64,000 nt of DNA, from contig OZ245838.1 of the NCBI GenBank assembly GCA_965228735.1, forward strand, positions 5,632,001 to 5,696,000. The letters run 5' to 3'. Positions 1-64,000 of the stretch are shown one piece after another. The DNA is from Planctomycetota bacterium. GTDB lineage: Bacteria; Planctomycetota; UBA1135; UBA2386. The position numbers and the translations under genes were made by a program. Below the pieces are notes generated by a model, which searched no databases, was not told the origin of the DNA, and saw only the letters and a program-made list of their open reading frames with translations. Each line of letters starts with the position of its first letter. Positions within the stretch are counted from its first letter, which is position 1.

Positions 1-362
1 CCGACGTAGGTCGACACCGCGACCACCGTCACCGCCGAGGCGGCGAGGATGAACTTCGGCGCGATCATGAGCGCGGCTGCGGCCGCGACGGCACGCTGCG
101 CGCGGACCCACCAGCGTGGCTGACCGGTCGGCGGCGTCGCGTTCTCGTTGTCCGTCTCTGCTGCGGTCGCGGCGAGTGCGGCCTGGACGAACTCTTCGAT
201 CTGCGCGGCTGGCAGCGGTTCGTCGACGACGTCGTCGTCGGAGTCCTCGTCGAGCTGGGCGAGCATGCGCTCGACCTCGGCGAACTCCTCGGCTTCCGCG
301 GCGACCGCGACGTCGTGGCGCTCGCGCAACCAGCTCCAGAACTCTTCGTCCTTCAGTTCCAT
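1..362 (-). CDS. Putative anti-sigma factor or membrane partner of the adjacent ECF (runs off window start)
   Basis: ATG at 362 overlaps the ECF stop (ATGGAACTGA). Translates MELKDEEFWSWLRERHD..., an acidic N-terminus followed by a hydrophobic stretch (AVAAAAALMIAPKFILAASAVTVVAV). Absent from the ORF track because it is open-ended. Confidence 0.6.
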   Translation of the reverse strand, partial: MELKDEEFWSWLRERHDVAVAAEAEEFAEVERMLAQLDEDSDDDVVDEPLPAAQIEEFVQAALAATAAETDNENATPPTGQPRWWVRAQRAVAAAAALMIAPKFILAASAVTVVAVSTYV

Positions 363-1003
363 GAGGGCTGTCCTGTGGTCTCTCCCGGTCCGATGCCCTG
401 CTCGACGAGCAGGCCCTTCAGGGCCTTGCGCGCCATCGAGCGTGAGGCATAGATCGAGTTCTTGGTGGTCTTGAAGCGGTGCGCGAGTTCGCCGGCGTCG
501 GCGACGTCGCCCGTGAGCAGGTCCGCTTCGATGATGTTGCGTTGCAGGCGCGGCAGCTTCTTGATGCAGTTCCGCAGCACCTCGAGGAACCGGCTCGGCG
601 CCGGAGCCTCGTCCGTGTCGGGGTCGTCCGCCACCGCCGTGGCGGCCGCCGTGCCGAGCTCTTCGACCGCTTCGCCGCGGGTCTCCCAGCGCCGGCGTTT
701 GCGGTCGCGCAGGATCTCCACGCCGGCGTTGCGCGCGATCACGTAGAACCAGGCCCGCAGCGAGCCCTTCGCAGGGTCGTACGAGTCGGCGGCATTCCAG
801 GCCTTGTAGGTCGCTTTGCTCATTGCGTCGTCGAGTTCTGCTGCGTTGAGGGAGTCGCCGAAGCTACGGACGAGTCCGCCACGAACGCGGGCGCCATGCT
901 TGGTCAGGAGTTGCTGCAACCCACCCGATTTCCGCTCCACGATGAGGCGGATGATCTCCGCGTCACCGGAGGGCGCGGGGGGGTTGCTGGTCGAGGGGGA
1001 CAT
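353..1003 (-). CDS. ECF-family RNA polymerase sigma factor
   Basis: Region 2-like DDAMSKATYKAW...YDPAKGSLRAWFYVIARN; region 4-like LPRLQRNII...LAHRFKTTKNSIYASRSMARKAL. Confidence 0.85.
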   Translation of the reverse strand: MSPSTSNPPAPSGDAEIIRLIVERKSGGLQQLLTKHGARVRGGLVRSFGDSLNAAELDDAMSKATYKAWNAADSYDPAKGSLRAWFYVIARNAGVEILRDRKRRRWETRGEAVEELGTAAATAVADDPDTDEAPAPSRFLEVLRNCIKKLPRLQRNIIEADLLTGDVADAGELAHRFKTTKNSIYASRSMARKALKGLLVEQGIGPGETTGQPSWN

Positions 1004-1237
1004 CGCGAAGACCGCCGTGGTCTTCTCCTGGAAGGGTTACGCGTGGGCCTTAACGAAGGATGCCACACGCGGCGCGCCCGGCTCGGAACGGGACCGAAAT
1101 GGCGCGTCGTAACCGCATTTTTGGCGGGGACTTACCCATGCCGTCGCCAGATCCGTTCCGGTTGCGGGAAATCCAGATCGCTCTCTTCAGCGTAAACCGC
1201 GCGGATGCCGATCCTGCGATTACGTGAGGTGCGCGCC

Positions 1238-1804
1238 ATGATGGGACACATCAACAATCTGGTCGTCGAGATGGTCCGCGAATCGCTCGGGGCGGACGCG
1301 GTCGAGAAGTTGTTCGCGGAGTCGGGGCTGGAGCACCGGCGCTTTCAGCCCGAGGTCATCTACCCCGAAGAGGATTTCCAGGCGCTGTTCGCCGGGGCCC
1401 AAGCGGTCTTCGGTGTCGATGCTGCCGCGGCGGAGGAGGCGTTCGCCGGCTACTTCATGAAGCGGTCGCCCGAGATGTTCCCCGCGATCTTCGAGCAGGC
1501 GGGCTCGGCGCGCGGACTCATCGAGAAGATCCCGACGATCCACCGGAACTTCCCGGCGTCGGCGTCACAGGGCGATTATCGCGACAAGGTGGAGATCACC
1601 GAGTCGACGCCAGAGCGGATCACGCTGCGCTACATGTCGCCGAACCAACTGTGCGCCACGCTGTGTCACGTCGGCGGCATCTGTCTCGACTTCTTCCATG
1701 AGAAGGGCAAGGTCTACCATCGCTGCTGCGCGAAAGAGGGCGCCGAGTACTGCGAGATCGTCGTCGAGTTCCACGGCAAGAAGGAGCCGGTGGCGTCCGA
1801 ATGA
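1238..1804 (+). CDS. H-NOX (heme NO-binding) domain protein
   Basis: MMG start, Y-P-E-E-D motif, proximal His in PTIHRNF, YMSPN at the YxSxR position, C-terminal LC...HRCC...EYC; directly upstream of a histidine kinase. Confidence 0.85.
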   Translation: MMGHINNLVVEMVRESLGADAVEKLFAESGLEHRRFQPEVIYPEEDFQALFAGAQAVFGVDAAAAEEAFAGYFMKRSPEMFPAIFEQAGSARGLIEKIPTIHRNFPASASQGDYRDKVEITESTPERITLRYMSPNQLCATLCHVGGICLDFFHEKGKVYHRCCAKEGAEYCEIVVEFHGKKEPVASE

Positions 1805-2157
1805 CCCCTGAAGGTCAGGTTCACGGCAGCTCGCCCGCGTACTCGGAGGAGTTCGTGCGGGATCAGGTCCGTCACATCGAGGAGTGTCTGGCCCGTGCGT
1901 TGGCCGGAGACTTCGAGGCCGTCCGGCTGCCGGAGGGCGACACGATGTGGGGGAATCTCGCGATGCACGTCAACGTGGTCATCCACGCGACGCGCGCCGC
2001 ATTGACTCGAGCCGAACGGTTCGAGAAGGAGGCTGCCGCACTGCGGGCGGTATCGCAACCGGACGGAGCGGCCATGGCCGTGCGTTCGATTCGGCGGCCG
2101 GCGCGCGCTGCACGGCCCCAGGACCTCGTGGTGGACGATGAGCGAACGACCCGCTGA
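1801..2157 (+). CDS. Small protein homologous to the N-terminal input domain of the downstream kinase (HAMP-like helical domain)
   Basis: ATGA overlap with H-NOX; shares MWGNLAMHVNVVI.A.R.A..RAE with the next ORF. Confidence 0.75.
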   Translation: MTPEGQVHGSSPAYSEEFVRDQVRHIEECLARALAGDFEAVRLPEGDTMWGNLAMHVNVVIHATRAALTRAERFEKEAAALRAVSQPDGAAMAVRSIRRPARAARPQDLVVDDERTTR

Positions 2158-3187
2158 TCCCACCGCCGAGCCGCAGACCGCAGGTTCGGACGTCGGGTAC
2201 ACGCACGATTCCGTGCGGAGCAACATCCGGCAGATCGAGTCCGGGCTCACGAAGGTCCTGTTCGGCGACTACACGGCCGTCGTCAGCCTGGACGACGCGA
2301 ATCCGATGTGGGGCAACCTCGCGATGCACGTGAACGTCGTGATCAACGCGGCGCGCAACGCGATCGCGCGGGCGGAGGCCTCCGAGCGCGAGGCCGCGCT
2401 CGCCCGCGATCGCGCGATCGCAGCGGCCGAGGCCGAATCCAAGTTCCTCACGAACGTCACGCACGAGCTGCGCACGCCGATGGCGTCGATCAAGGCATCG
2501 GCCGAGATCCTGCGCGACTACGGCAAGGGTGACGCCGCGGTGTTCGATGAGTTCCTCGACGTGATGCTCACCGACAGCGATCGCCTCACCCGGCTCATCG
2601 AGAACGTGCTGACCCTGGGCAAGCTGCAGACCGACGAGACGGAGTGGCAGGTCGCCGAGACGCAGCTCGCCGATCTCTGCACCGAGATCGTGGAGTCGAT
2701 GCGCCAGCCTGCGCTCGGGCTCGGACAACACGTTCACCTGACGGTCGGCACCGACCTGCCGCGCTCCTTCCTCGATGCGGAGAGCATCAAGCAGGTCCTC
2801 GTGAACCTGCTGAGCAACGCGATGAAGTTCGGGCCCTCCGAGGCCGTGATCGAGGTCGAGGTCGGCTACGACGCGGCGACCGATCAGCTCGTCGTCGCGG
2901 TGATCGACCGCGGCCCCGGCGTCGCGGAGGCGGAACGCGAGGTGATCTTCCAGCGCTTCGAGCAGGCGACCGAGGACATCCTCACGCAGAAGCCGAACGG
3001 GACGGGCCTCGGCCTCGCGATCGCGAAGGAGATCGTCGATCGCCACGGTGGCCACATCGGAGTCGAGTCGGCGGTCGAGCAGGGCTCCCGCTTCTGGTTC
3101 ACGCTGCCCGTGCTGCGCGAGGCCGCGGCGTTCGATCGCATCCGCGAAGCGACGCCGTCGGAACCAGCAGCGCCATCGGCGTCCTGA
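2138..3187 (+). CDS. Soluble sensor histidine kinase (HisKA + HATPase)
   Basis: H-box THELRTPMASI, N-box NLLSNAMKF, G1 DRGPG, F-box IFQRFEQ, G2 GTGLGLAI; no TM segment seen. Confidence 0.95.
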   Translation: MSERPADPTAEPQTAGSDVGYTHDSVRSNIRQIESGLTKVLFGDYTAVVSLDDANPMWGNLAMHVNVVINAARNAIARAEASEREAALARDRAIAAAEAESKFLTNVTHELRTPMASIKASAEILRDYGKGDAAVFDEFLDVMLTDSDRLTRLIENVLTLGKLQTDETEWQVAETQLADLCTEIVESMRQPALGLGQHVHLTVGTDLPRSFLDAESIKQVLVNLLSNAMKFGPSEAVIEVEVGYDAATDQLVVAVIDRGPGVAEAEREVIFQRFEQATEDILTQKPNGTGLGLAIAKEIVDRHGGHIGVESAVEQGSRFWFTLPVLREAAAFDRIREATPSEPAAPSAS

Positions 3188-3253
3188 GTCGAAGCGATCG
3201 ACCGCCATCACCGGCATGTTCACGGTCATGGCGTCCGCCTCGATCGTTCGGCA

Positions 3254-3376
3254 CACCCGTACGGTACCTCACCCGTACGGTACCTGGTTCATGCTGCCGG
3301 CCGCGAGCCCGTTTCCTCGCGGGTGGCGCCTCGACGGCCGGCAGCATGAACCAGGTACCGTACGGCAAGGTACCGA
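3254..3376. repeat. REP/MITE-like element: perfect 31-bp inverted repeat with a 16-bp tandem direct repeat
   Basis: ccgtacggtacctggttcatgctgccggccg (3273-3303) and its exact reverse complement (3335-3365); cacccgtacggtacct at 3254-3269 and 3270-3285. Confidence 0.85.
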
Positions 3377-3785
3377 CGAGAACTCGTGGGTGACGATCGA
3401 CGGCTATCGGATGCAATCGGTCGCCGGCGGCGGCCACTGGGGCGGCGGCATGTTCATCAGCAGCCGCGACCACGCCCGCTTCGGTCTCCTCATGCTGCGC
3501 GATGGGCGCTGGGGCGACCGGCAACTGCTGTCGCAGGAGTGGCTCGCGCGGGCCCGGACACCGACGCCTCAGCAACGAACCTACGGCTACATGAACTGGT
3601 TCCTCAACGCCGACGCCGACCACAAGCGGTTCGCGTCGGCGCCGGTCGGCGACGTCTTCTTCCTCGGAGCCGGGACCAACATGATCTGGCTCTGCCCGTC
3701 GCGCGACATGGTCGTCGTCGTGCGCTGGCTCGAGGGCCGGCACGTCGACGCGTTCATCGGCAAAGTGCTCAGCGCGTTCGCGTGA
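3375..3785 (+). pseudogene. 3' fragment of a beta-lactamase-like serine hydrolase (5'-truncated)
   Basis: ENSWVTIDG.RMQSVAGGGHWGGGMFISSRDHARFGLLMLRDGRWGDRQLLSQEW...YGYMNW...GAGTNMIWLCPSRDMVVVVRW is typical of the C-terminal half. No SxxK-bearing N-terminus; begins right after the inverted repeat. Confidence 0.75.
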
Positions 3786-4506
3786 ACCGCGGCAGCGGCA
3801 GCAGCATCGGCACGCGGTCGCGGTAGTCGGTGTAGTCGCTGCCGTGGGCCGCGACGAGGCTGCGTTCTTCGATCTGCAGCGCGACGAGCGTGAACGTCGT
3901 GAACGTGAGGCCGAACACGAGACCGCCGTAGGTCATCGTGGGGATCGTCCAGAACGCGGTGAGGAAGCCGAGCATCAGCGGGTGCCGGACGAGGCTGTAG
4001 AGGCCTCGGGCCTTGAACGCGGGTGAGCGTGGCTCCTGACCGCGGAACGCCGCGAGCGTCTGCTTGACGCCGAACAGCTCGAAGTGGTCGATCTGGAACG
4101 ACGACAGCACGACGGTGAGCCAGCCGAGTGCGGAGACCGTCCACATGACCGTGGCCCACGGGCCGTCGATCTGCCAGACCACTTCCGGCAGCGGTCGCCA
4201 CTGCCAGTACATCAGCGCCAGCACGAGGCCGGTCACGATGACGAACGTGCTGCGCTCGATCGGCGCGGGAATGATGCGCGTCCACCGGCGCTTGAACCAG
4301 GCGCGCGCCATGATCCCGTGCTGAATGCCGAACACGAGGATCAGGCCGATGTTGGTCAGCACGGCTTCGAGCATCGGTGACTCGGGGCCACCGCGCGCCA
4401 CGGAGGTGGGCACGAAGACGTCGCTCGTGAAGCCGATGAGGTAGAGGAACGAGGCGTGGAACGCGGCGTAGGCCAGCAGGCCGTAGAACAGGTAGAAGTA
4501 GCGCAT
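3769..4506 (-). CDS. mddA: Methanethiol S-methyltransferase-like protein (MddA/ICMT family membrane methyltransferase)
   Basis: QHGIMAR.WFKR.WTRIIP..IERSTFV, WQWRP, IDHFELFGVKQ, LY..VRHPLMLGF..AFW..P.MT, EER.L...HG..Y..YR.RVPMLLP. Confidence 0.8.
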   Translation of the reverse strand: MRYFYLFYGLLAYAAFHASFLYLIGFTSDVFVPTSVARGGPESPMLEAVLTNIGLILVFGIQHGIMARAWFKRRWTRIIPAPIERSTFVIVTGLVLALMYWQWRPLPEVVWQIDGPWATVMWTVSALGWLTVVLSSFQIDHFELFGVKQTLAAFRGQEPRSPAFKARGLYSLVRHPLMLGFLTAFWTIPTMTYGGLVFGLTFTTFTLVALQIEERSLVAAHGSDYTDYRDRVPMLLPLPRFTRTR

Positions 4507-4534
4507 GATCGGATCTCGGTCGGACATCCGATTC

Positions 4535-4561
4535 GGCGCAGGTCAGCTGCGCGACCGGCCA
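4535..4561 (-). promoter_or_regulatory. Candidate ECF promoter TGGCCGG-N15-GCGCC upstream of the mddA-like gene
   Basis: Minus strand tggccggtcgcgcagctgacctgcgcc; same architecture as 5158-5184. Confidence 0.6.
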
Positions 4562-4584
4562 ACTCCCGGCCGGTTTTCACGCCG

Positions 4585-5100
4585 CTATTCGGCCGACAGG
4601 CGCTGGTAGAGCCACGCGCGGGCGAACGCCCACTCGCGTCGGACCGTCCGCTCCGAGATGTTCATCGTCGAAGCCGTCGCGACCTCGTCGAGGCCGGCGA
4701 AGAACCGCAGGCGCACGATCTCGGCCGCGCGCGCGTTGACGTCGGCGAGCGCCTGGATCGCCTCGTCGATCGCCATGACCTCGCCGAGGTCCGCCGTCGC
4801 GGCGACCTCGGCCACGTCGAGGGACAGTCGGTTGAGGTCAGGGCCGCCGCGCTTCTTCGCGCCGCGTTTCCTGGCGTGGTCGATGAGGATGCGCCGCATC
4901 GCCTCCGCGGCCATGCCGAAGAAGCGCCCTGGATCCTCGCGCACGCCTTCGAGCCGGTCGCGCATCGCCAGCCAGGCCTCGTTGACGAGAGCCGTCGCCT
5001 GCAGCGTGTGATCGCCGCGCTCACCGGCCATCTGGCGGCGGGCCAGGGCGCGCAACTTGTCGTGCACCTCGGAGAGTTGGGATCGTTCGGTCTCGCTCAC
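4585..5100 (-). CDS. ECF sigma factor, TIGR02999 type
   Basis: Signature HTLQATALVNEAWL, AMRRILIDHARKRGAKKRGG, VRLRFFAGL...ISERTVRREWAFARAWL. Confidence 0.95.
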   Translation of the reverse strand: MSETERSQLSEVHDKLRALARRQMAGERGDHTLQATALVNEAWLAMRDRLEGVREDPGRFFGMAAEAMRRILIDHARKRGAKKRGGPDLNRLSLDVAEVAATADLGEVMAIDEAIQALADVNARAAEIVRLRFFAGLDEVATASTMNISERTVRREWAFARAWLYQRLSAE

Positions 5101-5157
5101 GTGTTCTTGCCCTCGTTCACTGCCATCGTCGCCTCGATGCGCGATGGCAGCAGGGTA

Positions 5158-5184
5158 GGCGCAGGGTCGGCCCGCGCCCGGCCA
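5158..5184 (-). promoter_or_regulatory. Candidate autoregulatory ECF promoter TGGCCGG-N15-GCGCC
   Basis: Minus strand tggccgggcgcgggccgaccctgcgcc upstream of the ECF gene. Confidence 0.6.
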
Positions 5185-5323
5185 TGGTTTTCGCGGGTGT
5201 GTCGGCCGTGACTCAGAATATCCTAATTAGTCTTCGATACGCTACTTAACAGTATCGACCACGGCTTCGAGGCAGGCCGACGTCGAGCGCGCGGGCGCCG
5301 GGTTCGAGCGCCATGCGGCGCAC

Positions 5324-7618
5324 TCAGCGGCGCGCCTGCACGCGCAGGCCGCGGGTCGTGCGCATGCCGGTCGGGTTGACGCCCGGCTCGAGCAGCGCCC
5401 ACTGGAAGTGCAGATCGGCCGGCGGCAGGAAGCCCGGGATCGGCAGATCCATCGCGGCACGGCCGACGACGCTCGTCACGAAGAACGCGGTGGCGAGGTG
5501 CATCGGCGGGTTCACGTCGACGAGCAGCGTGCATCCCGGCATGCCGAACGGCTGCAGCGAGGTCGACGCGCCGCCGAGCGACGCGACGAGGAACGCGCTC
5601 GTGTAGGCCGGCGCCTGCGCGACCTGGACGCGGCCGAACTCGAAGCCGAGCGCGTGGTCCCCGAACCAGCTGATGTTGGCCGTCGGGTGGCACGCGGTGC
5701 CGTAGATCGACGTCGACATCTGCTCGTAGGTGACGTAGTTGCCCATGAGCAGGTTGGTCGACGTGTTGTTGTCGACGTGGAACGCGACGGCGAAGCGTTC
5801 GTTGTCCTCGTCGTACGACACGCCGCCCGGAATCGGCTGGAAGCCCGGCACGTCGTAGAGCACGACGTGCTCCGTCCAATTGCCGTCGTAGCCGACCTTG
5901 CTCATGAGCAGCTTCTCGGAGCCCGCGTTGGTCGTCGCGTACGTCGTGACCCAGTGCGAGCGCGACTCGAGGTCGTAGGCGACGCTGCCCGGGATCTGAC
6001 CCGCGAGCGTGCCGCCGTAGAGGCTCCGCGACGGCGCCGGGAAGCTCGCGTGGACCGCGTTGTGCGGCCAGTCGATCCGCCGCGCGCGGATGTACGTGGA
6101 CCGGATGCCGGTCGGCTTGTTCAAGGGGCTCTGGTTGTGACCGTAGGTCACGAGGTAGCGCCCATCGGCGCCGGCCACGTCGGGCCCGACCTCGTGGAGG
6201 TTGCTGTTGTCGATGTGGCGGGCGTAGCTGAAGCCGCCGAACGCGCCCGGCGTGCGCTGCACGATGACGTTCCACTTGCCGGTGCTCGAGTTGTCGTGCT
6301 GCTGCCAGACGACGACCCACGAGAACTGGACGCCGCCCTCGGAGGTCTGGTTGACCGCCGGCCGTTCTTCGTCGGGGCTGACGGCGCCGAAGCCGAAGAC
6401 CGAACCGACGGGCGCGCCGTTGGAGCTGATCGCGGTGTCGATCTTGAGGCCGACGACCTGGCTGTGTGCCGTCTCCTGGAACGGCGCGGCCGGCTCACGC
6501 TGGAAAACGAGCAGCGCGACCGTGCCGGGCACCGACGACCTCGTGCCGCCGACGTCCGGACGCCAGTCACTCGTCCCCGCCTGGTAGGGCACCGAGCTCA
6601 CGCCGGTGCGCAGCGACAGGTCACTCTTGCCGTGGGTGTGCCAGCGCACGCGGCGGTCACCGCTCGCGAAATCGCGCTCGAAGACGGTGATCGTCTTGCC
6701 GGCACCGCTGCCGCCGACGCCCGCGATCTGGCCGTGCTGCGAGTTCCACGATGACGTGAGATCGTTGAAGACGGGGACACCGAGGCCGCTGAAGCCGTCG
6801 TCGTAGCGCACGCCGAAGATATCGATGTCGCTCGCCGACGCCGCGCTCGAGTAGATGACCCACACGTTGCGGGTGATCTGCTCGCCGTCGCGGTAGATGT
6901 CGACGTCCTGCGCGATCGGCACCAGCTCCAGGAGCTCGTTGCTCAGGACCGGGTCGACGACGATCGGGAACGTCGCCTGCTCGAGCCACTGGCCCGGGAG
7001 CCGCAGCTCGATCTGGCCGTTCTCGACGGCCGTCGTCATCTCGGCCACGTCGCCATTGCCGTCGATCGCGATGGCGTGGCCGTAGGTCACGGTCGCCACA
7101 CCCGCGTCGTCGAAGAACGTCACCGGACCGTGGGCGGCGCTGCGGTTCGTCGTCGTGAGATTGCCGCCGATCGAGCCACGAACGACGAGGTCGCCGGCGA
7201 TCGTCGGGCGGTCCGCGATCACGAACGTCTGGTGCAGGCCCTCCGCGAGCACGTCGTAGGCCTCGATGACGCCGCCGAGATCGTACTCGTAACGGAAGTC
7301 ACCGGCCCGGCGTGCGTGCGAACGACCGTTCGTGAGCTCGGTGCCGCCGACGCGGACGGCGGTCGTGCGCCAAGACAGTTCGCGGTTGGTCGCGACGTCC
7401 ATGCCGGCGTAGGGCACGAACGTCATGCCGCCGTGGAACGAGGCCTTGTAGTTCTTGCCGGCGGCCCAGGTGCCGTATGCGCCGCCGACCGGGTCGGCGT
7501 CCGAGGTGTGGATCGGCACGCGCAGCTCGGAGCGGTCGAAGTTCTGGGCGGCGAGGCCGGTCGACAACGCGCCGGCGAGCGCCATGCAAGTGAGAGCGGA
7601 GGAGACGGAGAGATTCAT
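5324..7618 (-). CDS. Large secreted protein with the shared C-terminal domain
   Basis: Signal peptide MNLSV...GLAA-Q; N-terminal beta domain ending FPIVVDP; C-terminus YGTAC...FGMPGCTLLVD...LPIP...FQWALLEPGVNPTGMRTT. Confidence 0.85.
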   Translation of the reverse strand: MNLSVSSALTCMALAGALSTGLAAQNFDRSELRVPIHTSDADPVGGAYGTWAAGKNYKASFHGGMTFVPYAGMDVATNRELSWRTTAVRVGGTELTNGRSHARRAGDFRYEYDLGGVIEAYDVLAEGLHQTFVIADRPTIAGDLVVRGSIGGNLTTTNRSAAHGPVTFFDDAGVATVTYGHAIAIDGNGDVAEMTTAVENGQIELRLPGQWLEQATFPIVVDPVLSNELLELVPIAQDVDIYRDGEQITRNVWVIYSSAASASDIDIFGVRYDDGFSGLGVPVFNDLTSSWNSQHGQIAGVGGSGAGKTITVFERDFASGDRRVRWHTHGKSDLSLRTGVSSVPYQAGTSDWRPDVGGTRSSVPGTVALLVFQREPAAPFQETAHSQVVGLKIDTAISSNGAPVGSVFGFGAVSPDEERPAVNQTSEGGVQFSWVVVWQQHDNSSTGKWNVIVQRTPGAFGGFSYARHIDNSNLHEVGPDVAGADGRYLVTYGHNQSPLNKPTGIRSTYIRARRIDWPHNAVHASFPAPSRSLYGGTLAGQIPGSVAYDLESRSHWVTTYATTNAGSEKLLMSKVGYDGNWTEHVVLYDVPGFQPIPGGVSYDEDNERFAVAFHVDNNTSTNLLMGNYVTYEQMSTSIYGTACHPTANISWFGDHALGFEFGRVQVAQAPAYTSAFLVASLGGASTSLQPFGMPGCTLLVDVNPPMHLATAFFVTSVVGRAAMDLPIPGFLPPADLHFQWALLEPGVNPTGMRTTRGLRVQARR

Positions 7619-7704
7619 GACAGTGTTCTGCAGTGGGGATCTGGTCCAAGAGGAACGACCCGGCGCGGTGTGCACACGCGGCAGCGGCACGGGTCGCTCG
7701 CAGA

Positions 7705-7795
7705 GGCGCATTGCGCGATCCCGGCCGGACAGGTTGCTCGGGAATCCGGGTTGGCGTCGCGATTTCGTTGGCCGGCGCACCGCCCGCAACGCGCC
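7705..7795. promoter_or_regulatory. Divergent pair of candidate ECF promoters
   Basis: Minus strand TGTCCGG-N15-GCGCC (7731-7705) and plus strand TGGCCGG-N15-GCGCC (7769-7795), both followed by TCT. Confidence 0.55.
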
Positions 7796-7841
7796 TCTCC
7801 GAGGCAGTTCCCTTTCCAGGTCATTGCCCGAACCGGCCGTC

Positions 7842-9209
7842 ATGATGCGACTCTCCGCCGTTCTCTCCGTTCTCGTCCTCGCCGCCTCGCCGGCCGTCGC
7901 GCAGGAGTGGCGTCTCGAAACGCCCGTTGCGTCCCCGATCGACCGCGCGTCGCACAGCGTCGTCTGTGATGCGGCGCGCGACCGCCTCGTCATGTTCGGC
8001 GGCTACAACTGGAACCTCGACGTGCACTACGACGAGACGTGGGAGTACGACGGTGCGACGTGGGCACAGCGGCACCCTCTGAGCGCGCCGGCCCCGCGCA
8101 AGCGCGCCGGCATGTGCTACGACTCCCGGCGCGGGGTCGTCGCCCTCTTCGGCGGCCTGCGCGACAGCTTCTGGGGGCCGACGACCTGGTTCGGTGACAC
8201 GTGGGAGTACGACGGAACGAACTGGACGCAGGTCCCGGTCTCGGGTCCCGTGCCCTCGGCGCGCTACTGCGATCTGACGTTCGACTCGGCCCGCGGTGTC
8301 GCGGTCCTCGTCGGTGGCACCGGCCCGACCGGTCGTCAGTCCGACACGTGGGAGTTCGATGGGACGACGTGGACGCAGCGCCACACGCCGACGACGTTGC
8401 CGCTGCGGCCGAGCTGGGCGACCGCGTTCGATGCGCGCCGCGGCGTGGTCGTCGCGCACCCCGAGTACGTCTACGGCAATCTCGGTGCGTGGGAGACGTG
8501 GGAGTACGACGGCACCGACTGGTCGCTCGCGACGTTCACGCTGTCGCCGGGCGCGTGCCCGTCGCCGGCCATGACGTTCGATGCGCAGCGCGGCAAGGTC
8601 GTGCTCGTCGGCGGTGCCTTCGCCGGCGTGCCCGACACCTGGGAATACGATGGCGTCGATTGGCAGCGCAGCGGGGTGAATCAGCTGACGGATGGCCTGA
8701 CGGGGCAAGCCCTCGCGTTCGACGCGGGCACCGGCAGTGTCGTGCTCTTCGGCGGCGAGAAGATCCAGGGGATCTTCGTCGTCGGCACCAACGAGACGTT
8801 CCGCTACGGGACGTTCGCGGGGTTCGACGTGATCGGCACGAGCTGCGGTCCGAACCGGCCGGCGCCGTTGCCGGCTCTCGCGGCGCCGAACGAGACGCCG
8901 CAACTCGGGGGCACGTTCGACGCCGTCGTTGACGATCTCATGTCCGCGGACCTGCCGGTCCTCGTCCTCGGTTTCGCGACCGCGAACAACGGGCTCGCCA
9001 ACCTCGGTCTGCCGGGTTGCACGCAGCACGTGCGCGTCGATGCGACGCACTTCCTGGCATCGCAAGGAAACAGCGCATCGTGGCAGCTCACGGTGCCGGC
9101 GCAGCCGGTGCTGCAGGGGGTGCAGCTGTTCGCGCAGGTGCTCGTGCTCGACGGCAACGCGCAGCCCGCCGCCGTCACCAACGGCGCGCGCTTGACGATC
9201 GGGCTGTAG
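7842..9209 (+). CDS. Secreted kelch-like beta-propeller (TWE(Y/F)DG repeats) with the shared C-terminal domain
   Basis: Signal peptide ...AVA-Q; about six blades with five TWE(Y/F)DG.xW motifs; C-terminus IGTSC...PQLG...GLPGC...VPAQPVLQGVQLFAQVLVLD...TNGARLTIG. Confidence 0.9.
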   Translation: MMRLSAVLSVLVLAASPAVAQEWRLETPVASPIDRASHSVVCDAARDRLVMFGGYNWNLDVHYDETWEYDGATWAQRHPLSAPAPRKRAGMCYDSRRGVVALFGGLRDSFWGPTTWFGDTWEYDGTNWTQVPVSGPVPSARYCDLTFDSARGVAVLVGGTGPTGRQSDTWEFDGTTWTQRHTPTTLPLRPSWATAFDARRGVVVAHPEYVYGNLGAWETWEYDGTDWSLATFTLSPGACPSPAMTFDAQRGKVVLVGGAFAGVPDTWEYDGVDWQRSGVNQLTDGLTGQALAFDAGTGSVVLFGGEKIQGIFVVGTNETFRYGTFAGFDVIGTSCGPNRPAPLPALAAPNETPQLGGTFDAVVDDLMSADLPVLVLGFATANNGLANLGLPGCTQHVRVDATHFLASQGNSASWQLTVPAQPVLQGVQLFAQVLVLDGNAQPAAVTNGARLTIGL

Positions 9210-9214
9210 CCGAC

Positions 9215-11158
9215 CTACGGCTCGTTGCGGTTCACGAACAGGAAGTTGCCGAGCACGCCGCCGGTCCAGCCGAACAGGATGCTGGCACCGTCGGCGATGA
9301 TCTGCGGCGATGACTGCGAGTTCGTTCCGCTGCCGACGTTGACCGGCGTCGAGAACGTCTGGCCGGTGTCGGTCGAGACGACGTGCACGATGCGCCCCGC
9401 GTTGCTCGGCAGGTCGCCGCTCCGCCAGCCGGCGAACACGTAGCTGCCGTCGTGGTGGATCGTCGTGGTCCCCGCGACCGTCATGGTCGTGTCGTCGACC
9501 TGCGTCCGGGTCGGCAGCGAACCGGTCGCGGTGACGGCGGCGACCCAGACCGAATTGCCGTTCACGACGTAGGCCGCGAAGATCCGTTGCTCGTCACACG
9601 CGATCGACGGTGAGGTGACCGCGCCACCGCTGGCGTCCTGCAGCGTGATCGCCGGTGCCCAGCCCCCGCCGCCGTCCGTCGACGCGGCGTAGCGCAGCTG
9701 ACCGCCCTGCAGCCAGGCAGCGTGCACGTTGCGCCCGTCGCCGCCGCTCTGGAGCATCGGATCCTGCACCGCGACGCCGGGCGAGCTGCGCAGTCCGGGC
9801 ATGCTCCAGGTGACGCCCGCGTCCGTCGAACGCGCCGTGTAGGTGCCGAAGATGCCCGCGCCCTGACGGTCGTCGGTGAACGCGACCCACACGACCGCGC
9901 CCTCGCAGTCGATCGCTGGCGCGGACTGCTGCCCGCTGCCCGCGCCGCCGTCGACCGTCACCGGTGCGGCCCACGTCGCGCCGGCATCCGTCGAGCCCGC
10001 GACCGCGATCCTGCCCTGGGCGAGGCCGACGTCGCCGGCGCGCCATGCCGCGTAACGGCGATCGGCGCTCGCACTGATCTGCAGTTGCGCGGCGGGCGTG
10101 GCGCCCGCGGTCGGGTTGACGACGACCGCGGGGTCGAACGAACTGCCACCGTCACTGCTGCTGCGCGACTGCACCGACGTCCCGTCGCCGAGCCAGACGA
10201 CGGTCACGTTCGTGCCGGTCACGGCAACACGCGGTTCCGTCGGCGTCTCGGCGCCGCTCAGCGTCAGCGGCGCGCTCCAGGTAACACCCGCATCCGCGGA
10301 GCCGCGGTGGATGACCGCGCCGCCCTCGAGGAACACCGCGTGGATCGCCGAGCCGTCGCGCGCCAGGTGCAGCGCGGAGCCCGTCGCGGTGTCGAGCGGT
10401 GTGTCGCTGGTCTGGAAGATCGGCGGATTGCGATACGCGGTGAATTCCGAGCTCGGCAGAGCCGCGGTGCCGAACTGGTTCGCCGCCGTGATCGCGATCG
10501 GCCCAGCGGTGAGCCCAGTCGGGGTCTGGGTCGCGATGGTCGTGTCGTTCACGATCGTCGTGAACTGACCGAGCGTCCCCGCGAACCGAACGGTCGTCGC
10601 GGCCTGGCCGCCGAGCGAGAACGCGGTGCCCGAGATGGTGACGGGCTGCGACGCGTTGACGAACGCGCTGCTCGGTGTGACGCCCGTCAGCGTCGGCGTG
10701 CCGCTGCGCACGATGAGCAGGTCGACCGCGGACGCGTTCCCGGACGTGTCCTCGACGACGAGCACGATCGCGAGGCTCGCGGGTGCGGTCACGGTCGCGA
10801 AGTCGAGCTGGAACGTCGTGCCGATCGTCGGCCCGGGCGCCGTCATGCCGACCGACGCGGCAGTGCTGCCGGCACCGAGGATCGACCAGGACAGCGTGTC
10901 GCCCTCGGGGTCGCTGGCCGTGAACAGCAGGGAATCCGTGCCGGTCGTCGCCAGCGTCAGCGTGAAGCTCGCGCCGGTGCCGGCGAGCCCGATCGGCGGC
11001 GCGAGCGTCGGCGCCTGGTTGACTTCGGGCTCCGGGTCGCCGCCAGAACTGCTGCCGCCGCAGGCAGAAAGGGCCAACAGGGCCACCAGGCCGGCGACGA
11101 GTGGGGCCAGCCGGGCCGGTGCCGCCGGGGACGAGAGCGGGCAATACGCGCGAGACAT
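9215..11158 (-). CDS. Lipoprotein with IPT/TIG domain and BNR/Asp-box (sialidase-like) repeats
   Basis: Lipobox LSA-C-GGSSSGG; PTLTGVTPSS...VTISGTAF (IPT); repeated SxDxGxTW. Confidence 0.85.
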   Translation of the reverse strand: MSRAYCPLSSPAAPARLAPLVAGLVALLALSACGGSSSGGDPEPEVNQAPTLAPPIGLAGTGASFTLTLATTGTDSLLFTASDPEGDTLSWSILGAGSTAASVGMTAPGPTIGTTFQLDFATVTAPASLAIVLVVEDTSGNASAVDLLIVRSGTPTLTGVTPSSAFVNASQPVTISGTAFSLGGQAATTVRFAGTLGQFTTIVNDTTIATQTPTGLTAGPIAITAANQFGTAALPSSEFTAYRNPPIFQTSDTPLDTATGSALHLARDGSAIHAVFLEGGAVIHRGSADAGVTWSAPLTLSGAETPTEPRVAVTGTNVTVVWLGDGTSVQSRSSSDGGSSFDPAVVVNPTAGATPAAQLQISASADRRYAAWRAGDVGLAQGRIAVAGSTDAGATWAAPVTVDGGAGSGQQSAPAIDCEGAVVWVAFTDDRQGAGIFGTYTARSTDAGVTWSMPGLRSSPGVAVQDPMLQSGGDGRNVHAAWLQGGQLRYAASTDGGGGWAPAITLQDASGGAVTSPSIACDEQRIFAAYVVNGNSVWVAAVTATGSLPTRTQVDDTTMTVAGTTTIHHDGSYVFAGWRSGDLPSNAGRIVHVVSTDTGQTFSTPVNVGSGTNSQSSPQIIADGASILFGWTGGVLGNFLFVNRNEP

Positions 11159-11330
11159 CGGGGGCATGATAGCTCCGATCGGGCTGAGCGTTACCGCTCG
11201 ATGCGAACGGCCCGGCCGGTTTCGCGGATCGGCCATGGCACGGACCGGCCGGGCTCACCGCGCCCTGGCCGAGGGTTTTTGGAGATCCCCGCTGCGGGTT
11301 GCGCGCCGGTCTCGCGCATCGGCTGGCGAG

Positions 11331-12962
11331 ATGCAGACCAAAGATCGTAGTTCATGTTCTTCCCGCTGTCGGACCATCGCAGCGGTCCTCGGCGGCCTGG
11401 CCCTTGCCGCGTGCAGCGGCGGGGGCGGTGGCAGCGGCGGGGGCCCGGTCGGCCCCGGTCCGGGTCCTGGTCCGGGCGGCCGCACCGCCCAAACTGCGGT
11501 CTACCTCGCCGAGGACGGCCTGCGCGTGATGGCCGCGCCCGACGACGCCGGGCAGACGCCGGTCGCCCTCGGCGCGCCCGCGATGACGCGAGTCCGCCAG
11601 TTCACCGTGTCGCCCGACGGCGGTGCCGTCGCGTGGATCGCCGACGGTGACATGGTCGATCAGTACGACCTCTATGTGAGCGAGATCAGCAATCCGGCGG
11701 CGATCCGTGTGTCGATGCTGAGTTTCCCGGTGAACGACGTCGAGGACTTCCAGTGGGCGCCCGACAGCCAGAGCCTCGCGTTCCGCGCCGACGACATCAT
11801 CGACGATCGCTTCGACCTGTTCCGCGTGAACCGCGACGGCTCGGACCACTACCGCGTGTATCAGTCCGGCAGCGCGACGATCTTCGTCAAGAGCTACGGC
11901 TTCTCGCCGGACAGTGCTCACCTCTTCTGCACGATGCAGCAGACGCTGACGGAGTTCGAACTGCGGCTGCACCGCACGTCGACCGGCGGCGAAGGCGCGA
12001 CGTCGGTGCTGTTCGTCCAGCCCGGGCGCGAGATCCTCGATGTGACGTTCTCGCCCGACAGTCAGTGGATCACGATGCGCGCCGATCACCAGCGTGGCAA
12101 CGAACAGTTCCAGGTCTATCGCCGCCGGACGGACTTCACGACGGCGCTCCTGCTGTCGAACGGCAGCGTCGGTTCGTCGCAGAAGATCGAGAGCTACGCG
12201 TGGTCGCCCGACAGCCGCTGGCTGGCGCAGGAAGTGCGCGGTTATCCCAACAGCTCGGCGATCGGGGTCAACACGTACGACCTGTTCTCGAGCACGAGCC
12301 GGCGCGTCGCGAGCACGAGTGCGCTCGGCGACTTCGCCTGGGCGCCGGCCGCCGGCGGTAACAGGCTCGCGTTCGTCGCCGGCTACAACCCCGCGACCAA
12401 CTCGCCGGCCGGCACGGAGTACCTGCTCGTCCACGATCCCGTCGCCGACACGCTGACGATCGAGAACGCGGCGTTCAACAGCAGCGAGGAGATCCGGCGC
12501 GAACCGTTCGCATGGTCGCCCGACGGCACGCGCATCGCCTACGTGACGCGCGAGACGTTCAACGTCGAGAACACCTACATCGTCGAGGTCGGCGCCGGGC
12601 AGCCGGCGACGATGGCGATGGACCTGGCTCGGCTCGGCGTGCTGAGCCTCACGTGGTCGCCCGACGGCGAACGCCTGGCGGTGCTCGAACACGACAACAC
12701 GACCGCGTTCCACCCGGCCGAGTGGCACCTCGTCGACCGCATGGGCCGCTCGGTCTTCCGGTCGGGCTCGTTCAACAGCTACTTCACGAGCCAGTCGATC
12801 CGGTGGTCGACGGACAGCCAGCGCGCGGTCTACGCGGTGGACGCCGCGCAGGCCGGCCCAGATCGCCTGCGCAGCGTCGTCGCCGACGGCTCGGACGACG
12901 TGAGCCTCGCGAACGAAGCGACACTCGCATTCGACTACGCGAGCGCGGCGCTGCCGCGGTAG
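11331..12962 (+). CDS. Lipoprotein with TolB/PD40-like beta-propeller repeats
   Basis: Lipobox LAA-C-SGGGGG; repeated (W/F)SPD(G/S)..(I/L)A(F/Y). Confidence 0.85.
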   Translation: MQTKDRSSCSSRCRTIAAVLGGLALAACSGGGGGSGGGPVGPGPGPGPGGRTAQTAVYLAEDGLRVMAAPDDAGQTPVALGAPAMTRVRQFTVSPDGGAVAWIADGDMVDQYDLYVSEISNPAAIRVSMLSFPVNDVEDFQWAPDSQSLAFRADDIIDDRFDLFRVNRDGSDHYRVYQSGSATIFVKSYGFSPDSAHLFCTMQQTLTEFELRLHRTSTGGEGATSVLFVQPGREILDVTFSPDSQWITMRADHQRGNEQFQVYRRRTDFTTALLLSNGSVGSSQKIESYAWSPDSRWLAQEVRGYPNSSAIGVNTYDLFSSTSRRVASTSALGDFAWAPAAGGNRLAFVAGYNPATNSPAGTEYLLVHDPVADTLTIENAAFNSSEEIRREPFAWSPDGTRIAYVTRETFNVENTYIVEVGAGQPATMAMDLARLGVLSLTWSPDGERLAVLEHDNTTAFHPAEWHLVDRMGRSVFRSGSFNSYFTSQSIRWSTDSQRAVYAVDAAQAGPDRLRSVVADGSDDVSLANEATLAFDYASAALPR

Positions 12963-12988
12963 CCGCGGCGGCGCCCGTCGGCGGTCGG

Positions 12989-13336
12989 CTACTCCTCGTT
13001 CAGTCCTTCGAGGGTCGATGGCAGGTCGTGGGGCCGCGGTCGCTGCGCCGCCCCCCGCATGCCGATTATCCTGACCTTGCGGCGATCGTCGTCGATCGAG
13101 AACAGCAGGAGCTGGCTGCCCACCGCGAGTTCGCGAACCTCGTAGGCCCGATAGTTGTCTTCCGCAGCGAGGCGCGCTCGTCGGGGGAACCGTTCGAGAG
13201 AATGGAACGCGCGCCACACGCTTTCGAGCCAGCGCTCGGCATTGCGCGGCTGCTGCTGCTCGATCGCGATGTAGCGCGCCTGCTCGGCGATCGCCGCTCG
13301 CGCACTGGCGGTCAGCTCGACCGCGTATTCGCTCAT
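12989..13336 (-). CDS. Type II toxin, RelE/ParE superfamily
   Basis: Y.VELT.SA...I.....YIA.....NAERWL.......SLERFPRR...VREL.VG...LLFSID....VRII.MR; ATGA-coupled to the antitoxin. Confidence 0.9.
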   Translation of the reverse strand: MSEYAVELTASARAAIAEQARYIAIEQQQPRNAERWLESVWRAFHSLERFPRRARLAAEDNYRAYEVRELAVGSQLLLFSIDDDRRKVRIIGMRGAAQRPRPHDLPSTLEGLNEE

Positions 13337-13626
13337 CGTTTGAGTTTCAGGCCGAGTTCGTCGGCGATCTCGCGCAGCGCTGCCTTGGCCGGTTGCGTCC
13401 GGCCCTCCTGGATGTCCTTCATGCTGCGATCGAGGAGCGCCAGGCTGTCGAGGAGCTCGGCTTTGTCGGCGAGTGCGTCGTAGGCTTCCGGGCTCATGAC
13501 CACGGCATCCGTTTCGCCGTTCGTAGTGATGTAGAGCGGGCGGCCGGTCTCCCTGACCTGTTCGAAGTGATCGCGCAGGTGTTGGCGGTGTTCCGTGAAG
13601 CTGGTGATATCGGTGCTGCGGGCCAT
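13333..13626 (-). CDS. Type II antitoxin, Phd/YefM family
   Basis: ITSFTEHRQHL...FEQVRETGRPLYITTNGETDAVVMSPEAYD. Confidence 0.9.
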   Translation of the reverse strand: MARSTDITSFTEHRQHLRDHFEQVRETGRPLYITTNGETDAVVMSPEAYDALADKAELLDSLALLDRSMKDIQEGRTQPAKAALREIADELGLKLKR

Positions 13627-13645
13627 GTGTGGCTCTTCGGCTCTA

Positions 13646-13691
13646 TGTACAGGATTCTGTACAGAATGTCGCAAGCTTCTCGAGATGTCAA
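13646..13691 (-). promoter_or_regulatory. Sigma70-type promoter overlapped by a TGTACA operator pair
   Basis: Minus strand TTGACA (13691-13686)-N17-CATTCT (13668-13663); TGTACA at 13646-13651 and 13658-13663, the latter within palindrome attctgtacagaat. Confidence 0.8.
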
Positions 13692-13728
13692 GAAGCGGCT
13701 GGTTCGCGTGCTGTGCGAACGACCGAAC

Positions 13729-15117
13729 CTAGTTGCCGACGAACACGCATAGCGCGTTCGTAGTGCGCGCACCGAGCACGTTGGTGCCGGGCGTCAGCAG
13801 CAGGCCCTGCGCGAAGAACGTCGTGCCGAGCAGGCCCGGCGCGGCCGGGATCGCGAGGGCGGCCTGCGCGATACTGCCGGCGATCGCCGCCGCCAGCGTC
13901 GCGTCGGGACTCGCGAGCAGCGTGCACCCCGGCGCGCCGTAGCCGGCGAGTCCGAGTGGCAGGCTGCCGAAGCTCGACGTCGAATCGCTCAGGCCGAGCG
14001 TGATCGCCACGGCCTGCACGTCGGGCTGCAGGAAGTCGATCGCGAACTCCGCCGTGCTGCCGGGAACCGGCGCCGCTGCCTCCGTGAGCGATTCGACGCC
14101 GCAGCCGCTGCCGAACCGATCCATGCCGGCGCCGAGCATCCAGGTGTCGTCGCGTGCCGCCGTGTAGTCGGTGTAGCCGGCGTGCATCACGATGCGGCCG
14201 TGACGCGGGCTGAACAGCATGCCGAACTCGGCGCGCAGCCCCGTCGGGGCGAACGGTGCGGGCATCGTCACGTCGGTCCACGAGGTGCCGTCGAACTCCC
14301 ACGTGTCGTTGGGCGACTCCGCGTTGATGTCGAGTCCGGAGTGCAGCACGAGCACGTCGCGTTCGGGGTCGTGGGCGAGGCGGGTCTGGAACCGGCCGAT
14401 CGGCAACGGACCCGCGACCGGAACCTGGGTCCAGTTCGTGCCGTCCCACGCCCACAGTTCACTCGAAAGCGGACCCGGGCCCATGCCGCCGATCACGTAC
14501 GTCGCTCCGCGCGATGGCCAATACGCCATCCCGTGGTCGCGCCGATTGCCCGGCCCGCCGGTGCCGCGCGACAGCCAATCGACGCCGTCGTACTCCCAGA
14601 CCTCGTGGTTGTTCGCGAAGCTCATCCAGTCGCCGCCGCCGTGCAGCACGACGACCTTGCGCGCGCTGTCGTAGACCATGCGATGCCGGATCAGGCCCGG
14701 TCCGTCGAAGCCCGGCAGCTGCGTGCCGGGCAACGTCGCGGTCGGCACGAGCTGCCACGTGGTGCCGTTGAACTCCCACGTTTCCGCATACACGGTCGTC
14801 GAGTACGACCCGCCGAAGCCGACGATCACGCTGCGATCCTCGTCGAACACGAGCTCCATGCCCTGGCGCACTGATGGCGAGTTGGTCGGGTGGATCTCGT
14901 TCCACGTGTCCGTGAAGAGCCACGTGTCGCCGAGGTAGGCGCCGCTCTCGTAGCCGCCGTAGCGCACGATGCCGTTCAGCTCGGGGTGGAACGCCATGGT
15001 CGCGCCGCGCGATGGCCGCGGCGGGGTGACCGTGGACTCGAGCCATTGAGCCGGCAGTGCAGCCGGGCTGGCGATGGCGGCGGCGAGCGCCGAGAGAGCG
15101 AGCAGGGAGCGGGTCAT
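13729..15117 (-). CDS. Secreted kelch-like beta-propeller with the shared C-terminal domain
   Basis: Signal peptide ...LPA-Q; WE(F/Y)(D/N)G repeats; C-terminus FGSGC...YGAPGCTLLAS...IPAAPGLLGTTFFAQGLLLTPGTNVLGARTTNA. Confidence 0.9.
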   Translation of the reverse strand: MTRSLLALSALAAAIASPAALPAQWLESTVTPPRPSRGATMAFHPELNGIVRYGGYESGAYLGDTWLFTDTWNEIHPTNSPSVRQGMELVFDEDRSVIVGFGGSYSTTVYAETWEFNGTTWQLVPTATLPGTQLPGFDGPGLIRHRMVYDSARKVVVLHGGGDWMSFANNHEVWEYDGVDWLSRGTGGPGNRRDHGMAYWPSRGATYVIGGMGPGPLSSELWAWDGTNWTQVPVAGPLPIGRFQTRLAHDPERDVLVLHSGLDINAESPNDTWEFDGTSWTDVTMPAPFAPTGLRAEFGMLFSPRHGRIVMHAGYTDYTAARDDTWMLGAGMDRFGSGCGVESLTEAAAPVPGSTAEFAIDFLQPDVQAVAITLGLSDSTSSFGSLPLGLAGYGAPGCTLLASPDATLAAAIAGSIAQAALAIPAAPGLLGTTFFAQGLLLTPGTNVLGARTTNALCVFVGN

Positions 15118-15168
15118 CGTGCCTGCGGGAGCGCTGTTGCGCTCCGCCGGCGGACTCGAAATCCGCCG

Positions 15169-15726
15169 TCACTTTCGCTTGCCGAAGAGCTGGGCATCCC
15201 GGGTGGGGGACAGGGCGCGGTGGTGCTTGACGTCGGACCGGGTGTAGATCGCGTCTGGATCCGCGGCCTCGATCGCCCGCAGGAGCCGCGGCAGCCGCCG
15301 GCGTTCCTCCACGACGAGCAGCACCTCGACCGGCGTGCCGTGATCATCGTGTCCGTCCAGCTCGGTGACCGAGAAGCCGTCTTCACGGAGACGCGTCGCG
15401 AGCGCGACGTCCGGGCTCTTGGAAACGGCGCGCACCAGCTCCATGCCGAGCGCGAGCTTCGACTCGAGCCAGATCCCGACGTAGTTGCCCGTGGCGAACC
15501 CGGCCGCGTAGGCGACCGCCACGTACCAGGCGGAGAGGTCGCGCAGCACCGCCCCCGCCGCGAGAATCCAGAGCAGGACCTCGACGAAACCGATCAGTGC
15601 GGCCGCCGCGCGATAGGCTCGGAAGACCAGGATGACGCGGAGGGTGCCGAGCGAGACGTCGACGACGCGAGCGCAGAAGACCGCGACGCTCAACAGGACG
15701 GGGTGGTCGGCCAGGAAGTCCATCAT
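15169..15726 (-). CDS. UPF0316/DUF2179-family membrane protein
   Basis: ARVVDVSLGTLR, GFVEVLLW, YAAGFATGNYVG, LR..GFSVT..DG, DPDA. Confidence 0.9.
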   Translation of the reverse strand: MMDFLADHPVLLSVAVFCARVVDVSLGTLRVILVFRAYRAAAALIGFVEVLLWILAAGAVLRDLSAWYVAVAYAAGFATGNYVGIWLESKLALGMELVRAVSKSPDVALATRLREDGFSVTELDGHDDHGTPVEVLLVVEERRRLPRLLRAIEAADPDAIYTRSDVKHHRALSPTRDAQLFGKRK

Positions 15727-15760
15727 GGGCAGGGATCGCGGCGTCGATGCCGTGGAGGCC

Positions 15761-17080
15761 TCAGATCAGCAGGTCCTGGAGCATCACGGCGAATCCGAGG
15801 AACGCGAAGAAGCCGACGACGTCGGTCACCGTCGTGAGCACGATGCTGGACGACTGGGCCGGATCGAGGCCGAACTTCTTCATGGCGATCGGGATCATGG
15901 CGCCGGAGAAACCGGCGGCCGTCAAATTCACGATCATCGCCAGGCCGATGACGAGGCCCAGATACGGATTGCCGTTCCACGCCCAGGCGACTCCGGCCGT
16001 GACGAGCCCGATCGCGACGCCGTTGACCGCCCCGATGATGCTCTCCTTGGCGAGGAGTGCGCGAACGCGCTGCGCGGGGATCTCCTTCATGACCAACCCC
16101 CGCATCACGACCGCCAGCGACTGGGCGCCCGCATTGCCGCCCTGCCCCGCGACGACCGGCAGGTAGACCGCGAGAACCGTGATGCGCGCGATCACGTCCT
16201 CGAACAGCGCGACGACCGATGCGGCGAGGAACGCGGTGACGAGATTGACGTGCAGCCACGGCAGGCGCTTCTGCAGGCAGAACATCAACGGTGAGAACGC
16301 GCGCTCGTCACGCCCGACGCCGAACAGCTTCTGCAGGTTCTGGGATGCCGTCTCCTGAGCCTCGGCGAGGAGTTGGGTCGCGCGGACCACGCCGATCAGA
16401 TGTCCCTGGGCGTCGACCACCGGCAGGGTCGTGAAGCCGCGTCCCGAGAGGGTCTGGAACGCTGTCGCGGCCTCGTCGAACGGACCGACGCTGACCACGT
16501 TCGTGGCCATGATCTCCTGCAGTGCGCTCTCACCGTCGGCGAGGAGCAGATCGCGCATCGGCACCACGCCGAGCAGCCGTCGGTCCGCATCGATCACGAA
16601 GACGTTCGAGTACGAGCGGTGCGTTTCGGCGCGCTTCCTCAGTCGGGCCACCACCTCGTCGATCGACAGGCTCTGCTCGAATGCCACGTAGTCGGTCTTC
16701 ATCGCCCGACCGACGCTCTCCTTGGGGAACGCGAGGTAGTCGCGCAATCCCTCCTGCAGATCCTCTGGCAGCGCGCGCAAGAACTCTTCGCGCTCCTGCT
16801 CCGCGAGATCCAGGAGGACGGATGCGCAGACCTCCGGCCCGCCGTTCTGGAGCACGCGAGCCACACGTTCCGGCGGCGCGGCGCCGACCAGGGCAGCGAG
16901 GGCCGATGGGTTGATGTGGGGCAGGAGCTTGTGCAGCGGCTGCGGCGGCAGGGCTTCGAGGACCTCGAGGATCTGCTCCTGGGGCTGTTGCTCCAGGGCC
17001 TGCGCCCCGGCAACGGGGTACTGGGAGCAGAATCGGATGGCCAGGTCCAGCGGAGTGTCGTGGCGGGCGGTTGCGGTCAT
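15761..17080 (-). CDS. mgtE: Magnesium transporter MgtE
   Basis: Helical N-domain, CBS pair, KRLPWL..NL.TAF, PVVAGQGGNAGAQS, GLDPA...TTVTDVVGF. Confidence 0.95.
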   Translation of the reverse strand: MTATARHDTPLDLAIRFCSQYPVAGAQALEQQPQEQILEVLEALPPQPLHKLLPHINPSALAALVGAAPPERVARVLQNGGPEVCASVLLDLAEQEREEFLRALPEDLQEGLRDYLAFPKESVGRAMKTDYVAFEQSLSIDEVVARLRKRAETHRSYSNVFVIDADRRLLGVVPMRDLLLADGESALQEIMATNVVSVGPFDEAATAFQTLSGRGFTTLPVVDAQGHLIGVVRATQLLAEAQETASQNLQKLFGVGRDERAFSPLMFCLQKRLPWLHVNLVTAFLAASVVALFEDVIARITVLAVYLPVVAGQGGNAGAQSLAVVMRGLVMKEIPAQRVRALLAKESIIGAVNGVAIGLVTAGVAWAWNGNPYLGLVIGLAMIVNLTAAGFSGAMIPIAMKKFGLDPAQSSSIVLTTVTDVVGFFAFLGFAVMLQDLLI

Positions 17081-17192
17081 CGTGTCTCCAGGGGCTCGCC
17101 GCGTGGCGGATGATGCCGGCAAGCCTTCCCCTTCGACGGCCGCTTTCAAGAACGAGCCGTCTCGTGGCGTCCACCGCTGCCGCCCGTCGCGC

Positions 17193-20100
17193 CTACTCGA
17201 TCACGATCCGCGCCGTGCCGCCGCCGCCCGCGGGCACCGTGCACGTCGTCGTTCCGCGGCTGTCGTAGTAGCCGCTCACCGACAGCGAGTGCGTGCCGAC
17301 CGGCAGCGGCACGGTGAACTCGAGGTGGTGGGTGAACGTGCCGTAGAACGGTTGGGTGAGCTTGTGCTGCACCGTCCGGCCGGCCGCGTCCTTCGCGATG
17401 AGCTTGCCCGACCACGAGCTCAGGTGGCGGGGGAAGTCGGCCGGCAGGTCGATGCTCAGCCTGGTCGGCGCGTGTTTGGTGAGCGTCGCGGTGGCGCGCG
17501 TCTCGTCGCCTTCCAGCCGCACCTTCTGCGGCGCCGCCCACGCGTCGTTCGACCACGCGCGCAGCGTGTACTCGCCGCGGTAGAGCGTCCGCGACCGCCA
17601 CGTGCCGTCCTTCTGCCGGCGCAGAGCCCAGGTGCTGGTCGACTTGCCGGGGCCGATGAGCTCGACGCGCTTCGGCGGCGAGGTGTCCGCGTCCGCGACG
17701 ATCGTGACGATCGCGCGCCCGAGCTCTTGGAGCACGATGTCACCGAGCGCGATCGTGCCGCCGCCGCGGGCATCGATCGGCGGCAGGGTGAGCCACGGAC
17801 GATTCGGCGCGACGGCGTAGGCGTGATAGCGCCCGGGCGGCAGGTCCTCGGCGGCGAACGCGCCGGTCTCCGGGTCGGTGCGGAACTCGTTGCCCCAGGC
17901 GCTGCCGAACGCGCCCTGCAGGCGGACGTCCGAGTCCGGGACCGGCTTGCCCGCGGCATCGACGATCGCGCCCTGGATCCGATGCATCGCGCGCACGTGA
18001 TCCGGCACGCGGATCCGGTGCTCCATGCCGACCGCGAGCGGTGGCGTGACGAGGCTCGGCCAGCGCGAGAAGTCCTGCCACTTGTTCTCGTGCTTGCCGA
18101 GCGGCGGCGAGACCGCGAGGCGCACGAACGAGCCCGTGGGATAACGGAAACCGGACGAATCCGACGGCAGGCGACCGTCCTCGCCAGTCAACGAGCCGCC
18201 GCGCGGATACTCGCTGCCCGGCGGGATGACGCCGATCTGCCAGCCGGCGAGCGGCTGACCTTTGCTGTCGACGAGCTCGAACTCGACGGGCGAGAGCGAT
18301 GCGCGTTGCGGGTTCCAGGTCGCGACCTCGCCTGGCGCGAGGTCGATGATGCGATTCTCGCAGTGCTCGCACTCGAGCTGGTAGCGGCCCGCGACGAGAC
18401 CGTCGATGACGAAGCGGCCGTCCTTGCCGGAGCGCGACCACGTCTCGAGGAACGGCAGCCCGTGGATGCCTTCGGGGCGGTCGCGGGCGACGACGTTGGT
18501 GCCGCTCAGCGGCTGGCCCTGCACGTTCGTCAGCTGGCCTTCGACGCGTGCACCGCGCGTCATCTTGAAGTCGAGCACGATGCCGCCGTCGCCGCCGTGC
18601 GAGAACCGCAGGTGGCCGCGGCGCGTGACGCCGTCCTTCGTGTGGATCCCGGAGAGCGCGTGGTTGCCGCGGCCGAGTGCGCCGATCGCGAACTTGCCTT
18701 CGGCGTCCGTGATGACGAACTGCGGCTGCCTGGGGATGCTGGTCAGCTGCACGAACGCGAGGTGCGCGCCCTGCAGCGGGTTGCCGTCCTCGTCGTGCGC
18801 CGTGCCGTGGGCGGCGAAGCCCGCTCCCGGCAGCTTCAGCGTCTGCACGCGACGGTCACCGACGGCGCCATCCGCGTTGATGATGCGACTCGGCAGGTGC
18901 CCGTCGGCCCACGCGCGCAGCTGACCGTTGGTGCCGATGTGGCGGCGCACGATCTTGCCCTCGGCGTCGGTGCGGCCGAACGGCGACAGCATCTGGTGCG
19001 GCTGACTGCCGTGGGAGGACTCGACGAGCGCGCCGGCGACCGGTTTGCCGTCGGCGTCGACGACGCGCACCTCGAGCGTCATGCCGCGCTCGATCACGAG
19101 GCGGCAGGTCTCCGGCTCGGTCGGCGGGCGCACGAAGTCCGGCCACCGGATCGTGTCGCGGGCCCCGGTGCCGAGCACGAACACCTCGTGGTAGCCGGGC
19201 CACGGCAGCGCGACCTCGAGCTTGCCGTCGGTGTCCGTCTCCCAGCGTTGCAGCGTCTTGTCGAGCAGGATACCGATCGGCACGCCGGCCGCGGGTTCGT
19301 CGCCTTCTTCGTAGACGACCTCGAACACGACGGTCGGACGCTGCGGGTCGAACGCGGGTCGTTCGTTCTGCGGCGGCGAGGGCATTGCTTCGGTCGGGGA
19401 GTCGTTCACCGCGACGAGTTGTCGGTCGGGCGACGCGCGGCCGAGTTCGGCCCTGGGCGTGGTGGCGGTCGTCGACGCCTGGTGGGGGAGTGGGGTCGGG
19501 TCGTCGCCGACGAACAACGGAATGAGAACGGCGAGAGTTGCCGCGATGGCGGTAGCGATCATCGTTTCGAGCCTCCAGCTCGTGAAGAACAGCGACGATG
19601 ATCCAGCAGCGGTTGCGGGCAGCGAGCCGAGCACGTTGCCGCGCACGGCGGCGAGCACGCGATCCGGGGCGAGCAGCGTCACGGAGACCGCGGTCAATCC
19701 CACGAAGCCCGCCGGCAGCTTGCTGCGCAGCCGTTCGAGCCCGCGCACGACCTGCGTGCGGACCGTGCCCGCGGGCCGGCCGAGCGCGTCACCGATCTCG
19801 CGCGCCGAGAGGCCGTGCTGCAGGTGCAGCACGATCACCTCGCGGAACGGCGGCGGCAGCTCCTGCATCGCCGCGGTCGCGGCGCTGCTGAACTCCCGTT
19901 GCTCGGCCGCGCCGGCTGGCGACTCGCCGCCCGCGACGACCGAATGCAGCGTCGCTGCATCGGGCCCCCGTTGCTTACGAGTCTGCCGCCGGTGCTTGCG
20001 CACGTGATTGGCGAGGATGCCGAGCAGCCAGGGTCGCACGGCGCGCCCCTCGTCCCACTGCTCCGCATCCTCGATCGCGGTGAGAAACGTCGCCTGCAGC

Positions 20101-20252
20101 GCATCGTGCACGAGCTCGCGGTCCCCGTTGCCGAGGTGGGCCGCGACCCGCAGCAACTCCGGCGCGGTCAGGTCGAACACCGCGGCCAGGGCCTCAGGTT
20201 CGCCGGTGCGCCGGAAGTGTGCGAAGCGTTCGTTCTCGTCGATTCGAGTCAT
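17193..20252 (-). CDS. ECF sigma factor fused to TM segment and carboxypeptidase-regulatory-like beta-sandwich repeats
   Basis: DALQATFL...PWLLGILAN; LPPPFREVIVL...GTVRTQVVRGLERLR; hydrophobic segment; repeated G.V.D..G.P..GA.V...TD.EG.F. Confidence 0.9.
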   Translation of the reverse strand: MTRIDENERFAHFRRTGEPEALAAVFDLTAPELLRVAAHLGNGDRELVHDALQATFLTAIEDAEQWDEGRAVRPWLLGILANHVRKHRRQTRKQRGPDAATLHSVVAGGESPAGAAEQREFSSAATAAMQELPPPFREVIVLHLQHGLSAREIGDALGRPAGTVRTQVVRGLERLRSKLPAGFVGLTAVSVTLLAPDRVLAAVRGNVLGSLPATAAGSSSLFFTSWRLETMIATAIAATLAVLIPLFVGDDPTPLPHQASTTATTPRAELGRASPDRQLVAVNDSPTEAMPSPPQNERPAFDPQRPTVVFEVVYEEGDEPAAGVPIGILLDKTLQRWETDTDGKLEVALPWPGYHEVFVLGTGARDTIRWPDFVRPPTEPETCRLVIERGMTLEVRVVDADGKPVAGALVESSHGSQPHQMLSPFGRTDAEGKIVRRHIGTNGQLRAWADGHLPSRIINADGAVGDRRVQTLKLPGAGFAAHGTAHDEDGNPLQGAHLAFVQLTSIPRQPQFVITDAEGKFAIGALGRGNHALSGIHTKDGVTRRGHLRFSHGGDGGIVLDFKMTRGARVEGQLTNVQGQPLSGTNVVARDRPEGIHGLPFLETWSRSGKDGRFVIDGLVAGRYQLECEHCENRIIDLAPGEVATWNPQRASLSPVEFELVDSKGQPLAGWQIGVIPPGSEYPRGGSLTGEDGRLPSDSSGFRYPTGSFVRLAVSPPLGKHENKWQDFSRWPSLVTPPLAVGMEHRIRVPDHVRAMHRIQGAIVDAAGKPVPDSDVRLQGAFGSAWGNEFRTDPETGAFAAEDLPPGRYHAYAVAPNRPWLTLPPIDARGGGTIALGDIVLQELGRAIVTIVADADTSPPKRVELIGPGKSTSTWALRRQKDGTWRSRTLYRGEYTLRAWSNDAWAAPQKVRLEGDETRATATLTKHAPTRLSIDLPADFPRHLSSWSGKLIAKDAAGRTVQHKLTQPFYGTFTHHLEFTVPLPVGTHSLSVSGYYDSRGTTTCTVPAGGGGTARIVIE

Positions 20253-20373
20253 CGTCGACTGTGCTGCCCCGCGTGGCGGCGAGTGCGCCCCGATTCTCGC
20301 GAAAAGCTGGCGCGGAGGAACGGCCGGTCGGTGGCGCGTTTGCGATCCGATACGATCCGGCGTCGTGCCAGCC

Positions 20374-20943
20374 GTGCAACCCGAGTTCGAGAGCCGGTCG
20401 ACACGCCGCGCGGGGGTGGTGGGCGTCCTTCTTGTTGGGCTCGCTGCCTGTGCGGCGAATCCGGCGTCGGATTCGCTGGCCGGCTCAGCGGCCGGTCCGG
20501 TGGCGACGTCGGCGGTCGAGCGGAGCGAAGGCGGGCCCTGGCTCGGCGCCGAGTTCGGCCAACTCGTGACGATCGATGCCGAGGTCCGGGTCGTTCGGCC
20601 CGGCAAAGGCCCGGTCGCCCAGGTGCTCCGCATCGCGCGGGTCGACGGCCGGGCCGTCGACGAGTTCGAGATCGAATGGACCTACGGCGGCCACCTCGCG
20701 GAACGGGCGGCGGCTGCCGGAGTCGGGGGTTCCGTCATCGAGCCGGGGCGCCGCTACCGACTGCGCGGCTACGAGACCGGCGGCTGGGCCGGCTCACCGC
20801 CTGCCGCCAGGCTGATCCCGGTGGACGAGTTCGGCCCGCCCCAGGTGCGCAACTTCGGGTTCCGCCGAGTCTTTCGGGTGCTCGACGGCGAGGTCGTCGG
20901 GTCGCCGAGTGCGGGTTCATCCGGGGCTCCGCCTCGTGATTGA
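20374..20943 (+). CDS. Putative lipoprotein, unknown function (start uncertain)
   Basis: VLLVGLAA-C lipobox; GTG at 20374 chosen; coding-like codon pattern. Confidence 0.6.
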   Translation: MQPEFESRSTRRAGVVGVLLVGLAACAANPASDSLAGSAAGPVATSAVERSEGGPWLGAEFGQLVTIDAEVRVVRPGKGPVAQVLRIARVDGRAVDEFEIEWTYGGHLAERAAAAGVGGSVIEPGRRYRLRGYETGGWAGSPPAARLIPVDEFGPPQVRNFGFRRVFRVLDGEVVGSPSAGSSGAPPRD

Positions 20944-21376
20944 CCTCTGGATCGACATCGCCTTCGGCGCCGTCCTGGTGGCGGTTGGGCCGGTTGCCGG
21001 TCGGGCGCCGGATGTGCCGGGGCGCAGCACCGTAGCTGGATATGTGGCCGCCGTGTCGCCGGCCGCGCTGAGCGTGCTGTTGGTCTTGTCGCTGGCAGTT
21101 CACGGGTATGCCGAGTTCGGCAGCTGGCCGCCGGCACCGGGGACCGAAGGTTTGCCGCAGGCGCTGGCCATCCATGCGGCCTTCTCGATGCGGGTGTTGG
21201 GGATGGTGGCGGCGGGTGGTCTCTTCGTCTGGCCGCTTGCCCTTCTCATCACAACGATCGTCCCGGCGATGCGGCGTGATCGGCCGTTCGTTCTGGCCTA
21301 CGGGGCGGCCGCGGCCGTGGCGGTCGGCGTGACCTTGCTCGCACCAGCCCCGTTCCGCACCTGGTGGTGGGATTGA
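20936..21376 (+). CDS. Hypothetical membrane protein (start uncertain)
   Basis: Three to four hydrophobic segments; ends FRTWWWD; overlaps the previous stop. Confidence 0.6.
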   Translation: MIDLWIDIAFGAVLVAVGPVAGRAPDVPGRSTVAGYVAAVSPAALSVLLVLSLAVHGYAEFGSWPPAPGTEGLPQALAIHAAFSMRVLGMVAAGGLFVWPLALLITTIVPAMRRDRPFVLAYGAAAAVAVGVTLLAPAPFRTWWWD

Positions 21377-21389
21377 CCGCGCCGCTCGC

Positions 21390-21635
21390 CTACCAGACGT
21401 TGAAGTGCAGCCCGAGCGCGTAGGCGATGGGGCCGCCGATGAGCAGCAGCATGATGCCGCGGCCGATCCACTCCTGCCGCGCGAGGTGCTTCTGGTCGAG
21501 CATCCGCACGTTGCCGATCGGCGGCAGGTGATAGTCCGCGCCGCGCCGCTGGGGCGCCCGAGCGCGAGCGCGGAAGGCGTCGGGTTCCTGGGGCTCGTAG
21601 GGGTTCTTCACCCTGTAAGGGTAGGTCCGTGACAC
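21390..21635 (-). CDS. Small protein with C-terminal TM helix
   Basis: 81-aa ORF ending GIMLLLIGGPIAYALGLHFNVW. Confidence 0.6.
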   Translation of the reverse strand: MSRTYPYRVKNPYEPQEPDAFRARARAPQRRGADYHLPPIGNVRMLDQKHLARQEWIGRGIMLLLIGGPIAYALGLHFNVW

Positions 21636-21731
21636 GAATGCGACAAGTGCCGCCAGCCCATGACGGGGGGTGCGTACGGCAGGCCGGCAGTTCGAACCGC
21701 GTACCGTACGCCAGTCCCGGTCGTGCGTCGG

Positions 21732-22886
21732 CTAGAAGCTCTGGCGCGTGCAGCCGTTGGCGTAGGCCATGCTCGTCGCCGGGTCGATGCCGATCGACTG
21801 GTGCACGATGCTCAGGCCGCCGATGAGCGTGCGGGCGGTCGGTGAGAAGTTCCAGGCGAACGTCGCTTCGCCGCCGCTCGTGAAGCCGAGCGCGATCTGC
21901 GAGAACGACGTCGTGTCGATGCACACCGCACCTTCACCGGGAACGAACAGCGACAGCGGGATGTCGGGCGCGATCGGCTGGAACGACGCGAAGAAGAACA
22001 CGGCCGAGTTGTCCGGCATGCCGGCCATGAACCAGCGGCTCACGATGTCGTCCATGCGACCCGGGTTGAGCGGCGGGTTGGCCGCGTCCGGGTAGAGGCC
22101 CGAGCCGCCGCCGGCCATGCCGGGGGGCGCGTTGCTGGCCACTGCCGAGGTCTGGTTGGTGACGGTGCACGCGACGCCCGCAGCGCCCGGCACGATCGCC
22201 TCGATCATCCACTGGCGTGACGTCGTCGTGTAGGTCGGGCCGAGCGTCGACGACGGGACGTAGTAGCCGCTCTGCCCTTCGCCGGGCGGCCCCGACGGCT
22301 GCGCGGGCCCCGCGAGGTCGTAGCTCGTGGCCGGCGGTTGGAACACGTAGTACATCGCGTGGCACGACAGTCCGTCGTTGGGCCACGTGGTTCCGGTCGG
22401 CTGCGGCAGTCCGATGCCGAGGAAGACGTCCGCGTTGGCGGGCGTCGTCATCGGGGTCGCGAAGTTCATCGAGTACCCGAACGCGATGGCGCCGGTCGCG
22501 GTGCTCGCCGGGGTCGGGAACGGGCCGGCCATGCCCTGCGGAGCGGTCACCAGCGGGTAGTCCAGGTTGGCCGGGTCCTCGGTGTAGACCAACAGGTCGT
22601 AGGTCTCGGGCGTGTTGCCGATCTGGTCCTGGATCGTGCCGGTGATGCCGGTCACGGTGCGCATCCCGGGGCTGCTCGCGTCGACGCCCCAGCCCGCGTA
22701 GCGGTCGCTGTCCAGCCGGACGAACGCGACGCTCGGGTTGGTATTGGGCGAGGAGTTGCTACCGCGCGAGGTGAACGAGACGCCGGTGTTGAGCAGCACG
22801 CCGAGCTCGCTCTGGGCGGCGGCGACGGTGGTCAGGGCGAGCGGCGCGAGCGCCGCGAGAACGAGAGGGCAGACAGATCGGGGCAT
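21732..22886 (-). CDS. Secreted protein with a divergent copy of the shared C-terminal domain
   Basis: Signal peptide MPRSVCPL...AAA-Q; C-terminus IPLSLFVPGEGAVCID...GGLSIVHQSIGIDP...ANGC. Confidence 0.8.
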   Translation of the reverse strand: MPRSVCPLVLAALAPLALTTVAAAQSELGVLLNTGVSFTSRGSNSSPNTNPSVAFVRLDSDRYAGWGVDASSPGMRTVTGITGTIQDQIGNTPETYDLLVYTEDPANLDYPLVTAPQGMAGPFPTPASTATGAIAFGYSMNFATPMTTPANADVFLGIGLPQPTGTTWPNDGLSCHAMYYVFQPPATSYDLAGPAQPSGPPGEGQSGYYVPSSTLGPTYTTTSRQWMIEAIVPGAAGVACTVTNQTSAVASNAPPGMAGGGSGLYPDAANPPLNPGRMDDIVSRWFMAGMPDNSAVFFFASFQPIAPDIPLSLFVPGEGAVCIDTTSFSQIALGFTSGGEATFAWNFSPTARTLIGGLSIVHQSIGIDPATSMAYANGCTRQSF

Positions 22887-23078
22887 GGACTTCTCCGTCG
22901 AATACGAGTGGCCCGAGTGTAGCCGACCGAACGGGTTTCGTGTGATCGGGCCGTCCGGTTCTCGACGCCTCGAAAACCGCGGCCTCCGCGCCTCGTAATC
23001 GGTCCCCAGAAACGACGGACTCCCCGATCGCCGCGGTCGGGGAAGGTGCGGCTGCGTCATCGTGCTATCGTGGCCCGG

Positions 23079-24980
23079 ATGCGCGCCCTCGTCCCCGTCG
23101 CGATGACCGCAGCCGTGCTCGCCGTCGGCCGGCTCCAGGCCCAGGAGGTCCACCCCGACGAACTCGTTCTCAAGCCGCAGGTGGACGAGGCGATCGCGGC
23201 CGGCGTCGAACGTCTCCTCGACCAACAGCTGCGCGACGGCTCGTTCGGCGTGCACGGCAACCACCTCGGTGGCCAGACCGCGCTCTGCGCGTACGCGCTG
23301 CTGAAGTGCGGCGTGCCGCTCGATCATCCGGCGTTGCTGCGCGCGTTCGCGTTCCTCGACAACGTCGAGCCGATCAACACCTACGCGATCGGCTGCATGA
23401 TGCTCGCGTATCACGTGACCGGCGAGGCCGGGCACAACGAGCGCCTCGAGGAGTTGCTCGAGCGGATGCTCGACCGCCAGCACAAACACGGGACGTGGGC
23501 GTACCCGAGCGGGGCGCCCGACCTGTCCAACACCCAGTATGCGGCGCTCGGTCTGTGGGCGGCGAACAAGGCCGGGTGCAAGATCCCGCCCGAGGTCTGG
23601 GAGGAACTGGCGCGCGGCACGATGGCGCACCAGGAAGCGTTTCGCATGGCCGACGTCGGGGAGAGCGGCCGCACCGGCGCCGCGCAACGCGAGATCGCGG
23701 GCTTCCAGTATCACGCCAAGGGTTCCAAGGAGAACACCAACGCGACGGGCACGATGACGACGGCCGGCGTCTCGATCCTGCGCATCTGCGAGATCGGCCT
23801 CGGCAAGAGGTTGCGCGGCAGCGAGCGCAAGGAGCTCACCCGTTCGCTCGAGGCCGGCATGAACTGGCTCGACGTCAACTTCAGCGTGACGCGCGACCAG
23901 AAACCCGACGGCCGTGCCGGGCGCTGGCTGCTCTATTACCTCTACGGCATCGAGCGCGTCGGCGGGCTGATGCGGCGCGAGCAGTTCGGCCAGCACTGGT
24001 GGTACGTCGAGGCCGCGCGCGAGCTGCTGAAGCGCCGCAAGAAGAAGGAGGGCGGCTGGGGTGCCGTGCACGACACGTGCTTTGCGCTGCTCGTGCTGCG
24101 GCGTGCGACGATGTCCGGGCCGATGACCGGTGAGGGCGCCGGCTCTGGCAAGTCGACGCACCTGTTCGCCTCGGGGCGCGCCGGCGACGAGATCCAGCTG
24201 CGCGGCGCCGGCCAGCAGCCGCTCGTGCTCTACATCGAGAAGTTCGGGCAGCGGGTGCTCAGCAAGCACAAGAAGTATGGGCTGCGCATCCTGCGGGTCG
24301 AGTACCTCGAGGGTGAGCGCGTTCTCGGGCAGCTCGCCGCGGATCCGACGAAGGCCTGGACCGAGCTCGACACGTTCGTGCATCGGTGCCCGGCGCTGCC
24401 GTACGGCGTGCACTCGATCCACGCGCGCGTCGTCGCGGTCGCGCCCGAGTGCCCGCCCGGAGAGGTCGCCGAGACCGTGACGTTCGGCTCCAAGCCCATG
24501 GAAGTCCGGATCCGCGACGTCTTCGAGCCGTGGATGCAGGAGCTCGCGGAGATGCAGCGCGACAACGAGCTCAAGGGGATGAAGGTCACGGTGACCGTGA
24601 GCAGCCGGGAGAAGGAAGCGCCGCGCGTCGTCGACGGCATGACGCACACGCACTGGCTGTGCGATCCGGAGGACGAGAGCCCGACGGTGACGCTCGAGTT
24701 CGAAGAGCCCGTGCGCGTGCGCCGTCTCGTGCTCACGCAGCCGCTGCAGAAGCGCGAGGACCTTCGGCGCATGGGGCTCATCCGGCGGCTCGAGGTGCAG
24801 TGGAACGACAGCAAGTCGACCGAGTTCATCGAGCTGCACCCCAACCCGCTCGCGGCGACGGAGTACGAGCTCAAGCGTACGAAGCGCGTGCGCAAGCTGA
24901 CGCTCCAGGTCGTGGATCGCGGGGGCAAGCCCGGGCTGCCCGTCGGCTTCTCCGAGATCGTGGTGGAGCGGCGCAAGTGA
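23079..24980 (+). CDS. Secreted prenyltransferase/squalene-oxidase-repeat protein with C-terminal discoidin-like domain
   Basis: LLDQQLRDGSF, G.WAY...DLSNTQYAALGL, TMTTAG, YYLYGIERVG, DTCFALLVL; C-terminal VDG...THW...TLEF..PV.VRRL.L. Confidence 0.8.
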   Translation: MRALVPVAMTAAVLAVGRLQAQEVHPDELVLKPQVDEAIAAGVERLLDQQLRDGSFGVHGNHLGGQTALCAYALLKCGVPLDHPALLRAFAFLDNVEPINTYAIGCMMLAYHVTGEAGHNERLEELLERMLDRQHKHGTWAYPSGAPDLSNTQYAALGLWAANKAGCKIPPEVWEELARGTMAHQEAFRMADVGESGRTGAAQREIAGFQYHAKGSKENTNATGTMTTAGVSILRICEIGLGKRLRGSERKELTRSLEAGMNWLDVNFSVTRDQKPDGRAGRWLLYYLYGIERVGGLMRREQFGQHWWYVEAARELLKRRKKKEGGWGAVHDTCFALLVLRRATMSGPMTGEGAGSGKSTHLFASGRAGDEIQLRGAGQQPLVLYIEKFGQRVLSKHKKYGLRILRVEYLEGERVLGQLAADPTKAWTELDTFVHRCPALPYGVHSIHARVVAVAPECPPGEVAETVTFGSKPMEVRIRDVFEPWMQELAEMQRDNELKGMKVTVTVSSREKEAPRVVDGMTHTHWLCDPEDESPTVTLEFEEPVRVRRLVLTQPLQKREDLRRMGLIRRLEVQWNDSKSTEFIELHPNPLAATEYELKRTKRVRKLTLQVVDRGGKPGLPVGFSEIVVERRK

Positions 24981-26644
24981 GCCGGCGGACTTCGTGGTTG
25001 CTCGCCGGCGTCGCGGTGATCGCCGGCGCTGCAGCGCTGCCCGCGCAGAACGGGGATGTCGGCAAGGCGCTGCGCGCGCTGCGGGGCGGCGATGCCGACG
25101 CCTACGAGCCGGCGGAACGCCGGGCGCTCGTGCGCACCGTGCTCGCCGACCCGGAACGGCACCGCGCGCTCGAGGACGCGCTCGACGCCCGGATCGCGGT
25201 GGCCGTGCGCGACTATGCGGACGCGCTCGATGAACCGATCCGCGCGGCCTACATCGATCGCCTCCGGTCGCTCGAGCCGGCAGAGCTGCGCGAAGTCGCG
25301 CGCGTGCGACGCGTGTGGCGCAACTACGTCCTGCAACCGTCGACGCAGCTGCACTTCCAGCAACACTTCCTCGAACCCGCGACGGCCGTCGGTCAGCTGC
25401 TGCTGCCCGACGTCGCGCTGCTCGGCACCAAGGCGAGCGCTGCGGTGCTGCGGCGGATGCGCGAGCTCGACGGCTACCGTACGCTCGTGCGCGAGGCGCA
25501 GGGGCTCGGCGAGGATCCGACGGCGGGCCGGAAGGCGCCGACCGGCATCCCGCTGCCGCCGCTCGATCGACCGCGTGGCTTCGAGGAGTTCCTCGATCAT
25601 CTGCATCGCTCGCTGGCTGTCGCGAGCAGCGTCGCGGCGAAAGGGGCGCGCGATATCCTGCTGGACAACGCCGTGCAGGCGCGCTTCATCGACTTCGAGG
25701 AAGCGGAGTTCGTGCTCTACAGCAACGAGATCCGCGCGCTCATGGGCGTCGTCGCGTGGTCGACGGACGTGCTCGCATGCGCCGCGACCCGCGATCACAG
25801 CAAGGATCGCGTCGAGGGCAACGCGAAGGGTCACTGGTCGAGCCTGCCGGGCAAGCGCGGCTTCGTCGATCGCCTGCGGCGCTTCGGCACGGGCGGCACG
25901 AGCGAGGGTGCCGGCGGCGGCAACAGCGGGCGCCGCTACCTGCACGGTCTGAGCTACGGCGGCGGTCACACCGGGCCGCTGTACTCGATGCAGCGGAACC
26001 AGGTCGGGGTCGGGCGCTTCGGCAACTGCTACACGAGCACGTACGGCAAGAACGGGGGCAAGATCCACTCGTGTCAGGCCAGCGAGGGCGAGCTGTTCAT
26101 GCCGCCCGGGATCGGCCCGTCGGACATCGCGAGCAAGAGTCTGGAGGGCGTCTACCAGACGCTGTTGTTCGAGAACTACGTCGGCGCCGAGCAACTGCTC
26201 GACGAGGCGAAGGCAAAGACCGCGCCCGACAAGTTTCTGCGCAAGTACCTCGCCATCGCGATCGACGTCGAGGCGGATTGGCAGATCGAGTGCCTGCGGC
26301 GCTACGCGACCGTTGGCGACCTGCTCGCGGTCGAGCACCGGATCGCGACCATCCGCGGTATGTTCGGCGACTCGCTCGACCAGCGGTTGCGGCCGTTCGA
26401 GAAGCGGCTCGCGACGCGCGCGGCGGCCGATGTGCTCGCCGCCGGGCGCGACTTCGAGGCGGCGTGCAAGAGCGCGGACCAGGGGGCGTTCGAGGTCGTG
26501 ACGACCGCGCATCCGGAAACGGTCTACGCGCAGGCGGCACAGCACTATCTCGCCGCGGAGCAGGACAAGCACAAGGAGCCGCGCAGCTGGTTCCTCACCG
26601 TCGATCCGTACCTCGCCCGTTTCGAGTTCATGAACCCCAGGTAG
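24977..26644 (+). CDS. Secreted protein with a CAP/SCP-like domain
   Basis: GTGA overlap; signal peptide ...LPA-Q; N.IRALMG......L...ATRDHSKD......HWS..PG...F.DR..RFG. Confidence 0.7.
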   Translation: MSRRTSWLLAGVAVIAGAAALPAQNGDVGKALRALRGGDADAYEPAERRALVRTVLADPERHRALEDALDARIAVAVRDYADALDEPIRAAYIDRLRSLEPAELREVARVRRVWRNYVLQPSTQLHFQQHFLEPATAVGQLLLPDVALLGTKASAAVLRRMRELDGYRTLVREAQGLGEDPTAGRKAPTGIPLPPLDRPRGFEEFLDHLHRSLAVASSVAAKGARDILLDNAVQARFIDFEEAEFVLYSNEIRALMGVVAWSTDVLACAATRDHSKDRVEGNAKGHWSSLPGKRGFVDRLRRFGTGGTSEGAGGGNSGRRYLHGLSYGGGHTGPLYSMQRNQVGVGRFGNCYTSTYGKNGGKIHSCQASEGELFMPPGIGPSDIASKSLEGVYQTLLFENYVGAEQLLDEAKAKTAPDKFLRKYLAIAIDVEADWQIECLRRYATVGDLLAVEHRIATIRGMFGDSLDQRLRPFEKRLATRAAADVLAAGRDFEAACKSADQGAFEVVTTAHPETVYAQAAQHYLAAEQDKHKEPRSWFLTVDPYLARFEFMNPR

Positions 26645-26648
26645 CGCC

Positions 26649-27806
26649 ATGCCACACGTCCCCGTCGGGTCCGTTCTTCTCGTCCTTGTCGCCGCGACCG
26701 CTGGGAGCGCGAGGTTGAAGGCCCAATGGACCGGCGAGTGGACGATGGACATGACGGCGGGCAGCGTCGCGTTCGACCTGACGCCCAACGCCAACGACGG
26801 CGCGCTCATGAGCTTCACGGGGCCCAACCCATGGGTGCCGGGGATGTTCGGCAACGCGCTCTCGTTCGACGGGGTCGACGACTACGTGATGACGGCCAAC
26901 CAGACCGCCTCGATCTACGACGGTCTCGGGTCGCCCTACTCGGTGTGCTATTGGGTCAAAGCGCCGGCGCAGAACAACGCGTTCGTCTACGCCGAGGGCA
27001 CGATCGGCACGTCGGCGATCTTCATCTTCGGCAGCGGCCAGTTCCTGGCGGACCAGGACAAGTTTCGCACCTACCTGCGGAACGATCAGGGCGACGTGCC
27101 GCTCGTCGGAGTGTCCGACACGGTCGTCTACGACGACACGTGGCACCACGTCGCGTTCGTCGACGTCGCGGGCGACGTCAGCCTCTACATCGACGGCGTG
27201 CTCGACACGGCGACCATCGCCTACGATCCGTTGCGGCTGCCGGGCATGCCCGGTCACGGCACGTTCTCGATGAATACGGCGTCGATCGGCGCGCTGCGGC
27301 GCGGGTCGGTCTGCTGCAACATGGTCGGTCTCGTCGACGACCTGCGGCTCTACGACTTCGCGATGACCCAGACGGACGTGATGCTCGCGATGGCCAGCGT
27401 GCCGCTGATCACCGAGTCGGCGAGTGTCGGCGAGTACGGCGTCGGGTGCGGCGCGGGGCCGTTCGACGCGGTCGGTGTCGGCAGCGCGTCGCTCGGCGGC
27501 CCGGGGCTGCGTGTGGACATGCAGTCGGGACCGCCGAACGCACTCGCGTTTCAGCTCTGCAGCTTCCGGCCGATCCAGCCCGTCGACCTCGGGCAGTTCG
27601 GCTTCGCCGGTTGCACGGGCTACCCCCAGACGCCGACGTCGTTCGTCGTCGGGTTCCTGGACGCGGCGGGCAGTGGCAGCGGCCCGCTGATCGCGATCCC
27701 CAACAACCCGCTGCTGTCGTTCGTGCCGCTCAACTGTCAGGCGGCGGTGCTCGCCGGTTCGACGATCGAGTTCTCCGACGTCGTGCTCGCGGTGATGGGG
27801 CGGTAG
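26649..27806 (+). CDS. Secreted LamG/concanavalin-like protein with the shared C-terminal domain
   Basis: GMFGNALSFDGVDDYV, WHHVAFV, LYIDG, GLVDDLRLYD; C-terminus YGVGC...FGFAGC...IPNNPLL...CQAAVL. Confidence 0.9.
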   Translation: MPHVPVGSVLLVLVAATAGSARLKAQWTGEWTMDMTAGSVAFDLTPNANDGALMSFTGPNPWVPGMFGNALSFDGVDDYVMTANQTASIYDGLGSPYSVCYWVKAPAQNNAFVYAEGTIGTSAIFIFGSGQFLADQDKFRTYLRNDQGDVPLVGVSDTVVYDDTWHHVAFVDVAGDVSLYIDGVLDTATIAYDPLRLPGMPGHGTFSMNTASIGALRRGSVCCNMVGLVDDLRLYDFAMTQTDVMLAMASVPLITESASVGEYGVGCGAGPFDAVGVGSASLGGPGLRVDMQSGPPNALAFQLCSFRPIQPVDLGQFGFAGCTGYPQTPTSFVVGFLDAAGSGSGPLIAIPNNPLLSFVPLNCQAAVLAGSTIEFSDVVLAVMGR

Positions 27807-27821
27807 CGGCCGCGGCGATGT

Positions 27822-28253
27822 TCAGCGCGGTTGGCGCGGCTCGCCGTTGACCGTGACCTCTCGCCCTGGGCCCGCGCCGACCATGACTTCGTCCCCAGGT
27901 GCAACCGGGCCGTGGTCGCGGCCGCCGACCCACATGGGCCGGGTCGTGAGTTCGCCCGTCGTCACCGCCGGGCCGAGGTGCACGACGACCTCGCCGAACG
28001 TGAGGGCGGCGTCGAAGCGGATCTCCCGACCGTCGAGCGTCGTCGTGCCGCTCGTCGAGAAGCTCGACCCGCCTTCGCCGGTCGCTTCGACGGTGAACGC
28101 GATGTCCCAGACCTTGGCCGTCCCGTGACCGTCCGTGACGTTGATGACGCCCTCGGGCGTCATGCTCGCCGCATCGCGCCCCCCGCAGGCGGCGAGGCCG
28201 GCGGCCAGCGTGAACGAAATCGCTAGCAGGAACGGGGTCGGGCGCGCGCGCAT
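27822..28253 (-). CDS. Small lipoprotein
   Basis: Lipobox GLAA-C-GG. Confidence 0.75.
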   Translation of the reverse strand: MRARPTPFLLAISFTLAAGLAACGGRDAASMTPEGVINVTDGHGTAKVWDIAFTVEATGEGGSSFSTSGTTTLDGREIRFDAALTFGEVVVHLGPAVTTGELTTRPMWVGGRDHGPVAPGDEVMVGAGPGREVTVNGEPRQPR

Positions 28254-28329
28254 GACCCCCGGTGTAGCCGGTGAGTCATCGCGCGCAAGGCGCGGCTTCT
28301 GCCGCTCGGTCCGGTTCAGGTACCCGAAC

Positions 28330-30273
28330 TCAGCGGCGGAACAGGCCGCCCGTCGTGCCGACGAACACGCTCGAGTTCTGGATCATCACGGACCAGGCCT
28401 CGACCGGTTCGAGGCCGGTGTTGAACTGCACCCAGGTGTCGCCCTGGTTCTCGCTGATGTAGACGCCCGGGAACCGCCCGTCGTCACTGTCGCCGGGGCT
28501 GACCGCGTAGATGACGTTGCTGTTGCTCGGCATCACCGCGATGTCCGCGATCGTGTCCGCGTTCATGCCGCTGTTGCGGCGGCGCCAGTCCGCGCCGCCG
28601 TCGAGCGACCGGTAGACGCTGTCGTTGACCGTGCCGACGTAGAGCGTGTCCGGCGCGTTGGGGTCGATCGCGATGCAGTTGAGCACCGGGTCGTCGAGGT
28701 CGTTGTTCGCGCCGGCCCAGTTGGCGCCGCCGTCGGTGCTCTTGAAGACGCCGCCGCGGGTCGCGAGGTAGACGATGCTGGTCGTCGTCGGGTGGATCGC
28801 GATGTCGTAGACCTGCAGGTTGATGAGGCCCGTGTTGCTCGCGGCCCAGTTGTTGCCGCCGTCCGTGCTGAGGAACAGGCCGCCACCGTCCGTGCCGGCG
28901 AAGACCGTGAGCGGGTTGGCGGAGTCGATCGCGACCGCGCGCACGTCGAGGTCGGTCAGGCCCGTGTTGACCGCGGTCCACGTGCCGCCCTCGTCCTGCG
29001 TGCGGAAGACGCCGCCGCCGAGCGCGCCGACGTAGACGGTCACGGTGTCGGTGCTGACGGCCACCGACGTGAGTTCGAAGTCGGTCACGCCATTGCTGCG
29101 CAGCGTCCAGTTCGCGCCGCTGTCCGTGCTGAGGTGCGGGCCGTTCTGCGTCGCGACCCAGTGGCGTGACGGGAAGTTCGGCGCGAACGCCATGGCCCGG
29201 ATCGAGCCGCCGGTCAGGCCGGTGCAGCTCACGGCCCAGGTCGCCGCGTCGTCCGTGGACGCGAACACGCCGCTGCCGTCCGTGCCCGCGACGAGCCGCG
29301 TCGGGTCGGCGCGGTTGATGATGAGCGCCTCGACGTCGTCGAACAACAGGCCGGTCGAGACGGCGGTCCAGTTCGTCGCGCCGTCGAGCGTGCGGTAGAT
29401 GCCGCTGCCGTTCGTCGTCGCGTAGACCGTCGTCGTCGTCGAGTGGTGGACGCGCAGGGCCTGGATGCCGACGTTCGGCACGCCGGTGCTCGACGACGTC
29501 CACGACGTTCCCGAATTGGTCGTCTTGAAGATGCCGCCCGTGTTGGTGCCGGCGTAGGCCGTCGTCGGATCGAACGGATCGACCGCGAGGGCCTCGCAGT
29601 TGGACGGGCCGGTGCCCGTCGCGGTCCAGCTGTCGGCGCCGTCCGTGGACACGAACACGCCGTCGGGCGTGCCCGCGTAGACGACGCTCGTGTTCGACTC
29701 GGCGAGCGCGATGGCGTAGACGTTCTGGTTGGTCAAACCGGAGACCTCGCGCGACCAAGTGCCGCCGTTGTCCGTCGACTTGTAGACACCGCGGCCGATC
29801 GTGCCGGCGTAGAGCGTCGTCGGGGTCGTCCGATCGACCACGAGCGCGCGGACGTCGGTGTCCGACAGGCCGAAGTTCGCCTCGGTCCACGTCACGCCGC
29901 CGTCGGTGCTGCGGTAGACGCCGCCGCGCAGCAGACCCGCGAACACCGTCGTTGGCGTCGTCGGGTTGACCGCGATCGCGGTAACGCGCGCGGTGCCGCC
30001 GAGCGGGTCGACGACCGCGTCGGGCAGGCCGGTGCCCGTCGCCGCCCACGTTGCGCCGAAGTCCGTGCTGCGGAACACGCCGCGCGCGGCCGTGCCGGCG
30101 TACAGGGTCGTGCCCGACTCGCCGCCGAGGCTGACGACCTCGCCGCCATCCATGCCGGTGTTGGTGGCCTGGAACTCACCGGCGCCGGCGACCCCGCCGC
30201 CGCCACCGCCACCGCATGCGGCGAAGAAGAACGTGGAGAGGACGAGGGTCGGGCGAGTGATGTTCGGCGTCAT
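28330..30273 (-). CDS. Lipoprotein with many BNR (Vps10/sortilin-like) repeats
   Basis: FFFAA-C-GGGGGGG; about 14 repeats of AGT..GG(V/I)(F/Y).STDGG..W.....GL. Confidence 0.9.
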   Translation of the reverse strand: MTPNITRPTLVLSTFFFAACGGGGGGGVAGAGEFQATNTGMDGGEVVSLGGESGTTLYAGTAARGVFRSTDFGATWAATGTGLPDAVVDPLGGTARVTAIAVNPTTPTTVFAGLLRGGVYRSTDGGVTWTEANFGLSDTDVRALVVDRTTPTTLYAGTIGRGVYKSTDNGGTWSREVSGLTNQNVYAIALAESNTSVVYAGTPDGVFVSTDGADSWTATGTGPSNCEALAVDPFDPTTAYAGTNTGGIFKTTNSGTSWTSSSTGVPNVGIQALRVHHSTTTTVYATTNGSGIYRTLDGATNWTAVSTGLLFDDVEALIINRADPTRLVAGTDGSGVFASTDDAATWAVSCTGLTGGSIRAMAFAPNFPSRHWVATQNGPHLSTDSGANWTLRSNGVTDFELTSVAVSTDTVTVYVGALGGGVFRTQDEGGTWTAVNTGLTDLDVRAVAIDSANPLTVFAGTDGGGLFLSTDGGNNWAASNTGLINLQVYDIAIHPTTTSIVYLATRGGVFKSTDGGANWAGANNDLDDPVLNCIAIDPNAPDTLYVGTVNDSVYRSLDGGADWRRRNSGMNADTIADIAVMPSNSNVIYAVSPGDSDDGRFPGVYISENQGDTWVQFNTGLEPVEAWSVMIQNSSVFVGTTGGLFRR

Positions 30274-30517
30274 GATGATCGCGTCTCTTGCAGCAGGCTC
30301 GGATTCAGCGAAGACGTCGCTTCTGTCGCTGGCAGCGCTATCGGTCGCGGTCACCCGTGTTCTTGCGTGATTGCCCGCATCGCGGTGTCTCGATCCGAGC
30401 CATGTCTCGGGCCGGAGCGGCCGAGTTGCGCGTTCTGCACCCCGATCGCGGCCGCTGCCTGCCGATGGCAGCGGGCGTTCAAGTCCCGCCGGCACTGTGG
30501 TCGATGTCGACACTGCG

Positions 30518-31456
30518 ATGATCGAACCCCCGAATCTCACCGTGCTGCTCCGCGAGGGCGCGGAGGCGCTCGCGAGCGGCGACTTCCAGACCGCCGAAGC
30601 GATCGCACGGCGCGGGCTCGAGCACAACCTCGAGAACGAGGGTGCGCTGGATCTCCTGCTCGCCGTGCTCGAGCGCACGGATCGTCTGCCCGAGGCCTAC
30701 GTCATCCAGCGGCAGGTGCTCGCGCACTTCCGGGCGCTGCGGCTGCAGAACACGATCGGTTTCGGACTGGTGCTGCTGGACGAGCTCGGCTTCCGTCCGC
30801 GTGGCCTGATCGACGTCGGCGCCTACACGGGTGAGTTCACGCTGCTCGCCCGCCAGTTCTGGCCGGACGCGAGTGTCGTGATGATCGAGCCGCAGGCTGC
30901 CCGCCGCGAACATCTCGAGGAGATCAGCAACGAGCTCGGCGGTGACGTTCATGTGTTCTCGACCCTCGTTGGCGACCGCGAGCGCCCCGAGGTCGCGTTC
31001 CATCAGCTGTCGACGCCGTTCGGTTCGACCGGCTCGTCGCTCTACCCCGAGACGAGCGACTACGATCGCGAGGTCGTGAGTCTGCCGATGACGACCGTCG
31101 ACGCCCTCATCGAGCAGCATCCGGGACGCCGCTTCGACCTCCTCAAGGTCGATGTGCAGGGCGCCGAGCTCGACGTGCTACGCGGCGCGGGCGTCTGCCT
31201 CGGCAACGTCGAGGTCGTGTTCGCCGAGGTCGCCCTGCACGAGTGCAACGCAGGCGCTCCGCGGCTCGCCGAGCTCGTGCGTGCGCTCGACGACTGGGGT
31301 TTCCAGGCGTTCGATCTGCTGCAGATGGGGCGCGACGAGCTGCAGGTGCAGCGCCAGGTCGACGCGATCTTCGTGCACCGCGACTCGCCGCTGTGGCAGC
31401 GCGTCGGGCGGCAGGTGCGGCGATCCGCTGTTGCTACCCCGGCAGCTGCAGACTGA
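30518..31456 (+). CDS. FkbM-family methyltransferase with N-terminal TPR-like helices
   Basis: IDVGAYTGEF, TGSSLY, LLKVDVQGAELDVLRGA, QVDAIFV. Confidence 0.9.
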   Translation: MIEPPNLTVLLREGAEALASGDFQTAEAIARRGLEHNLENEGALDLLLAVLERTDRLPEAYVIQRQVLAHFRALRLQNTIGFGLVLLDELGFRPRGLIDVGAYTGEFTLLARQFWPDASVVMIEPQAARREHLEEISNELGGDVHVFSTLVGDRERPEVAFHQLSTPFGSTGSSLYPETSDYDREVVSLPMTTVDALIEQHPGRRFDLLKVDVQGAELDVLRGAGVCLGNVEVVFAEVALHECNAGAPRLAELVRALDDWGFQAFDLLQMGRDELQVQRQVDAIFVHRDSPLWQRVGRQVRRSAVATPAAAD

Positions 31457-33998
31457 TCTCACCGGTCACGGCACCCGCGGGCAGATCGACGTCTTCGAAC
31501 ACGTGTGGCTCGGGGTTCGCACTGCTTCGCACCTCGACGCGGAACGGTCGCAGCGGTGCGGGAAAGACCTCGACGCGGCCGTCACCGTCCGTCTCGAGTC
31601 CGCCGGGCAGGTGATACCCCGGTCGCTTGATCGTCACGGTGTGACCGACGACGGGCTGCCCGTCGGCCGTCGTGAAGCGAATGCGCGCGCGCCGCAGCGG
31701 GAGGTCGAAGTCCTGCTCGCGCGATTCGCCGGGCGCGAGCGTCCAGGTTTCCTCCGGCTGGAACACCACCCACCCCGGGCCCGGTTGGGCGGGGTAGGTG
31801 ACCGTGAACCCGTATTCGCCGGGCGGGACGAGGCCGCGATATCGCCCCTCGGAGTCGGTCGCGACGCGCAGGCTGCGCAACGATCGCCCGCCGCTGCGCC
31901 CGCCGACCGTCCGCAAGAAGCAGTGCACGTCGGCGAGCGGTGCGCCGCCGGCGATCACGCGGCCGAACGTCGTCGCCGGCAGCAGCGGCGCGAGGTCGAT
32001 CTCCAGTTCCCGCAGTTCGCCGCCGGCGAGATCGACGGTCGCGACTGGCAGCGTGACCGAGCCGGAACGCACGGGGCTCGTCGTCAACCAATAGCGCACC
32101 ACGACGTCGTGGCGACCCGCCGTGAGCCCGCCGACCGTGGCATGCCCGATCTCGTCGACCGCCGCGGCTGGCGGGGCATCGCCTGCGTTCGGGGTGACGA
32201 CGATCGCGAGCGGCTCCTCGCCGCCTTCGCCGAGTGTGCGTAACTGCGCGAGGGCCTTGGCCGGCCCGAGCGTGGCTCGGATCCGCGCCGCGGCGACGAC
32301 GGCGAGCCGCGCGGTCGTCGCGGGCGCGAACACCTCGACGGGTTCGAGCAGCGGGACATGCGCGGGTGACGTGGCGCGCACGACGTAGCGGCCAGGCGGC
32401 AGCGAGAGCACGGCCTCGCCGGCCTCGTCCGTGGTCGCCGCGCCGAACGCGACGTGGCCCGGTGTGCCGCGACCGCGGTCGATGCCGTCCAGCGGCTGGA
32501 CCCGCGTCGTCGGTTCGAGGTCGGAGCCGCCGAAGCGCTGGATGATCTCGACCTCGCTGCCCGCCACGGGCTTGCCGGATCCGGTCGCGAGCGCGACGGT
32601 CAGCGCAGCCGCGGCAGGCAACGTGACGAGCACCTCGCTCGTCGGCACGCCCGCCTCGACGACGAACGGCACGAGCCCGGACGGGGGCAACGCCGGGTCG
32701 CGCGGGACCACGAGAACCGAGTTCTTGCCGGGATCGAGGCCGTCGAGTTCGACGACGCCGCCATCGTGCCGACCCCGTCGTGTCAGGCTCGCGTACCGTG
32801 ACAGTCCGCCGCCGTCGAGCACGCCGTGGCCGCGGAACAGGAACAGCGCGAACGTCTCGACGGGCGCGCCGGCCCGGTCGACGACGCGCACCGTGCAGCC
32901 CTGGCGCCGCTGCATCACGACCTCGACGCCGGCCGTGCCCCACGCGATCCGCGTGTCCGTCGCCGGGGCGATCCGGCGATGCATGCCGTCCTTGCTCGAG
33001 GTGCTCAGCAGCGTTCCCGACTTGCCGCGGTGCGGGATCGGCCCCGCGCGCGGGATCGCGAAGCGGCCATCGGGACCGCTGCGCGTGCGTCCCATGAAAC
33101 CGTCGCCGGACGCCGACAGACTCACGTCGGCCATCGGCCGGTTGGCCTCGTCGACCACGATGCCGGTGATCGAGAACTGCGGGTCGGGCCGCTCGACGAC
33201 GATGCGGAGTCGATACTCGGGGAGGTCGGGGTCGAGCTTGACGGAACGCGGCTCGACGAGCGCACCCGTGCCCTCCGTGCCGACGTACCACTCACCGGCG
33301 AACGCGGGTTCTGCGAACGTGAAGCGACCGTTCGCATCACTCCTGGCTCGCAACATGTGCTCCGCGTTCAGCGGGATCTTGTTGCCGAGCTCGATGTAGA
33401 CGAACATCACCTGCGCGGCCGGCACGGGCACGTTCTCATCGTCGACGAGGATACCGCGCACCGGGATCGCCCGTTGCAGCGGGATGTCACCGAGATCGAT
33501 GCGGCTGCCGGGCTCGGGCCGCGGGAACGTGCCGCTGCGGGTGACACAGCCGTCGGCCGCGGCCTGCACCGCCAGCGTGTCGAGCCACGCGTCGAAGCCG
33601 GTCTCGAGCTCGAACGTGCCGTCCGTCGTCGTCGAGATCTCGGCGAGCGGTTCGGTGCCGCTCTCGTCGCCGTCATCGGAGGCCCGTCGCACGGTGACCG
33701 TCGCGCCGCTGATCGGGGTGTCGCCCGGGCTTCGGATCACGCGACCGAAGAACGTCACGCGGTCGGGGTCGGCGGCGTCCGGCGCGCTCGTCGCGACGTT
33801 CGCCGCGGTGCGCGTGGGTTGCCCCGCGACGTCCGATTCCGGCATGCGCGCCACCGCGGTGCCCCCGTCGGTGTTCGCCGCGGCGGTCGGGCTCCCGTTC
33901 TCGCTCGGCAGAGCGCTCTCGCCGCGGGTGAGCAGCCAGATCCCGACTGCCGTCAGCAGCAGGAGCGGAACGAGGACGGTGGCTGGATGGCGCGGCAT
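31434..33998 (-). CDS. Membrane-anchored carboxypeptidase-regulatory-like repeat protein
   Basis: N-terminal TM (VLVPLLLLTAVGIWLL), Ala/Pro linker, repeated G..VD....P......V...(T/S)D..G.F. Confidence 0.85.
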   Translation of the reverse strand: MPRHPATVLVPLLLLTAVGIWLLTRGESALPSENGSPTAAANTDGGTAVARMPESDVAGQPTRTAANVATSAPDAADPDRVTFFGRVIRSPGDTPISGATVTVRRASDDGDESGTEPLAEISTTTDGTFELETGFDAWLDTLAVQAAADGCVTRSGTFPRPEPGSRIDLGDIPLQRAIPVRGILVDDENVPVPAAQVMFVYIELGNKIPLNAEHMLRARSDANGRFTFAEPAFAGEWYVGTEGTGALVEPRSVKLDPDLPEYRLRIVVERPDPQFSITGIVVDEANRPMADVSLSASGDGFMGRTRSGPDGRFAIPRAGPIPHRGKSGTLLSTSSKDGMHRRIAPATDTRIAWGTAGVEVVMQRRQGCTVRVVDRAGAPVETFALFLFRGHGVLDGGGLSRYASLTRRGRHDGGVVELDGLDPGKNSVLVVPRDPALPPSGLVPFVVEAGVPTSEVLVTLPAAAALTVALATGSGKPVAGSEVEIIQRFGGSDLEPTTRVQPLDGIDRGRGTPGHVAFGAATTDEAGEAVLSLPPGRYVVRATSPAHVPLLEPVEVFAPATTARLAVVAAARIRATLGPAKALAQLRTLGEGGEEPLAIVVTPNAGDAPPAAAVDEIGHATVGGLTAGRHDVVVRYWLTTSPVRSGSVTLPVATVDLAGGELRELEIDLAPLLPATTFGRVIAGGAPLADVHCFLRTVGGRSGGRSLRSLRVATDSEGRYRGLVPPGEYGFTVTYPAQPGPGWVVFQPEETWTLAPGESREQDFDLPLRRARIRFTTADGQPVVGHTVTIKRPGYHLPGGLETDGDGRVEVFPAPLRPFRVEVRSSANPEPHVFEDVDLPAGAVTGEISLQLPG

Positions 33999-34059
33999 GG
34001 CAGACGCTCGGTCGGACTGTGGGGGCGACCATACGACGGCGGCGCTACGCTCGTTGGTC

Positions 34060-34779
34060 ATGTTTCGGCAACTGGACTCCGCGCGCGTCATCGAGACCGT
34101 CGAGCGTCTCCGCGACCGCATTCGGGAACGATTCCCGGACGCCAACCTCGGCCGCGTCGCCGACGATCTCGTCGGGTTGGCGCGCGCGCACGCCGAACGC
34201 TGCGCGGCGATCGCGCGGCCGGACGTGGCGCTGCGCTGCGTCTCCGTCGTGCTGCTGCTCGCCGGTGCCGGCGCGATCGCGCTGCTGTTCGGGACGCTGC
34301 GCATGCGCGTCGATGACAGCTGGACGCTGATCGATACCGTGCAGACGCTCGACTCCGGACTGTCGATGCTGTTCTTCCTCGGTGCCGGGACCGTGTTCGC
34401 GATGAGTCTCGAACTGCGCCGCAAGCGGCAGCGTTGCCTCGAGGCGCTGCACGAGGTGCGCGCCATGGCGCACATCGTCGACATGCACCAGCTCACCAAG
34501 GACCCGGATCGGCTCATGCGATCCGGCGCCGACACCCCGGCGTCGCCGAGTCGAACGCTCACGCGTTTCGAGCTCAGCCGCTATCTCGACTACTGCTCCG
34601 AGATGCTCGCGCTCATGGGCAAGGTCGCCGCGCTCTACGGCCAGTCGTTCCCGGATCCCGTCGCGCGCCAGGCCGTCGACGAGGTCGAAGAACTCACGAC
34701 GGCGCTCGCGCGCAAGGTGTGGCAGAAGATCATGATCCTCGGCGAGGTCGAGTCGGGTGTGCAGGCGGAAGAGGCGTGA
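34060..34779 (+). CDS. Hypothetical two-TM protein
   Basis: Coding-like ORF with two hydrophobic segments and motifs AHIVDMHQLTKDP, RYLDYCSEML, KVWQKIMIL. Confidence 0.85.
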   Translation: MFRQLDSARVIETVERLRDRIRERFPDANLGRVADDLVGLARAHAERCAAIARPDVALRCVSVVLLLAGAGAIALLFGTLRMRVDDSWTLIDTVQTLDSGLSMLFFLGAGTVFAMSLELRRKRQRCLEALHEVRAMAHIVDMHQLTKDPDRLMRSGADTPASPSRTLTRFELSRYLDYCSEMLALMGKVAALYGQSFPDPVARQAVDEVEELTTALARKVWQKIMILGEVESGVQAEEA

Positions 34780-34872
34780 TGCGGTCGGTCTTGCACTTCA
34801 GATCGGCAACACGCTGACCGAGCTCGCGGAGTTGCACGGCCGCCGCGCGCTGCACATCGGCACGCTGTCGCC

Positions 34873-35373
34873 CTACGGCCCGATCGTCACCACCGCGGCG
34901 TCGGAGGTGATGAACGCGCTGAGGCCGCAGCCGGCGATGCCGCACTGCGTGTGCGCCGTGACCCATTGCGCGAGGAACTGCACGCCGACGAGGTTGGCGT
35001 TGGCCGGGATCGCGATCGGATGACCGTTCTCGTAGCGCGGCAGCGAGCTGTGCTGCGGCATCGGGATCACGGTCGTCGGCGTCATGTAGCCGAGACAACC
35101 CGCGGGCTGGTAGATCAACAGGCCGGCGGGGATCACGGTGATCACCTGCTGGAAGCCGAGCACGAGGTGCGGCTGCGCGATCTGCTGCGCCGAGTTGTAG
35201 GTGTGGTTGGATCCCGAATAGGTGATCGAGAACGTCTGACCGATCCGCGGCAGGCCGACGTTGCCGATCGCTGGCGTCTGGTTCTGCAGCGTGCAGCCAG
35301 TGCCGAACGTCGAGAACGATGCCTGGCTCGGCAGGGCGACCGTCAGGAACAGTGCTGCGAGGATGCGGCGCAT
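34873..35373 (-). CDS. Secreted protein consisting only of signal peptide plus the shared C-terminal domain
   Basis: MRRILAALFLTVALPS-QASFSTFGTGC...TPAIGNVGLPRIG...PAGC...IPANANLVGVQFLAQWV...TSDAAVVTIGP. Confidence 0.85.
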   Translation of the reverse strand: MRRILAALFLTVALPSQASFSTFGTGCTLQNQTPAIGNVGLPRIGQTFSITYSGSNHTYNSAQQIAQPHLVLGFQQVITVIPAGLLIYQPAGCLGYMTPTTVIPMPQHSSLPRYENGHPIAIPANANLVGVQFLAQWVTAHTQCGIAGCGLSAFITSDAAVVTIGP

Positions 35374-35563
35374 GGTCGCCATTGGACGGCAAGGCGCGGG
35401 CGGCGTCGAGATTCCCGACGTTCACGGTGCGTCGTGGGTGCTGGTTGGCGATCCGCTCGGGTGGCGCGGAACCGCCCGTGGCAACGCCTGTTCACCGTTC
35501 TCGGCCGGGCTCGGCTCCAGTCCGTCGGGCGCGCGGTCGAAGAACCGTGGGGGATTTCCCTGT

Positions 35564-38065
35564 ATGCGAATCGGAGTCGGAGTCGTGGCCATCGGTCTGT
35601 CCGTGGTGCTCGCGGCGTGCTGGAACGGCACGCCTGGGCCCGGAGCGGACGTGGAGTATCCCGCCGTCGTGGCGGTCGAGTTCCCGGCAGCGCCCGCCGG
35701 TGACGTCGCGTTGCAGTTGACGCTCGTCGATCCGGACGAGCGTCCCGCCGACCTCCTCGTCGAGGTCTCGGCCGACGGTCGGACGTGGCGCAGTGCGCGA
35801 CTCGGCGCCGGGGCGGGAACGACGAACCTGCCGACGAGCACCGCGGGCACGGTGACGACGATCACCTGGGACTCGCTGGCCGACGTGGGCTTCCGCGATG
35901 CGCCTGATGCGCGGCTGCGCTTCACGGCGAGCACCGACGGCGTGGCAGGATCGGTGACGGAGACGGCCGTGCCGGCGCTCGCCAACCTGCGCGCGGCGGC
36001 GCTTCTGGTGCAGCACCCGATGATCCACTACGGGCCGTTCGACGCCGCGACGATCGAACTCGCCAAGCAGCACGACCTCGTCGTCATTCATCCGGCGTCG
36101 GGCGCGGTGCAGCCGCAGACGGTGCGCGAGATCCAGCTCGGCGTCGATCCGTTCGATCCGATCGACGACGTGCTCGTGCTCGCCTACATCTCGGTGGGCG
36201 AGGATCTGCGGACGGTCGGCATGACGGACGCGCAGATGCTCGCGGATCCGCGGTTCGTCGGTGACGCCAGCGGTCCGCGCATCGATCCGCGCGGTCCGAA
36301 CGCCGACGGCGGCCCGCTCGTCGGGATCGATCCGCTCGGCATCGTGACGAACGCCCCGGGCGGGCCACGCTTCGCGTCGTGGTACCTCGACGACAACTCG
36401 GTCGACAACAGTCCGAGCGACATCGGCGACGGTCTGCCGGATCGCAACGCGGGTTTCGGGGGCTGCTTCGTGAACGCGGGCGACCCAGCGTGGTTCGAGG
36501 CGCTCGACGCGATGACGATCGACGGCGTCGACGGGCAGGCCGGCATGAAGGAGCTGCTGACGCTCGACACGGGGCGCGGCTACGGCTGCGACGGCCTGTT
36601 CTTCGACACGTTCGACACCTGCGCGCCCAACTTCTACACGGACGGCAGCAGCTACAACCAGAGCGAGTTCGAGTGGACGGCGCCGGGGTTCGCGGCGTTC
36701 ACCGAACGGTGCAAGGCGCGCTACCCCGACAAGCTCGCGCTGCAGAACCGCGGGCTGTTCTTCTTCGATCCGCGATTGCCGCAGTACGCGGTGACGACGC
36801 GCGCGCACGTCGACCTCGTGCTCGTCGAGAGCTACCGCCTCGACTCCAACGCGCACGAAGGCTTCAACGCCTACTTCACGGCGGACAACAAGCACAACTA
36901 CGCGCCGAAGCTCATCGCCGAGGCGGGGCGACCCGACGGCTTCCGGATCCTCAGTCTCGGCTACGCCGAGGGGCCGGGGATCGATCACGGCACGCTGCTG
37001 GGCACGTCGACGAACGGCCTGGCGACGCTCGTCGAGGACGTCGCGGAGGCGCAGCTGATCGCGGGGTTCGCGCACTATCTCACGGACGCCGGCGTCGCGC
37101 TCGCCAATCGCTTCGCGATGGACCAGGTGACGGCCGACGAGAGCGCACCGATCTGGTCGAGCACCTACAACGACAACATCCAGCCGTGGCCGACGCCGCA
37201 CGGGGCGCCGACGCCGCGACCCGGGCTGCAGAGCGTGGTGGCCGGTGACGGCAGCGTCACGGTGCACTGGGACGTCGCGCAGGATCAGAGCGGCGCGAGC
37301 TACGCGCTCTACCTGCAGGACGGACCGTTCGACTTCCTCGCCGACCCGACGCTCGCGGGCGCGCGCCGCGTGGTGCTGACGCCCGAACTCGGCGACGGGT
37401 ACGTGAACGGGGTCGGCCCGACGGTCTACCCGTTCCAGGCCACGGTCGCCGGACTGCCGAACGGCGTGCAGCAGCATCTCTGTCTGCGTGCGTTCGACCC
37501 GCTCGGGCACGAGGAGGGCAACCGCGTGGTGCTGACCGCGACGCCGGAGAAGCCGCCGCAGATCACGATCGACGGCAGCTTCGCGGACTGGGCGGCGGTG
37601 CCCTTGCTGCTGACGGACGGCGACGACGTGCCGGACTCGGCCGGGCCGGATTGGCTCGAGGTCGCGATGCACCACGACAACGACAACGTCTACGTGCGCT
37701 TCACGTCGGCCAACTCGTTCAACCTCGACGGCTCGCCGACCTACGCCTACTCGCGGTCCCTGATCTTCTTCGATCTCGACGAGAATGCCGCCACGGGCTG
37801 GCCGATCGGTGGCATCGGCAGTGATGTCGTGCTCGCGGGAGACGTGCTCTACGCGCAGTCGAGCTCCAGCTTCAACACGGGCACGCTCGGGGCGGTCGCG
37901 GCGGCGCCGGTGCTCGCGGTCACCGAGTGCGAGATGGCGCTCCCGTGGACCATGCTCGATGCGGTCGTGCCGGGGGCGCGGAAGCTGCGCGTCGTCTGCG
38001 TCAACGACGAGGTGTTCGACTACGCGCCGGGCGCGGGCTACGTCGAGTACGACGCGCCGCGCTGA
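35564..38065 (+). CDS. Lipoprotein with GH114/PelA-like hydrolase domain, FN3-like and CBM9/DOMON-like domains
   Basis: Lipobox VLAA-C; LAYISVGED, DGLFFDTFD, QNRGLFF, VESY; VTVHW...YALY; ITIDGSFADW. Confidence 0.75.
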   Translation: MRIGVGVVAIGLSVVLAACWNGTPGPGADVEYPAVVAVEFPAAPAGDVALQLTLVDPDERPADLLVEVSADGRTWRSARLGAGAGTTNLPTSTAGTVTTITWDSLADVGFRDAPDARLRFTASTDGVAGSVTETAVPALANLRAAALLVQHPMIHYGPFDAATIELAKQHDLVVIHPASGAVQPQTVREIQLGVDPFDPIDDVLVLAYISVGEDLRTVGMTDAQMLADPRFVGDASGPRIDPRGPNADGGPLVGIDPLGIVTNAPGGPRFASWYLDDNSVDNSPSDIGDGLPDRNAGFGGCFVNAGDPAWFEALDAMTIDGVDGQAGMKELLTLDTGRGYGCDGLFFDTFDTCAPNFYTDGSSYNQSEFEWTAPGFAAFTERCKARYPDKLALQNRGLFFFDPRLPQYAVTTRAHVDLVLVESYRLDSNAHEGFNAYFTADNKHNYAPKLIAEAGRPDGFRILSLGYAEGPGIDHGTLLGTSTNGLATLVEDVAEAQLIAGFAHYLTDAGVALANRFAMDQVTADESAPIWSSTYNDNIQPWPTPHGAPTPRPGLQSVVAGDGSVTVHWDVAQDQSGASYALYLQDGPFDFLADPTLAGARRVVLTPELGDGYVNGVGPTVYPFQATVAGLPNGVQQHLCLRAFDPLGHEEGNRVVLTATPEKPPQITIDGSFADWAAVPLLLTDGDDVPDSAGPDWLEVAMHHDNDNVYVRFTSANSFNLDGSPTYAYSRSLIFFDLDENAATGWPIGGIGSDVVLAGDVLYAQSSSSFNTGTLGAVAAAPVLAVTECEMALPWTMLDAVVPGARKLRVVCVNDEVFDYAPGAGYVEYDAPR

Positions 38066-38084
38066 TCATGGTGCAGTAGGGGCT

Positions 38085-38360
38085 CTACCCGCGCTTCGTG
38101 ACTTCGAGCAGGTGGAAGCCGAACTGGGTTTTCACCGGGCCGTGCACCACGCCGATCTCGTCGTTGAAGACGACCTTGTCGAACTCGGGCACCATCTGAC
38201 CCTGGCCGAAGGTGCCGAGGTCGCCGCCGCGCTGGCCGGAAGGGCAGGAAGAATGCTGCTTGGCGAGATCGGCGAAGTCGGCGCCACCTTCGATCTGTTG
38301 TTTGAGATCGAGGCAGGCCTCTTCGGTGCTGACCAGAATGTGACGGGCACTTGCTTGCAT
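38085..38360 (-). CDS. ppiC: Parvulin peptidyl-prolyl isomerase
   Basis: [42 protein letters not shown]. Confidence 0.95.
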
Positions 38361-38493
38361 GGCGCCAGACTGCGCACTTCGGCAGGCGGCGTCAACCGCA
38401 AGTTTGCGCCGCGCCGAGGGTCGGAAGGCACGGTTTTTGGACCGGACTTCGCGCGTCCGCGCTACACCAGGGTAGGTGGTTTCCGACGACGAG

Positions 38494-40851
38494 ATGGACG
38501 GGGCGGTGGCCGGCCGCGACGAGTCGATCCGCAGCACGCTCGAGCAGTGGTTCGGGTTCTCGGAGCTGCGGCCGCTGCAACGCGAGGCGATCGACGCGGC
38601 GCTGGACGGTGCGGACGCGCTCGTCGTGATGCCGACGGGCGGGGGCAAGTCGCTGTGCTATCAGCTCCCGGCGCTCGTCCAGGATCGGCTCACGGTCGTC
38701 GTCTCGCCGCTGATCGCGCTGATGCAGGATCAGGTCGACGGGCTGCGCCTCAACGGCGTGCCGGCCGCCGCGTCGCACGGCAACCTCGACAGCAAGCAGC
38801 GCTCCGAGCTGCGCATGATGATGGACTCGGGCGAGCTGCGCCTGCTGTTCGTGGCGCCCGAGCGGCTGTTCTCGGACTGGTTCTTCGGTTGGCTGTGCGA
38901 GCAGGACGTCGGCGCGGTCGCGATCGATGAGGCGCACTGCATCAGCCAATGGGGGCACGACTTCCGACCCGAGTACCGCCGCATGGTGGAGCTGCGCGAA
39001 CGGTTGCCGAACGTGCCGTTCCAGGCCTATACCGCGACGGCGACGCCGCGCGTTCGGCAGGACATCATCGAGCAGCTGCACCTGCGGCAGCCACGCGTCC
39101 TCGTCGGCACGTTCGACCGCCCCGAGCTGACCTACCGCGTGCTGCCGCGCCAGAGCCTGACGTCGCAGGTGGCGGAGGCGATCGGTCGGCACGAGAACAG
39201 CGCTGCGATCGTGTACTGCATCGCGCGCAAGGACACGGAGAAGCTCGCGAGCGAGCTGCAGCAGCGCGGCATCGAGGCGCGCGCGTATCACGCCGGGCTC
39301 GGCGCGCGCGAACGCACGAAGATCAGCAGCGACTTCCGCGCCGAGAAGCTGCACGTCGTTTGCGCGACGGTCGCGTTCGGCATGGGCATCGACCGCAGCG
39401 ACGTGCGGCTCGTCGTGCACGCGGCGATGCCGAAGAGCCTCGAGCACTACCAGCAGGAGACCGGGCGCGCGGGTCGCGACGGGCTGCCGGCCGAGTGCCT
39501 GCTGCTCTACTCCAACGCCGACGGCGCGAAGTGGCGCACGGTGATGCAGCGCAGCAGCGCCGAGCTCGGTGGTGACGCCGAGGCACTGCAGGCGCAGTTC
39601 GATCTGCTGAGTCACATGCAGCGCTTCGCGGGGCTCGCGCGCTGTCGACATCAGACGCTCAGCGAGTACTTCGGGCAGGAGTACGAGGTCAGCGACGACG
39701 GCGGCTGCGGCGCATGCGACGTCTGCCTCGACGAACTCGAGAGCGTGCCGGACAGCACGGTGATGGCGCAGAAGATCCTGTCCGCGGTGTATCGCACGGG
39801 GCAGCGGTTCGGCCGCGCCTACGTGATCGATGTCCTGCGCGGCAGCAAGAGCGAGAAGGTCAGTCAGCGCGGGCACGACCGAATCCCGACGTTCGGCGTC
39901 TGCGCGGACGTGCCCGTGATGTTGCTCGGCAACTACGTCGATCAGCTCGTCGACCAGGGGGTGCTCGTGCGCAGCGAGGGCGAGTATCCGACGCTGTCGC
40001 TGGGGGCGCCCGCGGGCGACGTGCTGCGGGGCAACGAGGAGGTGCAGCTGCGGGTGCCCAAGGCGGCGCTGCAGGCGCGACCGCAGAAGCGCGGTAGGCG
40101 CAAGGGCCGGGGGGCGGCGAGCAGCGCGCCCGAGCTCGAGCTCACGCCCGCGGAGCGCGATCTGTTCGAAGAACTGCGATCCGTGCGCCGGCGCCTCGCG
40201 GGCGAGCTCGGCGTGCCGCCGTACGTCGTGTTCTCCGATGCGACCCTCGAGGACCTGGCGCATCGGCGACCGGCGAGTCCGAGCGCGTTCCTCGACTGCA
40301 AGGGTGTCGGGCCCAAGAAGCTCGAGTCGTTCGGCGCCGCGTTCCTCGGCGCGATCGCGGAGTACTGCGAAGGGCACGACCTCGCGCTCGGTGGCGACGG
40401 CCTGGCCGCGAACCTCGCCGCGGCAGTCGAAGCGACCGCGGTGTCCGAACCGGTGGCGTCCGAACCGACGGTGCACGTCGAGCCAGAACCCGGCGTGGCC
40501 GGTGCCAGCAGCGGTGGCCGCGGCGCCGCGCGCCTGCAGGCCGCCGAACTATTCGAGGCGGGCACGTCGATCGCGGAGGCCGTCACGCAGCTCGAACGCA
40601 CGACGAGCACGGTCGTGAAGTACCTCTGCGACTGGCTGCGCGCGACCAACGCCGACAGCATCGCGCCGTGGGTCGACCGCGACGTCCAGGAGGCCGTGCT
40701 GCACGCCGTCGCCGAGGTCGGCGACGACCGCCTGCTGCGCCCGATCTTCGATCACCTCGGCGGCGACGTCGACTACGAGTCGATCCGCATCGTTCTCGCG
40801 TTCCGCGATCTGGAACAGCGACGCGAAGCAGCGCGTGAGGCCGAGGGCTGA
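38494..40851 (+). CDS. recQ: ATP-dependent DNA helicase RecQ (RQC, HRDC, C-terminal HTH)
   Basis: [51 protein letters not shown], Zn cysteines, [12 protein letters not shown]. Alternative GTG start at 38476. Confidence 0.97.
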
Positions 40852-40906
40852 GCTGCATGCGGGTTCGGCATCGGCATGGACACTGTGAGCTGTTAGAATC
40901 GCGGCC

Positions 40907-41146
40907 GTGCCGAGGCCGAACGTCGAGAAAGCAACCGAGCTGACCCCGGCGCAGAAGCTCGAGGCGTCACTCGCGATGTTCTCGTACGGTTGCGACATGA
41001 TGCGCCAGACCTTGCGACGGTCGCATCCCGGCAAGGGCGATGCGTTCATCGAGGAGCGTCTCCTCGAGTGGCTGCGGACGCGGCCCGGCGCGGAGCATGG
41101 CGATGGGGTCGGGCGACCCGGAACGTGGCCGCGCCGCGATGGATGA
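40907..41146 (+). CDS. menA: MenA1-like antitoxin
   Basis: AQKL...L.M...G..M.R..L.R..P......IE.....W..TRPGAE.GD..G matches my recollection of M. tuberculosis Rv0078B. Confidence 0.8.
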   Translation: MPRPNVEKATELTPAQKLEASLAMFSYGCDMMRQTLRRSHPGKGDAFIEERLLEWLRTRPGAEHGDGVGRPGTWPRRDG

Positions 41147-41152
41147 ACTGCG

Positions 41153-41749
41153 ATGGATGAACTATTGGCGCGGGTTGCCGCCGACTTCTCGGCGTGCGAG
41201 GTCAGATATGCCGTGGTAGGCGGCCACGCGGTTTCCGCGCGAACGGAGCCGCGGTTTACGCGCGATCTGGACTTCGCGGTAGCGGTCGCCGACGACAGCG
41301 AGGCTGAAGCGCTCGTCAACCTGCTGGGCACCCATGGCTACCGCGTCGTCGCCTTGCTCGAGCAGGAAGCGACCGGTCGGCTCGCCACCGTGCGACTCGA
41401 GCACTCGACCGCCCCCGGCGTCGCGGTGGACCTGTTGTTTGCAACGGCGGGGGTGGAGCCGGAGCTCGTTGCAGCGGCCACGCCACTTCAGGTTCTGGCT
41501 GGCGTGGAGTTGCCCGTGGCATCGGTCGGCCATCTGCTTGCGTTGAAGACACTGTCCATGGACGAGAAGCGGCGCCCGCAAGATCGCAGCGATATCGCCG
41601 CTCTGCTGCGAATCGCCAGTGACGAGGACCTGCACGTTGCGACGAGTGCGCTGACGTTGATGACGGACCGCGGGTGCGATCGTGGGCGGGATCTCCAAGG
41701 TGCCTTGGCACGGCTGCGAGCGGACCTCGCGGCTGACGACGGCGCCTGA
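41153..41749 (+). CDS. menT: MenT1-like nucleotidyltransferase toxin (AbiEii/DUF1814 superfamily)
   Basis: VGG.AVSAR.EPRFTRDLD, RLATVRL, VDLLFA..G.EPE, HLLALK, RRPQDRSD; matches my recollection of Rv0078A. Confidence 0.85.
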   Translation: MDELLARVAADFSACEVRYAVVGGHAVSARTEPRFTRDLDFAVAVADDSEAEALVNLLGTHGYRVVALLEQEATGRLATVRLEHSTAPGVAVDLLFATAGVEPELVAAATPLQVLAGVELPVASVGHLLALKTLSMDEKRRPQDRSDIAALLRIASDEDLHVATSALTLMTDRGCDRGRDLQGALARLRADLAADDGA

Positions 41750-41824
41750 GGCGGCCGGCTGCAATCGGCGGGAATCGGGAGTGTTCTGGCGGTCGAGCGC
41801 CGTTGCTGCCGCTGTGGCGGTGTC

Positions 41825-43039
41825 ATGAACTCCCGTCGATTCGCTCTTCTGGCCCTCCCGCTGCTCTGCATGCTCCAGGCCTGTCCGCCGACCGATCCTG
41901 GACCGGAGGTCCAGCCGGCGCCGCCACCGCCGCCGACGGAGAAGCCGATCACCGAGGCGATCGAGATCACGCTGAACGGGCCCGAGATGCGGTTCTGCTG
42001 TGACCCGAGCAAGCCGTTCCCGCAGGTCGTCGGGACGATCACGGTTACGAACACGAACACCGACTCGCAGACCGACGCGATCAACGTGTTCATCAACCTC
42101 GATGCCGGCCGCACGGACAACGTCGACACCCGGCCGAGCCTCGCGGTCCTTCGCAGTGGCCAGAGTCAGACGTTCGAGGTCGTGGCCAACACCTGTGACT
42201 TCGAGTCCGAGAGCATGCTGATCGAGACCGGTTATGCGAGCGCCGGCATCGAGCACACGCAGAACCTCACGGTCAACAACGCCTGTCCCGGCGGCTCGGC
42301 CACGGCGCAGACGCTACTCGCGCTCTATGGTGCCTCGCAGATCCTGCCGCTGTTCCACGAGTCGTTCGTCCTCGCGGCGATCGGCGCGGTGGTGCAGCAC
42401 TCCTCGGTGAACGTGCCGCCCGCGTTGATCGCGTGGCTGTTCGCCGAGATCACGGGCTACGGCGCGTTCGGCGTCTCGCTCACGGCGGCGCAGGTCGCGG
42501 CCGCGTTCTCGGCGACGAACGACAACCCGACGTTCCCCGAGGGCCAGGGCCCCGAAGGATTCACGATCCACCCGGACATCTCGACGCCGATGAGCGCCGG
42601 CGGTTTCGTCGTCGTCTACCAGGTCGTCGATGAACCCATCCCGCTCGCGGACCCGCAGCGGCACTTCCAGTATGGCTTCGTGTTCGACAGCGACGGCAAC
42701 ACGTTCAACAACTACACGCCGCCGGCGGCGTTCGACAACGACTTCTTCCGCGACACGGACCGCTGGTACGCCGTGACCTACTCGCCACAGGCGGGCTGGA
42801 GCCTCGCGGTCACCGACGCGACGAACGGCAACCTCACCGCGGTCGCGAGCGCGGCGCGGGTCATCATCCGCGACAACACGATGCTGCTGGTCGTGCCCGT
42901 GACCGAGTTCGCGGTGCCGAACCCGGCCTATCGCGTGACGTCGTTCGCGCACAACGGCGACTGGGGGCTCAACCCGCCGCACACGTGGTCGGGCGACCCG
43001 ACGCCGACGGTGCACGAACCGCTCGCGACGTTCCAGTAG
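41825..43039 (+). CDS. Lipoprotein of unknown function
   Basis: LLCMLQA-C followed by a Pro-rich linker; beta-rich body. Confidence 0.8.
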   Translation: MNSRRFALLALPLLCMLQACPPTDPGPEVQPAPPPPPTEKPITEAIEITLNGPEMRFCCDPSKPFPQVVGTITVTNTNTDSQTDAINVFINLDAGRTDNVDTRPSLAVLRSGQSQTFEVVANTCDFESESMLIETGYASAGIEHTQNLTVNNACPGGSATAQTLLALYGASQILPLFHESFVLAAIGAVVQHSSVNVPPALIAWLFAEITGYGAFGVSLTAAQVAAAFSATNDNPTFPEGQGPEGFTIHPDISTPMSAGGFVVVYQVVDEPIPLADPQRHFQYGFVFDSDGNTFNNYTPPAAFDNDFFRDTDRWYAVTYSPQAGWSLAVTDATNGNLTAVASAARVIIRDNTMLLVVPVTEFAVPNPAYRVTSFAHNGDWGLNPPHTWSGDPTPTVHEPLATFQ

Positions 43040-43040
43040 G

Positions 43041-43064
43041 GCCGGGCGCCTGATGGCGCCCGGC
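43041..43064. terminator. Hairpin between convergent genes
   Basis: gccgggcgcc-tgat-ggcgcccggc. Confidence 0.6.
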
Positions 43065-43090
43065 TAGTGCTAGCTATGCACGGCCGCCGG

Positions 43091-45952
43091 TCAGTTGCCG
43101 ACGGTGGCGCGGCCGGCGCCCGAGACCACGATGCCGAGGGCGTTCGCGGCGTCGATGACGGCCCACTGGTGGAACAGCTGCACGCCGACGAGGCCCGTCG
43201 CGTTCGGCACCGCGAAGGTGCCGGCGGCCGTGCCGCTGCCCGACGTGAAGATCAGCTGCGTCGAATCGGCCGACACGAGCAGATCACAGCCCGGCGCGTT
43301 CGGCAGCGGTGCCGGCAGCGACTGACCCTGGTAGGTCGTGTCCGACAGGCCCGTGACCAGGAACGCGCCGCTCGTGGCGACGGCATCGCTCAGCGTGACG
43401 TCGTACGAGCTGCCGAGGATCGGCAGGCCGGCGTTGCCGAGCGCCGGCGTCTCGAACGTCGGGCCACCGTTGCAGGTGACGCGCCACGACGGGTTTGCCA
43501 CGAGCTGCGACTGCGTCCACGTGGGCGTCGCCGCATCGCGCCAGAAGCCGACGCCGCCGTTGCCGCTGTTGAGCGTCGAGATGACGACGTTCTGCGCGGA
43601 GCTGTCGAGGCCGACGTAGAACGTGCCCGTCACGTTCACCGGTGCCGCGAACGTCGCGGTGTAGAAGCCGGCCGTCGGGCCGACCTGGATCGTCGTGCTC
43701 GCGACCGGGGTCGGCGACGGGGCGTTGCCGCTGCTGGCGTAGATGTGCGCGGGCGCGCTCACCGTGCCGCCGGTCGACTGGGTGAAGATGTCGAAGCTCA
43801 GGACCTGCACCGCACCCGTGTTGACGACGCGGTAGCAGTATTCGTTGTCGCGGGTCGCGCCCGAGAGCGCGCCGCCGTTGGGATTGAGCTCCGCGCAGTA
43901 GGTCGTGCCGACGACCGTGCCCGGGCAACCCTGCCCGAAGGCGGCGAACTGCGCGAACACCGGCAGCTGGCCCGTGCCGCCCGAGACCACGAGGCCGTAG
44001 TCGGCGTCGACGCCCGGCGTCTCGAGGTGGTTGTCGGCCACGACCGCGGTCGCGATGACCTCGACCGTCCAGACGCCGGCAGCCGGGTTCTGGACGAACA
44101 CGCACTCGATCGGGTTGATCCCGTCCTCGCTGCCGCCCGGCACCGACCAGTTGCCCTGCTCGAGGCCGTTGTTGCCCCAGTAGACCGTGTTGTCGGGCGC
44201 GGTGACGCGCAGCGACAGGTTGTTGATCAGCGTGATCGCGGCGGCCGGGTTCCCGGCCGGCTCGGCGTAGTGCAGCACCGTCTTGAGCGCCGTTTCACCC
44301 TGCGCGACCGTGATGTTCCACGTGCGCGTCTGACCCTGAGTCAGAACGTCCTGCTCGTCGATGATGAAGGTCCTGTCGCGCAGGTCCCACATCGTCTGCA
44401 GGTTGGGGAAGCCCCACCCGACGTGCTCGCGCCGGTTGTCGGTGCTCGCCGCGTTGAACGCGTACTGCCGCGCGCTCGCGACCTGCAGCGCCTTCAGCGT
44501 CGTGAAGTGCGGCCGGTTGCTGTGGGCGCTGCCGCCCGGGTTGCGCAGCGGGTTGCCGAAGATGCCGAAGCCCGGGTTGCTCGAGTCATCGGTGAACATC
44601 TCGATCGCGAGCGTGTTGTGGCCCGCGACGATCGGCGTTGCACCCGAAGTGCCGCCGAAGCCCGACGTCCAGTTGCCGGACGAGTAGCCGGCCGAGCCCG
44701 TGAGGTCGGACGTGCCGATGCCGTCGTAGTACGCGGACAGCGTCGGCTTGATGCGGCCGTCGGCCGCCGGACCGGTGCTGCCACTGCCGCTCCAGCTGTC
44801 GTCGAGCGGGTTGCTGTTGTTCTGGTGACGAACGCCACCGATCGAGAAGATGTTCTTCGCCCAGGCCTGCGGTCGGCTGTCCTGGTTGCCCGCGTTGCTC
44901 TGGCTCTGCGTCCACGAGATGTCGTGATCGAAGATGATGTCATCGGTCTCGGCCGAGACCGACGTGTAGAAGAACGTGCGTCCGCCGCCCCACGAGGCCG
45001 TCGTGTGGCTCACGTCGTGGATGTTCACGAGGTCGCTGACGACCTGCCAGCGCGAGCCGCTGACGCTGCCGTTGTTGGTGTAGAACTTGCCGGCGTCGGG
45101 CGCCATGCCGCGAACGGCCGGGTTGCTCGTGCCGTCGCCGAACACGATGCCCGCGGTCGCGTGGCCGTGCGACGATGCGGCACCGCCGCTGCGCACGTTG
45201 GTCACGAAGCTGTTGAAGTCCTGGTGACCGGCCTCGATGCCTTCGTAGATGTGCGTGTTGACGCCGACCCCGGTGTAGCCGCCCTGCGTTTCGACGTAGT
45301 TGCCGCCGCCCTGGATGCGGGCGTTGTCCATGTCGAACTCGTCGGGCGACCACGCGTCGATCCAGAGCACCTGGTCGAGCTGCGCCACCGCCAGCAGCTG
45401 CGCCTTGTTGAGCGTCGCGGAGAACAGGAGGCTGCCCGTGTGCTCGTCGTTCACGGTGCCGCCGAGTGCTCTGATGTGGGCCGCGAGCGCCGGCTTGTCG
45501 TTGTGCTTGTCGACGACGACCATGTTGTAGCGGGCCTGCTCGACGTCACCCTCGAGGCTGGCGATGAGCGCCGGGTCGAGGCGGTAGGCCGGGTGGTAGT
45601 GACCGACCCAGCGCACCTGCGGCAGCGCGCGCACGGGCTCGGTGCTGCTGTGGCTCATGCGCACGACGTACGCGTTGTCGGGCAGGTAGCCGTGCACCTC
45701 CACGTTGGTTTCGGCGAGGCCGTTGCGGTCGGCCTGCGTCGGCGTGCCGTCGAACTGCACGATCCAGAGGCGGCTGCTCGAGTTCGCCGTCAGCGCGGCC
45801 GGCAGCGCCGGTTCGCCCGCGAGCGGATCGAAGTTCTCGTAGCGCAGGTGCAGGCGCGACGATTCGCTCTGGTCCTGGGCGATGGCGGGAAGGGAGAAAA
45901 GGAGACCAGCGGCGCACGTGATGAGTGCGCCCGGAGTCTTGGCGTGATGCAT
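43091..45952 (-). CDS. Secreted S8 subtilase (Glu-His-Ser variant) with the shared C-terminal domain
   Basis: Signal peptide ...AIA-Q; prodomain; HIYEGIE..H, HGHATAG, SNAGN, DGRIKP, GGTSGATP; C-terminus NAPGCDLLV...VPNATGLVGVQLFHQWAVIDAANALG. Confidence 0.92.
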   Translation of the reverse strand: MHHAKTPGALITCAAGLLFSLPAIAQDQSESSRLHLRYENFDPLAGEPALPAALTANSSSRLWIVQFDGTPTQADRNGLAETNVEVHGYLPDNAYVVRMSHSSTEPVRALPQVRWVGHYHPAYRLDPALIASLEGDVEQARYNMVVVDKHNDKPALAAHIRALGGTVNDEHTGSLLFSATLNKAQLLAVAQLDQVLWIDAWSPDEFDMDNARIQGGGNYVETQGGYTGVGVNTHIYEGIEAGHQDFNSFVTNVRSGGAASSHGHATAGIVFGDGTSNPAVRGMAPDAGKFYTNNGSVSGSRWQVVSDLVNIHDVSHTTASWGGGRTFFYTSVSAETDDIIFDHDISWTQSQSNAGNQDSRPQAWAKNIFSIGGVRHQNNSNPLDDSWSGSGSTGPAADGRIKPTLSAYYDGIGTSDLTGSAGYSSGNWTSGFGGTSGATPIVAGHNTLAIEMFTDDSSNPGFGIFGNPLRNPGGSAHSNRPHFTTLKALQVASARQYAFNAASTDNRREHVGWGFPNLQTMWDLRDRTFIIDEQDVLTQGQTRTWNITVAQGETALKTVLHYAEPAGNPAAAITLINNLSLRVTAPDNTVYWGNNGLEQGNWSVPGGSEDGINPIECVFVQNPAAGVWTVEVIATAVVADNHLETPGVDADYGLVVSGGTGQLPVFAQFAAFGQGCPGTVVGTTYCAELNPNGGALSGATRDNEYCYRVVNTGAVQVLSFDIFTQSTGGTVSAPAHIYASSGNAPSPTPVASTTIQVGPTAGFYTATFAAPVNVTGTFYVGLDSSAQNVVISTLNSGNGGVGFWRDAATPTWTQSQLVANPSWRVTCNGGPTFETPALGNAGLPILGSSYDVTLSDAVATSGAFLVTGLSDTTYQGQSLPAPLPNAPGCDLLVSADSTQLIFTSGSGTAAGTFAVPNATGLVGVQLFHQWAVIDAANALGIVVSGAGRATVGN

Positions 45953-46283
45953 GTAACTCGGGGTGGGGCAGCAGCGAGGGGAGGCGGCACAATCCTACCG
46001 CTCCGACGCGGAGTGCAACCCCGGAAGATCACCGCTAGCGGTCTGGCGAAAGTGCCAATGCTCAGTGCCGAATGACCCGCCCCGACCGCGACCCGCCCAT
46101 CGCAGGCGGCGATCGGGGGGCTCGATCGCTCGAGCCCAGGTTCGTTCGGATCGGATGGGAAACTCGTCGCGCGCGGCGGCCAAACGGCCACACCGGTCAC
46201 GAACTCTGCTCAACTGGCCCGCTGCCCCATCCGGTAGTCGGCCGTTTCCTCACATCACCACACCACTCCTCGAGACCCAATCC

Positions 46284-49200
46284 ATGCGACTCGTCTTCGC
46301 GCGCTCCGCTGCTGGAGCTCTCTGCTTTCTGACTCCCGTGCTTGCCCAGAACGGTGACCGGGTCGTCGGCGAGGTGTTCGATTCGACCGGCGGCGGTCAA
46401 GTACGCACGCCGGCCGTCGACCACCGCCTGATGCTCGGCTACGGCGTCTTCGATCCGCTCGCCGGAGCCCCGCCGGTGTCGGCCGAACTGTCGGCCCGCG
46501 CGGACGTCGGCCTCTTCATCGTTCAGTTCGGTTACGCGTGCATCGACGCGGATCGTCGAGCGTTGCGCGACGCGGGCGCGAAGCTCGTGTCGTCGCTGCC
46601 GCACAACGCGCTGATCGTGCGCATGGGGGCGGAGCAGATGGCCGCCGTTGCGCGCACCGACGGCGTGCGCTGGGTGGGACCGTACCACCCGGCCTACCGC
46701 CTCGAAGGCGATCTGCTGACCGCGATCGCGGCCGCCGCGCCGATGCCGGTGCGGGGCTACAACCTGGTCATGGCGGACAAGGTCAACGACAAGGCCGCGC
46801 TGGCGCGCAAGATCGCTGCGGTAGGAGGCAAGGTCACGGATCGCCACGACCGCGGCCTGCTGATGACCGCCGAACTCTCGAAGGAGCAGCTCATCGCGGT
46901 GGCGCGCTTCGACGAGGTCCTCTGGATCGATCGCGAGACGGCGCCCGAGCTCGACATGGACAACGCCCGCATCGTGCAGGGCAGCAACTACATCGAGACC
47001 GCTGCTGGCTACACGGGTGCAGGTCTCGGCAGCGGCCGCATTCGCGGTCACGTCTACGAAGGCGTCGAGTTCAACCATCCCGACTTCACCGTCCCGATGA
47101 CGAACGTTCGTAGCGGCGGCCAGGCGCAGGCTCACGGTCACTGCACCGCTGGCATCGTGTTCGGCAACGGCACGAGCGCGCCGCAGGCTCGTGGGCATGC
47201 CCCGGGTGCGCAGGGCTTCTACACGACCTTCACGACCGTCACCGCCGGCTTCTCGCGCAACATGGTCATCGACGACGTCGTCAACGTGCACAACTGCCTG
47301 TTCACGACCGCGTCGTGGGGCAATGCGCGCACGACGGTGTACAACTCGATCTCGGCGGACGCGGACGACATCGTCTTCGACCATCGCATCCCGTGGACGC
47401 AGAGCCAGTCCAACTCCGGCAACCAGGAGAGTCGGCCGCAGGCGTGGGCGAAGAACGTCTTCTCGATCGGCGGCATGCGCCACAACGACAACGCCGATCC
47501 GACCGATGACTTCTGGGGCGGCGGCGCCTCGACCGGTCCGGCGGCCGACGGCCGCATCAAGCCGGACCTCTGCAACTTCTACGACGACGTGTGGACGTCG
47601 GACCTCACGGGCTCGGCCGGCTACGCCAGCGGCAACTCGTTCCAGAGCTTCGGCGGCACATCGGCCGCGACGCCGATCACCGCCGGTCTGAACGCGCTCG
47701 CGATCGAGATGTACACGGACCACATCCTGTGCAACCCGCCGCGCGTTCATGGTGGCTCGGACTTCGAGAACCGTCCGTACGCGCAGACGCTCAAGGCTCT
47801 GATGATCGCCAACGCGTCGCTATATCCGTGGGGTTCGGGGGTCGGCCAGTCGATCCGCAGCGTCCAGGGCTGGGGCTACGGCAACGTCCGCACGATCTAC
47901 GACAACCGGGCGCGAATGATGATCATCCCGGAGGACAAGCCCATCCAGCAGGGACAGACGCACACGTACTTCATCGACGTCGCGCCCGGCACGCCGATCC
48001 TCAAGGTCTGCATGAGCTACCTCGATCCGGCGGGTTCGCCGGCCGCTGCACTCGCGCGGGTCAACGACCTCACGCTCGAGGTCACGCAACCGAACGGCGT
48101 CGACTACTGGGGCAACGCCGGTCTGCGGACCAGCAACCAGTCGTCGAGTGCCGGTGGCGCGGACAACGTCGACACCGTCGAGTGCGTCATTCGCGCGAAT
48201 CCGATGCCGGGCATGTGGCGGATCGACGTCACCGCGCCGCTGATCGCGCAGGATGCGCACGTCGCGACGGCGGCGGCCGACGCGACCTACGCTCTCGTCG
48301 CCGCCGGCGGCGCGCGGACCTACGACAGCTGTGCCCGCACGATCCCGGACGACTCGCCGGCCTCCGGCACCGTGAACGTGATCCCGTTCGGCTCGACGAC
48401 GCCGGCGCTTCTGAGCGGCACGTTCGCGACCAACAACGGAGGTTCGGTCGGCGGCGCGGTCTACTTCGACCTCGCTGTCACCAACGACCTCTTCTGGAAC
48501 GGCATCGATCTCAACACGGGCATCGGCGCGGGCACGAACATCCAGCTCGACGTCTACACCCGCATCGGCACGCACGTCGGCAACGAGGGCAGCATGGCCG
48601 GCTGGACGGCGCGCACCGCCGGTCTCGGCGTGGCGGCGGCTTCGGACTCGCCGAGCAAGGTCGACTTCAACGCGCCGCTCTCCATGAACGGCGGCACGAC
48701 CTACGGCGTCGCGATCGTGGCGCGCAACTTCGACCACGACTACACGAACGGCGCGAACGTCTTCGCCGACGCCAACCTTACGATGACGACGGGCTCGGCC
48801 GCGAACGTGCCGTTCACCGGGAGCCCGTTCACGCCGCGTTCCGCGAACCTGAACATCCGTTACCGGCCGGATCAGAGCGCCTGGCACAATCAGCGCTACC
48901 AGACGGTGTTGCGCTGTCAGGATCTCGGTCCGGCCGGCTCGATCACGGGGCTGTCGTTCGCGCCAACGGTGACGACCAGGCACCTGAATCGTCGGTTGCG
49001 GATCCGGATGGTGCACCGGCCAGCCGGTTACGAACTGTCGAACACGTTCGCGACCAACATCGCGGGCGGACAGGACGTGCTCGACGAACTCGACTACGTG
49101 TGGCACACGACGGCCGACGTCTGGAACGAGATCGGGCTGACGAGTCCGTTCGCCTACAACGGCACGGACGACGTCGTGATCGAGATCCTGGCGCGCGGCA

Positions 49201-49739
49201 ACCACAACCAGAGCAGCGGCTCGATCGATGGCTTCCATCGCGGCGCGACGACACCGCGCATCTGGGCCGAAGGTTGGCCGTCGACGTCGGTGCCGACCGT
49301 GGCTTCCGGCTCGGACACGAATGGCACGAAGATCCGCGTCGAGTTCGCGTGCCCGAACGGCGGCGCCTTCGGCAGCAGTTGCGGGCCGCTGCGCGCGCTG
49401 CCGTTCAGCACGCCGCTGGCCGGCACGTCGTTCTGGTACGACGTCTACGACGCCGTGCCGAACAGCGCTGCGATCGTGCAGCTCGGTCTGAATCAGACGG
49501 GCGTTTCGCTGACCGGTTCGGGATTCACGAACTGCTTCCAGTGGAACGACCCGATCGCGTCGGTGTTCTACCTGACGTCGGGCGCCGGCTTCGCGACGCA
49601 CGTGTTGAACGTGCCGCCGGGCACGATGTTCGACGGCCTGGTCATCTACGGCCACTGGTACAATCTCGATCCGGCGCAGCCGGGCGGACTCACCGCGTCG
49701 AACTACATCCGCAGCATCGTCGGTAGCCAGAACCCGTAG
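46284..49739 (+). CDS. Secreted S8 subtilase paralog (Glu-His-Ser variant) with extra beta domains and the shared C-terminal domain
   Basis: Signal peptide ...VLA-Q; HVYEGVE..HPDF, HGHCTAG, GGTSAATP; C-terminus FGSSC...GFTNC...VPPG....GLVIYGHWYNLDP...GLTASN. Confidence 0.92.
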   Translation: MRLVFARSAAGALCFLTPVLAQNGDRVVGEVFDSTGGGQVRTPAVDHRLMLGYGVFDPLAGAPPVSAELSARADVGLFIVQFGYACIDADRRALRDAGAKLVSSLPHNALIVRMGAEQMAAVARTDGVRWVGPYHPAYRLEGDLLTAIAAAAPMPVRGYNLVMADKVNDKAALARKIAAVGGKVTDRHDRGLLMTAELSKEQLIAVARFDEVLWIDRETAPELDMDNARIVQGSNYIETAAGYTGAGLGSGRIRGHVYEGVEFNHPDFTVPMTNVRSGGQAQAHGHCTAGIVFGNGTSAPQARGHAPGAQGFYTTFTTVTAGFSRNMVIDDVVNVHNCLFTTASWGNARTTVYNSISADADDIVFDHRIPWTQSQSNSGNQESRPQAWAKNVFSIGGMRHNDNADPTDDFWGGGASTGPAADGRIKPDLCNFYDDVWTSDLTGSAGYASGNSFQSFGGTSAATPITAGLNALAIEMYTDHILCNPPRVHGGSDFENRPYAQTLKALMIANASLYPWGSGVGQSIRSVQGWGYGNVRTIYDNRARMMIIPEDKPIQQGQTHTYFIDVAPGTPILKVCMSYLDPAGSPAAALARVNDLTLEVTQPNGVDYWGNAGLRTSNQSSSAGGADNVDTVECVIRANPMPGMWRIDVTAPLIAQDAHVATAAADATYALVAAGGARTYDSCARTIPDDSPASGTVNVIPFGSTTPALLSGTFATNNGGSVGGAVYFDLAVTNDLFWNGIDLNTGIGAGTNIQLDVYTRIGTHVGNEGSMAGWTARTAGLGVAAASDSPSKVDFNAPLSMNGGTTYGVAIVARNFDHDYTNGANVFADANLTMTTGSAANVPFTGSPFTPRSANLNIRYRPDQSAWHNQRYQTVLRCQDLGPAGSITGLSFAPTVTTRHLNRRLRIRMVHRPAGYELSNTFATNIAGGQDVLDELDYVWHTTADVWNEIGLTSPFAYNGTDDVVIEILARGNHNQSSGSIDGFHRGATTPRIWAEGWPSTSVPTVASGSDTNGTKIRVEFACPNGGAFGSSCGPLRALPFSTPLAGTSFWYDVYDAVPNSAAIVQLGLNQTGVSLTGSGFTNCFQWNDPIASVFYLTSGAGFATHVLNVPPGTMFDGLVIYGHWYNLDPAQPGGLTASNYIRSIVGSQNP

Positions 49740-49760
49740 GCGTTTGGTTCACGAATCGGG

Positions 49761-49794
49761 CGGGCCCGGCGGATCGCGTGATCCGTTGGGCCCG
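49761..49794. terminator. Hairpin between convergent genes
   Basis: cgggcccggcggatc-gcgt-gatccgttgggcccg, with G-U pairs. Confidence 0.6.
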
Positions 49795-49843
49795 TTCGTC
49801 GTGGTGCTCGAGCACTTCGTGGAGCTGCTGCGCTGAGGGTGAG

Positions 49844-52800
49844 CTACCGGCGCCGGGCGAGTCGTTCGAGCGCCTTGGTGATCACCTCGTCCTCGATGTC
49901 GATCACGATCTCGGGGTCGCCGTCGCCCGACAGCGAGACGCGTTGCGGCGAGACCGGGTTGCGGCGCCAGCTCGTGAAGCGTTCGTCGACATGGACCCGG
50001 TGCTTGGCGCCGTGGACCTTCACCCCGACCGAGAACATGCCGGGCGCCGAGATCGGCACCGTGCCGCGGCCGGTCGCGGCGTCGACGATCGTGCCGCTGC
50101 CGGTGCCGAGGAGCGCTTGCAGCCGGGTGGTGCGCGTATGGACCGCGAGCTCGCGCCGGCCGCGTCGCCGCAGCCTCACGAGCGCGGATTCACGTTCGCC
50201 TTCGCGCGGCTCGAGCTGAATGTCGACGCGACAACCGGCGAACCGCGCCGCGACGTTCGGCGCGAGCCGAACGGGCACCTCGAGGCACGGCTCGAACGTG
50301 ACCTGCACCGAATCCGCGCTCACGGCGGGGCGGCGCCACAGCCGGTGGCCCGGCATCGCGGCGACGACGTCGACCGGGCCCGGGCCGACGAGCAGGTCGG
50401 CGCGGCCGTTGGCATCGAACATCAACCCGTCGCGCGCGGTCGTCGCATCGCCGGCCGGCGCCGTGAACGCACCGCCCGCCGTCACCGGTTGTGGTCCGCT
50501 CGGCAGCGGCGCGACCTGGACCCGCAGAATGCGGATGTGGGGGCGCAGGTCGATCGGATCGAGGCGGGGATCGGGCAGAGCGCCGGGTTCGACCAGCACG
50601 CCGTCGAGACTGACGACTGGCGCGGGCATGCCCGGTGCGCGGATCTCGACGCGGTAGTTGCCGGGCGGCAGCGCCGGCCAGGAGAACGTCGCCGTGTCCC
50701 CGCGGCAGTCGACGAGCCTGGCCGTCTCGCGGCGCGGTTCACCGTCGTCGGATTCGTCCGACGTTCGCGGCAGCGACGCGCCGTCGTGCCGGACGACGCG
50801 ACAGTCGATCGAGCGCGCGTGCGCGGCGGGCGCGATCACTTTCGCGGTGAGCGGCTGCCCGCGTTCGATTCGGACCGTGACGTCGTCGTCGCCGGGTGCC
50901 GTCTCGATCGGTTGCGGCACGATGAAGTGCCCGGCGGCGGCGACCCGAACGCGAACCCGTTCGGCCGTGGTCGAGCCGCGCAACGTGAACGTCGGGTCGT
51001 AACCGGGATGGACGGTGACGGAGCCGAGCCAGTGCCAGCCCCTGGTCTCGTGCGGAACCTCGACGACGACTTTGACGGGTGGACCGCTCCAACGGCTGTC
51101 ATCGATGTCGAGGGTGCCCGCGACGACGACGTCGTCGCCGGTCAGGGTGAGCGTGCCGAGGTCGTGCAGTTCTCCTGCGGCCGCGCGTTCGAGCTCGAAC
51201 GTGCACTGCTGCTGGCGTTCGCCATGTTGCGAAGGTTGGCTCTCGAGCTGGATCGTGCCCGCGAGTGCGCCACCGACGGGCACGACCCAGCGGACGTGCC
51301 CCTCGGCGTCGGTCACGGCCTGGTGGAGACAGCGGCGACGGCCGGCCTTCGCGTTGATGCGGACGCTCCGCTCGGCTGCCGGCGTCCCGTCCGGGAACGC
51401 GAGCCTGGCGCGGACCTCGCACGGCTCGAGGTCGGTGGTCATCACGACCCGGAGCTCTTCGCCGGGCTCGGTCGGACCCTGAATCTGGCGTTCGGCCCGG
51501 AACGAGGGCGTTCGGATCCGAGCCGACACGTCCAGGGTCTGATTCAGCTCGACTTCGGGAACGTGCAGCGTGCCGGGCTCACTCCGGGTCCAGGTGGAGG
51601 CGCCGTGAAGCTCCGACGGATGGCCGAGCGGGATCGGCGCGACCCACGCGTCGATCTCGCTCGCGACGGGCCGACCCGACGGCGACCGGAGCTCGACCGT
51701 GACGGTGCCGGTCGCCGGGTAGCGCAGCTCGGTCACGCGGTGGAGCGCCGACTCGAGATCGAGACGCACATAGGGCGACTGACCGACCGTCCGCGGCCGC
51801 ACATGGAAGCGGTCGCGGTCGATGCGCGCCCGCAGCCGGATGATGCCGTTCTCGTCCGATGGCCCGGCCTTGCCGCCATATCCGCACTGCTCCGGCACGA
51901 GCGTGCCGGTCGCCCCGTTGGAGTACTCGATCAGCTTGCCGGCGACCGGGGCGCCGCCGTCGTCGACGAGTCGGATGCGCAGCCAGCGCGCGGGCCCGAG
52001 CCAGAGCGTCGCGGGTTGGCCCGCGATGAGGTCCGTCGGTCGGATGTGCTCCCGGACCGTCCGATCGCCCAGCGCCGCGAGCACCCGGTTGCCGGTCAAG
52101 GGCAGTCGGATGCGCGCGCGGCCGTCGGCGTCGGTCTTCGCGTGCTCGCCTTCGCGCCGCAAGAACGCATCCGACGTCCAGTTCTCCTGGAGCGCGCGGT
52201 CGCGGCGGGCCGCCGGGGACCGGAAGTCGATGCCGACCGGCAGGAAGAACAGATCGGCGTTCGCCACGGGCGCGCCCGATTCGTCGTCGAGCACGAGCAC
52301 GTCGACGGGGACGGTCGGCTCGTCGGTGACCGGAAAGCGATGGCCGCGGTCGGCGGTCGCGTTCGCATTGACGACCGGCGTCGTGACGGCTTCGCGGTCG
52401 CGTTCGCCGGTCTCGTCGACGCGGCCCTCGCCCGTGGCCATCGCACCGACCCGTTCCGTCGTCGGCGCCGCGGCGGGCTGTTCGGGTGAGCGCCAGAGAT
52501 TCGCGGTCGCGACCCAGGCAGAGAACGCCAGCAGCATCAGGGCGGCGGCGACGAGCAACTTCTTCGGCGTCGACATGGCGAGCAGGGCCAGGGCAGGGGC
52601 GGGGGCAGGCGTCGGCAGTGGATCCGTCGCCAGCAGGAGCAGCGGCCCGGCCCACGCGTCGCGGCGGCCGCCGCTCCTGGCATCGAGTCGGGTGCGCAGG
52701 TGATCGAGCCCGCGCTTCACGCGGGAGCGCACGGTCGCGACGGCGATGCCGTGGCGGGCGGCGATCTCCTCGCTCGACAGACACTCGTAGAAGCGCGCGA

Positions 52801-53167
52801 GGACGGCGCCGCGGAACGGTTCGTCGAGCGCGAGCACCGCGGCGACGACGCGCTGGCGGACCTCCTCGCAGGCGAGGATCTCCGTCGTCGATGGACTCTG
52901 TGGTTCGGCCAGGTCGGCCGCCGCGCGTTCGCGACGTTCGCGCCGTCTGATGTCACGCCGGCGGTTCGAGGCGGCGCCGCGCACGACGCGGGCGAGCCAG
53001 GAGCGCGGCTGCTGCACGTTCTGGCCGTGGCGCAGGGCCCGGACCCAGGCGTCCTGCGCGAGGTCGTCCGCATCGTCGCCGCCGCTCGTCAGCTGCCGCG
53101 CCAGGGCCCGGACGAAGTCGCCGTGCGCCAGCAGACGGTCCATCGTGTCGGCCTGGGACGTGGTCAT
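49844..53167 (-). CDS. ECF sigma factor fused to TM segment and large beta-rich extracytoplasmic region
   Basis: ADDLAQDAWVRAL...RSWLARVVR; LDEPFRGAVLARFYE.L...EIA...ATVRSRVKRGL; TM KKLLVAAALMLLAFSAWV. Confidence 0.9.
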   Translation of the reverse strand: MTTSQADTMDRLLAHGDFVRALARQLTSGGDDADDLAQDAWVRALRHGQNVQQPRSWLARVVRGAASNRRRDIRRRERRERAAADLAEPQSPSTTEILACEEVRQRVVAAVLALDEPFRGAVLARFYECLSSEEIAARHGIAVATVRSRVKRGLDHLRTRLDARSGGRRDAWAGPLLLLATDPLPTPAPAPALALLAMSTPKKLLVAAALMLLAFSAWVATANLWRSPEQPAAAPTTERVGAMATGEGRVDETGERDREAVTTPVVNANATADRGHRFPVTDEPTVPVDVLVLDDESGAPVANADLFFLPVGIDFRSPAARRDRALQENWTSDAFLRREGEHAKTDADGRARIRLPLTGNRVLAALGDRTVREHIRPTDLIAGQPATLWLGPARWLRIRLVDDGGAPVAGKLIEYSNGATGTLVPEQCGYGGKAGPSDENGIIRLRARIDRDRFHVRPRTVGQSPYVRLDLESALHRVTELRYPATGTVTVELRSPSGRPVASEIDAWVAPIPLGHPSELHGASTWTRSEPGTLHVPEVELNQTLDVSARIRTPSFRAERQIQGPTEPGEELRVVMTTDLEPCEVRARLAFPDGTPAAERSVRINAKAGRRRCLHQAVTDAEGHVRWVVPVGGALAGTIQLESQPSQHGERQQQCTFELERAAAGELHDLGTLTLTGDDVVVAGTLDIDDSRWSGPPVKVVVEVPHETRGWHWLGSVTVHPGYDPTFTLRGSTTAERVRVRVAAAGHFIVPQPIETAPGDDDVTVRIERGQPLTAKVIAPAAHARSIDCRVVRHDGASLPRTSDESDDGEPRRETARLVDCRGDTATFSWPALPPGNYRVEIRAPGMPAPVVSLDGVLVEPGALPDPRLDPIDLRPHIRILRVQVAPLPSGPQPVTAGGAFTAPAGDATTARDGLMFDANGRADLLVGPGPVDVVAAMPGHRLWRRPAVSADSVQVTFEPCLEVPVRLAPNVAARFAGCRVDIQLEPREGERESALVRLRRRGRRELAVHTRTTRLQALLGTGSGTIVDAATGRGTVPISAPGMFSVGVKVHGAKHRVHVDERFTSWRRNPVSPQRVSLSGDGDPEIVIDIEDEVITKALERLARRR

Positions 53168-53336
53168 CGCAGCACTAGACCCCAGCGAGGGTGCTGGCGT
53201 GCCCGGATTTCCGAATGCCTCGGCTTCGGCGCGGGGCGCTGGATCCGACGAATACGGGGAAAAGCGGCGGTCGCACCGGTCCGTTCGCGCCGTGGTGGGT
53301 GAGCCAACGAAACAGTCCCGACCACCGGAGCCAGCC

Positions 53337-55217
53337 ATGTCCATTCGCCACCAGTTCCTGTTCGCCGCCGTCCTCGCGGCCGCCCCCCTCGCCGCGCAGA
53401 ACCACACGTGCGGCGGCTACGTGATCACCGACGACAACGGCGTGCGCGTCGTCGACGCGCAGGGAACGCAGGCGTTCCACACCGTACTCGGCAGCTACCC
53501 CAACGCGCAGGTGTCGAACGTCGGACCGCGGCTGCTCGTCACGGACAACGCCGGCACGCGCATCATGACCCGGTCGGGCGTCGTGCTCGGCGGGCTGATC
53601 AGCAACCTCGGCAACTACCAGTCGGTGCGGTTCGGCAACGACCGCGTCGTCGTCGTTGACTACGACCGCGTGCGGATCTTCGACCTCGACGGCAACCAGG
53701 TCGGCGCGGACATCCCGCAGACGCAAGCGACGCAGAACAACAACAACCGGCAGAGCGTCGAGGTCGGCTCGGGCCGCGTGGTCGTGATCGACGACGATCA
53801 GCTGCGCATCTTCGATCGTGATGGCAACACGGTCGGTTCGCCGCTGGCCAACACCGGCAGCTTCAAGCAGCGCGTCCGGATCAGCGGCGATCGCCTCGTC
53901 GTCGTCGACGACAACCGGGTCCAGATTCTCGACCAGGACGGCCTGCCGAAGGGCGCGCCGATCACGAAGACCGGGACCAACCGGCAGTCCGTCAAGGTCG
54001 ACGGCGATCGCGTGATCGTCATCGACGACGATCGCGTTCGGATCTTCGACAAGGACGGCGCGGCTCAGGGCGCGCCGATCACCAAGACGGGCACGTCGCG
54101 GCAGCAGGTCAAGGTCTGCGGCAACCGGATCATCATCATCGACACGGACCGGGTCCGCGTCTTCGATCGCAACGGCGGCGCGGTGGGCGCGCCCGTGACG
54201 CGAACGGGCAGCAACCCGCAGACCGTCGAGACGACCAAGGACCGGATCATCATCACGGACGACAACCGCACGGAGATCTTCGACAAGGACATGAACGTGC
54301 AGGGCGCGCCGATCCAGCGCGTCGGTCTCGACCGCCAGCTGATCACGGTCTCGGACGACGCCGTCGTGATCGTCGAGCAGAACCAGACCCGGATCTTCGA
54401 CAAGAACGGGGCGGCGCAGGGCGCGCCGATCGGCAAGACCGGTCTCGAGCCCCAGCGCGTTCGCATCGACGGCAACCGCATCCTCGTGACGGACGACGAC
54501 CAGGTGCGCGTGTTCGATCTCAGCGGCGTCCAGATCCGGCAGATCCCGGTCACCTACGTCGAGGAATACGACGTGCTGCTGTTCCAGAACTTCTTCACGG
54601 TCGTCGACAACTTCGCGACGGTGACGATCTACGACCGCGACGGCAACCAGCTCGGCAGCCCCGTTGCCGTTGGCTACGGCGTGCAACACGTGCAGGCGAC
54701 CGCCGGCCGCATCCTCATCATCGACGACAGCGACGTGCGCATGTTCGACGCGACGGGCGCGCAGGTCGGCAGCACCGTCACGACGGTCGGCGAGCCCTAT
54801 GCCCAGGAGATCTGCTTCGTGGCCGGCAACCTCGAGCCCTACGGCAACGGTTGCGGCGCGGCCACGCAGGACGCGGTCGGTGATCCGCGGGTCGGCGGCG
54901 ACGTGAGCTACCAGCTGCTCGGTGCGCCCGCCTCGGCGCTCGGCATGTGCGGCATCGACTTCGGTCGCCTGCCCGTGCCGCTGGACCTCGGCATCTACGG
55001 CGCGCCCGGCTGCCTCGTCTACAGCGGCGCCGCGATCGCCCACCCGCTCGTGACCGGCACCGAAGGGTTCGGCGAGATCAACATCGAACTGCCGCTCGAC
55101 GAGGCCTTCCTCGGCACGCAGTTCACGACCCAGTTCTTCGTGCTCGATCCGCCAGCGAACGCGCTCGGCGTGATCACGACGGGCGCGGTCGAGACCACGC
55201 TCGGTCAGGGCCTCTGA
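53337..55217 (+). CDS. Secreted protein with ~12 tandem ~39-aa repeats and the shared C-terminal domain
   Basis: Signal peptide ...LAA-Q; repeat DR(V/I)(V/I)(V/I).DD.RVRIFD.DG...GAPI..TG...Q.V; C-terminus YGNGC...PRVG...YGAPGCLVY...FTTQFFVLDPPANALG. Confidence 0.9.
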   Translation: MSIRHQFLFAAVLAAAPLAAQNHTCGGYVITDDNGVRVVDAQGTQAFHTVLGSYPNAQVSNVGPRLLVTDNAGTRIMTRSGVVLGGLISNLGNYQSVRFGNDRVVVVDYDRVRIFDLDGNQVGADIPQTQATQNNNNRQSVEVGSGRVVVIDDDQLRIFDRDGNTVGSPLANTGSFKQRVRISGDRLVVVDDNRVQILDQDGLPKGAPITKTGTNRQSVKVDGDRVIVIDDDRVRIFDKDGAAQGAPITKTGTSRQQVKVCGNRIIIIDTDRVRVFDRNGGAVGAPVTRTGSNPQTVETTKDRIIITDDNRTEIFDKDMNVQGAPIQRVGLDRQLITVSDDAVVIVEQNQTRIFDKNGAAQGAPIGKTGLEPQRVRIDGNRILVTDDDQVRVFDLSGVQIRQIPVTYVEEYDVLLFQNFFTVVDNFATVTIYDRDGNQLGSPVAVGYGVQHVQATAGRILIIDDSDVRMFDATGAQVGSTVTTVGEPYAQEICFVAGNLEPYGNGCGAATQDAVGDPRVGGDVSYQLLGAPASALGMCGIDFGRLPVPLDLGIYGAPGCLVYSGAAIAHPLVTGTEGFGEINIELPLDEAFLGTQFTTQFFVLDPPANALGVITTGAVETTLGQGL

Positions 55218-55324
55218 TCGAACGATCGCGCGCCGCGCTCCCGATCACCCCCGTCGACTTCGCGATCGAGGTCGATGGGGTTGTCGTTCGTACCTGGCAC
55301 CGTACCCACCCCTAGACTGGGGGG

Positions 55325-57697
55325 ATGGTTGGTCTTGCGGTTGTCGTCGCGTTGGTGGTCGCGCCTCAGGAGCCGGTTCGGGTCGGGCCGCTGCGGTTCG
55401 ACGATCGGCCGGCGGAGCGGGCGGCGGGGGAGTGGGGGTTTCGGCCGGCGGACGGCGCGCGCCTCGCGACCGCGGTGCGGGCGTTCACCTGGCGGCCGCA
55501 GAAGGACGCGGCCAGCTACTTCGTGCAGGTCGCACGCGACCCGGAGTTCGAAGACGTCGTCGCGTCGCGGATGGGCGTGTCGCTGCCGGTCTGGTGCCGG
55601 CCCGCTTTGCCGACCGGCGTGCCGCTCTACTGGCGCTGTTCCTATCGCACGATGCACTACGAGCCGTACTCGACGTGGAGCTCGGTGCGGCAGTTCACGA
55701 TCGCGGTCGATGCGCGCGACGGCGCGGCCGGGGCGCGCGCGTTCGATCGGAAGCGCATCCGCGAATACGTGCCCAAGGCGCACCCGCGGCTCTTCATGCG
55801 GCCCGAGGACCTCGTGCTCTTGCGCGACGCAGCCCGGTCCCCGCTTGCCGCCAACACCGCGGCGCTCGTCGCTCGTTGTGAGGGACTGCTCGCCACTCCA
55901 CCGTCGACCGAAGAACCGCCGAAGTATCCGCCCGGCACGAAGCGCGGCAGCGACGCGTGGCGCGAGATCTGGTGGGGCAACCGGCGGCGCACGATCGCGG
56001 TGCTCGAGAACGCGGCGACCCTCGCGTTCACGTATCGTATCACGGAGCGCCAGGAGTTCGGTGAGCTCGGCAAGGAGCTGTTGCTCGCGACGGCAGCCTG
56101 GGACCCGAAGGGCGCGACCGGTTACCGCTACAACGACGAGGCGGGGATGCCGTACGCGTATCACTTCGCGCGCACCTACACGCTCGTCCACGACCTGCTG
56201 ACCGAACCCGAACGGCAGCGCTGCCGCGACGTGATGCGCGTTCGCGGCGAGGAGATGTATCGGCATCTCTGCCCGACGCATCTGTGGCAGCCGTTCAACA
56301 GCCATCGCAACCGCGCGTGGCACTTCCTCGGCGAGGTCGCGATCGCGTTCCACGGTGAGATCCCCGCGGCGGACGACTGGCTGTGGTTCGCCGTGAACGT
56401 GTTCGGCAGTTGCTATCCGGTCTGGAGCGGGCCCGAGGACGACGGCGGCTGGCACGAGGGCATGGCCTACTGGCACAGCTATCTCTCGCGCTTCACCTGG
56501 TGGGCGGACGTGATGAAGACGGCGATCGGGATCGACGCGTACCGCGAGAGCCGATTCTTCGAACGGGTCGGTGACTGGCCGCTCTACGTGACGCCGCCGG
56601 GCACGCGCGGCGGCGGCTTCGGTGACCTCACGGGCCGGCGGACATCGCAGCACCAGGCCGCGCTCATGGCGCTGTTCGCGCAGCAGGCGCGGAACGGTCA
56701 CTGGCAGTGGTTCGCCGAGCGGCACGGCAACGCCGCGTTGCCGAAGCGGGACGACTGGATCGCGTTCATCCGGGGGGCGGCAAGTCCGCTCGCGGGCGTC
56801 ACGCCGACGGCGCTGCCCACCTCGCGCTTGTTCGCCGGGGTCGGGCAGGCCGCGCTCAATACGACGTTGCTCGACGCGCGGGACAACGTGCAGGTCCTGT
56901 TCAAGAGCAGTCCCTACGGCACGCAGAGCCACGGCTACGAGGCGCAGAACTCGGTCCTGCTCTACGCCCACGGCGAACGATTGCTAATCCGTAGCGGGCG
57001 CCGGGACCAATACGGCAGCGACCACCATCGCAATTGGATGTGGTCGACGCGTTCGACCAACTGCGTCACGCTCGACGGCGGCCGGATCGGCCAGGGGCGA
57101 CGCACCGCCAGCGCGGTCGGGGAGATCGTCGCGTTCTCCACGAGTGACTGGTGCGACTGGGTCGAGGGTGAGGCCGGGGCGGCCTACGGCCATCGGGTCG
57201 AGTCGTTCCGCCGCGGCATCCTGTTCCTCAAGCCACACGCCGTCGTGATCTTCGACCGCATCCGGACGAAGTCGGAGCACACGTTCGACTTCTGGTTGCA
57301 TGCCGAGCGGCCGTTCGAGATCGAGGGCGATGCCGCGCGAGCGCGTCTCGCGGTCGGCGAGGCGCGGTGCAGCATCGATTGGCTCTCGGCAGCGAAGTTG
57401 CGCATCGTGCAGACGGATCGGTTCGACCCGCCGCCGCGGCCGCGCGTCGAGCTCGTGGAGCACCACCTGACGGCCTCGACGATCGAGCCGGCCACGACGT
57501 GGGATTGCGTCACGGTCGTGCGACCGCACCGCGCCGAGGCGGAGCCGATCCCGTTCGACGTGATCGAGCCGATGCCCGGTTTCGACCGCGCGCTCGCATT
57601 CGAGGTCGACGGCGCCTCGGTGGACGTTCAACTCGGTCGCAGCGGTGACGTGCTCGTGCGAGCCGGTGCGCGAAGGTTTCTCGTCGAAGCGCGCTGA
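55325..57697 (+). CDS. DUF4962 / heparinase II-III-family polysaccharide lyase
   Basis: HPRLF, P.NSH, DGGWHEGMAYW, FGD, FKSSPYG..SH...AQNS. Confidence 0.85.
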   Translation: MVGLAVVVALVVAPQEPVRVGPLRFDDRPAERAAGEWGFRPADGARLATAVRAFTWRPQKDAASYFVQVARDPEFEDVVASRMGVSLPVWCRPALPTGVPLYWRCSYRTMHYEPYSTWSSVRQFTIAVDARDGAAGARAFDRKRIREYVPKAHPRLFMRPEDLVLLRDAARSPLAANTAALVARCEGLLATPPSTEEPPKYPPGTKRGSDAWREIWWGNRRRTIAVLENAATLAFTYRITERQEFGELGKELLLATAAWDPKGATGYRYNDEAGMPYAYHFARTYTLVHDLLTEPERQRCRDVMRVRGEEMYRHLCPTHLWQPFNSHRNRAWHFLGEVAIAFHGEIPAADDWLWFAVNVFGSCYPVWSGPEDDGGWHEGMAYWHSYLSRFTWWADVMKTAIGIDAYRESRFFERVGDWPLYVTPPGTRGGGFGDLTGRRTSQHQAALMALFAQQARNGHWQWFAERHGNAALPKRDDWIAFIRGAASPLAGVTPTALPTSRLFAGVGQAALNTTLLDARDNVQVLFKSSPYGTQSHGYEAQNSVLLYAHGERLLIRSGRRDQYGSDHHRNWMWSTRSTNCVTLDGGRIGQGRRTASAVGEIVAFSTSDWCDWVEGEAGAAYGHRVESFRRGILFLKPHAVVIFDRIRTKSEHTFDFWLHAERPFEIEGDAARARLAVGEARCSIDWLSAAKLRIVQTDRFDPPPRPRVELVEHHLTASTIEPATTWDCVTVVRPHRAEAEPIPFDVIEPMPGFDRALAFEVDGASVDVQLGRSGDVLVRAGARRFLVEAR

Positions 57698-57905
57698 GGG
57701 TGCGACTCGGAGGCATCGACGCGGCAGTCCCTCGACGACGGCTGCGGTCCGAACACAATGGGTATCCGACCGCGCGGTGCTATCGCGAACTCGAGAGCAA
57801 CGGCGCGCGGTCGGGCGGTGCGGTCGATCGGAACGAGGCCACATACGAGTCGCCGTTACCCGGTTTCCTTGCGCCGTACAGGGCGTATTCGGCCGCAAAG
57901 GCGTC

Positions 57906-57933
57906 TGGACAAGTCACGACTTCGAGCCATACT
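57906..57933 (+). promoter_or_regulatory. Candidate sigma70 promoter
   Basis: TGGACA-N16-CATACT, followed by an AAGGA RBS before ATG 57984. Confidence 0.4.
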
Positions 57934-57983
57934 TCTGGCGATTCCCCTGTCCTCCCTGACAACTCAGCCAAGGATAATCATCC

Positions 57984-59477
57984 ATGCTTAAGCTTTCCCT
58001 TGTTCTGTCCGCGACTCTGTGCGCGAGCGTGTCGGCGCAGTCGCCGCTCACCACGACGTTCGCCGACAACAACTCCGGCTCGGCCGGTGGTGCGGTCTAC
58101 TTCGATCTCACGTCGTCGACCGACCTGTCCGTTACCGGCTTCGACCTCAACTGTGCTGACACGGTCGGCGGCAGCGCGGTCGACATCCATGTCTACTGGC
58201 GCGTCGGCTCGTTCCTCGGTTTCGAGAGCAGCCCGGCCGGCTGGAACGATGGTGGCGTCGACACCGGTGGTGTCCTGGCGCAGATCCGCGGCACGCCCAC
58301 TCCGTTCACGCTCACCACGCCGCTCTGCGTTCCGCAGGGCACCACGATCGGTGTCGCGATCCAGATGAACGGTGTCGGCAACGCCTACACCAACGGCACC
58401 AACCCGGGGGCCGGCAACCAGTTCGCCAACGCGGAGCTGACCCTCGACGCGGGCTCGGCCTCGAACGTCCTCTTCACGGGCTCGCCGTTCAACCCGCGCA
58501 TGGTCAACACGAACGTGCACTACACGCTCGGCGCTTGCACCCCGTACGCCGCCCCGACGCTCGTCGGCACGACGGAAGCGATCCCGATGACCAACCCGCT
58601 GACCGCGAGCGGCGGCAGCTTCGGCGACAACCAGTTCGTGCGCTGGAACTTCTCGGATCCGCTCAACGGCAGCCCGGGTCTGTTCTGCGTCGTCGGCCTC
58701 AACTTCGGCCCTCCCGGTGGTCCCGCCATCGCGACGACGCCCGGCATCCCGGGTCTGACCCTGCAGTGGGCCGCGTCCACGCCGGTCGGCACGCTGTTCC
58801 AGCTGCCGCCGAACGTGATCGGCGCCGGTGACTTCCTCCTGCCGATCCCGGCCGGCATCTTCGGCAACGGTGACACGATCAAGATCCAGGGTGCGATCCT
58901 CGACCCGGCCCGCTCCACCAACCCGTTCGGCGTGGTCATCACCCCGAACGACATGCTGTTCAGCTACACGAACTGTGGCTTCGGCGAGAGCTTCGACGGC
59001 GGCACGACGCTGCCCGCTGGCTGGACCGAGACCGGCACGGCCAACTGGACCGTCAACTCGGGTGGCACGACCTCGTCGGCCACCGGCCCGACGGCCGCCA
59101 ACAGCGCGCCGAACTACATCTACGCCGAGACCAGCGGCGCGGGTGGCACGAGCACGTTCATCGTGGACACGCCGTCGCAGCCGTCCTCCGTTGCGGCCAA
59201 CAACATCCTGAGCTTCAGCCTGAGCCGCATCGGCGCGTCGATCGGCACGCTGAACGTCCTCATGGATGACGGCACGGGCAACTTCGTCCAGATCGCCACC
59301 TACACGGGTGCCGATCCGGCGCAGACCCAGGGCGGCACCGAGTGGAGCTTCGAGAACGTGGACATCACGGCCGGCGGCACGATCGTCGTGCCGGCGAACC
59401 TGATCTTCCGCTTCGAGTACACCGCCGGCGGCACGTTCACCGGCGACCTCGCGATCGACGACGTCTGCGTCAACTGA
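57984..59477 (+). CDS. Secreted protein: TTFA.NN.G beta domain, internal CTD-like module and MAM-like domain
   Basis: Signal peptide ...VSA-Q; C-terminal W....G.T.S..TGP...YIYAETS...IGTLNV...FRFE...GDLAIDDV (MAM-like). Confidence 0.85.
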   Translation: MLKLSLVLSATLCASVSAQSPLTTTFADNNSGSAGGAVYFDLTSSTDLSVTGFDLNCADTVGGSAVDIHVYWRVGSFLGFESSPAGWNDGGVDTGGVLAQIRGTPTPFTLTTPLCVPQGTTIGVAIQMNGVGNAYTNGTNPGAGNQFANAELTLDAGSASNVLFTGSPFNPRMVNTNVHYTLGACTPYAAPTLVGTTEAIPMTNPLTASGGSFGDNQFVRWNFSDPLNGSPGLFCVVGLNFGPPGGPAIATTPGIPGLTLQWAASTPVGTLFQLPPNVIGAGDFLLPIPAGIFGNGDTIKIQGAILDPARSTNPFGVVITPNDMLFSYTNCGFGESFDGGTTLPAGWTETGTANWTVNSGGTTSSATGPTAANSAPNYIYAETSGAGGTSTFIVDTPSQPSSVAANNILSFSLSRIGASIGTLNVLMDDGTGNFVQIATYTGADPAQTQGGTEWSFENVDITAGGTIVVPANLIFRFEYTAGGTFTGDLAIDDVCVN

Positions 59478-59534
59478 TCGATCGAGGCTGCCCGCTCGCG
59501 ACCCTCGCCGGTCGCGAACGGGTCGGTTCCGAAC

Positions 59535-59570
59535 GAACGGGCGCGCACCTTCGGGTGGGCGCCCGTTCTT
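59535..59570. terminator. Hairpin terminator with cUUCGg loop
   Basis: gaacgggcgcgcacc-ttcg-ggtgggcgcccgttc between convergent genes. Confidence 0.7.
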
Positions 59571-59607
59571 CGTACCGGGAGGTTCCCCGCGGCCTTCGTC
59601 GGCGCGT

Positions 59608-59997
59608 TCAGCCGGGATACACCGTGCCCGTCTGCACGAAGCACAGCGGATTGCCCCACTCGTCCTCGGCGTAGAACGATCGTTCGCCCCACGGCCGCAC
59701 GGTGATCGCGCCGCCGGGCTCGCCGTGGACCGGCTCCTTCGACAGCCAGCCGAGTGCTTCGGCGCGCGCGAACACCGGCTCGAGGTCGTCGACGGTGAAG
59801 TAGAGCGCCTTCGGCACCGGGTGCGGCTGCTCGACCTCGACGACCTGCAGCGTGACGCTGCCCGCATCGAAGTAGCAGCGGGCGCCGGGCGACTTGCGGC
59901 CGGTCTGGTCGAGCAGCTGGCCGTAGGTTTCGAGGGCGCGGTCGAGATCCCCGACCTGCAGGTCGAGGCGGAACAGAATGGGAGCGTCGTCGGTCAT
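59608..59997 (-). CDS. VOC/glyoxalase family protein
   Basis: L.VGDLDRA...Y..LL, LYFTVDDLE, PWGERSFYAED.WGN.LCF. Confidence 0.9.
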   Translation of the reverse strand: MTDDAPILFRLDLQVGDLDRALETYGQLLDQTGRKSPGARCYFDAGSVTLQVVEVEQPHPVPKALYFTVDDLEPVFARAEALGWLSKEPVHGEPGGAITVRPWGERSFYAEDEWGNPLCFVQTGTVYPG

Positions 59998-60025
59998 CGG
60001 AGCGGTCGTCGTCGGGTTGGGCGGG

Positions 60026-60346
60026 TCAGTACGGACGTTTGAAGAACCACGCGAGCCAGTCGCGGGCGACGGCGAGGCGGCGCTGGTCGAGCTTGTAGAT
60101 GCGAGCGCGACCCTGCTTCTCGATCGCGACGAGGCCGGCGGTCGAGAGCACGCGCAGGTGGCGCGTCGTCGTCGGCCACGCGTGATCGAACATCGCGGCG
60201 ATGTCGCCGGCGGTCATCGAGCCGCCCTCGAAGTTGAGGGTCATCAGGATGTGGCGCCGGGCCGGATGCGCGAGCGCCGTGAAGAGCTCCTGATACAGAT
60301 CGCTGCCGGAGTCGGCAGGTTTCGGGGAGCGCTTCCTGGCGGCCAT
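60026..60346 (-). CDS. ArsR/SmtB-family transcriptional regulator
   Basis: FTALAHPARRHIL, TAGDIA.MF...WPTTTRHLRVL..AGLV...KQGR.RIY.L. Confidence 0.93.
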   Translation of the reverse strand: MAARKRSPKPADSGSDLYQELFTALAHPARRHILMTLNFEGGSMTAGDIAAMFDHAWPTTTRHLRVLSTAGLVAIEKQGRARIYKLDQRRLAVARDWLAWFFKRPY

Positions 60347-60347
60347 G

Positions 60348-60379
60348 GCCTTTAGTTAGCGAATACGCTAACTAAAGGC
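60348..60379. promoter_or_regulatory. Perfect AT-rich palindrome, likely ArsR operator
   Basis: gcctttagttagcg-aata-cgctaactaaaggc, 1 nt upstream of the ArsR ATG. Confidence 0.85.
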
Positions 60380-60426
60380 AAGGCGTTGCCGCCGGTTTCT
60401 CGACCGGGCGGCTGCCCGTCCCGGCG

Positions 60427-61878
60427 CTACGGCAGAACCGTGAGCTGGACGCCCGCGGTGGCGCCGAGGACCAGCTGCGCATCGAAGTAGACCGCCTGCG
60501 CGAAGACGGGCAGGCCGGCCAGGTTGGCGTCGTTCGGCAGCGCGAGCGGCACGGTCATCGTCGGGCCGGGAACGAGCAGCATGCCGAGCAGGGGATCGAC
60601 GAGGACATCGATGCCGGGGATGGTCGGCGGCGCCACGTTCGAGAGGCCGAGCACGGCGCCGGCGAGCGTCGGCGTCGTCGTGGCCGTGATCTCGAGTTCG
60701 AAGCCCGCGTTGCCGACGCGCGGCAGTCCGCTCGGGCTCGGCGCGACCTGCCACTCGAGACCGAGGTCGACGCCGCTGCGTTCACCGTAGACCTCGGGAT
60801 CGGGGTCTAGGTCGAGGCCGCTCGCGACGCCCCAGCCGCCGACGGGATCGCCGACGGCGGGCTGCAGCGCGCCGCTGGGAGCGCCCGGGGTGATGCGGTA
60901 GACGTCGCGCTGCGAGCACGCCGCACCCGCGACGAGGTAGATGTCGCCGGTCGCGGGCTCGATGCGCACGGTCTCCGCGTACAGCAGTCCCGCGGCCGCC
61001 AGCTGCGGGAACGTCGTCGTCGCGGTCGTGCCCGGGTCGAACCGGAGCAGCTGCGCGTCGCCGCCGTTCACCGAGTAGCTGGTCACGAGCAGGTTGCCGT
61101 CGTTGTCGAGCGCGAGGCCCGTGACGAGCTCGCCCGGCATCGCGAACGCGAGCACGGGCGCGCCGCCCGCCGGGTAGTCGATGCGATAGACCGCGCTGCT
61201 GCTCTGCGAGAACACGCCGAGCCAGACGGTGGCGCGCTCCGCGTCGAACGCCATCGCGTTCGCGCCGCCGGCCGGCAGCGGGGACACGGGCACCGTCGTC
61301 AACGCGCCCGCGGTGCCCGGCGGCAGCGCCGGGTCGAGCACGGCGAGCGCGGCGGTCGCGAACGTCTCGCCCGTCTGGAACGTGTTGGGATCGACCGCGA
61401 GCAGCACCTTGCCGTCGGGCAGCGCGGCGGCCTGCGGCAGTCCGGCCGCGCCCCACGCGCCGTTGCCGAGGACGCCGACGTCGTAGCGCGTTTGCGCAAC
61501 GACGTCGAGGCCGTCGAGTTCGAGCACGAACACGGGCATCTCCTGACCGATCGTGCTGTCGCCCCACGCGTTGGTCACGATGCGGTTCGTGTGCGGCAGC
61601 CGGATCGCGAAGTCGGCGCCGTGAATGAACGTGCTCGCGGGCACATCGCCGCGCACTTCGGCCGGGACGTTCGTGAGTGCGATCGCCGGGCCGCCGCGCG
61701 GGTCGAACGCGAACAGGCCGCCGAAACCGGGGATGGGGCAGGGCTGCGTCGTCGTCAGGCGATAGCAGCCCGCGAGCATCCAGCCGTCGGGCAACTGGGC
61801 CCGCAGCGGCGCGAGCATCGCGAGGGCGGTGAGCGGGAGGACGAGCCGGGAGGGCAGACGACGGCGGGCCGGATTCAT
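60427..61878 (-). CDS. Secreted beta-propeller-like protein with a Cys-less copy of the shared C-terminal domain
   Basis: Signal peptide ...LRA-Q; C-terminus YGERS...GLPRVGNAGF...PGIDVLVD...LALPNDANLAGLPVFAQAVYFD. Confidence 0.85.
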   Translation of the reverse strand: MNPARRRLPSRLVLPLTALAMLAPLRAQLPDGWMLAGCYRLTTTQPCPIPGFGGLFAFDPRGGPAIALTNVPAEVRGDVPASTFIHGADFAIRLPHTNRIVTNAWGDSTIGQEMPVFVLELDGLDVVAQTRYDVGVLGNGAWGAAGLPQAAALPDGKVLLAVDPNTFQTGETFATAALAVLDPALPPGTAGALTTVPVSPLPAGGANAMAFDAERATVWLGVFSQSSSAVYRIDYPAGGAPVLAFAMPGELVTGLALDNDGNLLVTSYSVNGGDAQLLRFDPGTTATTTFPQLAAAGLLYAETVRIEPATGDIYLVAGAACSQRDVYRITPGAPSGALQPAVGDPVGGWGVASGLDLDPDPEVYGERSGVDLGLEWQVAPSPSGLPRVGNAGFELEITATTTPTLAGAVLGLSNVAPPTIPGIDVLVDPLLGMLLVPGPTMTVPLALPNDANLAGLPVFAQAVYFDAQLVLGATAGVQLTVLP

Positions 61879-61969
61879 GTAGACCCGATGTCCGCGGAGT
61901 CCCCGTTCGGACGCGGTTTTGCCCGATTGTTTCGTTCGTGCCCGGGCTCTCGCTATCCTGCTCGCCCCG

Positions 61970-62503
61970 ATGACCGAGGCTGCTGACAAGAGGACCAAGA
62001 CGCTCGCGACGTTCCAGGTGAACGGCGAGCCGCTCGAGGTGGCGTTCTCGCCGCACAAGACCCTGCTGGAGGTGCTCCGCGAGGAGATGGAGCTCACCGG
62101 GACGAAGCACGGCTGCGAGCTCGGCGAGTGCGGCGCGTGCACGGTGCGGGTCGACGGGACGCCGATCCTGAGCTGCCTCTACCTCGCCGTCGATGCGATC
62201 GGCAAGGACGTCCGCACGGTCGAGGGCATGGCCGTCGGCAGTGACCTCGCGCCGCTGCAGCACACGTTCGCCGACCTCGGCGCCGCGCAGTGCGGCTATT
62301 GCACGCCCGGCATCCTGATGGCCGCCGAAGCGCTGCTCGAGCAGAACCAGAACCCGACGCGGGACGACATCAAAGAGCACCTCGCGGGCAACCTCTGCCG
62401 GTGCACGGGCTATCTCAAGATCTTCGAAGCGGTCGAACTCGCGGCGGCGCGGATGCGCGGCGAAGATGCCGAGCCGAGCAAGGAGTCGATCTATGGTTCT
62501 TGA
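61970..62503 (+). CDS. Xanthine dehydrogenase family [2Fe-2S] subunit (CoxS/HcrC-like)
   Basis: TGTKHGCELGECGACTV, QCGYCTPG, GNLCRCTGY. Confidence 0.95.
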   Translation: MTEAADKRTKTLATFQVNGEPLEVAFSPHKTLLEVLREEMELTGTKHGCELGECGACTVRVDGTPILSCLYLAVDAIGKDVRTVEGMAVGSDLAPLQHTFADLGAAQCGYCTPGILMAAEALLEQNQNPTRDDIKEHLAGNLCRCTGYLKIFEAVELAAARMRGEDAEPSKESIYGS

Positions 62504-64000
62504 TGATCCGAGCAGCCGCGACGTGCGCGTCGACGCGAAGGACAGGAGCCACCCGGACGCGAGCCCCGACGCGCCGTGGCAGCACGACAAGAAGGACTTC
62601 ACGGCGATCGGCAAGCCGATCCGCAAGGTCGACGCGCGCAGCAAGGTCAGCGGGCTCACGCAGTTCGCCGACGACCTGAAGTTGCCGCGCATGCTGCACC
62701 TGAAGCTGCTGCGCGCGACGGTGCCGCACGCTGAGATCGTGTCGATCGACACGAGCAAGGCGGCGGAGCTGCCGGGCGTGAAGGGCATCCTCACGGGCAA
62801 GGACATGCCGACGCCGTTCGGCATCCTGCCGGTGAGCCAGGACGAGCACGCGCTGTGCCCCGACAAGGTCCGGTTCGTCGGTGACCCCGTCGTCGCGATC
62901 GCCGCGACGGAGGAGGAGACGGCGTGGGACGCGTGTCGCCTCGTCGACGTGCAGTATCGGCAGCTCGAGACCATCGGCGGCATCGAGGAAGCGGCCGAGA
63001 ACGACGAGCCGCGGCTGCACGACTACGGCGTGCGCGGCAACATCCACCGGCTCGAGAACCTCGAGTTCGGCGACCTCGACGACGGCTTCGCCCGCGCCGA
63101 GCACGTCCGCGAGGACACGTTCTTCTTCGAGGGCAACACGCACCTGCCGATGGAGCAGCACGCGACCCTCGCGCACTTCGACAAGGACGGCAAGCTCACG
63201 ATCTGGTCGAGCACGCAGACGCCGCACTACCTGCACAAGGCGCTCGCGCGCGTGCTGCACCCGCTGCCGGCACATCGCATCCGCGTGATCGCGTGCCCCA
63301 ACGGCGGCGGCTTCGGCGGCAAGAGCGATCCGTTCAACCACGAGATCTGCGCTGCCAAGATGTCGATGCTGACGGGGCGGCCCGTCAAGATCGCGCTGAC
63401 CCGCGAAGAGGTCTTCTACTGCCACCGCGGTCGGCACCCGGTGCTCATGCAGAGCAAGATCGGGGTCGGCAAGTCGGGGCGCATCACCGCGCTCGACTTC
63501 AAGAGCTTCCTCGACGGCGGCGCCTACGGCAGCTACGGCACGGCGAGCACGTTCTACACGGGTGCTTTGCAGACCGTGACCTACGCGGTCGAGAACTACC
63601 ACTTCCGCGGCGCGCGCTTCTTCACGTGCAAGGCGCCGTGCGGGCCCAAGCGCGGGCACGGCACGCCGCAGCCGCGCTTCGCACTCGAGGTGCAGCTCGA
63701 CAAGATCGCGTGCGACCTCGGTCTCGATCCGGCGAAGATCCGGCTCGACAACCTCGCGCCCAGGGATTCGCTGACCGCCAACTTCCTGCGCATCGGCTCG
63801 ATGGGGCTCGGCGCGTGCATCGAGAAGGTCGTCGAGGGGTCGGGCTGGAACGAGCGGCGCGGCAAGAAGGAGCGCACGAAGGACGGCTGGATCAAGGGCC
63901 TCGGCCTCGCGTGCAGCAGCTACCTCTCCGGCGCCGGCCTGCCGATCTACTGGAACGGCATGCCGCACTCCGGCGTGCAGCTGCAGCTCGACCGCAGCGG
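62493..64000 (+). CDS. Xanthine dehydrogenase family molybdopterin subunit, HcrA-like (runs off window end)
   Basis: ATG 62493 overlaps the previous gene; IGKPIRKVDA..KVSG...FADDL, VRFVGDPV, STQTPH, GGGFGGK, RGRHP, KRGHGTPQ, HSGVQLQLDRSG. Confidence 0.9.
   Translation, partial: MVLDDPSSRDVRVDAKDRSHPDASPDAPWQHDKKDFTAIGKPIRKVDARSKVSGLTQFADDLKLPRMLHLKLLRATVPHAEIVSIDTSKAAELPGVKGILTGKDMPTPFGILPVSQDEHALCPDKVRFVGDPVVAIAATEEETAWDACRLVDVQYRQLETIGGIEEAAENDEPRLHDYGVRGNIHRLENLEFGDLDDGFARAEHVREDTFFFEGNTHLPMEQHATLAHFDKDGKLTIWSSTQTPHYLHKALARVLHPLPAHRIRVIACPNGGGFGGKSDPFNHEICAAKMSMLTGRPVKIALTREEVFYCHRGRHPVLMQSKIGVGKSGRITALDFKSFLDGGAYGSYGTASTFYTGALQTVTYAVENYHFRGARFFTCKAPCGPKRGHGTPQPRFALEVQLDKIACDLGLDPAKIRLDNLAPRDSLTANFLRIGSMGLGACIEKVVEGSGWNERRGKKERTKDGWIKGLGLACSSYLSGAGLPIYWNGMPHSGVQLQLDRS

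Follow-up and report, generated by a model that had tools for sequence, protein, structure and literature searches.

This study provided evidence that the small gene lying between an H-NOX gene and a histidine kinase gene in this planctomycete is a conserved gene in its own right, which arose once and evolves under purifying selection. It is a real third component, with a narrow distribution, of an H-NOX/HAMP-like signalling subfamily that is apparently undescribed. Its product resembles the N-terminal module of the neighbouring kinase, which is predicted to be a divergent, membrane-free HAMP-like input module, and we give a probability of roughly 0.4 to the reading that the small protein is a catalytically empty decoy, which would titrate H-NOX and raise the switching threshold of the kinase. 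The window, that is, the whole stretch of DNA analysed, is 64,000 nucleotides long, and the features that concern us are the following:

1238..1804, + strand: H-NOX of a divergent subtype, 188 aa, beginning MMGH (PF07700, E 5.6e-16)
1801..2157, + strand: free-standing protein, predicted HAMP-like, 118 aa (alignment to the kinase, orthologue comparison)
1846..2055, + strand: predicted HAMP-like core of the small protein (AlphaFold2, fold searches, hhalign)
2077..2154, + strand: C-terminal tail of the small protein, low-confidence and probably disordered (alignment, pLDDT<50)
2138..3187, + strand: soluble histidine kinase, 349 aa (HisKA with HELRT, and HATPase_c; Pfam)
353..1003, - strand: sigma-70/ECF-type sigma factor, divergent from H-NOX (PF04542)
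1..362, - strand: 270-aa gene behind the sigma factor, 5' part only, putative anti-sigma partner, leaving the window

The locus and its H-NOX

The three genes overlap, as the preliminary description had stated: H-NOX and the small gene share 4 nt (ATGA), and the small gene and the kinase share 20 nt, such that the last 20 nt of the tail, stop included, cover the kinase start. The kinase is composed of the N-terminal module (about 2201-2413), a linker helix, HisKA (PF00512, E 1e-16) and HATPase_c (PF02518, E 5.9e-27), and no receiver gene adjoins it at the locus. In each of the four sequencing runs compared, the region 1100-3299 was recovered as a single contig piece that carried 0-1 substitutions and was free of indels; the source of the assembly itself may be among these runs.

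Concerning the surroundings, the sigma gene is syntenic in the congeners G001 and G002 and in L010, and is divergent from H-NOX in all three; Pfam recognised only region 2 of its product, and the DNA just upstream of its start is conserved. In the search for a conserved promoter between the sigma gene and H-NOX, the sigma-start stretch alone aligned in four genomes, and no common element was found near H-NOX. The 270-aa partner has an acidic N-terminus and a hydrophobic segment, and a similar gene occurs in L010. Behind the kinase, a near-perfect palindrome of ~110 nt (3255-3380, predicted fold -100 kcal/mol, MITE/REP-like) belongs to a genome-wide repeat family with 133 blastn hits, both orientations counted. 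It is followed at about 3386-3785 (+) by the 3' fragment alone of a gene labelled by eye as serine-hydrolase/beta-lactamase-like; G001 and G002 carry the 5' end of an apparently similar gene after the kinase, and here the palindromic repeat sits where the 5' part is missing. Two genes on the - strand converge on the locus, namely an NnrU/methyltransferase-like membrane protein (3769-4527; PF07298, E 5.5e-5, below the cut-off) and a second ECF sigma factor (4585-5100; PF07638).

The H-NOX assignment is clear (PF07700, 59.3 bits against a cut-off of 25.5), and this protein is the single HNOB match of the genome. An H-NOX gene lies directly upstream of the module gene in all 14 genomes with a genuine member, ten of the order (E<=1e-8) and four from elsewhere in the phylum (G180, G182, G124 and G208); three of the 14 carry the triad and eleven have two genes. 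The closest two-gene case is G687, whose proteins are those of L010; there the H-NOX gene directly overlaps that of the kinase. At E<=1e-3, 14 of 339 order genomes matched the module profile, the four weaker matches being three canonical HAMPs and one partial match; the class-level search covered the identical 339 genomes. Several candidates were set aside as members: G284, G394 and G053 gave no match with the larger profile, L058, L059, L061 and L067-L073 are canonical post-membrane HAMPs with no H-NOX in their loci, and L060 is partial. H-NOX-like matches occur in 113 of the 339 order genomes, and the module was found near none of the other H-NOX genes in 20 further loci, at least one of which is cut by a contig end. 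As the profile was built from the member loci and the kin are not independent, the pairing is given as a strong association and carries no statistic.

The YxSxR motif of H-NOX is its heme-propionate motif. At this position all 14 module-linked H-NOX proteins read YxSx[NH] (YMSPN here); the Arg is kept in 20 of 20 other H-NOX proteins examined from the order, and Shewanella reads YSSPR. The proximal His102, equivalent by position to His103 of S. oneidensis, is invariant in the 14. The Zn-site residues C139/H161/C164/C172 of this H-NOX match those of Shewanella (2kil/4u9b) exactly, residue for residue over 126-179; among the relatives, position 161 is mostly Glu, and the two C-terminal Zn Cys are absent in L023 and L024. 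Since this subtype is devoid of the YxSxR Arg, it may sense NO or the oxidation of Zn-site thiols. Heme-free H-NOX of V. cholerae is reported to become a kinase inhibitor when the corresponding site is oxidised (PMC7108781). As a separate observation, the ordinary YxSxR H-NOX genes of this order (L087-L103) are often followed by proteins opening with a shared charged helix (such as LERRLxREKxRxxxLExxIEDKTRELF, by eye), possibly another unannotated H-NOX docking module.

A predicted HAMP-like module

The small ORF had been described as a mirror of the kinase N-terminus with an identical core encoded by synonymous differences, and both statements were borne out. The local alignment score was 191, compared with 33.9±5.3 for shuffles (maximum 64, n=2000); the alignment spans 81 residues, of which 42 are identical, with differing codons at 19 of these, and within MWGNLAMHVNVVI different codons encode 5 of the 13 residues. 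The small ORF has no Pfam match at E<=1, and its product contains neither a catalytic domain nor a transmembrane segment (maximum 19-residue hydropathy 0.81). With 118 aa, a single interaction domain and a larger homologue, it has the size and domain composition of a microProtein.

AlphaFold2 models, scored as monomers, predict a helix, a 13-residue connector and a second helix for the module (pLDDT 92; H5-23 / H37-72 of the model), corresponding in the small protein to a helix at 16-34, a 13-residue connector and a helix at 48-85 that runs on as a short coiled coil. The features by which a HAMP is recognised were found, namely two amphipathic helices with a connector of ~13-14 residues, GD[LFY] after helix 1 and G-x-L...N in helix 2, and the motif columns align with those of 14 HAMPs of the same genome. 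Foldseek ranked the Af1503 HAMP first and second with weak E values (0.57 and 0.88), and VIA placed the sensor kinase 4i5s on top (Z 8.6), followed by four Af1503/HAMP construct chains (Z 7.1-7.7), with rmsd 2.8-2.9 over 65-73 residues, these Z values being modest for a helical fold. In hhalign, the module against the 14 own-genome HAMPs gave P 0.0013 over 52 columns, compared with 0.14 for the reversed profile and 0.057 for the best of 30 shuffles. The next-best genome matches of the module profile were ordinary post-membrane HAMPs, and the best ESM Atlas matches (up to 0.87) fell in HAMP-labelled clusters, which we take as leads only.

Inversely, PF00672 (HAMP) matched neither copy at E<=1 or <=10, the locus is absent from the genome-wide PF00672 matches (n=22), and a PDB sequence search with the domain profile returned one chance match (Lsm, E 0.62), and none in a repeat search. 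As no single test was decisive, each lying below the usual confidence mark of its tool, and as PF00672 was not matched, the label "HAMP-like" is used. Whereas HAMPs usually come after a transmembrane helix or another input domain, the module begins no later than residue 56 in 83 of 84 proteins, and the maximum 19-residue hydropathy was 1.66 among the 39 module proteins scanned.

A profile of the six free-standing copies found 35 representatives among 1.84 billion sequences, and a wider profile found at least 54 longer proteins. The module is found at the start of HisKA and HisKA_3 kinases, some of which also contain PAS, GAF and receiver domains, and it has no name in Pfam. In an Acidobacteriaceae record it also opens a protein of 811 aa that is named as a sigma54-interacting regulator (P0061), and it is present in a protein of a Hyphomonadaceae record (P0072); therefore, the family reaches beyond Planctomycetota. 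In G124 and G208 (L023:6366 onward and L024:6040 onward), the module precedes a GSGGMGEV motif, typical of Ser/Thr kinases (by eye).

Origin of the free-standing copy

Among 61 related genomes, matches were found solely in this genome and in its congeners G001 and G002, two in each. Both congeners have H-NOX, the small gene and the kinase in the identical order; the 20-nt overlap recurs in each, as does the divergent sigma gene. The triad, whose conservation had been proposed as a check, is thus intact in all three genomes of the genus that were searched, though narrow, being present in 3 of the 339 genomes of the order; the two-gene form occurs in 7 of 339. A scan of metagenome contigs gave 92 pattern matches, none of which was confirmed.

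Six free-standing copies were recognised: that of this genome, a 98% strain variant, P0002, P0003, P0005 and P0037. As P0005 and P0037 are known from contigs of <1 kb only, their gene context is unseen. Eight further short candidates (P0006, P0013, P0021, P0027, P0032, P0033, P0067 and P0081) keep kinase-type residues, appear fragment-like and were rejected. The five small copies tested form one clade in two trees (support 97/90 and 95/93). Pairing the small copy with the kinase of its own genome was rejected (p-AU 0.0024); for a duplication inside the genus, the test gave neither support nor rejection (p-AU 0.34).

The preliminary description had derived purifying selection from the synonymous differences between the two copies. 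Such differences between paralogues prove no selection by themselves, and it is the comparison of orthologues that supports the claim. The dN/dS of the small core was 0.28, 0.35 and 0.17 across dS of about 0.8-1.0, a rough dS given the high GC. The kinase core gave 0.13-0.15, so that the small core evolves about twice as fast, with ratios comparable to those of the sigma factor (0.29-0.42) and of H-NOX (0.21-0.30). Free drift was seen at the start of the small ORF, in its first 16 codons (pN/pS 0.85-1.09), and the tail is poorly constrained (pN/pS 0.47-1.17 over 19 codons). A tandem duplication of the H-NOX 3' end as the source of the tail was rejected, since no DNA alignment exceeded the codon-shuffled controls (best z 2.9, not above the highest shuffle value).

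These comparisons bear on the possibility that the small gene is what remains of a second, slowly decaying kinase gene, or a spacer whose frame stays open for translational coupling only, which we consider improbable. Consistent with decay, the copy evolves faster than that of the kinase, its signature residues are gone, its branch is long (0.62-0.66 for this genome) and its distribution is narrow; further, a full kinase, P0008, groups with the small clade in one tree (94/78, unstarred) and not in the other. Against it, the frame is open, the core keeps its low dN/dS while the N-terminal 16 codons drift, and the six copies share 30 invariant columns.

Putative function and known systems

In the decoy reading, the kinase module would be a HAMP-type helical dimer, as predicted, and the likely docking site of H-NOX. 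The separate H-NOX would press sideways on the second helix of the module, as PAS does on the HAMP of Aer, and thereby switch the kinase, most likely off by analogy with characterised H-NOX/kinase pairs. The small protein would offer the same surface without an output and bind H-NOX first, setting a threshold and sharpening the response, and the overlapping genes would probably couple its amount to those of its partners. Since it keeps the putative docking surface and has no output, we infer that it titrates activated H-NOX.

The residue comparison (79 partner sequences and six small copies, kinase numbering) is consistent with this decoy reading in the exposed stripe of the second helix. V67 is present in 75/79 partners and 6/6 small copies, R73 in 76/79 and 6/6, and N70 in 69/79 and 4/6, being His in this genome; M63 is found in all six small copies and in each of the five distant loci, yet in only 23/79 partners. 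The corresponding positions of canonical HAMPs are variable and mostly polar. M63, V67, N70 and R73 stand at +4, +8, +11 and +14 from the DExG glycine, which are, in our own mapping, the offsets of R244, Q248, L251 and R254 of Aer. These four Aer residues are reported to contact the PAS sensor (bioRxiv 2026.05.25.727702).

Five signature residues are lost in all six small copies, namely T38 (kept by 69/79 partners), V40 (69/79), F42 (67/79), V48 (63/79) and N74 (71/79). V48 corresponds to a one-residue connector deletion common to the small copies, as is V40A, and these losses may have retuned affinity or state preference. The four remotest H-NOX-linked members likewise lack T38, F42 and N74, which therefore look subtype-specific; N66 and R73 persist everywhere. 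If the five residues form the docking patch, however, the small protein would bind H-NOX poorly, which counts against the decoy, as do the His that replaces N70 in this genome, the faster evolution of the small core, the weakness of each HAMP test by itself and the fact that 11 of the 14 member genomes manage without the small gene. The predicted complex of two small-protein cores with H-NOX scored 0.18 (mark 0.32) and is counted neither for nor against any reading.

A dominant-negative action is somewhat unlikely. As such a microProtein, the small protein would form a mixed dimer with a kinase subunit through the HAMP bundle and coiled coil and, having no complete DHp, leave it dead or uncoupled. 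All small copies preserve the bundle core (I33, L37, G43, G59, N66 and I69) and the ARxAxxRAExxExEAA coiled coil, the overlap of 20 nt with the start of the kinase, present in all three genomes, suits coupled synthesis, and the concept is known in eukaryotes (PMC9638782). In addition, T38 and F42 were lost at non-core positions, and the lost residues as a set fit a mixed dimer and cut against a decoy. However, a partner of 85 residues would need to compete successfully with a homodimer that the linker helix and DHp help to hold together, the connector deletion and V40A may disfavour mixed bundles, and the exposed V67 and R73 are kept although dimerisation alone has no need of them.

It is unlikely that the small protein is a bridging adaptor or relay, whose HAMP surface binds H-NOX while the tail motif and a new Phe contact the kinase or another output and pass the signal on. 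The lost residues would also fit a relay via the tail, and the Phe in question, F74 (FE[RK]EAA), is specific to the small clade and present in 6/6. The tail motif RP..P[RQ]x[FL]V is loosely kept in five of six copies (RP..P[RQ][DN][FL]V in a stricter form), and synonymous codon changes in the tail region favour the small frame (14, against 6 and 6 in the other frames). On the other hand, the tail is weakly constrained as described above, has low model confidence and is truncated in P0037, and the kinase has a complete module of its own.

The least probable origin, a very remote one in our view, is that the ORF is the first repeat of a two-HAMP kinase joined by programmed frameshifting, or the frameshifted remnant named as a refutation in the preliminary description: in this genome the kinase frame stays open for about 40 codons before its ATG, but a split two-repeat kinase is disfavoured as none of 84 family proteins has two modules, a remnant is unlikely for the same reason and because recent within-genome duplication was rejected, synonymous changes are fewer in the kinase frame upstream than in the small frame, the stop and overlap stand at the same place in 3/3 genomes, and the sequencing runs show no indel. 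Fusion of H-NOX to the module was likewise found in 0/84 family proteins.

Several parts of this picture are already known singly: H-NOX/kinase pairs, lateral sensor-HAMP contacts, output-less HAMP docking surfaces and microProteins. In the H-NOX/HnoK pairs, NO-bound or oxidised H-NOX is reported to inhibit autophosphorylation (PMC7108781, PMC12329717). As in the pairs of Shewanella oneidensis, Vibrio cholerae and Caulobacter, a stand-alone H-NOX adjoins the kinase gene, with overlap in Caulobacter, and the proximal His and the C139/H161/C164/C172 Zn site are shared; unlike them, the present locus has a HAMP-like kinase input by prediction, an Arg-less YxSxR and a third gene copying the input module. 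The word "HAMP" did not occur in the H-NOX papers searched for it. In E. coli Aer, a cytoplasmic redox sensor likewise acts on the AS-2 helix and connector of a HAMP, with contacts that map to the conserved stripe, although Aer is one membrane-anchored chain driving chemotaxis, whereas here the proteins are separate and soluble and their contact is putative.

The Cache_heme-HAMP receptor/Ser/Thr kinase system of Pseudomonas azotoformans resembles the present one in combining NO/heme signalling with an output-less HAMP that docks an operon partner (bioRxiv 2026.05.25.727664); there, however, the HAMP lies below a membrane receptor and binds the kinase, and here it is a soluble paralogue of the kinase's own input. 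The small protein also resembles microProteins such as Id and LITTLE ZIPPER in being a single domain of <20 kDa that arose by duplication and domain loss with the interaction domain kept, although the examples given in PMC9638782 are eukaryotic or viral and mostly directed against transcription factors, and heterodimer inhibition is a proposal here. In the literature searched, which covered few subscription papers, we found neither an H-NOX paired with a soluble HAMP-like input nor a free-standing duplicate of such an input.

Taken more broadly, and tentatively, the loci may represent a hitherto undescribed class of sensor that acts in trans on HAMP domains. In it, a thiol/Zn-redox H-NOX that lacks the Arg and is possibly independent of heme would dock laterally on a soluble plug-in HAMP serving many outputs (His kinases, likely a Ser/Thr kinase and a sigma54 activator), and a microProtein made from that HAMP in one planctomycete lineage would set the threshold. 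A 2022 review reported no high-resolution structure of H-NOX with a signalling partner (PMC8738867), and if this trans-acting reading is true, such a structure should be within reach through the small soluble H-NOX-HAMP pair. The module has about 60 residues, and in every locus seen it accompanies one H-NOX subtype; as a free soluble copy of it exists in nature, H-NOX docking is directly testable. The predicted module would extend HAMP biology to a membrane-free input role, missed by Pfam in >70 proteins, and should the small protein act by sequestering the sensor or by poisoning the kinase, bacterial two-component signalling would have a decoy derived from a paralogue.

What the first reader, a model, noticed from the sequence alone, without database searches (positions are those of the whole stretch)
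4535..7795. Four-copy bipartite motif TG(G/T)CCGG-N15-GCGCC defining a candidate ECF regulon
Seen: the motif lies in sense orientation with identical spacing upstream of four consecutive genes: mddA-like (4561-4535), the TIGR02999 ECF itself (5184-5158), and both divergent CTD proteins (7731-7705 minus, 7769-7795 plus). The first two also share CGCG and CCT. A weaker copy (AGTCCGC-N15-GCGCT, 15156-15130) precedes the second kelch protein. Known: ECFs often autoregulate through fixed-spacing -35/-10 motifs. Inference: this ECF co-controls a methanethiol-methylating enzyme and secreted CTD proteins.
Basis: partly seen in the sequence, partly recalled or inferred. Interest (0 to 1): 0.72.

Follow-up and report, generated by a model that had tools for sequence, protein, structure and literature searches.

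The report
Promoters of a kinase-orphaned sigma factor
Four copies of a two-part DNA signal likely mark the promoters read by the neighbouring alternative sigma factor, whose usual partner kinase gene has been deleted from this genome while the sigma gene stays intact, so a kinase encoded elsewhere probably switches on these genes, which include a predicted maker of the gas dimethyl sulfide.

Summary
The four copies are real. Of 1371 runs of four consecutive genes in the genome, only this one shares a bipartite upstream key. Relatives refine the motif to TGGCCGG-N14-TGCGCC(T). It tracks one clade of ECF43-like (TIGR02999) sigma factors: 19 of 22 loci versus 4 of 58 other paralogue loci, with the same geometry as ECF41 promoters. 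The base at -35 position 5 varies with the sigma-4 residue that aligns to E. coli sigmaE R171. The fifth copy is not a site. Here that gene is deleted from its start codon to 47 nt before its stop. Contigs from 8 of 8 runs laid bridge the deletion. A second kinase-less allele differs in the sigma gene by 11 synonymous and 1 non-synonymous change. The orphan sigma is thus probably still used, most likely phosphorylated by one of two related kinases elsewhere that have no sigma neighbour. No RNA data exist here.

The parts
4535..4561 (-). Site 1, predicted -35 TGGCCGG / -10 TGCGCC promoter of mddA
   Evidence: 20.5 bits; conserved upstream of mddA in relatives; the second allele changes only spacer bases
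3769..4506 (-). mddA, predicted methanethiol/H2S S-methyltransferase (245 aa; an in-frame ATG at 4527 is a possible alternative start)
   Evidence: NF045656 291 bits, cut-off 270; start agrees with homologues
4585..5100 (-). ECF43-like sigma factor (TIGR02999, PF07638), 171 aa; QATA with Thr36 in sigma-2.2; recognition helix RTVRREW with Arg154
   Evidence: 11 synonymous vs 1 non-synonymous change between two kinase-less alleles
5097..5143 (-). 3' remnant of the deleted kinase gene; its stop overlaps the sigma GTG start; it contains a 9-codon ORF (5126-5097)
   Evidence: 27 of the last 48 nt match the G002 kinase end without gaps; both allele differences in the short ORF are non-synonymous
5143..5145 (-). 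Deletion junction: the first two letters of the kinase start codon joined to the remnant
   Evidence: same offset from the motif as the kinase ATG in G001, G002 and G013; bridged by contigs in 8 of 8 runs laid
5152..5157 (-). TAnnnT hexamer 6 nt before the former kinase start; likely housekeeping leaderless -10 for basal expression (inferred)
   Evidence: present in G000, G001, G002 and G013; TAnnnT peaks 6 nt before starts genome-wide, 165 vs about 15 at distant offsets
5158..5184 (-). Site 2, predicted promoter of the former kinase-sigma operon
   Evidence: 22.2 bits; precedes the kinase in G001, G002, G013, G034, G026, G085, G084 and G019
5324..7618 (-). Exported 764-aa protein: N-terminal beta domain, predicted beta-propeller, shared C-terminal domain
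   Evidence: no Pfam or NCBIfam hit; model pLDDT 79 and propeller fold hits; C-terminal domain E 9e-23
7705..7731 (-). Site 3, predicted promoter of the 764-aa protein
   Evidence: 15.5 bits; matching sites in G001, G013, G003, G034, G085, G026 and G084
7769..7795 (+). Site 4, predicted promoter of the kelch-repeat protein, back to back with site 3
   Evidence: 14.4 bits; matching site before the orthologue in G001
7842..9209 (+). Exported kelch-repeat protein with the shared C-terminal domain
   Evidence: PF24681; C-terminal domain E 5e-30
15130..15156 (-).
   Evidence: -4.7 bits; lies in two hairpins

Best explanation
The four motifs are likely -35/-10 promoters read by the adjacent ECF43-like sigma factor, whose partner kinase gene is deleted here, and a related kinase encoded elsewhere probably activates it. 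Shown: motif, conservation, co-segregation with one sigma clade, the deletion, purifying selection on the sigma gene after the deletion. Inferred steps: (1) a nested housekeeping -10 gives basal sigma expression; (2) the sigma is inactive until Thr36 is phosphorylated, as for EcfP and EcfK; (3) one of two Hanks kinases with no sigma gene beside them (G000:C1:3538425-3541352, membrane + TPR; G000:C1:6454672-6456948) does this in trans; (4) the holoenzyme binds TGGCCGG through sigma-4 (Arg154 reading the fifth base pair) and opens at TGCGCC; (5) it transcribes mddA, itself (positive feedback), two exported beta-propeller proteins and probably a distant class I SAM methyltransferase (site at G000:C1:5322587). 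About 0.85 for the promoter identity, about 0.5 for trans-phosphorylation given that.
For: Post-hoc null 1 of 1371. A matrix from 18 sites in 8 relatives (none from G000) shows conserved T at positions 22 (16 of 18) and 28 (14 of 18), which were not in my search pattern. In 15 loci picked by sigma similarity alone there are 24 hits at spacer 15 (18 intergenic) vs 1-9 (0-5 intergenic) at 11 other spacers. All 4 genome-wide strict matches in G001 lie in this locus. A site of at least 12 bits lies near 19 of 22 sigmas of 57% identity or more (12 of 15 without training loci and G000) and near 4 of 58 others, including 0 of the 16 other G000 paralogues; the 22 form one branch (SH-aLRT 91). Targets differ between loci (mddA, AurF-like, SAM methyltransferase, kinase, exported proteins) while the sigma is the constant. 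Geometry 7-n16-4 (TGGCCGG-n16-CGCC) equals the mapped ECF41 promoter TGTCACA-n16-CGTC (PMC3426412). Arg154 aligns with sigmaE Arg171, which reads the G opposite the fifth base C; Met at that position goes with loss of that C (PMC1540707). Here Arg goes with C in 30 of 32 sites and Ala/Met with A in 5 of 6. Kinase loss: best G000 match to the G001 kinase is 42% over 936 aa vs 67% between G001 and G002. Selection: 11 synonymous, 1 non-synonymous, binomial P about 3e-6. No acidic residue was gained in the G000 sigma. The two candidate kinases are 65-71% identical to the lost kinase's orthologues in the kinase domain, the next best 53%, and nest in their clade; they keep VALK, HRD and DFG.
Against: No transcription start, expression or binding data. 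The exact pattern is not enriched genome-wide. The related loci are kin, and motif and sigma could be co-inherited; the covariation counts rest on few lineages, include training sites, and dropped loci under 60% G+C; one TGGCAGG site lies beside an Arg sigma (L134). 3 of 22 clade loci have no site, and the L130 site counted lies over 3 kb away and is doubtful. The tree is the quick one and the branch is under the tool's 95 threshold. G017 has a 15-bit site before mddA but no sigma of this clade at E 1e-48. The published predicted ECF43 motif (GTC / CAG, PMC7826278 supplement) does not match. Nothing shows that either candidate kinase acts on this sigma. EcfK T51A still complements from a multicopy plasmid (PMC13147305), so Thr36 need not be the only switch.
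Confidence: 0.7

Rival explanations
1. The motifs are this sigma's promoters, but the orphan sigma works without phosphorylation. Losing the kinase turned a switch into low constitutive expression of mddA and the exported proteins.
For: The deletion left the promoter, the nested TAnnnT and the stop/start overlap intact. 4 of 22 clade sigmas lack an adjacent kinase. EcfK T51A is functional when overexpressed (PMC13147305).
Against: QATA and Thr36 are unchanged, and the 3 amino-acid changes private to G000 add no new negative charge. EcfP is described as intrinsically inactive (PMC8999054). Closely related kinases without a sigma neighbour are present.
Confidence: 0.2
2. The regulon is a silent relic: the promoters were real in the ancestor, and sigma and sites survive only because the kinase loss is recent.
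For: The kinase is gone and nothing shows expression. Conservation of the promoter cores between the two alleles is not significant alone (0 of 28 core positions changed, 17 of 301 non-coding; P about 0.2).
Against: Both alleles carry the same junction, yet the sigma gene has 11 synonymous to 1 non-synonymous change while the kinase remnant ORF has 2 of 2 non-synonymous. The G000 sigma branch is short, not long.
Confidence: 0.1
3. The motif is bound by another factor (a different sigma or a transcription factor encoded elsewhere) and merely travels with the locus.
For: G000 has 44 sigma-like matches to the family model, one at window 353-1003. G017 has a site without a detected clade sigma.
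Against: The sites follow the sigma clade across different gene neighbourhoods. The motif is directional and non-palindromic. Its fifth base varies with the sigma's own recognition-helix residue. The sigma at 353-1003 was seen beside the locus only in G001 among the loci listed.
Confidence: 0.07
4. A chance pattern in 69% G+C DNA, or an assembly artefact.
For: No genome-wide excess of the exact pattern.
Against: 1 of 1371 runs; conserved cores with free spacers in relatives; contigs of 8 runs from 8 studies bridge the junction.
Confidence: 0.01

Closest known systems
ECF43 sigma / Hanks kinase pairs: EcfK-PknS (Xanthomonas citri), EcfP-PknT (Vibrio parahaemolyticus); passages of PMC13147305 and PMC8999054, supplement part 13 of PMC7826278
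   Same: PF07638 domain; QATA with Thr in place of the acidic sigma-2.2 motif (group consensus QTTA); no anti-sigma gene; in relatives a one-TM kinase with TPR repeats next door
   Different: Kinase upstream rather than at +1 in relatives, and deleted here; host probably Planctomycetota (inferred from nearest named hits) while the group was described as Proteobacteria only; motif differs from the predicted GTC/CAG; targets are mddA and exported proteins
ECF41 promoter TGTCACA-n16-CGTC (PMC3426412, passages)
   Same: 7-bp -35 starting TG, 16-nt spacer, 4-bp -10 CG.C; very small local regulon
   Different: Different bases; ECF41 is controlled by a fused C-terminal extension that this sigma lacks
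E. coli sigmaE-4 / GGAACTT complex (PMC1540707, passages)
   Same: Arg at the 171-equivalent goes with C at the fifth -35 position; Met goes with another base
   Different: No central AA tract here; residues at the 172, 175 and 176 equivalents differ (R, A, F)
MddA methanethiol S-methyltransferase (NF045656; PMC5607357, passages)
   Same: Above the model's curated cut-off here and in 5 of 5 related proteins scanned
   Different: Activity untested; I saw no report of ECF control of mddA in the listing
Planctomycete kinase-linked groups ECF59 and ECF217 (PMC7826278 supplement passages)
   Same: Planctomycete ECFs beside kinases
   Different: ECF217 motif reported as not conserved; the PF07638 domain is described for ECF43, not for these groups

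Membership tests
ECF-dependent promoter | Bipartite, directional, fixed-spacer motif upstream of genes in sense orientation | tested here: met
ECF-dependent promoter | Co-segregates with one sigma group and precedes its own operon | tested here: met
   19 of 22 vs 4 of 58 loci; tree; kin are not independent
ECF-dependent promoter | Transcription start a few bases downstream of the -10, dependent on the sigma | not testable with these tools
   no RNA holder listed
ECF43 | Pfam Sigma70_ECF (PF07638) domain | tested here: met
   143 bits; TIGR02999 171 bits
ECF43 | Acidic sigma-2.2 motif replaced by a Ser/Thr motif | tested here: met
   Q34-A-T36-A aligns with DVPD of sigmaE
ECF43 | Co-encoded one-TM Hanks kinase with TPR repeats | tested here: not met
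   deleted in G000; an adjacent kinase is present in 18 of 22 clade loci; TM and TPR checked for G001 and G002
ECF43 | Described range Proteobacteria; predicted motif GTC (-35) / CAG (-10) | tested here: not met
   PMC7826278 supplement; hence filed as ECF43-like
ECF43 | Phylogenetic placement with EcfK and EcfP | not tested
   those sequences were not fetched
ECF43 | Activation by direct phosphorylation | not testable with these tools
   inferred from PMC13147305 and PMC8999054
ECF41 | C-terminal extension of about 120 aa | tested here: not met
   the protein ends 10 residues after the sigma-4 helix motif
MddA | NF045656 above cut-off | tested here: met
   291 vs 270 bits
MddA | S-methylation of methanethiol or H2S | not testable with these tools
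   needs an assay

The most novel reading that the evidence does not exclude
Phosphorylation-gated ECF sigma factors are not wired one-to-one to their neighbouring kinase. In this lineage the cognate kinase can be deleted (or parted from the sigma) repeatedly, and the sigma, still under selection, is taken over by sigma-less kinases of the same clade, so a conserved regulon that includes the dimethyl-sulfide-forming enzyme MddA is re-plugged to new surface sensors. One recognition-helix residue sets the -35 base and insulates it from the 16 paralogous sigmas.
Probability: 0.35. Interest if true: 0.72.

Novelty: new variant of a known kind. Interest (0 to 1): 0.52.

Why it matters
It gives a specific, testable promoter for a clade of kinase-gated sigma factors whose published motif prediction is weak, with a one-residue specificity rule that matches a solved structure. 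It offers a natural kinase deletion in which the sigma stays under selection, which makes kinase-sigma cross-talk directly testable in a lineage with dozens of such kinases (71 counted in G000). It also points to a regulator of mddA, linking envelope signalling to sulfide/methanethiol methylation in marine-associated bacteria. The general idea (kinase-linked ECF with a local promoter motif) is known and has been noted elsewhere in this scan.

Tried and rejected
Exact-pattern genome scan: no excess at spacer 15. Fifth copy: rejected. Unseeded motif search over flanks of 80 diverse family loci from GTDB: only AT-rich noise, so no family-wide motif is shown; the matrix gave a mild excess there, 28 hits at spacer 15 vs 8-14. 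G276 (another family): no site, but its 3.3-kb contig ends inside the kinase, before the expected promoter. SAM methyltransferase homologues: a site in only 2 of 21, G000 and the closest homologue. No RNA holder listed. The sigma found no solved-structure match by sequence and none at E 0.001 by fold, so the sigmaE correspondence rests on a sequence alignment. Atlas search of the 764-aa protein: one weak unnamed hit. 16S against plasmids gave no useful placement. A loose contig end at 5159 is not in G000. The sigma-70 consensus scan found no promoter. No complex prediction was run (kinase with substrate). The careful tree did not finish; the quick one is used. Wiegand et al. 2020 is not held. 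Ten paper searches showed no report of this motif or of an orphaned ECF43 in the listings and passages I saw; subscription papers, motif logos and the cut part of the PMC7826278 supplement were not seen and could hold it.
Full report
Observation. The genes behind the sites are mddA (NF045656, 291 bits against a cut-off of 270), a TIGR02999/PF07638 sigma factor, a 764-aa protein without family hits and a kelch protein. Both of the latter begin with signal-like sequences and end in a domain that an iterated profile finds in about 270 called proteins of the genome, at the C-terminus in 234 of 255 domain hits. Across the 7.19-Mb genome the exact pattern is no commoner at spacer 15 (24) than at other spacers (13-31), so any regulon is small. 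The local cluster is not chance: using my own gene calls (5332 genes), only 1 of 1371 runs of four consecutive genes shares any bipartite key, and it is this run.

Conservation. Upstream of mddA homologues in relatives the two boxes are kept while the spacer varies. I built a matrix from 18 sites in 8 relatives, none from G000. The core columns are circular because a pattern picked the sites, but T at position 22 (16 of 18) and T at 28 (14 of 18) were not in that pattern, which refines the motif to TGGCCGG-N14-TGCGCC(T). The four window sites score 14.4-22.2 bits and the fifth copy -4.7; the fifth lies in two hairpins. In G000 the matrix gives 8 intergenic hits of 17 at 18 bits or more at the true spacer, against 0-2 at 11 other spacers. 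The best outside hit (24 bits, G000:C1:5322587) precedes a class I SAM methyltransferase; a homologue sits inside the locus in G002, and 2 of 21 homologues, G000's and the closest, carry a site. Among the 21 mddA homologues with 35% identity or more and enough flank (1 dropped), 12 have a site: G000, 7 training sites and 4 new ones.

Which protein reads it. I fetched 15 loci by sigma similarity alone: 24 hits at the true spacer, 18 intergenic, against 1-9 and 0-5 at other spacers. In G001 all 4 strict matches of the genome lie in this locus; in G013 2 of 3, G002 1 of 1, G034 2 of 4, G003 1 of 5. Adding 40 of the paralogue loci listed and all 17 family loci of G000, a site lies near 19 of 22 sigmas of 57% identity or more and near 4 of 58 others (one a training locus), and near none of the 16 other G000 paralogues. 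Six of the 22 were training loci; without them and G000 it is 12 of 15, one doubtful. The 22 form one branch in a quick tree (SH-aLRT 91). Kin are not independent, but the genes behind the sites differ from locus to locus; mddA is near 10 of the 22. The geometry TGGCCGG-n16-CGCC is that of the mapped ECF41 promoter TGTCACA-n16-CGTC (PMC3426412, passages). The recognition helix aligns without gaps to E. coli sigmaE, Arg154 to Arg171. In the sigmaE-DNA structure Arg171 reads the G opposite the fifth base C, and sigmas with Met there lose that C (PMC1540707, passages). Here sites near Arg sigmas have C in 30 of 32 cases and sites near Ala/Met sigmas have A in 5 of 6 (loci under 60% G+C dropped, few lineages). 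This is a hint of direct contact, not proof. An unseeded search over 80 diverse loci found no family-wide motif.

The missing kinase. In G001 the order is kelch gene, two back-to-back sites, 772-aa protein, site, 1016-aa kinase, sigma, site, mddA. G002 and G013 also have site, kinase, sigma. The kinase has one membrane helix and TPR repeats. G000 has no orthologue: the best match is 42% over 936 aa, against 67% between G001 and G002. Where the three relatives have the kinase ATG, 12 nt after the -10, G000 has AT followed by 47 nt that match the 3' end of the G002 kinase (27 of 48 nt, ungapped) and end in a stop overlapping the sigma start. Two runs hold a second allele with 31 substitutions in 1.4 kb and the same junction. 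In the sigma gene 11 changes are synonymous and 1 is not (P about 3e-6 under a simple neutral model); both changes in the remnant ORF are non-synonymous; 4 fall in the spacers of sites 1 and 2 and none in their cores, which alone is not significant (P about 0.2). So selection has acted on the sigma after the kinase was lost. Three more of the 22 clade sigmas (G011, G022, G063) also lack an adjacent kinase; their best full-length kinase matches are 46-55%, and G063 is only 62% complete.

Mechanism. The sigma has QATA where other ECFs have acidic residues, the hallmark of ECF43, whose members are activated by phosphorylation of that Thr (PMC13147305 and PMC8999054, passages). G000's sigma has gained no new acidic residue. 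Two G000 kinases nest among the lost kinase's orthologues (65-71% kinase-domain identity, the next 53%), keep their catalytic motifs, and have no family sigma beside them; one has the same membrane-plus-TPR build. Bacterial Hanks kinases commonly have several substrates (PMC13147305). I therefore favour trans-phosphorylation, with a kinase-independent sigma as the main rival. A TAnnnT box 6 nt before the former ATG fits the genome's leaderless starts (peak 165 vs about 15) and would supply basal sigma; this is inference. The output would be MddA (named for S-methylating methanethiol to dimethyl sulfide; PMC5607357, passages), two exported beta-propeller proteins and probably the distant methyltransferase. 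The inducing signal is unknown.

Placement. It works like EcfK/PknS and EcfP/PknT but fails the adjacent-kinase, range and published-motif features (PMC7826278, main-text passages, supplement part 13 and passages), so I file it as ECF43-like. The host is probably a planctomycete, inferred from nearest named hits. I did not read Iyer 2020, Bayer-Santos 2018 or Staron 2009 (known to me through citing papers) and Wiegand 2020 is not held; PMC11032199 was seen in passages only. Earlier notes of this scan describe comparable promoters in other genomes; a look-up for orphan or deleted-kinase cases returned nothing. My reading was formed before I saw them.

Verdict. A real, well-supported candidate ECF promoter and small regulon, with an unusual feature: a cleanly deleted cognate kinase and a sigma still under selection. 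New variant of a known kind; interest 0.52.

Noticed in passing
window 4500-4590 (-): The sigma-mddA gap folds into strong hairpins (z -4.1) that include the -35 of site 1; the inverted repeat is not seen in relatives. It may limit read-through from the sigma gene.
   Followed up: partly
window 5200-5260: An AT-rich patch with short inverted repeats between the 764-aa gene and site 2; 9 of the allele differences fall in 5200-5262. G001 has an AT-rich inverted repeat at the same place.
   Followed up: no
window 353-3187: A second ECF sigma (353-1003, -), a haem-NO-binding protein (1205-1804) and a histidine kinase (2138-3187), syntenic in G001: an H-NOX signalling cluster beside mddA.
   Followed up: no
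window 3048-3785 (+): A beta-lactamase-like/serine hydrolase-like gene (label from recall) that is about 364 aa in G001 but appears shortened here, with a repeated segment around 3100-3370.
   Followed up: no
L129:5171-6082, L131:553-1662, L138:11994-12905: In three relatives the motif precedes an AurF-like di-iron protein gene placed before the kinase (weak PF11583 hits in 2 of 3): another recurring regulon member.
   Followed up: partly
G000 genome: The 764-aa protein has about 13 further full-length paralogues; none appeared behind a site of 15 bits or more.
   Followed up: partly
L191:4161 (G001): A 17-bit TGGCAGG-type site about 300 nt upstream of the G001 counterpart of candidate kinase G000:C1:6454672.
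   Followed up: no
window 12989-13626 (-): Two small overlapping genes that look like a ParE/RelE toxin and Phd/YefM antitoxin pair (labels from recall).
   Followed up: no
window 17193-20252 (-): An ECF sigma fused to a long C-terminal region with carboxypeptidase-regulatory-like repeats; similar fusions recur in the window (49844-53143).
   Followed up: no
L130 (G022:C1, upstream of the sigma at 1405433): The orphan sigma of G022 has a site with a spacer one base longer directly upstream (seen by eye); one search also shows 5 intergenic hits at spacer 16, so the spacer may tolerate +1.
   Followed up: partly

Follow-up and report, generated by a model that had tools for sequence, protein, structure and literature searches.

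The tail domains of the Bacteroidota T9SS are described as folded Ig domains that are nonetheless cleaved off (PMC4804311), so independent folding alone does not exclude that such a domain serves as a sorting tag. The Bacteroidetes Q-rule (Gln after the signal peptide) is described as phylum-specific (PMC5837995). A planctomycete cohesin–dockerin assembly has been proposed as the ‘planctosome’ (PMC6461901), bacterial S-layers often use Ig folds (10.1101/2024.05.28.596244), and in single-domain antibodies a disulfide frequently links CDR1 and CDR3 (PMC11432006). We report here a gene, within the 64,000-nucleotide stretch of planctomycete DNA that we analysed (the window), whose product consists of a predicted signal peptide and one predicted Ig-like domain. 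This domain marks the tails of ~250 proteins of one genome, yet has no family in Pfam, NCBIfam, or PHROGs. Literature searches that covered few subscription papers turned up no account of this domain, nor of sets of nanobody-like paralogues in bacteria, and the passages searched in 10.1101/817700 do not mention such a domain.

The gene, its product and the shared tail domain

Residues are numbered from the second Met (ATG at 35373, three codons in), since homologues begin like the second Met. The gene has the following parts.

34873..35382, minus strand: complete ORF, 169 aa if translation starts at the first ATG and 166 aa if it starts at 35373
35326..35382, minus strand: predicted Sec signal peptide sequence, with a helix at residues 2–16 of low pLDDT
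34876..35325, minus strand: mature single domain, Gln17–Pro166, a predicted Ig/FN3-like beta-sandwich homologous to the tail domain of ~250 proteins in its own genome
35293..35295, minus strand: Cys27, with Cys93 as predicted partner

The 169-aa translation is as the earlier note had described it, a signal peptide plus the shared domain only. What follows the signal peptide and Gln is the shared domain end to end (profile–profile comparison with cargo-linked copies: probability 99.9, E 1.3e-33, 138 columns). The domain boundaries that the note drew from the gene are supported. The mature protein measures ~150 aa, as compared to ~130–138 aa for cargo-linked copies. Signal-peptide cleavage would fall just before Gln17, which is kept in at least 90% of 23 homologues.

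The gene has no same-strand neighbour; a convergent gene ends at 34779, and a divergent, lipoprotein-like gene starts near 35573. The latter (35573–38065, plus strand; ~830 aa) has a lipoprotein-like start but lacks the shared domain, and its protein has no Pfam family at E ≤ 0.001, a weak Firmicu-CTERM row lying below the cut-off. Contigs from all four of four public runs, which may include the source of this DNA, match positions 34600–35700 with zero differences or gaps. GC3 of the ORF is 0.92. No sigma-70 promoter or terminator match was found at the gene, nor was one expected by chance, and no Shine–Dalgarno-like run was found upstream, which is weak evidence in this phylum. The protein matches no Pfam, NCBIfam, or PHROGs family, no Pfam match better than E 0.008 was found among 100 aligned relatives, and a profile search of PDB sequences gave no relative better than E 0.086. 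Its ESM Atlas neighbours at 0.94–0.97 are unnamed Planctomycetota clusters of 141–168 aa; named clusters score <0.9.

AlphaFold2 returned a pLDDT of 91.7 for the precursor and, for the mature domain alone (100 sequences), a pLDDT of 97.9 and a pTM of 0.91, so that the independent folding proposed in the earlier note is what the model predicts. The model is all beta and includes a long F–G hairpin with its turn between Cys144 and Cys149 (strand letters are taken from DSSP order and the VH alignment). Structure comparison against 48,161 chains gave a best Z of 7.6 (rmsd 2.5, 82 residues) and none at Z ≥ 8. The best matches listed are Ig and FN3 domains at Z 6.3–7.6, and antibody VH domains can be aligned over the full span of model residues 14–149 (Z up to 7.0, rmsd 3.4–4.0, ~105 residues). 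Given Ig and FN3 matches below Z 8 together with the end-to-end VH alignment, the predicted fold is a generic Ig-like sandwich.

In the source genome (G000; 7.19 Mb, one contig) iterative profiles retrieve the domain in 243 ORFs at E ≤ 0.001, with 0 hits in a reversed-sequence control, and the union of four profiles raises the number of carriers to 276. Placement is mostly C-terminal, with ≤30 residues after the domain in 224 of 243 carriers, and each carrier has one copy (0/243 have two). In 7–8 proteins the domain instead lies directly behind the signal peptide, with cargo after it. Nine carriers lie inside the window, including two S8 proteases, one LamG-like protein, and two Kelch proteins. 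Examples of both placements are as follows.

26649..27806, plus strand: LamG-like (PF13385) protein ending in the shared domain
43091..45952, minus strand: S8 protease ending in the shared domain, an example of a cargo-linked carrier
45963..49739, plus strand: second S8 protease ending in the shared domain
G000:C1:248232-252511, 537832-540006, 1298250-1301165, 2351346-2352389, 4698122-4699630, 5562208-5563893, 7109646-7111160: carriers with the domain at the N-terminus

Another exported-looking protein in the window (21732–22910, minus strand) was missed by the profiles; its C-terminal 140 residues align weakly with the domain, and it is possibly a divergent variant. Domain genes are mildly clustered in the genome, with 72 of 275 gaps <5 kb as compared to 48 expected at random.

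Beyond this genome the domain is present in 37 of 41 relatives, including 24/24 genomes of the same family, and in 31 of 151 genomes sampled across the phylum; named homologues are labelled Planctomycetota. A weak signal-peptide heuristic scores 224/276 carriers as compared to 911/2018 background proteins, and a stricter but crude signal-peptide plus Gln motif 154/260 as compared to 352/2018. Many carriers have Gln immediately after the predicted signal peptide (at 35323–35325 for the gene in the window), which recalls the Bacteroidetes Q-rule. The domain is low in charge (~4–5% D+E). Core residues Pro42, Gly45, Gly73, Pro123, Gly130, and Gln136 are kept in all domain forms. Cys27 and Cys93 would form a family-wide disulfide; of 190 cargo-linked copies, 75% retain Cys27 and 84% retain Cys93, and in 117 database stand-alones the figure is 97% for each.

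Cargo-less homologues and their origin

A search restricted to proteins of 91–291 aa yielded 22 homologues of 148–177 aa at 45–67% identity; a separate search of longer proteins, which is weak evidence, gave no match at E ≤ 0.001 in 657 candidates. When length was left open, a profile search yielded 317 clusters at E ≤ 0.001, of which 90 reached E ≤ 1e-10. Among these best 90 clusters, 69 measure 150–200 aa (64 of them with a signal-peptide-like start plus Gln, by a heuristic), 17 are shorter, and 4 are longer. At 17 of 18 loci the mature length is 146–154 aa, the remaining locus being cut by a contig end. Cargo-less homologues are conserved, and the case that the earlier note had set against its own reading, homologues that are always longer and a gene that is a truncated remnant, is not what we find. 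In a control with the opposite bias, cargo-type domains searched against short proteins gave 44 matches, of which the filter flagged 1; that match and a second one that we inspected look like cargo-type fragments.

The cargo-less gene is neither unique in its genome nor a core gene. Nine of the 17 short domain-bearing ORFs in the genome consist of a signal peptide plus the domain (judged by eye; one is borderline at E 0.001), and the other eight look like fragments or mis-started ORFs. Close orthologues (orthologue profile, E < 1e-40) occur in 6 of 41 relatives, the source genome included; none was found in a genome of the same genus (G001, 90% complete) or in two nearly closed genomes (G013 and G022). 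None of the 17 other loci has a neighbour gene in common with the window, while an upstream M28 peptidase gene is common to 4 of those 17 among themselves. An orthologue-group search of viral contigs found no relative of the group among 38 candidate stretches. A single strong match in most genomes of family f9 was considered as a ‘core component’ and rejected, being a cargo protein of 570–600 aa instead. This protein (L048, L051, L052, L053, and L057; 49–86% mutual identity) combines Asp-rich repeats with the tail domain, and the source genome has no full-length counterpart of it.

On a tree built from 95 loop-free columns, 68 of 76 stand-alones fall into one clade together with 1 of 174 cargo-linked copies (FastTree support 0.946), with 10 label changes as compared to a mean of 65 in 200 shuffles; the tree is unrooted, its cargo-linked rows come from the source genome only, and its database stand-alones were gathered with the query's profile. 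Read from these sequences, the single clade represents a long-lived cargo-less lineage. The source genome's own stand-alones in the tree (n = 8) divide into 4 inside the main clade and 4 on long branches among cargo-linked copies, and, given where the latter four sit, cargo was probably lost on more than one occasion.

Tandem stand-alone genes occur at 4 of 17 loci, in three genomes, the loci having been chosen as promising: three genes each in L058 and L061, two in L059, and two in L060, of which the second ends early. The triplets are arranged head to tail.

L061:1603-4387 (G020): head-to-tail stand-alone triplet, FG loops nearly identical, BC and DE loops differing
L058:3481-5194 (G021): head-to-tail stand-alone triplet

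Simple dN/dS relative to the window gene lies at 0.5–1.0 for 11 of 12 pairs, which probably reflects the limit that a GC3 near 0.92 sets on synonymous change; it is ~0.2 for the two pairs that GC3 bias masks least. We therefore used a test at four-fold sites in place of simple dN/dS. Across 18 orthologous loci, the BC loop has a four-fold-site difference of 0.52, close to the saturation value of 0.56, and an amino acid identity of 0.66, the pairs not being independent.

Loops of stand-alone and cargo-linked copies

The loops and flap of the stand-alone domain are these.

35173..35214, minus strand: BC loop, residues 54–67, exceeding that of cargo-linked copies by ~7 residues; a candidate for ligand binding
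35098..35154, minus strand: CD flap, residues 74–92, ending at Cys93; present in all domain forms
35026..35061, minus strand: DE loop, residues 105–116, variable even among orthologues; Cys-paired with BC in other stand-alones
34906..34962, minus strand: FG hairpin, residues 138–156, with Cys144-x4-Cys149; ~5 residues longer, replacing the Asp-Pro/Ala turn of cargo-linked copies; candidate binding loop

The earlier note had seen the C-x4-C loop as the only extra element. C144 and C149 are indeed present, and invariant in 23 of 23 aligned homologues, but the loop is not alone: profile alignment with cargo-linked copies opens gaps of 7 residues at BC and 4 at DE in addition to 5 at FG. The median Gly45–Gly73 segment is 27 residues in 117 database stand-alones and 20 in 190 cargo-linked copies, and the median Gln136–Ser157 segment is 20 and 15, respectively; the database set came from a search with the query group's own profile and is therefore biased towards long loops. 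An unbiased test within the genome finds a BC segment of at least 25 residues in 6 of 9 stand-alones as compared to 9 of 210 C-terminal copies (Fisher p 2.6e-6), the other 3 of 9 having short BC loops, and finds no difference in FG length (median 15 in both, p 0.36). FG lengthening holds for the main clade only. Three of eight N-terminal copies, taken as a control, also score a long BC segment, but these segments show a shifted anchor; one cargo-linked relative (P0086) is likewise long-looped.

The FG Cys pair is a subgroup trait, present in 57 of 117 database stand-alones, 2 of 190 cargo-linked copies, and 1 of 8 own stand-alones. The Asp-Pro/Ala turn after strand F has a different distribution (79/190 cargo-linked and 6/8 N-terminal copies, as compared to 4/117 database and 0/9 own stand-alones). 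With different loops and this turn absent (4/117 as compared to 79/190), the stand-alone form does not prove what the domain does on cargo proteins.

Mean identity among 22 orthologues is 0.68 in BC and 0.63 in FG, level with the core strands, and 0.32 in DE, as compared to 0.18, 0.13, and 0.13 among 78 other stand-alones. This within-group conservation is partly circular, the loops having contributed to the similarity by which the orthologues were chosen. When sequences are binned on framework identity alone, BC and FG go from below to above the identity of the CD flap, and the contrast is modest. In composition, the BC and FG loops of stand-alones hold 12.7% aromatic residues and 3.3% Cys, the corresponding values for cargo-linked copies being 4.9% and 0.5%. 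Of 80 de-replicated stand-alones, 8 have a single Cys in one loop paired by a single Cys in another (5 BC–FG, 3 BC–DE), as compared to 1.6 expected and reached in 0 of 10000 permutations; P0118, probably frameshifted, is left out of this count (9/81 with it). The excess persists at stricter de-replication (4/52, p 0.0007; 2/28, p 0.009), and such pairs occur in 0 of 190 cargo-linked copies. Cross-loop Cys pairing implies that the BC, DE, and FG loops touch, and together with the topology it places these loops, by our inference, on one pole opposite the conserved turns. Two related stand-alones of the genome (G000:C1:6807602-6808300 and 5507602-5508504, both minus strand) carry a single Cys in each of the BC and DE loops and lack Cys at both positions where the family usually has it.

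Among tandem paralogues (5 pairs, not independent), pN/pS is 0.28/0.52 in BC, 0.42/0.64 in DE, 0.09/0.18 in FG, and 0.12/0.38 in the core. BC and DE are the fastest-changing regions, and with pN < pS in every region we see no positive, antibody-like diversifying selection in these pairs. A blastn search of the genome found no second copy of the loop DNA that could be a template for diversification. A diversity-generating retroelement was considered, since the genome has 13 RT matches, and rejected for want of a template copy of the loops. Nine of these 13 matches on G000:C1 have identical scores and frames of 541–549 aa, and are probably one multi-copy mobile element.

Candidate functions and comparison with known systems

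We favour, with about even confidence, the reading that the gene product is a small exported binding protein whose core docks in the envelope and whose BC and FG loops replace cargo, a reading built on sequence comparison and the predicted model. The protein would be exported by Sec and cleaved before Gln17, fold with two disulfides, dock in the envelope via the conserved turns at the pole opposite the loops, by the same route as cargo-linked copies, and bind a subfamily-specific ligand through BC, FG, and perhaps DE; the lengthened BC and FG loops would be its built-in cargo. The ligand might be a glycan or protein on another cell or particle. We read the loops as a binding site because they are longer where cargo is lacking, subfamily-specific, rich in aromatics, and joined by cross-loop Cys pairs. 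The gene is probably a member of an old and diverse cargo-less Ig group in which the loops, rather than a fused domain, carry the function. We suggest more tentatively, as a possibility that we hold in some doubt, that a Planctomycetota lineage has converted the domain that docks its secretome into a set of nanobody-like single-domain binders encoded in the genome, several per genome, with their own disulfide-pinned loops, displayed by the docking route of ~250 enzymes and lectins and renewed by tandem duplication, gain, and loss.

Another reading, which we consider unlikely, makes the cargo-less copy an adaptor, plug, or decoy that occupies or regulates the docking site of the receptor or export machine serving the ~250 tail proteins. 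It accords with core residues that are conserved no less well than in cargo-linked copies (0.96–1.0 in the 117 database stand-alones, whose sampling is biased), and with a domain present in 24/24 same-family genomes. It fits poorly with close orthologues in only 6 of 41 relatives and none found in the 90%-complete genome of the same genus, with 0 of 17 other loci having a neighbour in common with the window, and with the absence of the FG Asp-Pro/Ala turn typical of cargo-linked copies; moreover, a generic competitor would not need subfamily-specific loops.

We think it improbable that the protein is a structural subunit that makes up a coat, S-layer, or filament and takes in cargo-linked copies, although the low charge of the domain (~4–5% D+E) and its single copy per protein (0/243 with two) would suit such a role. 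A coat subunit should accompany cargo-linked copies everywhere, and the patchy distribution of close orthologues (only 6/41 relatives) makes it unlikely; the source genome has nine divergent stand-alones of several origins, and the lack of a Shine–Dalgarno-like run upstream also speaks, weakly in this phylum, against it. The coat or S-layer subunit put forward in the earlier note thus finds little room beside these orthologue counts, the 0/17 common neighbours, and the several unrelated cargo-less forms of one genome. A homodimer prediction scored 0.06 (mark 0.42), which counts neither for nor against self-assembly.

Nor do we expect, except at a low probability, a soluble carrier of small molecules or lipids of the ML/GM2-activator kind, with its ligand between the sheets and long loops that are merely structural. 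Foldseek does place GM2-activator chains at the top, three of them at E ≤ 0.001 (best 3.2e-4), with NPC2 and mite allergen chains lower in its list, but the alignments have TM 0.33–0.38 and rmsd 10–12 A (the best match TM 0.33, rmsd 12.1). GM2-activator chains are absent from the best 50 rows of either VIA list, which is not decisive against the family. None of 100 members matches PF02221, or any Pfam family better than E 0.008, and the profile finds no solved relative better than E 0.086.

Lastly, a functionless, truncated remnant of a cargo-bearing gene is hardly credible: broken domain fragments do exist in the genome (8/17 short ORFs) and four own stand-alones among cargo-linked copies probably arose via cargo loss, but full-length conservation refutes this reading (22 homologues of 148–177 aa at 45–67% identity; mature length 146–154 aa in 17/18 loci; and, weakly, no longer relative at E ≤ 0.001 among 657 candidates), and GC3 of 0.92 and dN/dS ~0.2 in the two least GC3-masked pairs also stand against it.

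The natural cargo-less copies give exact construct boundaries for a 150-residue protein that could be both a structure target and a receptor bait. Natural variation also sets the conserved core apart from a free pole where long loops are tolerated, the comparison needed for telling docking from binding. If the loops bind ligands, these proteins would form a bacterial family of small binders, each a single domain, that has converged on the loop architecture of antibodies.

Among known systems, Ig-type S-layer proteins are likewise exported beta-sandwich proteins; the present protein differs in its single small domain, patchy orthologue, many divergent paralogues, and lack of separate lattice and anchor domains. 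The ML family (GM2 activator, NPC2, and mite group 2 allergens; PF02221) similarly comprises exported single beta-sandwiches of similar size with disulfides, but superposes poorly (TM 0.33–0.38, rmsd 10–12 A) and shows no sequence match. As in cohesin–dockerin systems, one small terminal module sits on many exported planctomycete enzymes and binding proteins and can be read as a docking tag; the fold is different, however, and a tandem-domain scaffold is absent here (0/243 multi-copy). Dockerin (PF00404) and cohesin (PF00963) have 0 matches in the source genome, with controls positive in 2 of 14 genomes each.

The T9SS C-terminal domain of Bacteroidota (TIGR04183 / PF18962) is likewise an Ig-like sandwich that terminates many signal-peptide proteins of unrelated cargo, one copy on each, and PorU residues 1054–1157, a T9SS tail, match our model at Z 6.6 (rmsd 3.4, 98 residues), a score that generic Ig domains equal. 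At ~130 aa the present domain is the longer of the two, its Cys pair is conserved, and it is found at the N-terminus (7–8 proteins) or alone (9) as well. PorV (NF033709) has 0 matches in the source genome (93% complete), with its control found in Bacteroides thetaiotaomicron; genome-wide searches for the tail TIGR04183 and for SprA (TIGR04189) also gave 0 matches, as did their controls. With no family match, PorV not found, and a position that is not strictly terminal, the domain resembles T9SS tails in logic and fold but is not a member. An exosortase-like match was seen in the same genome at G000:C1:1004657-1005223, plus strand (TIGR02602, E 6e-27, below the cut-off).

VHH and VNAR domains differ from this domain in sequence (9–15% identity, which implies no homology) and in having the canonical B–F disulfide that it lacks, and antibodies differ in that neither a diversifying mechanism nor positive selection was found on the stand-alone loops. 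The likeness lies in a lone Ig-like sandwich with long, aromatic-rich BC and FG loops and cross-loop Cys, comparable to CDR1–CDR3 disulfides. FN3 monobody scaffolds are a further parallel, being again lone Ig-like sandwiches with BC and FG loops. What defines a single-domain binder, an Ig domain with BC and FG loops that are long, variable, and set on one pole, is seen here as well, the common pole being predicted from topology and Cys pairing.
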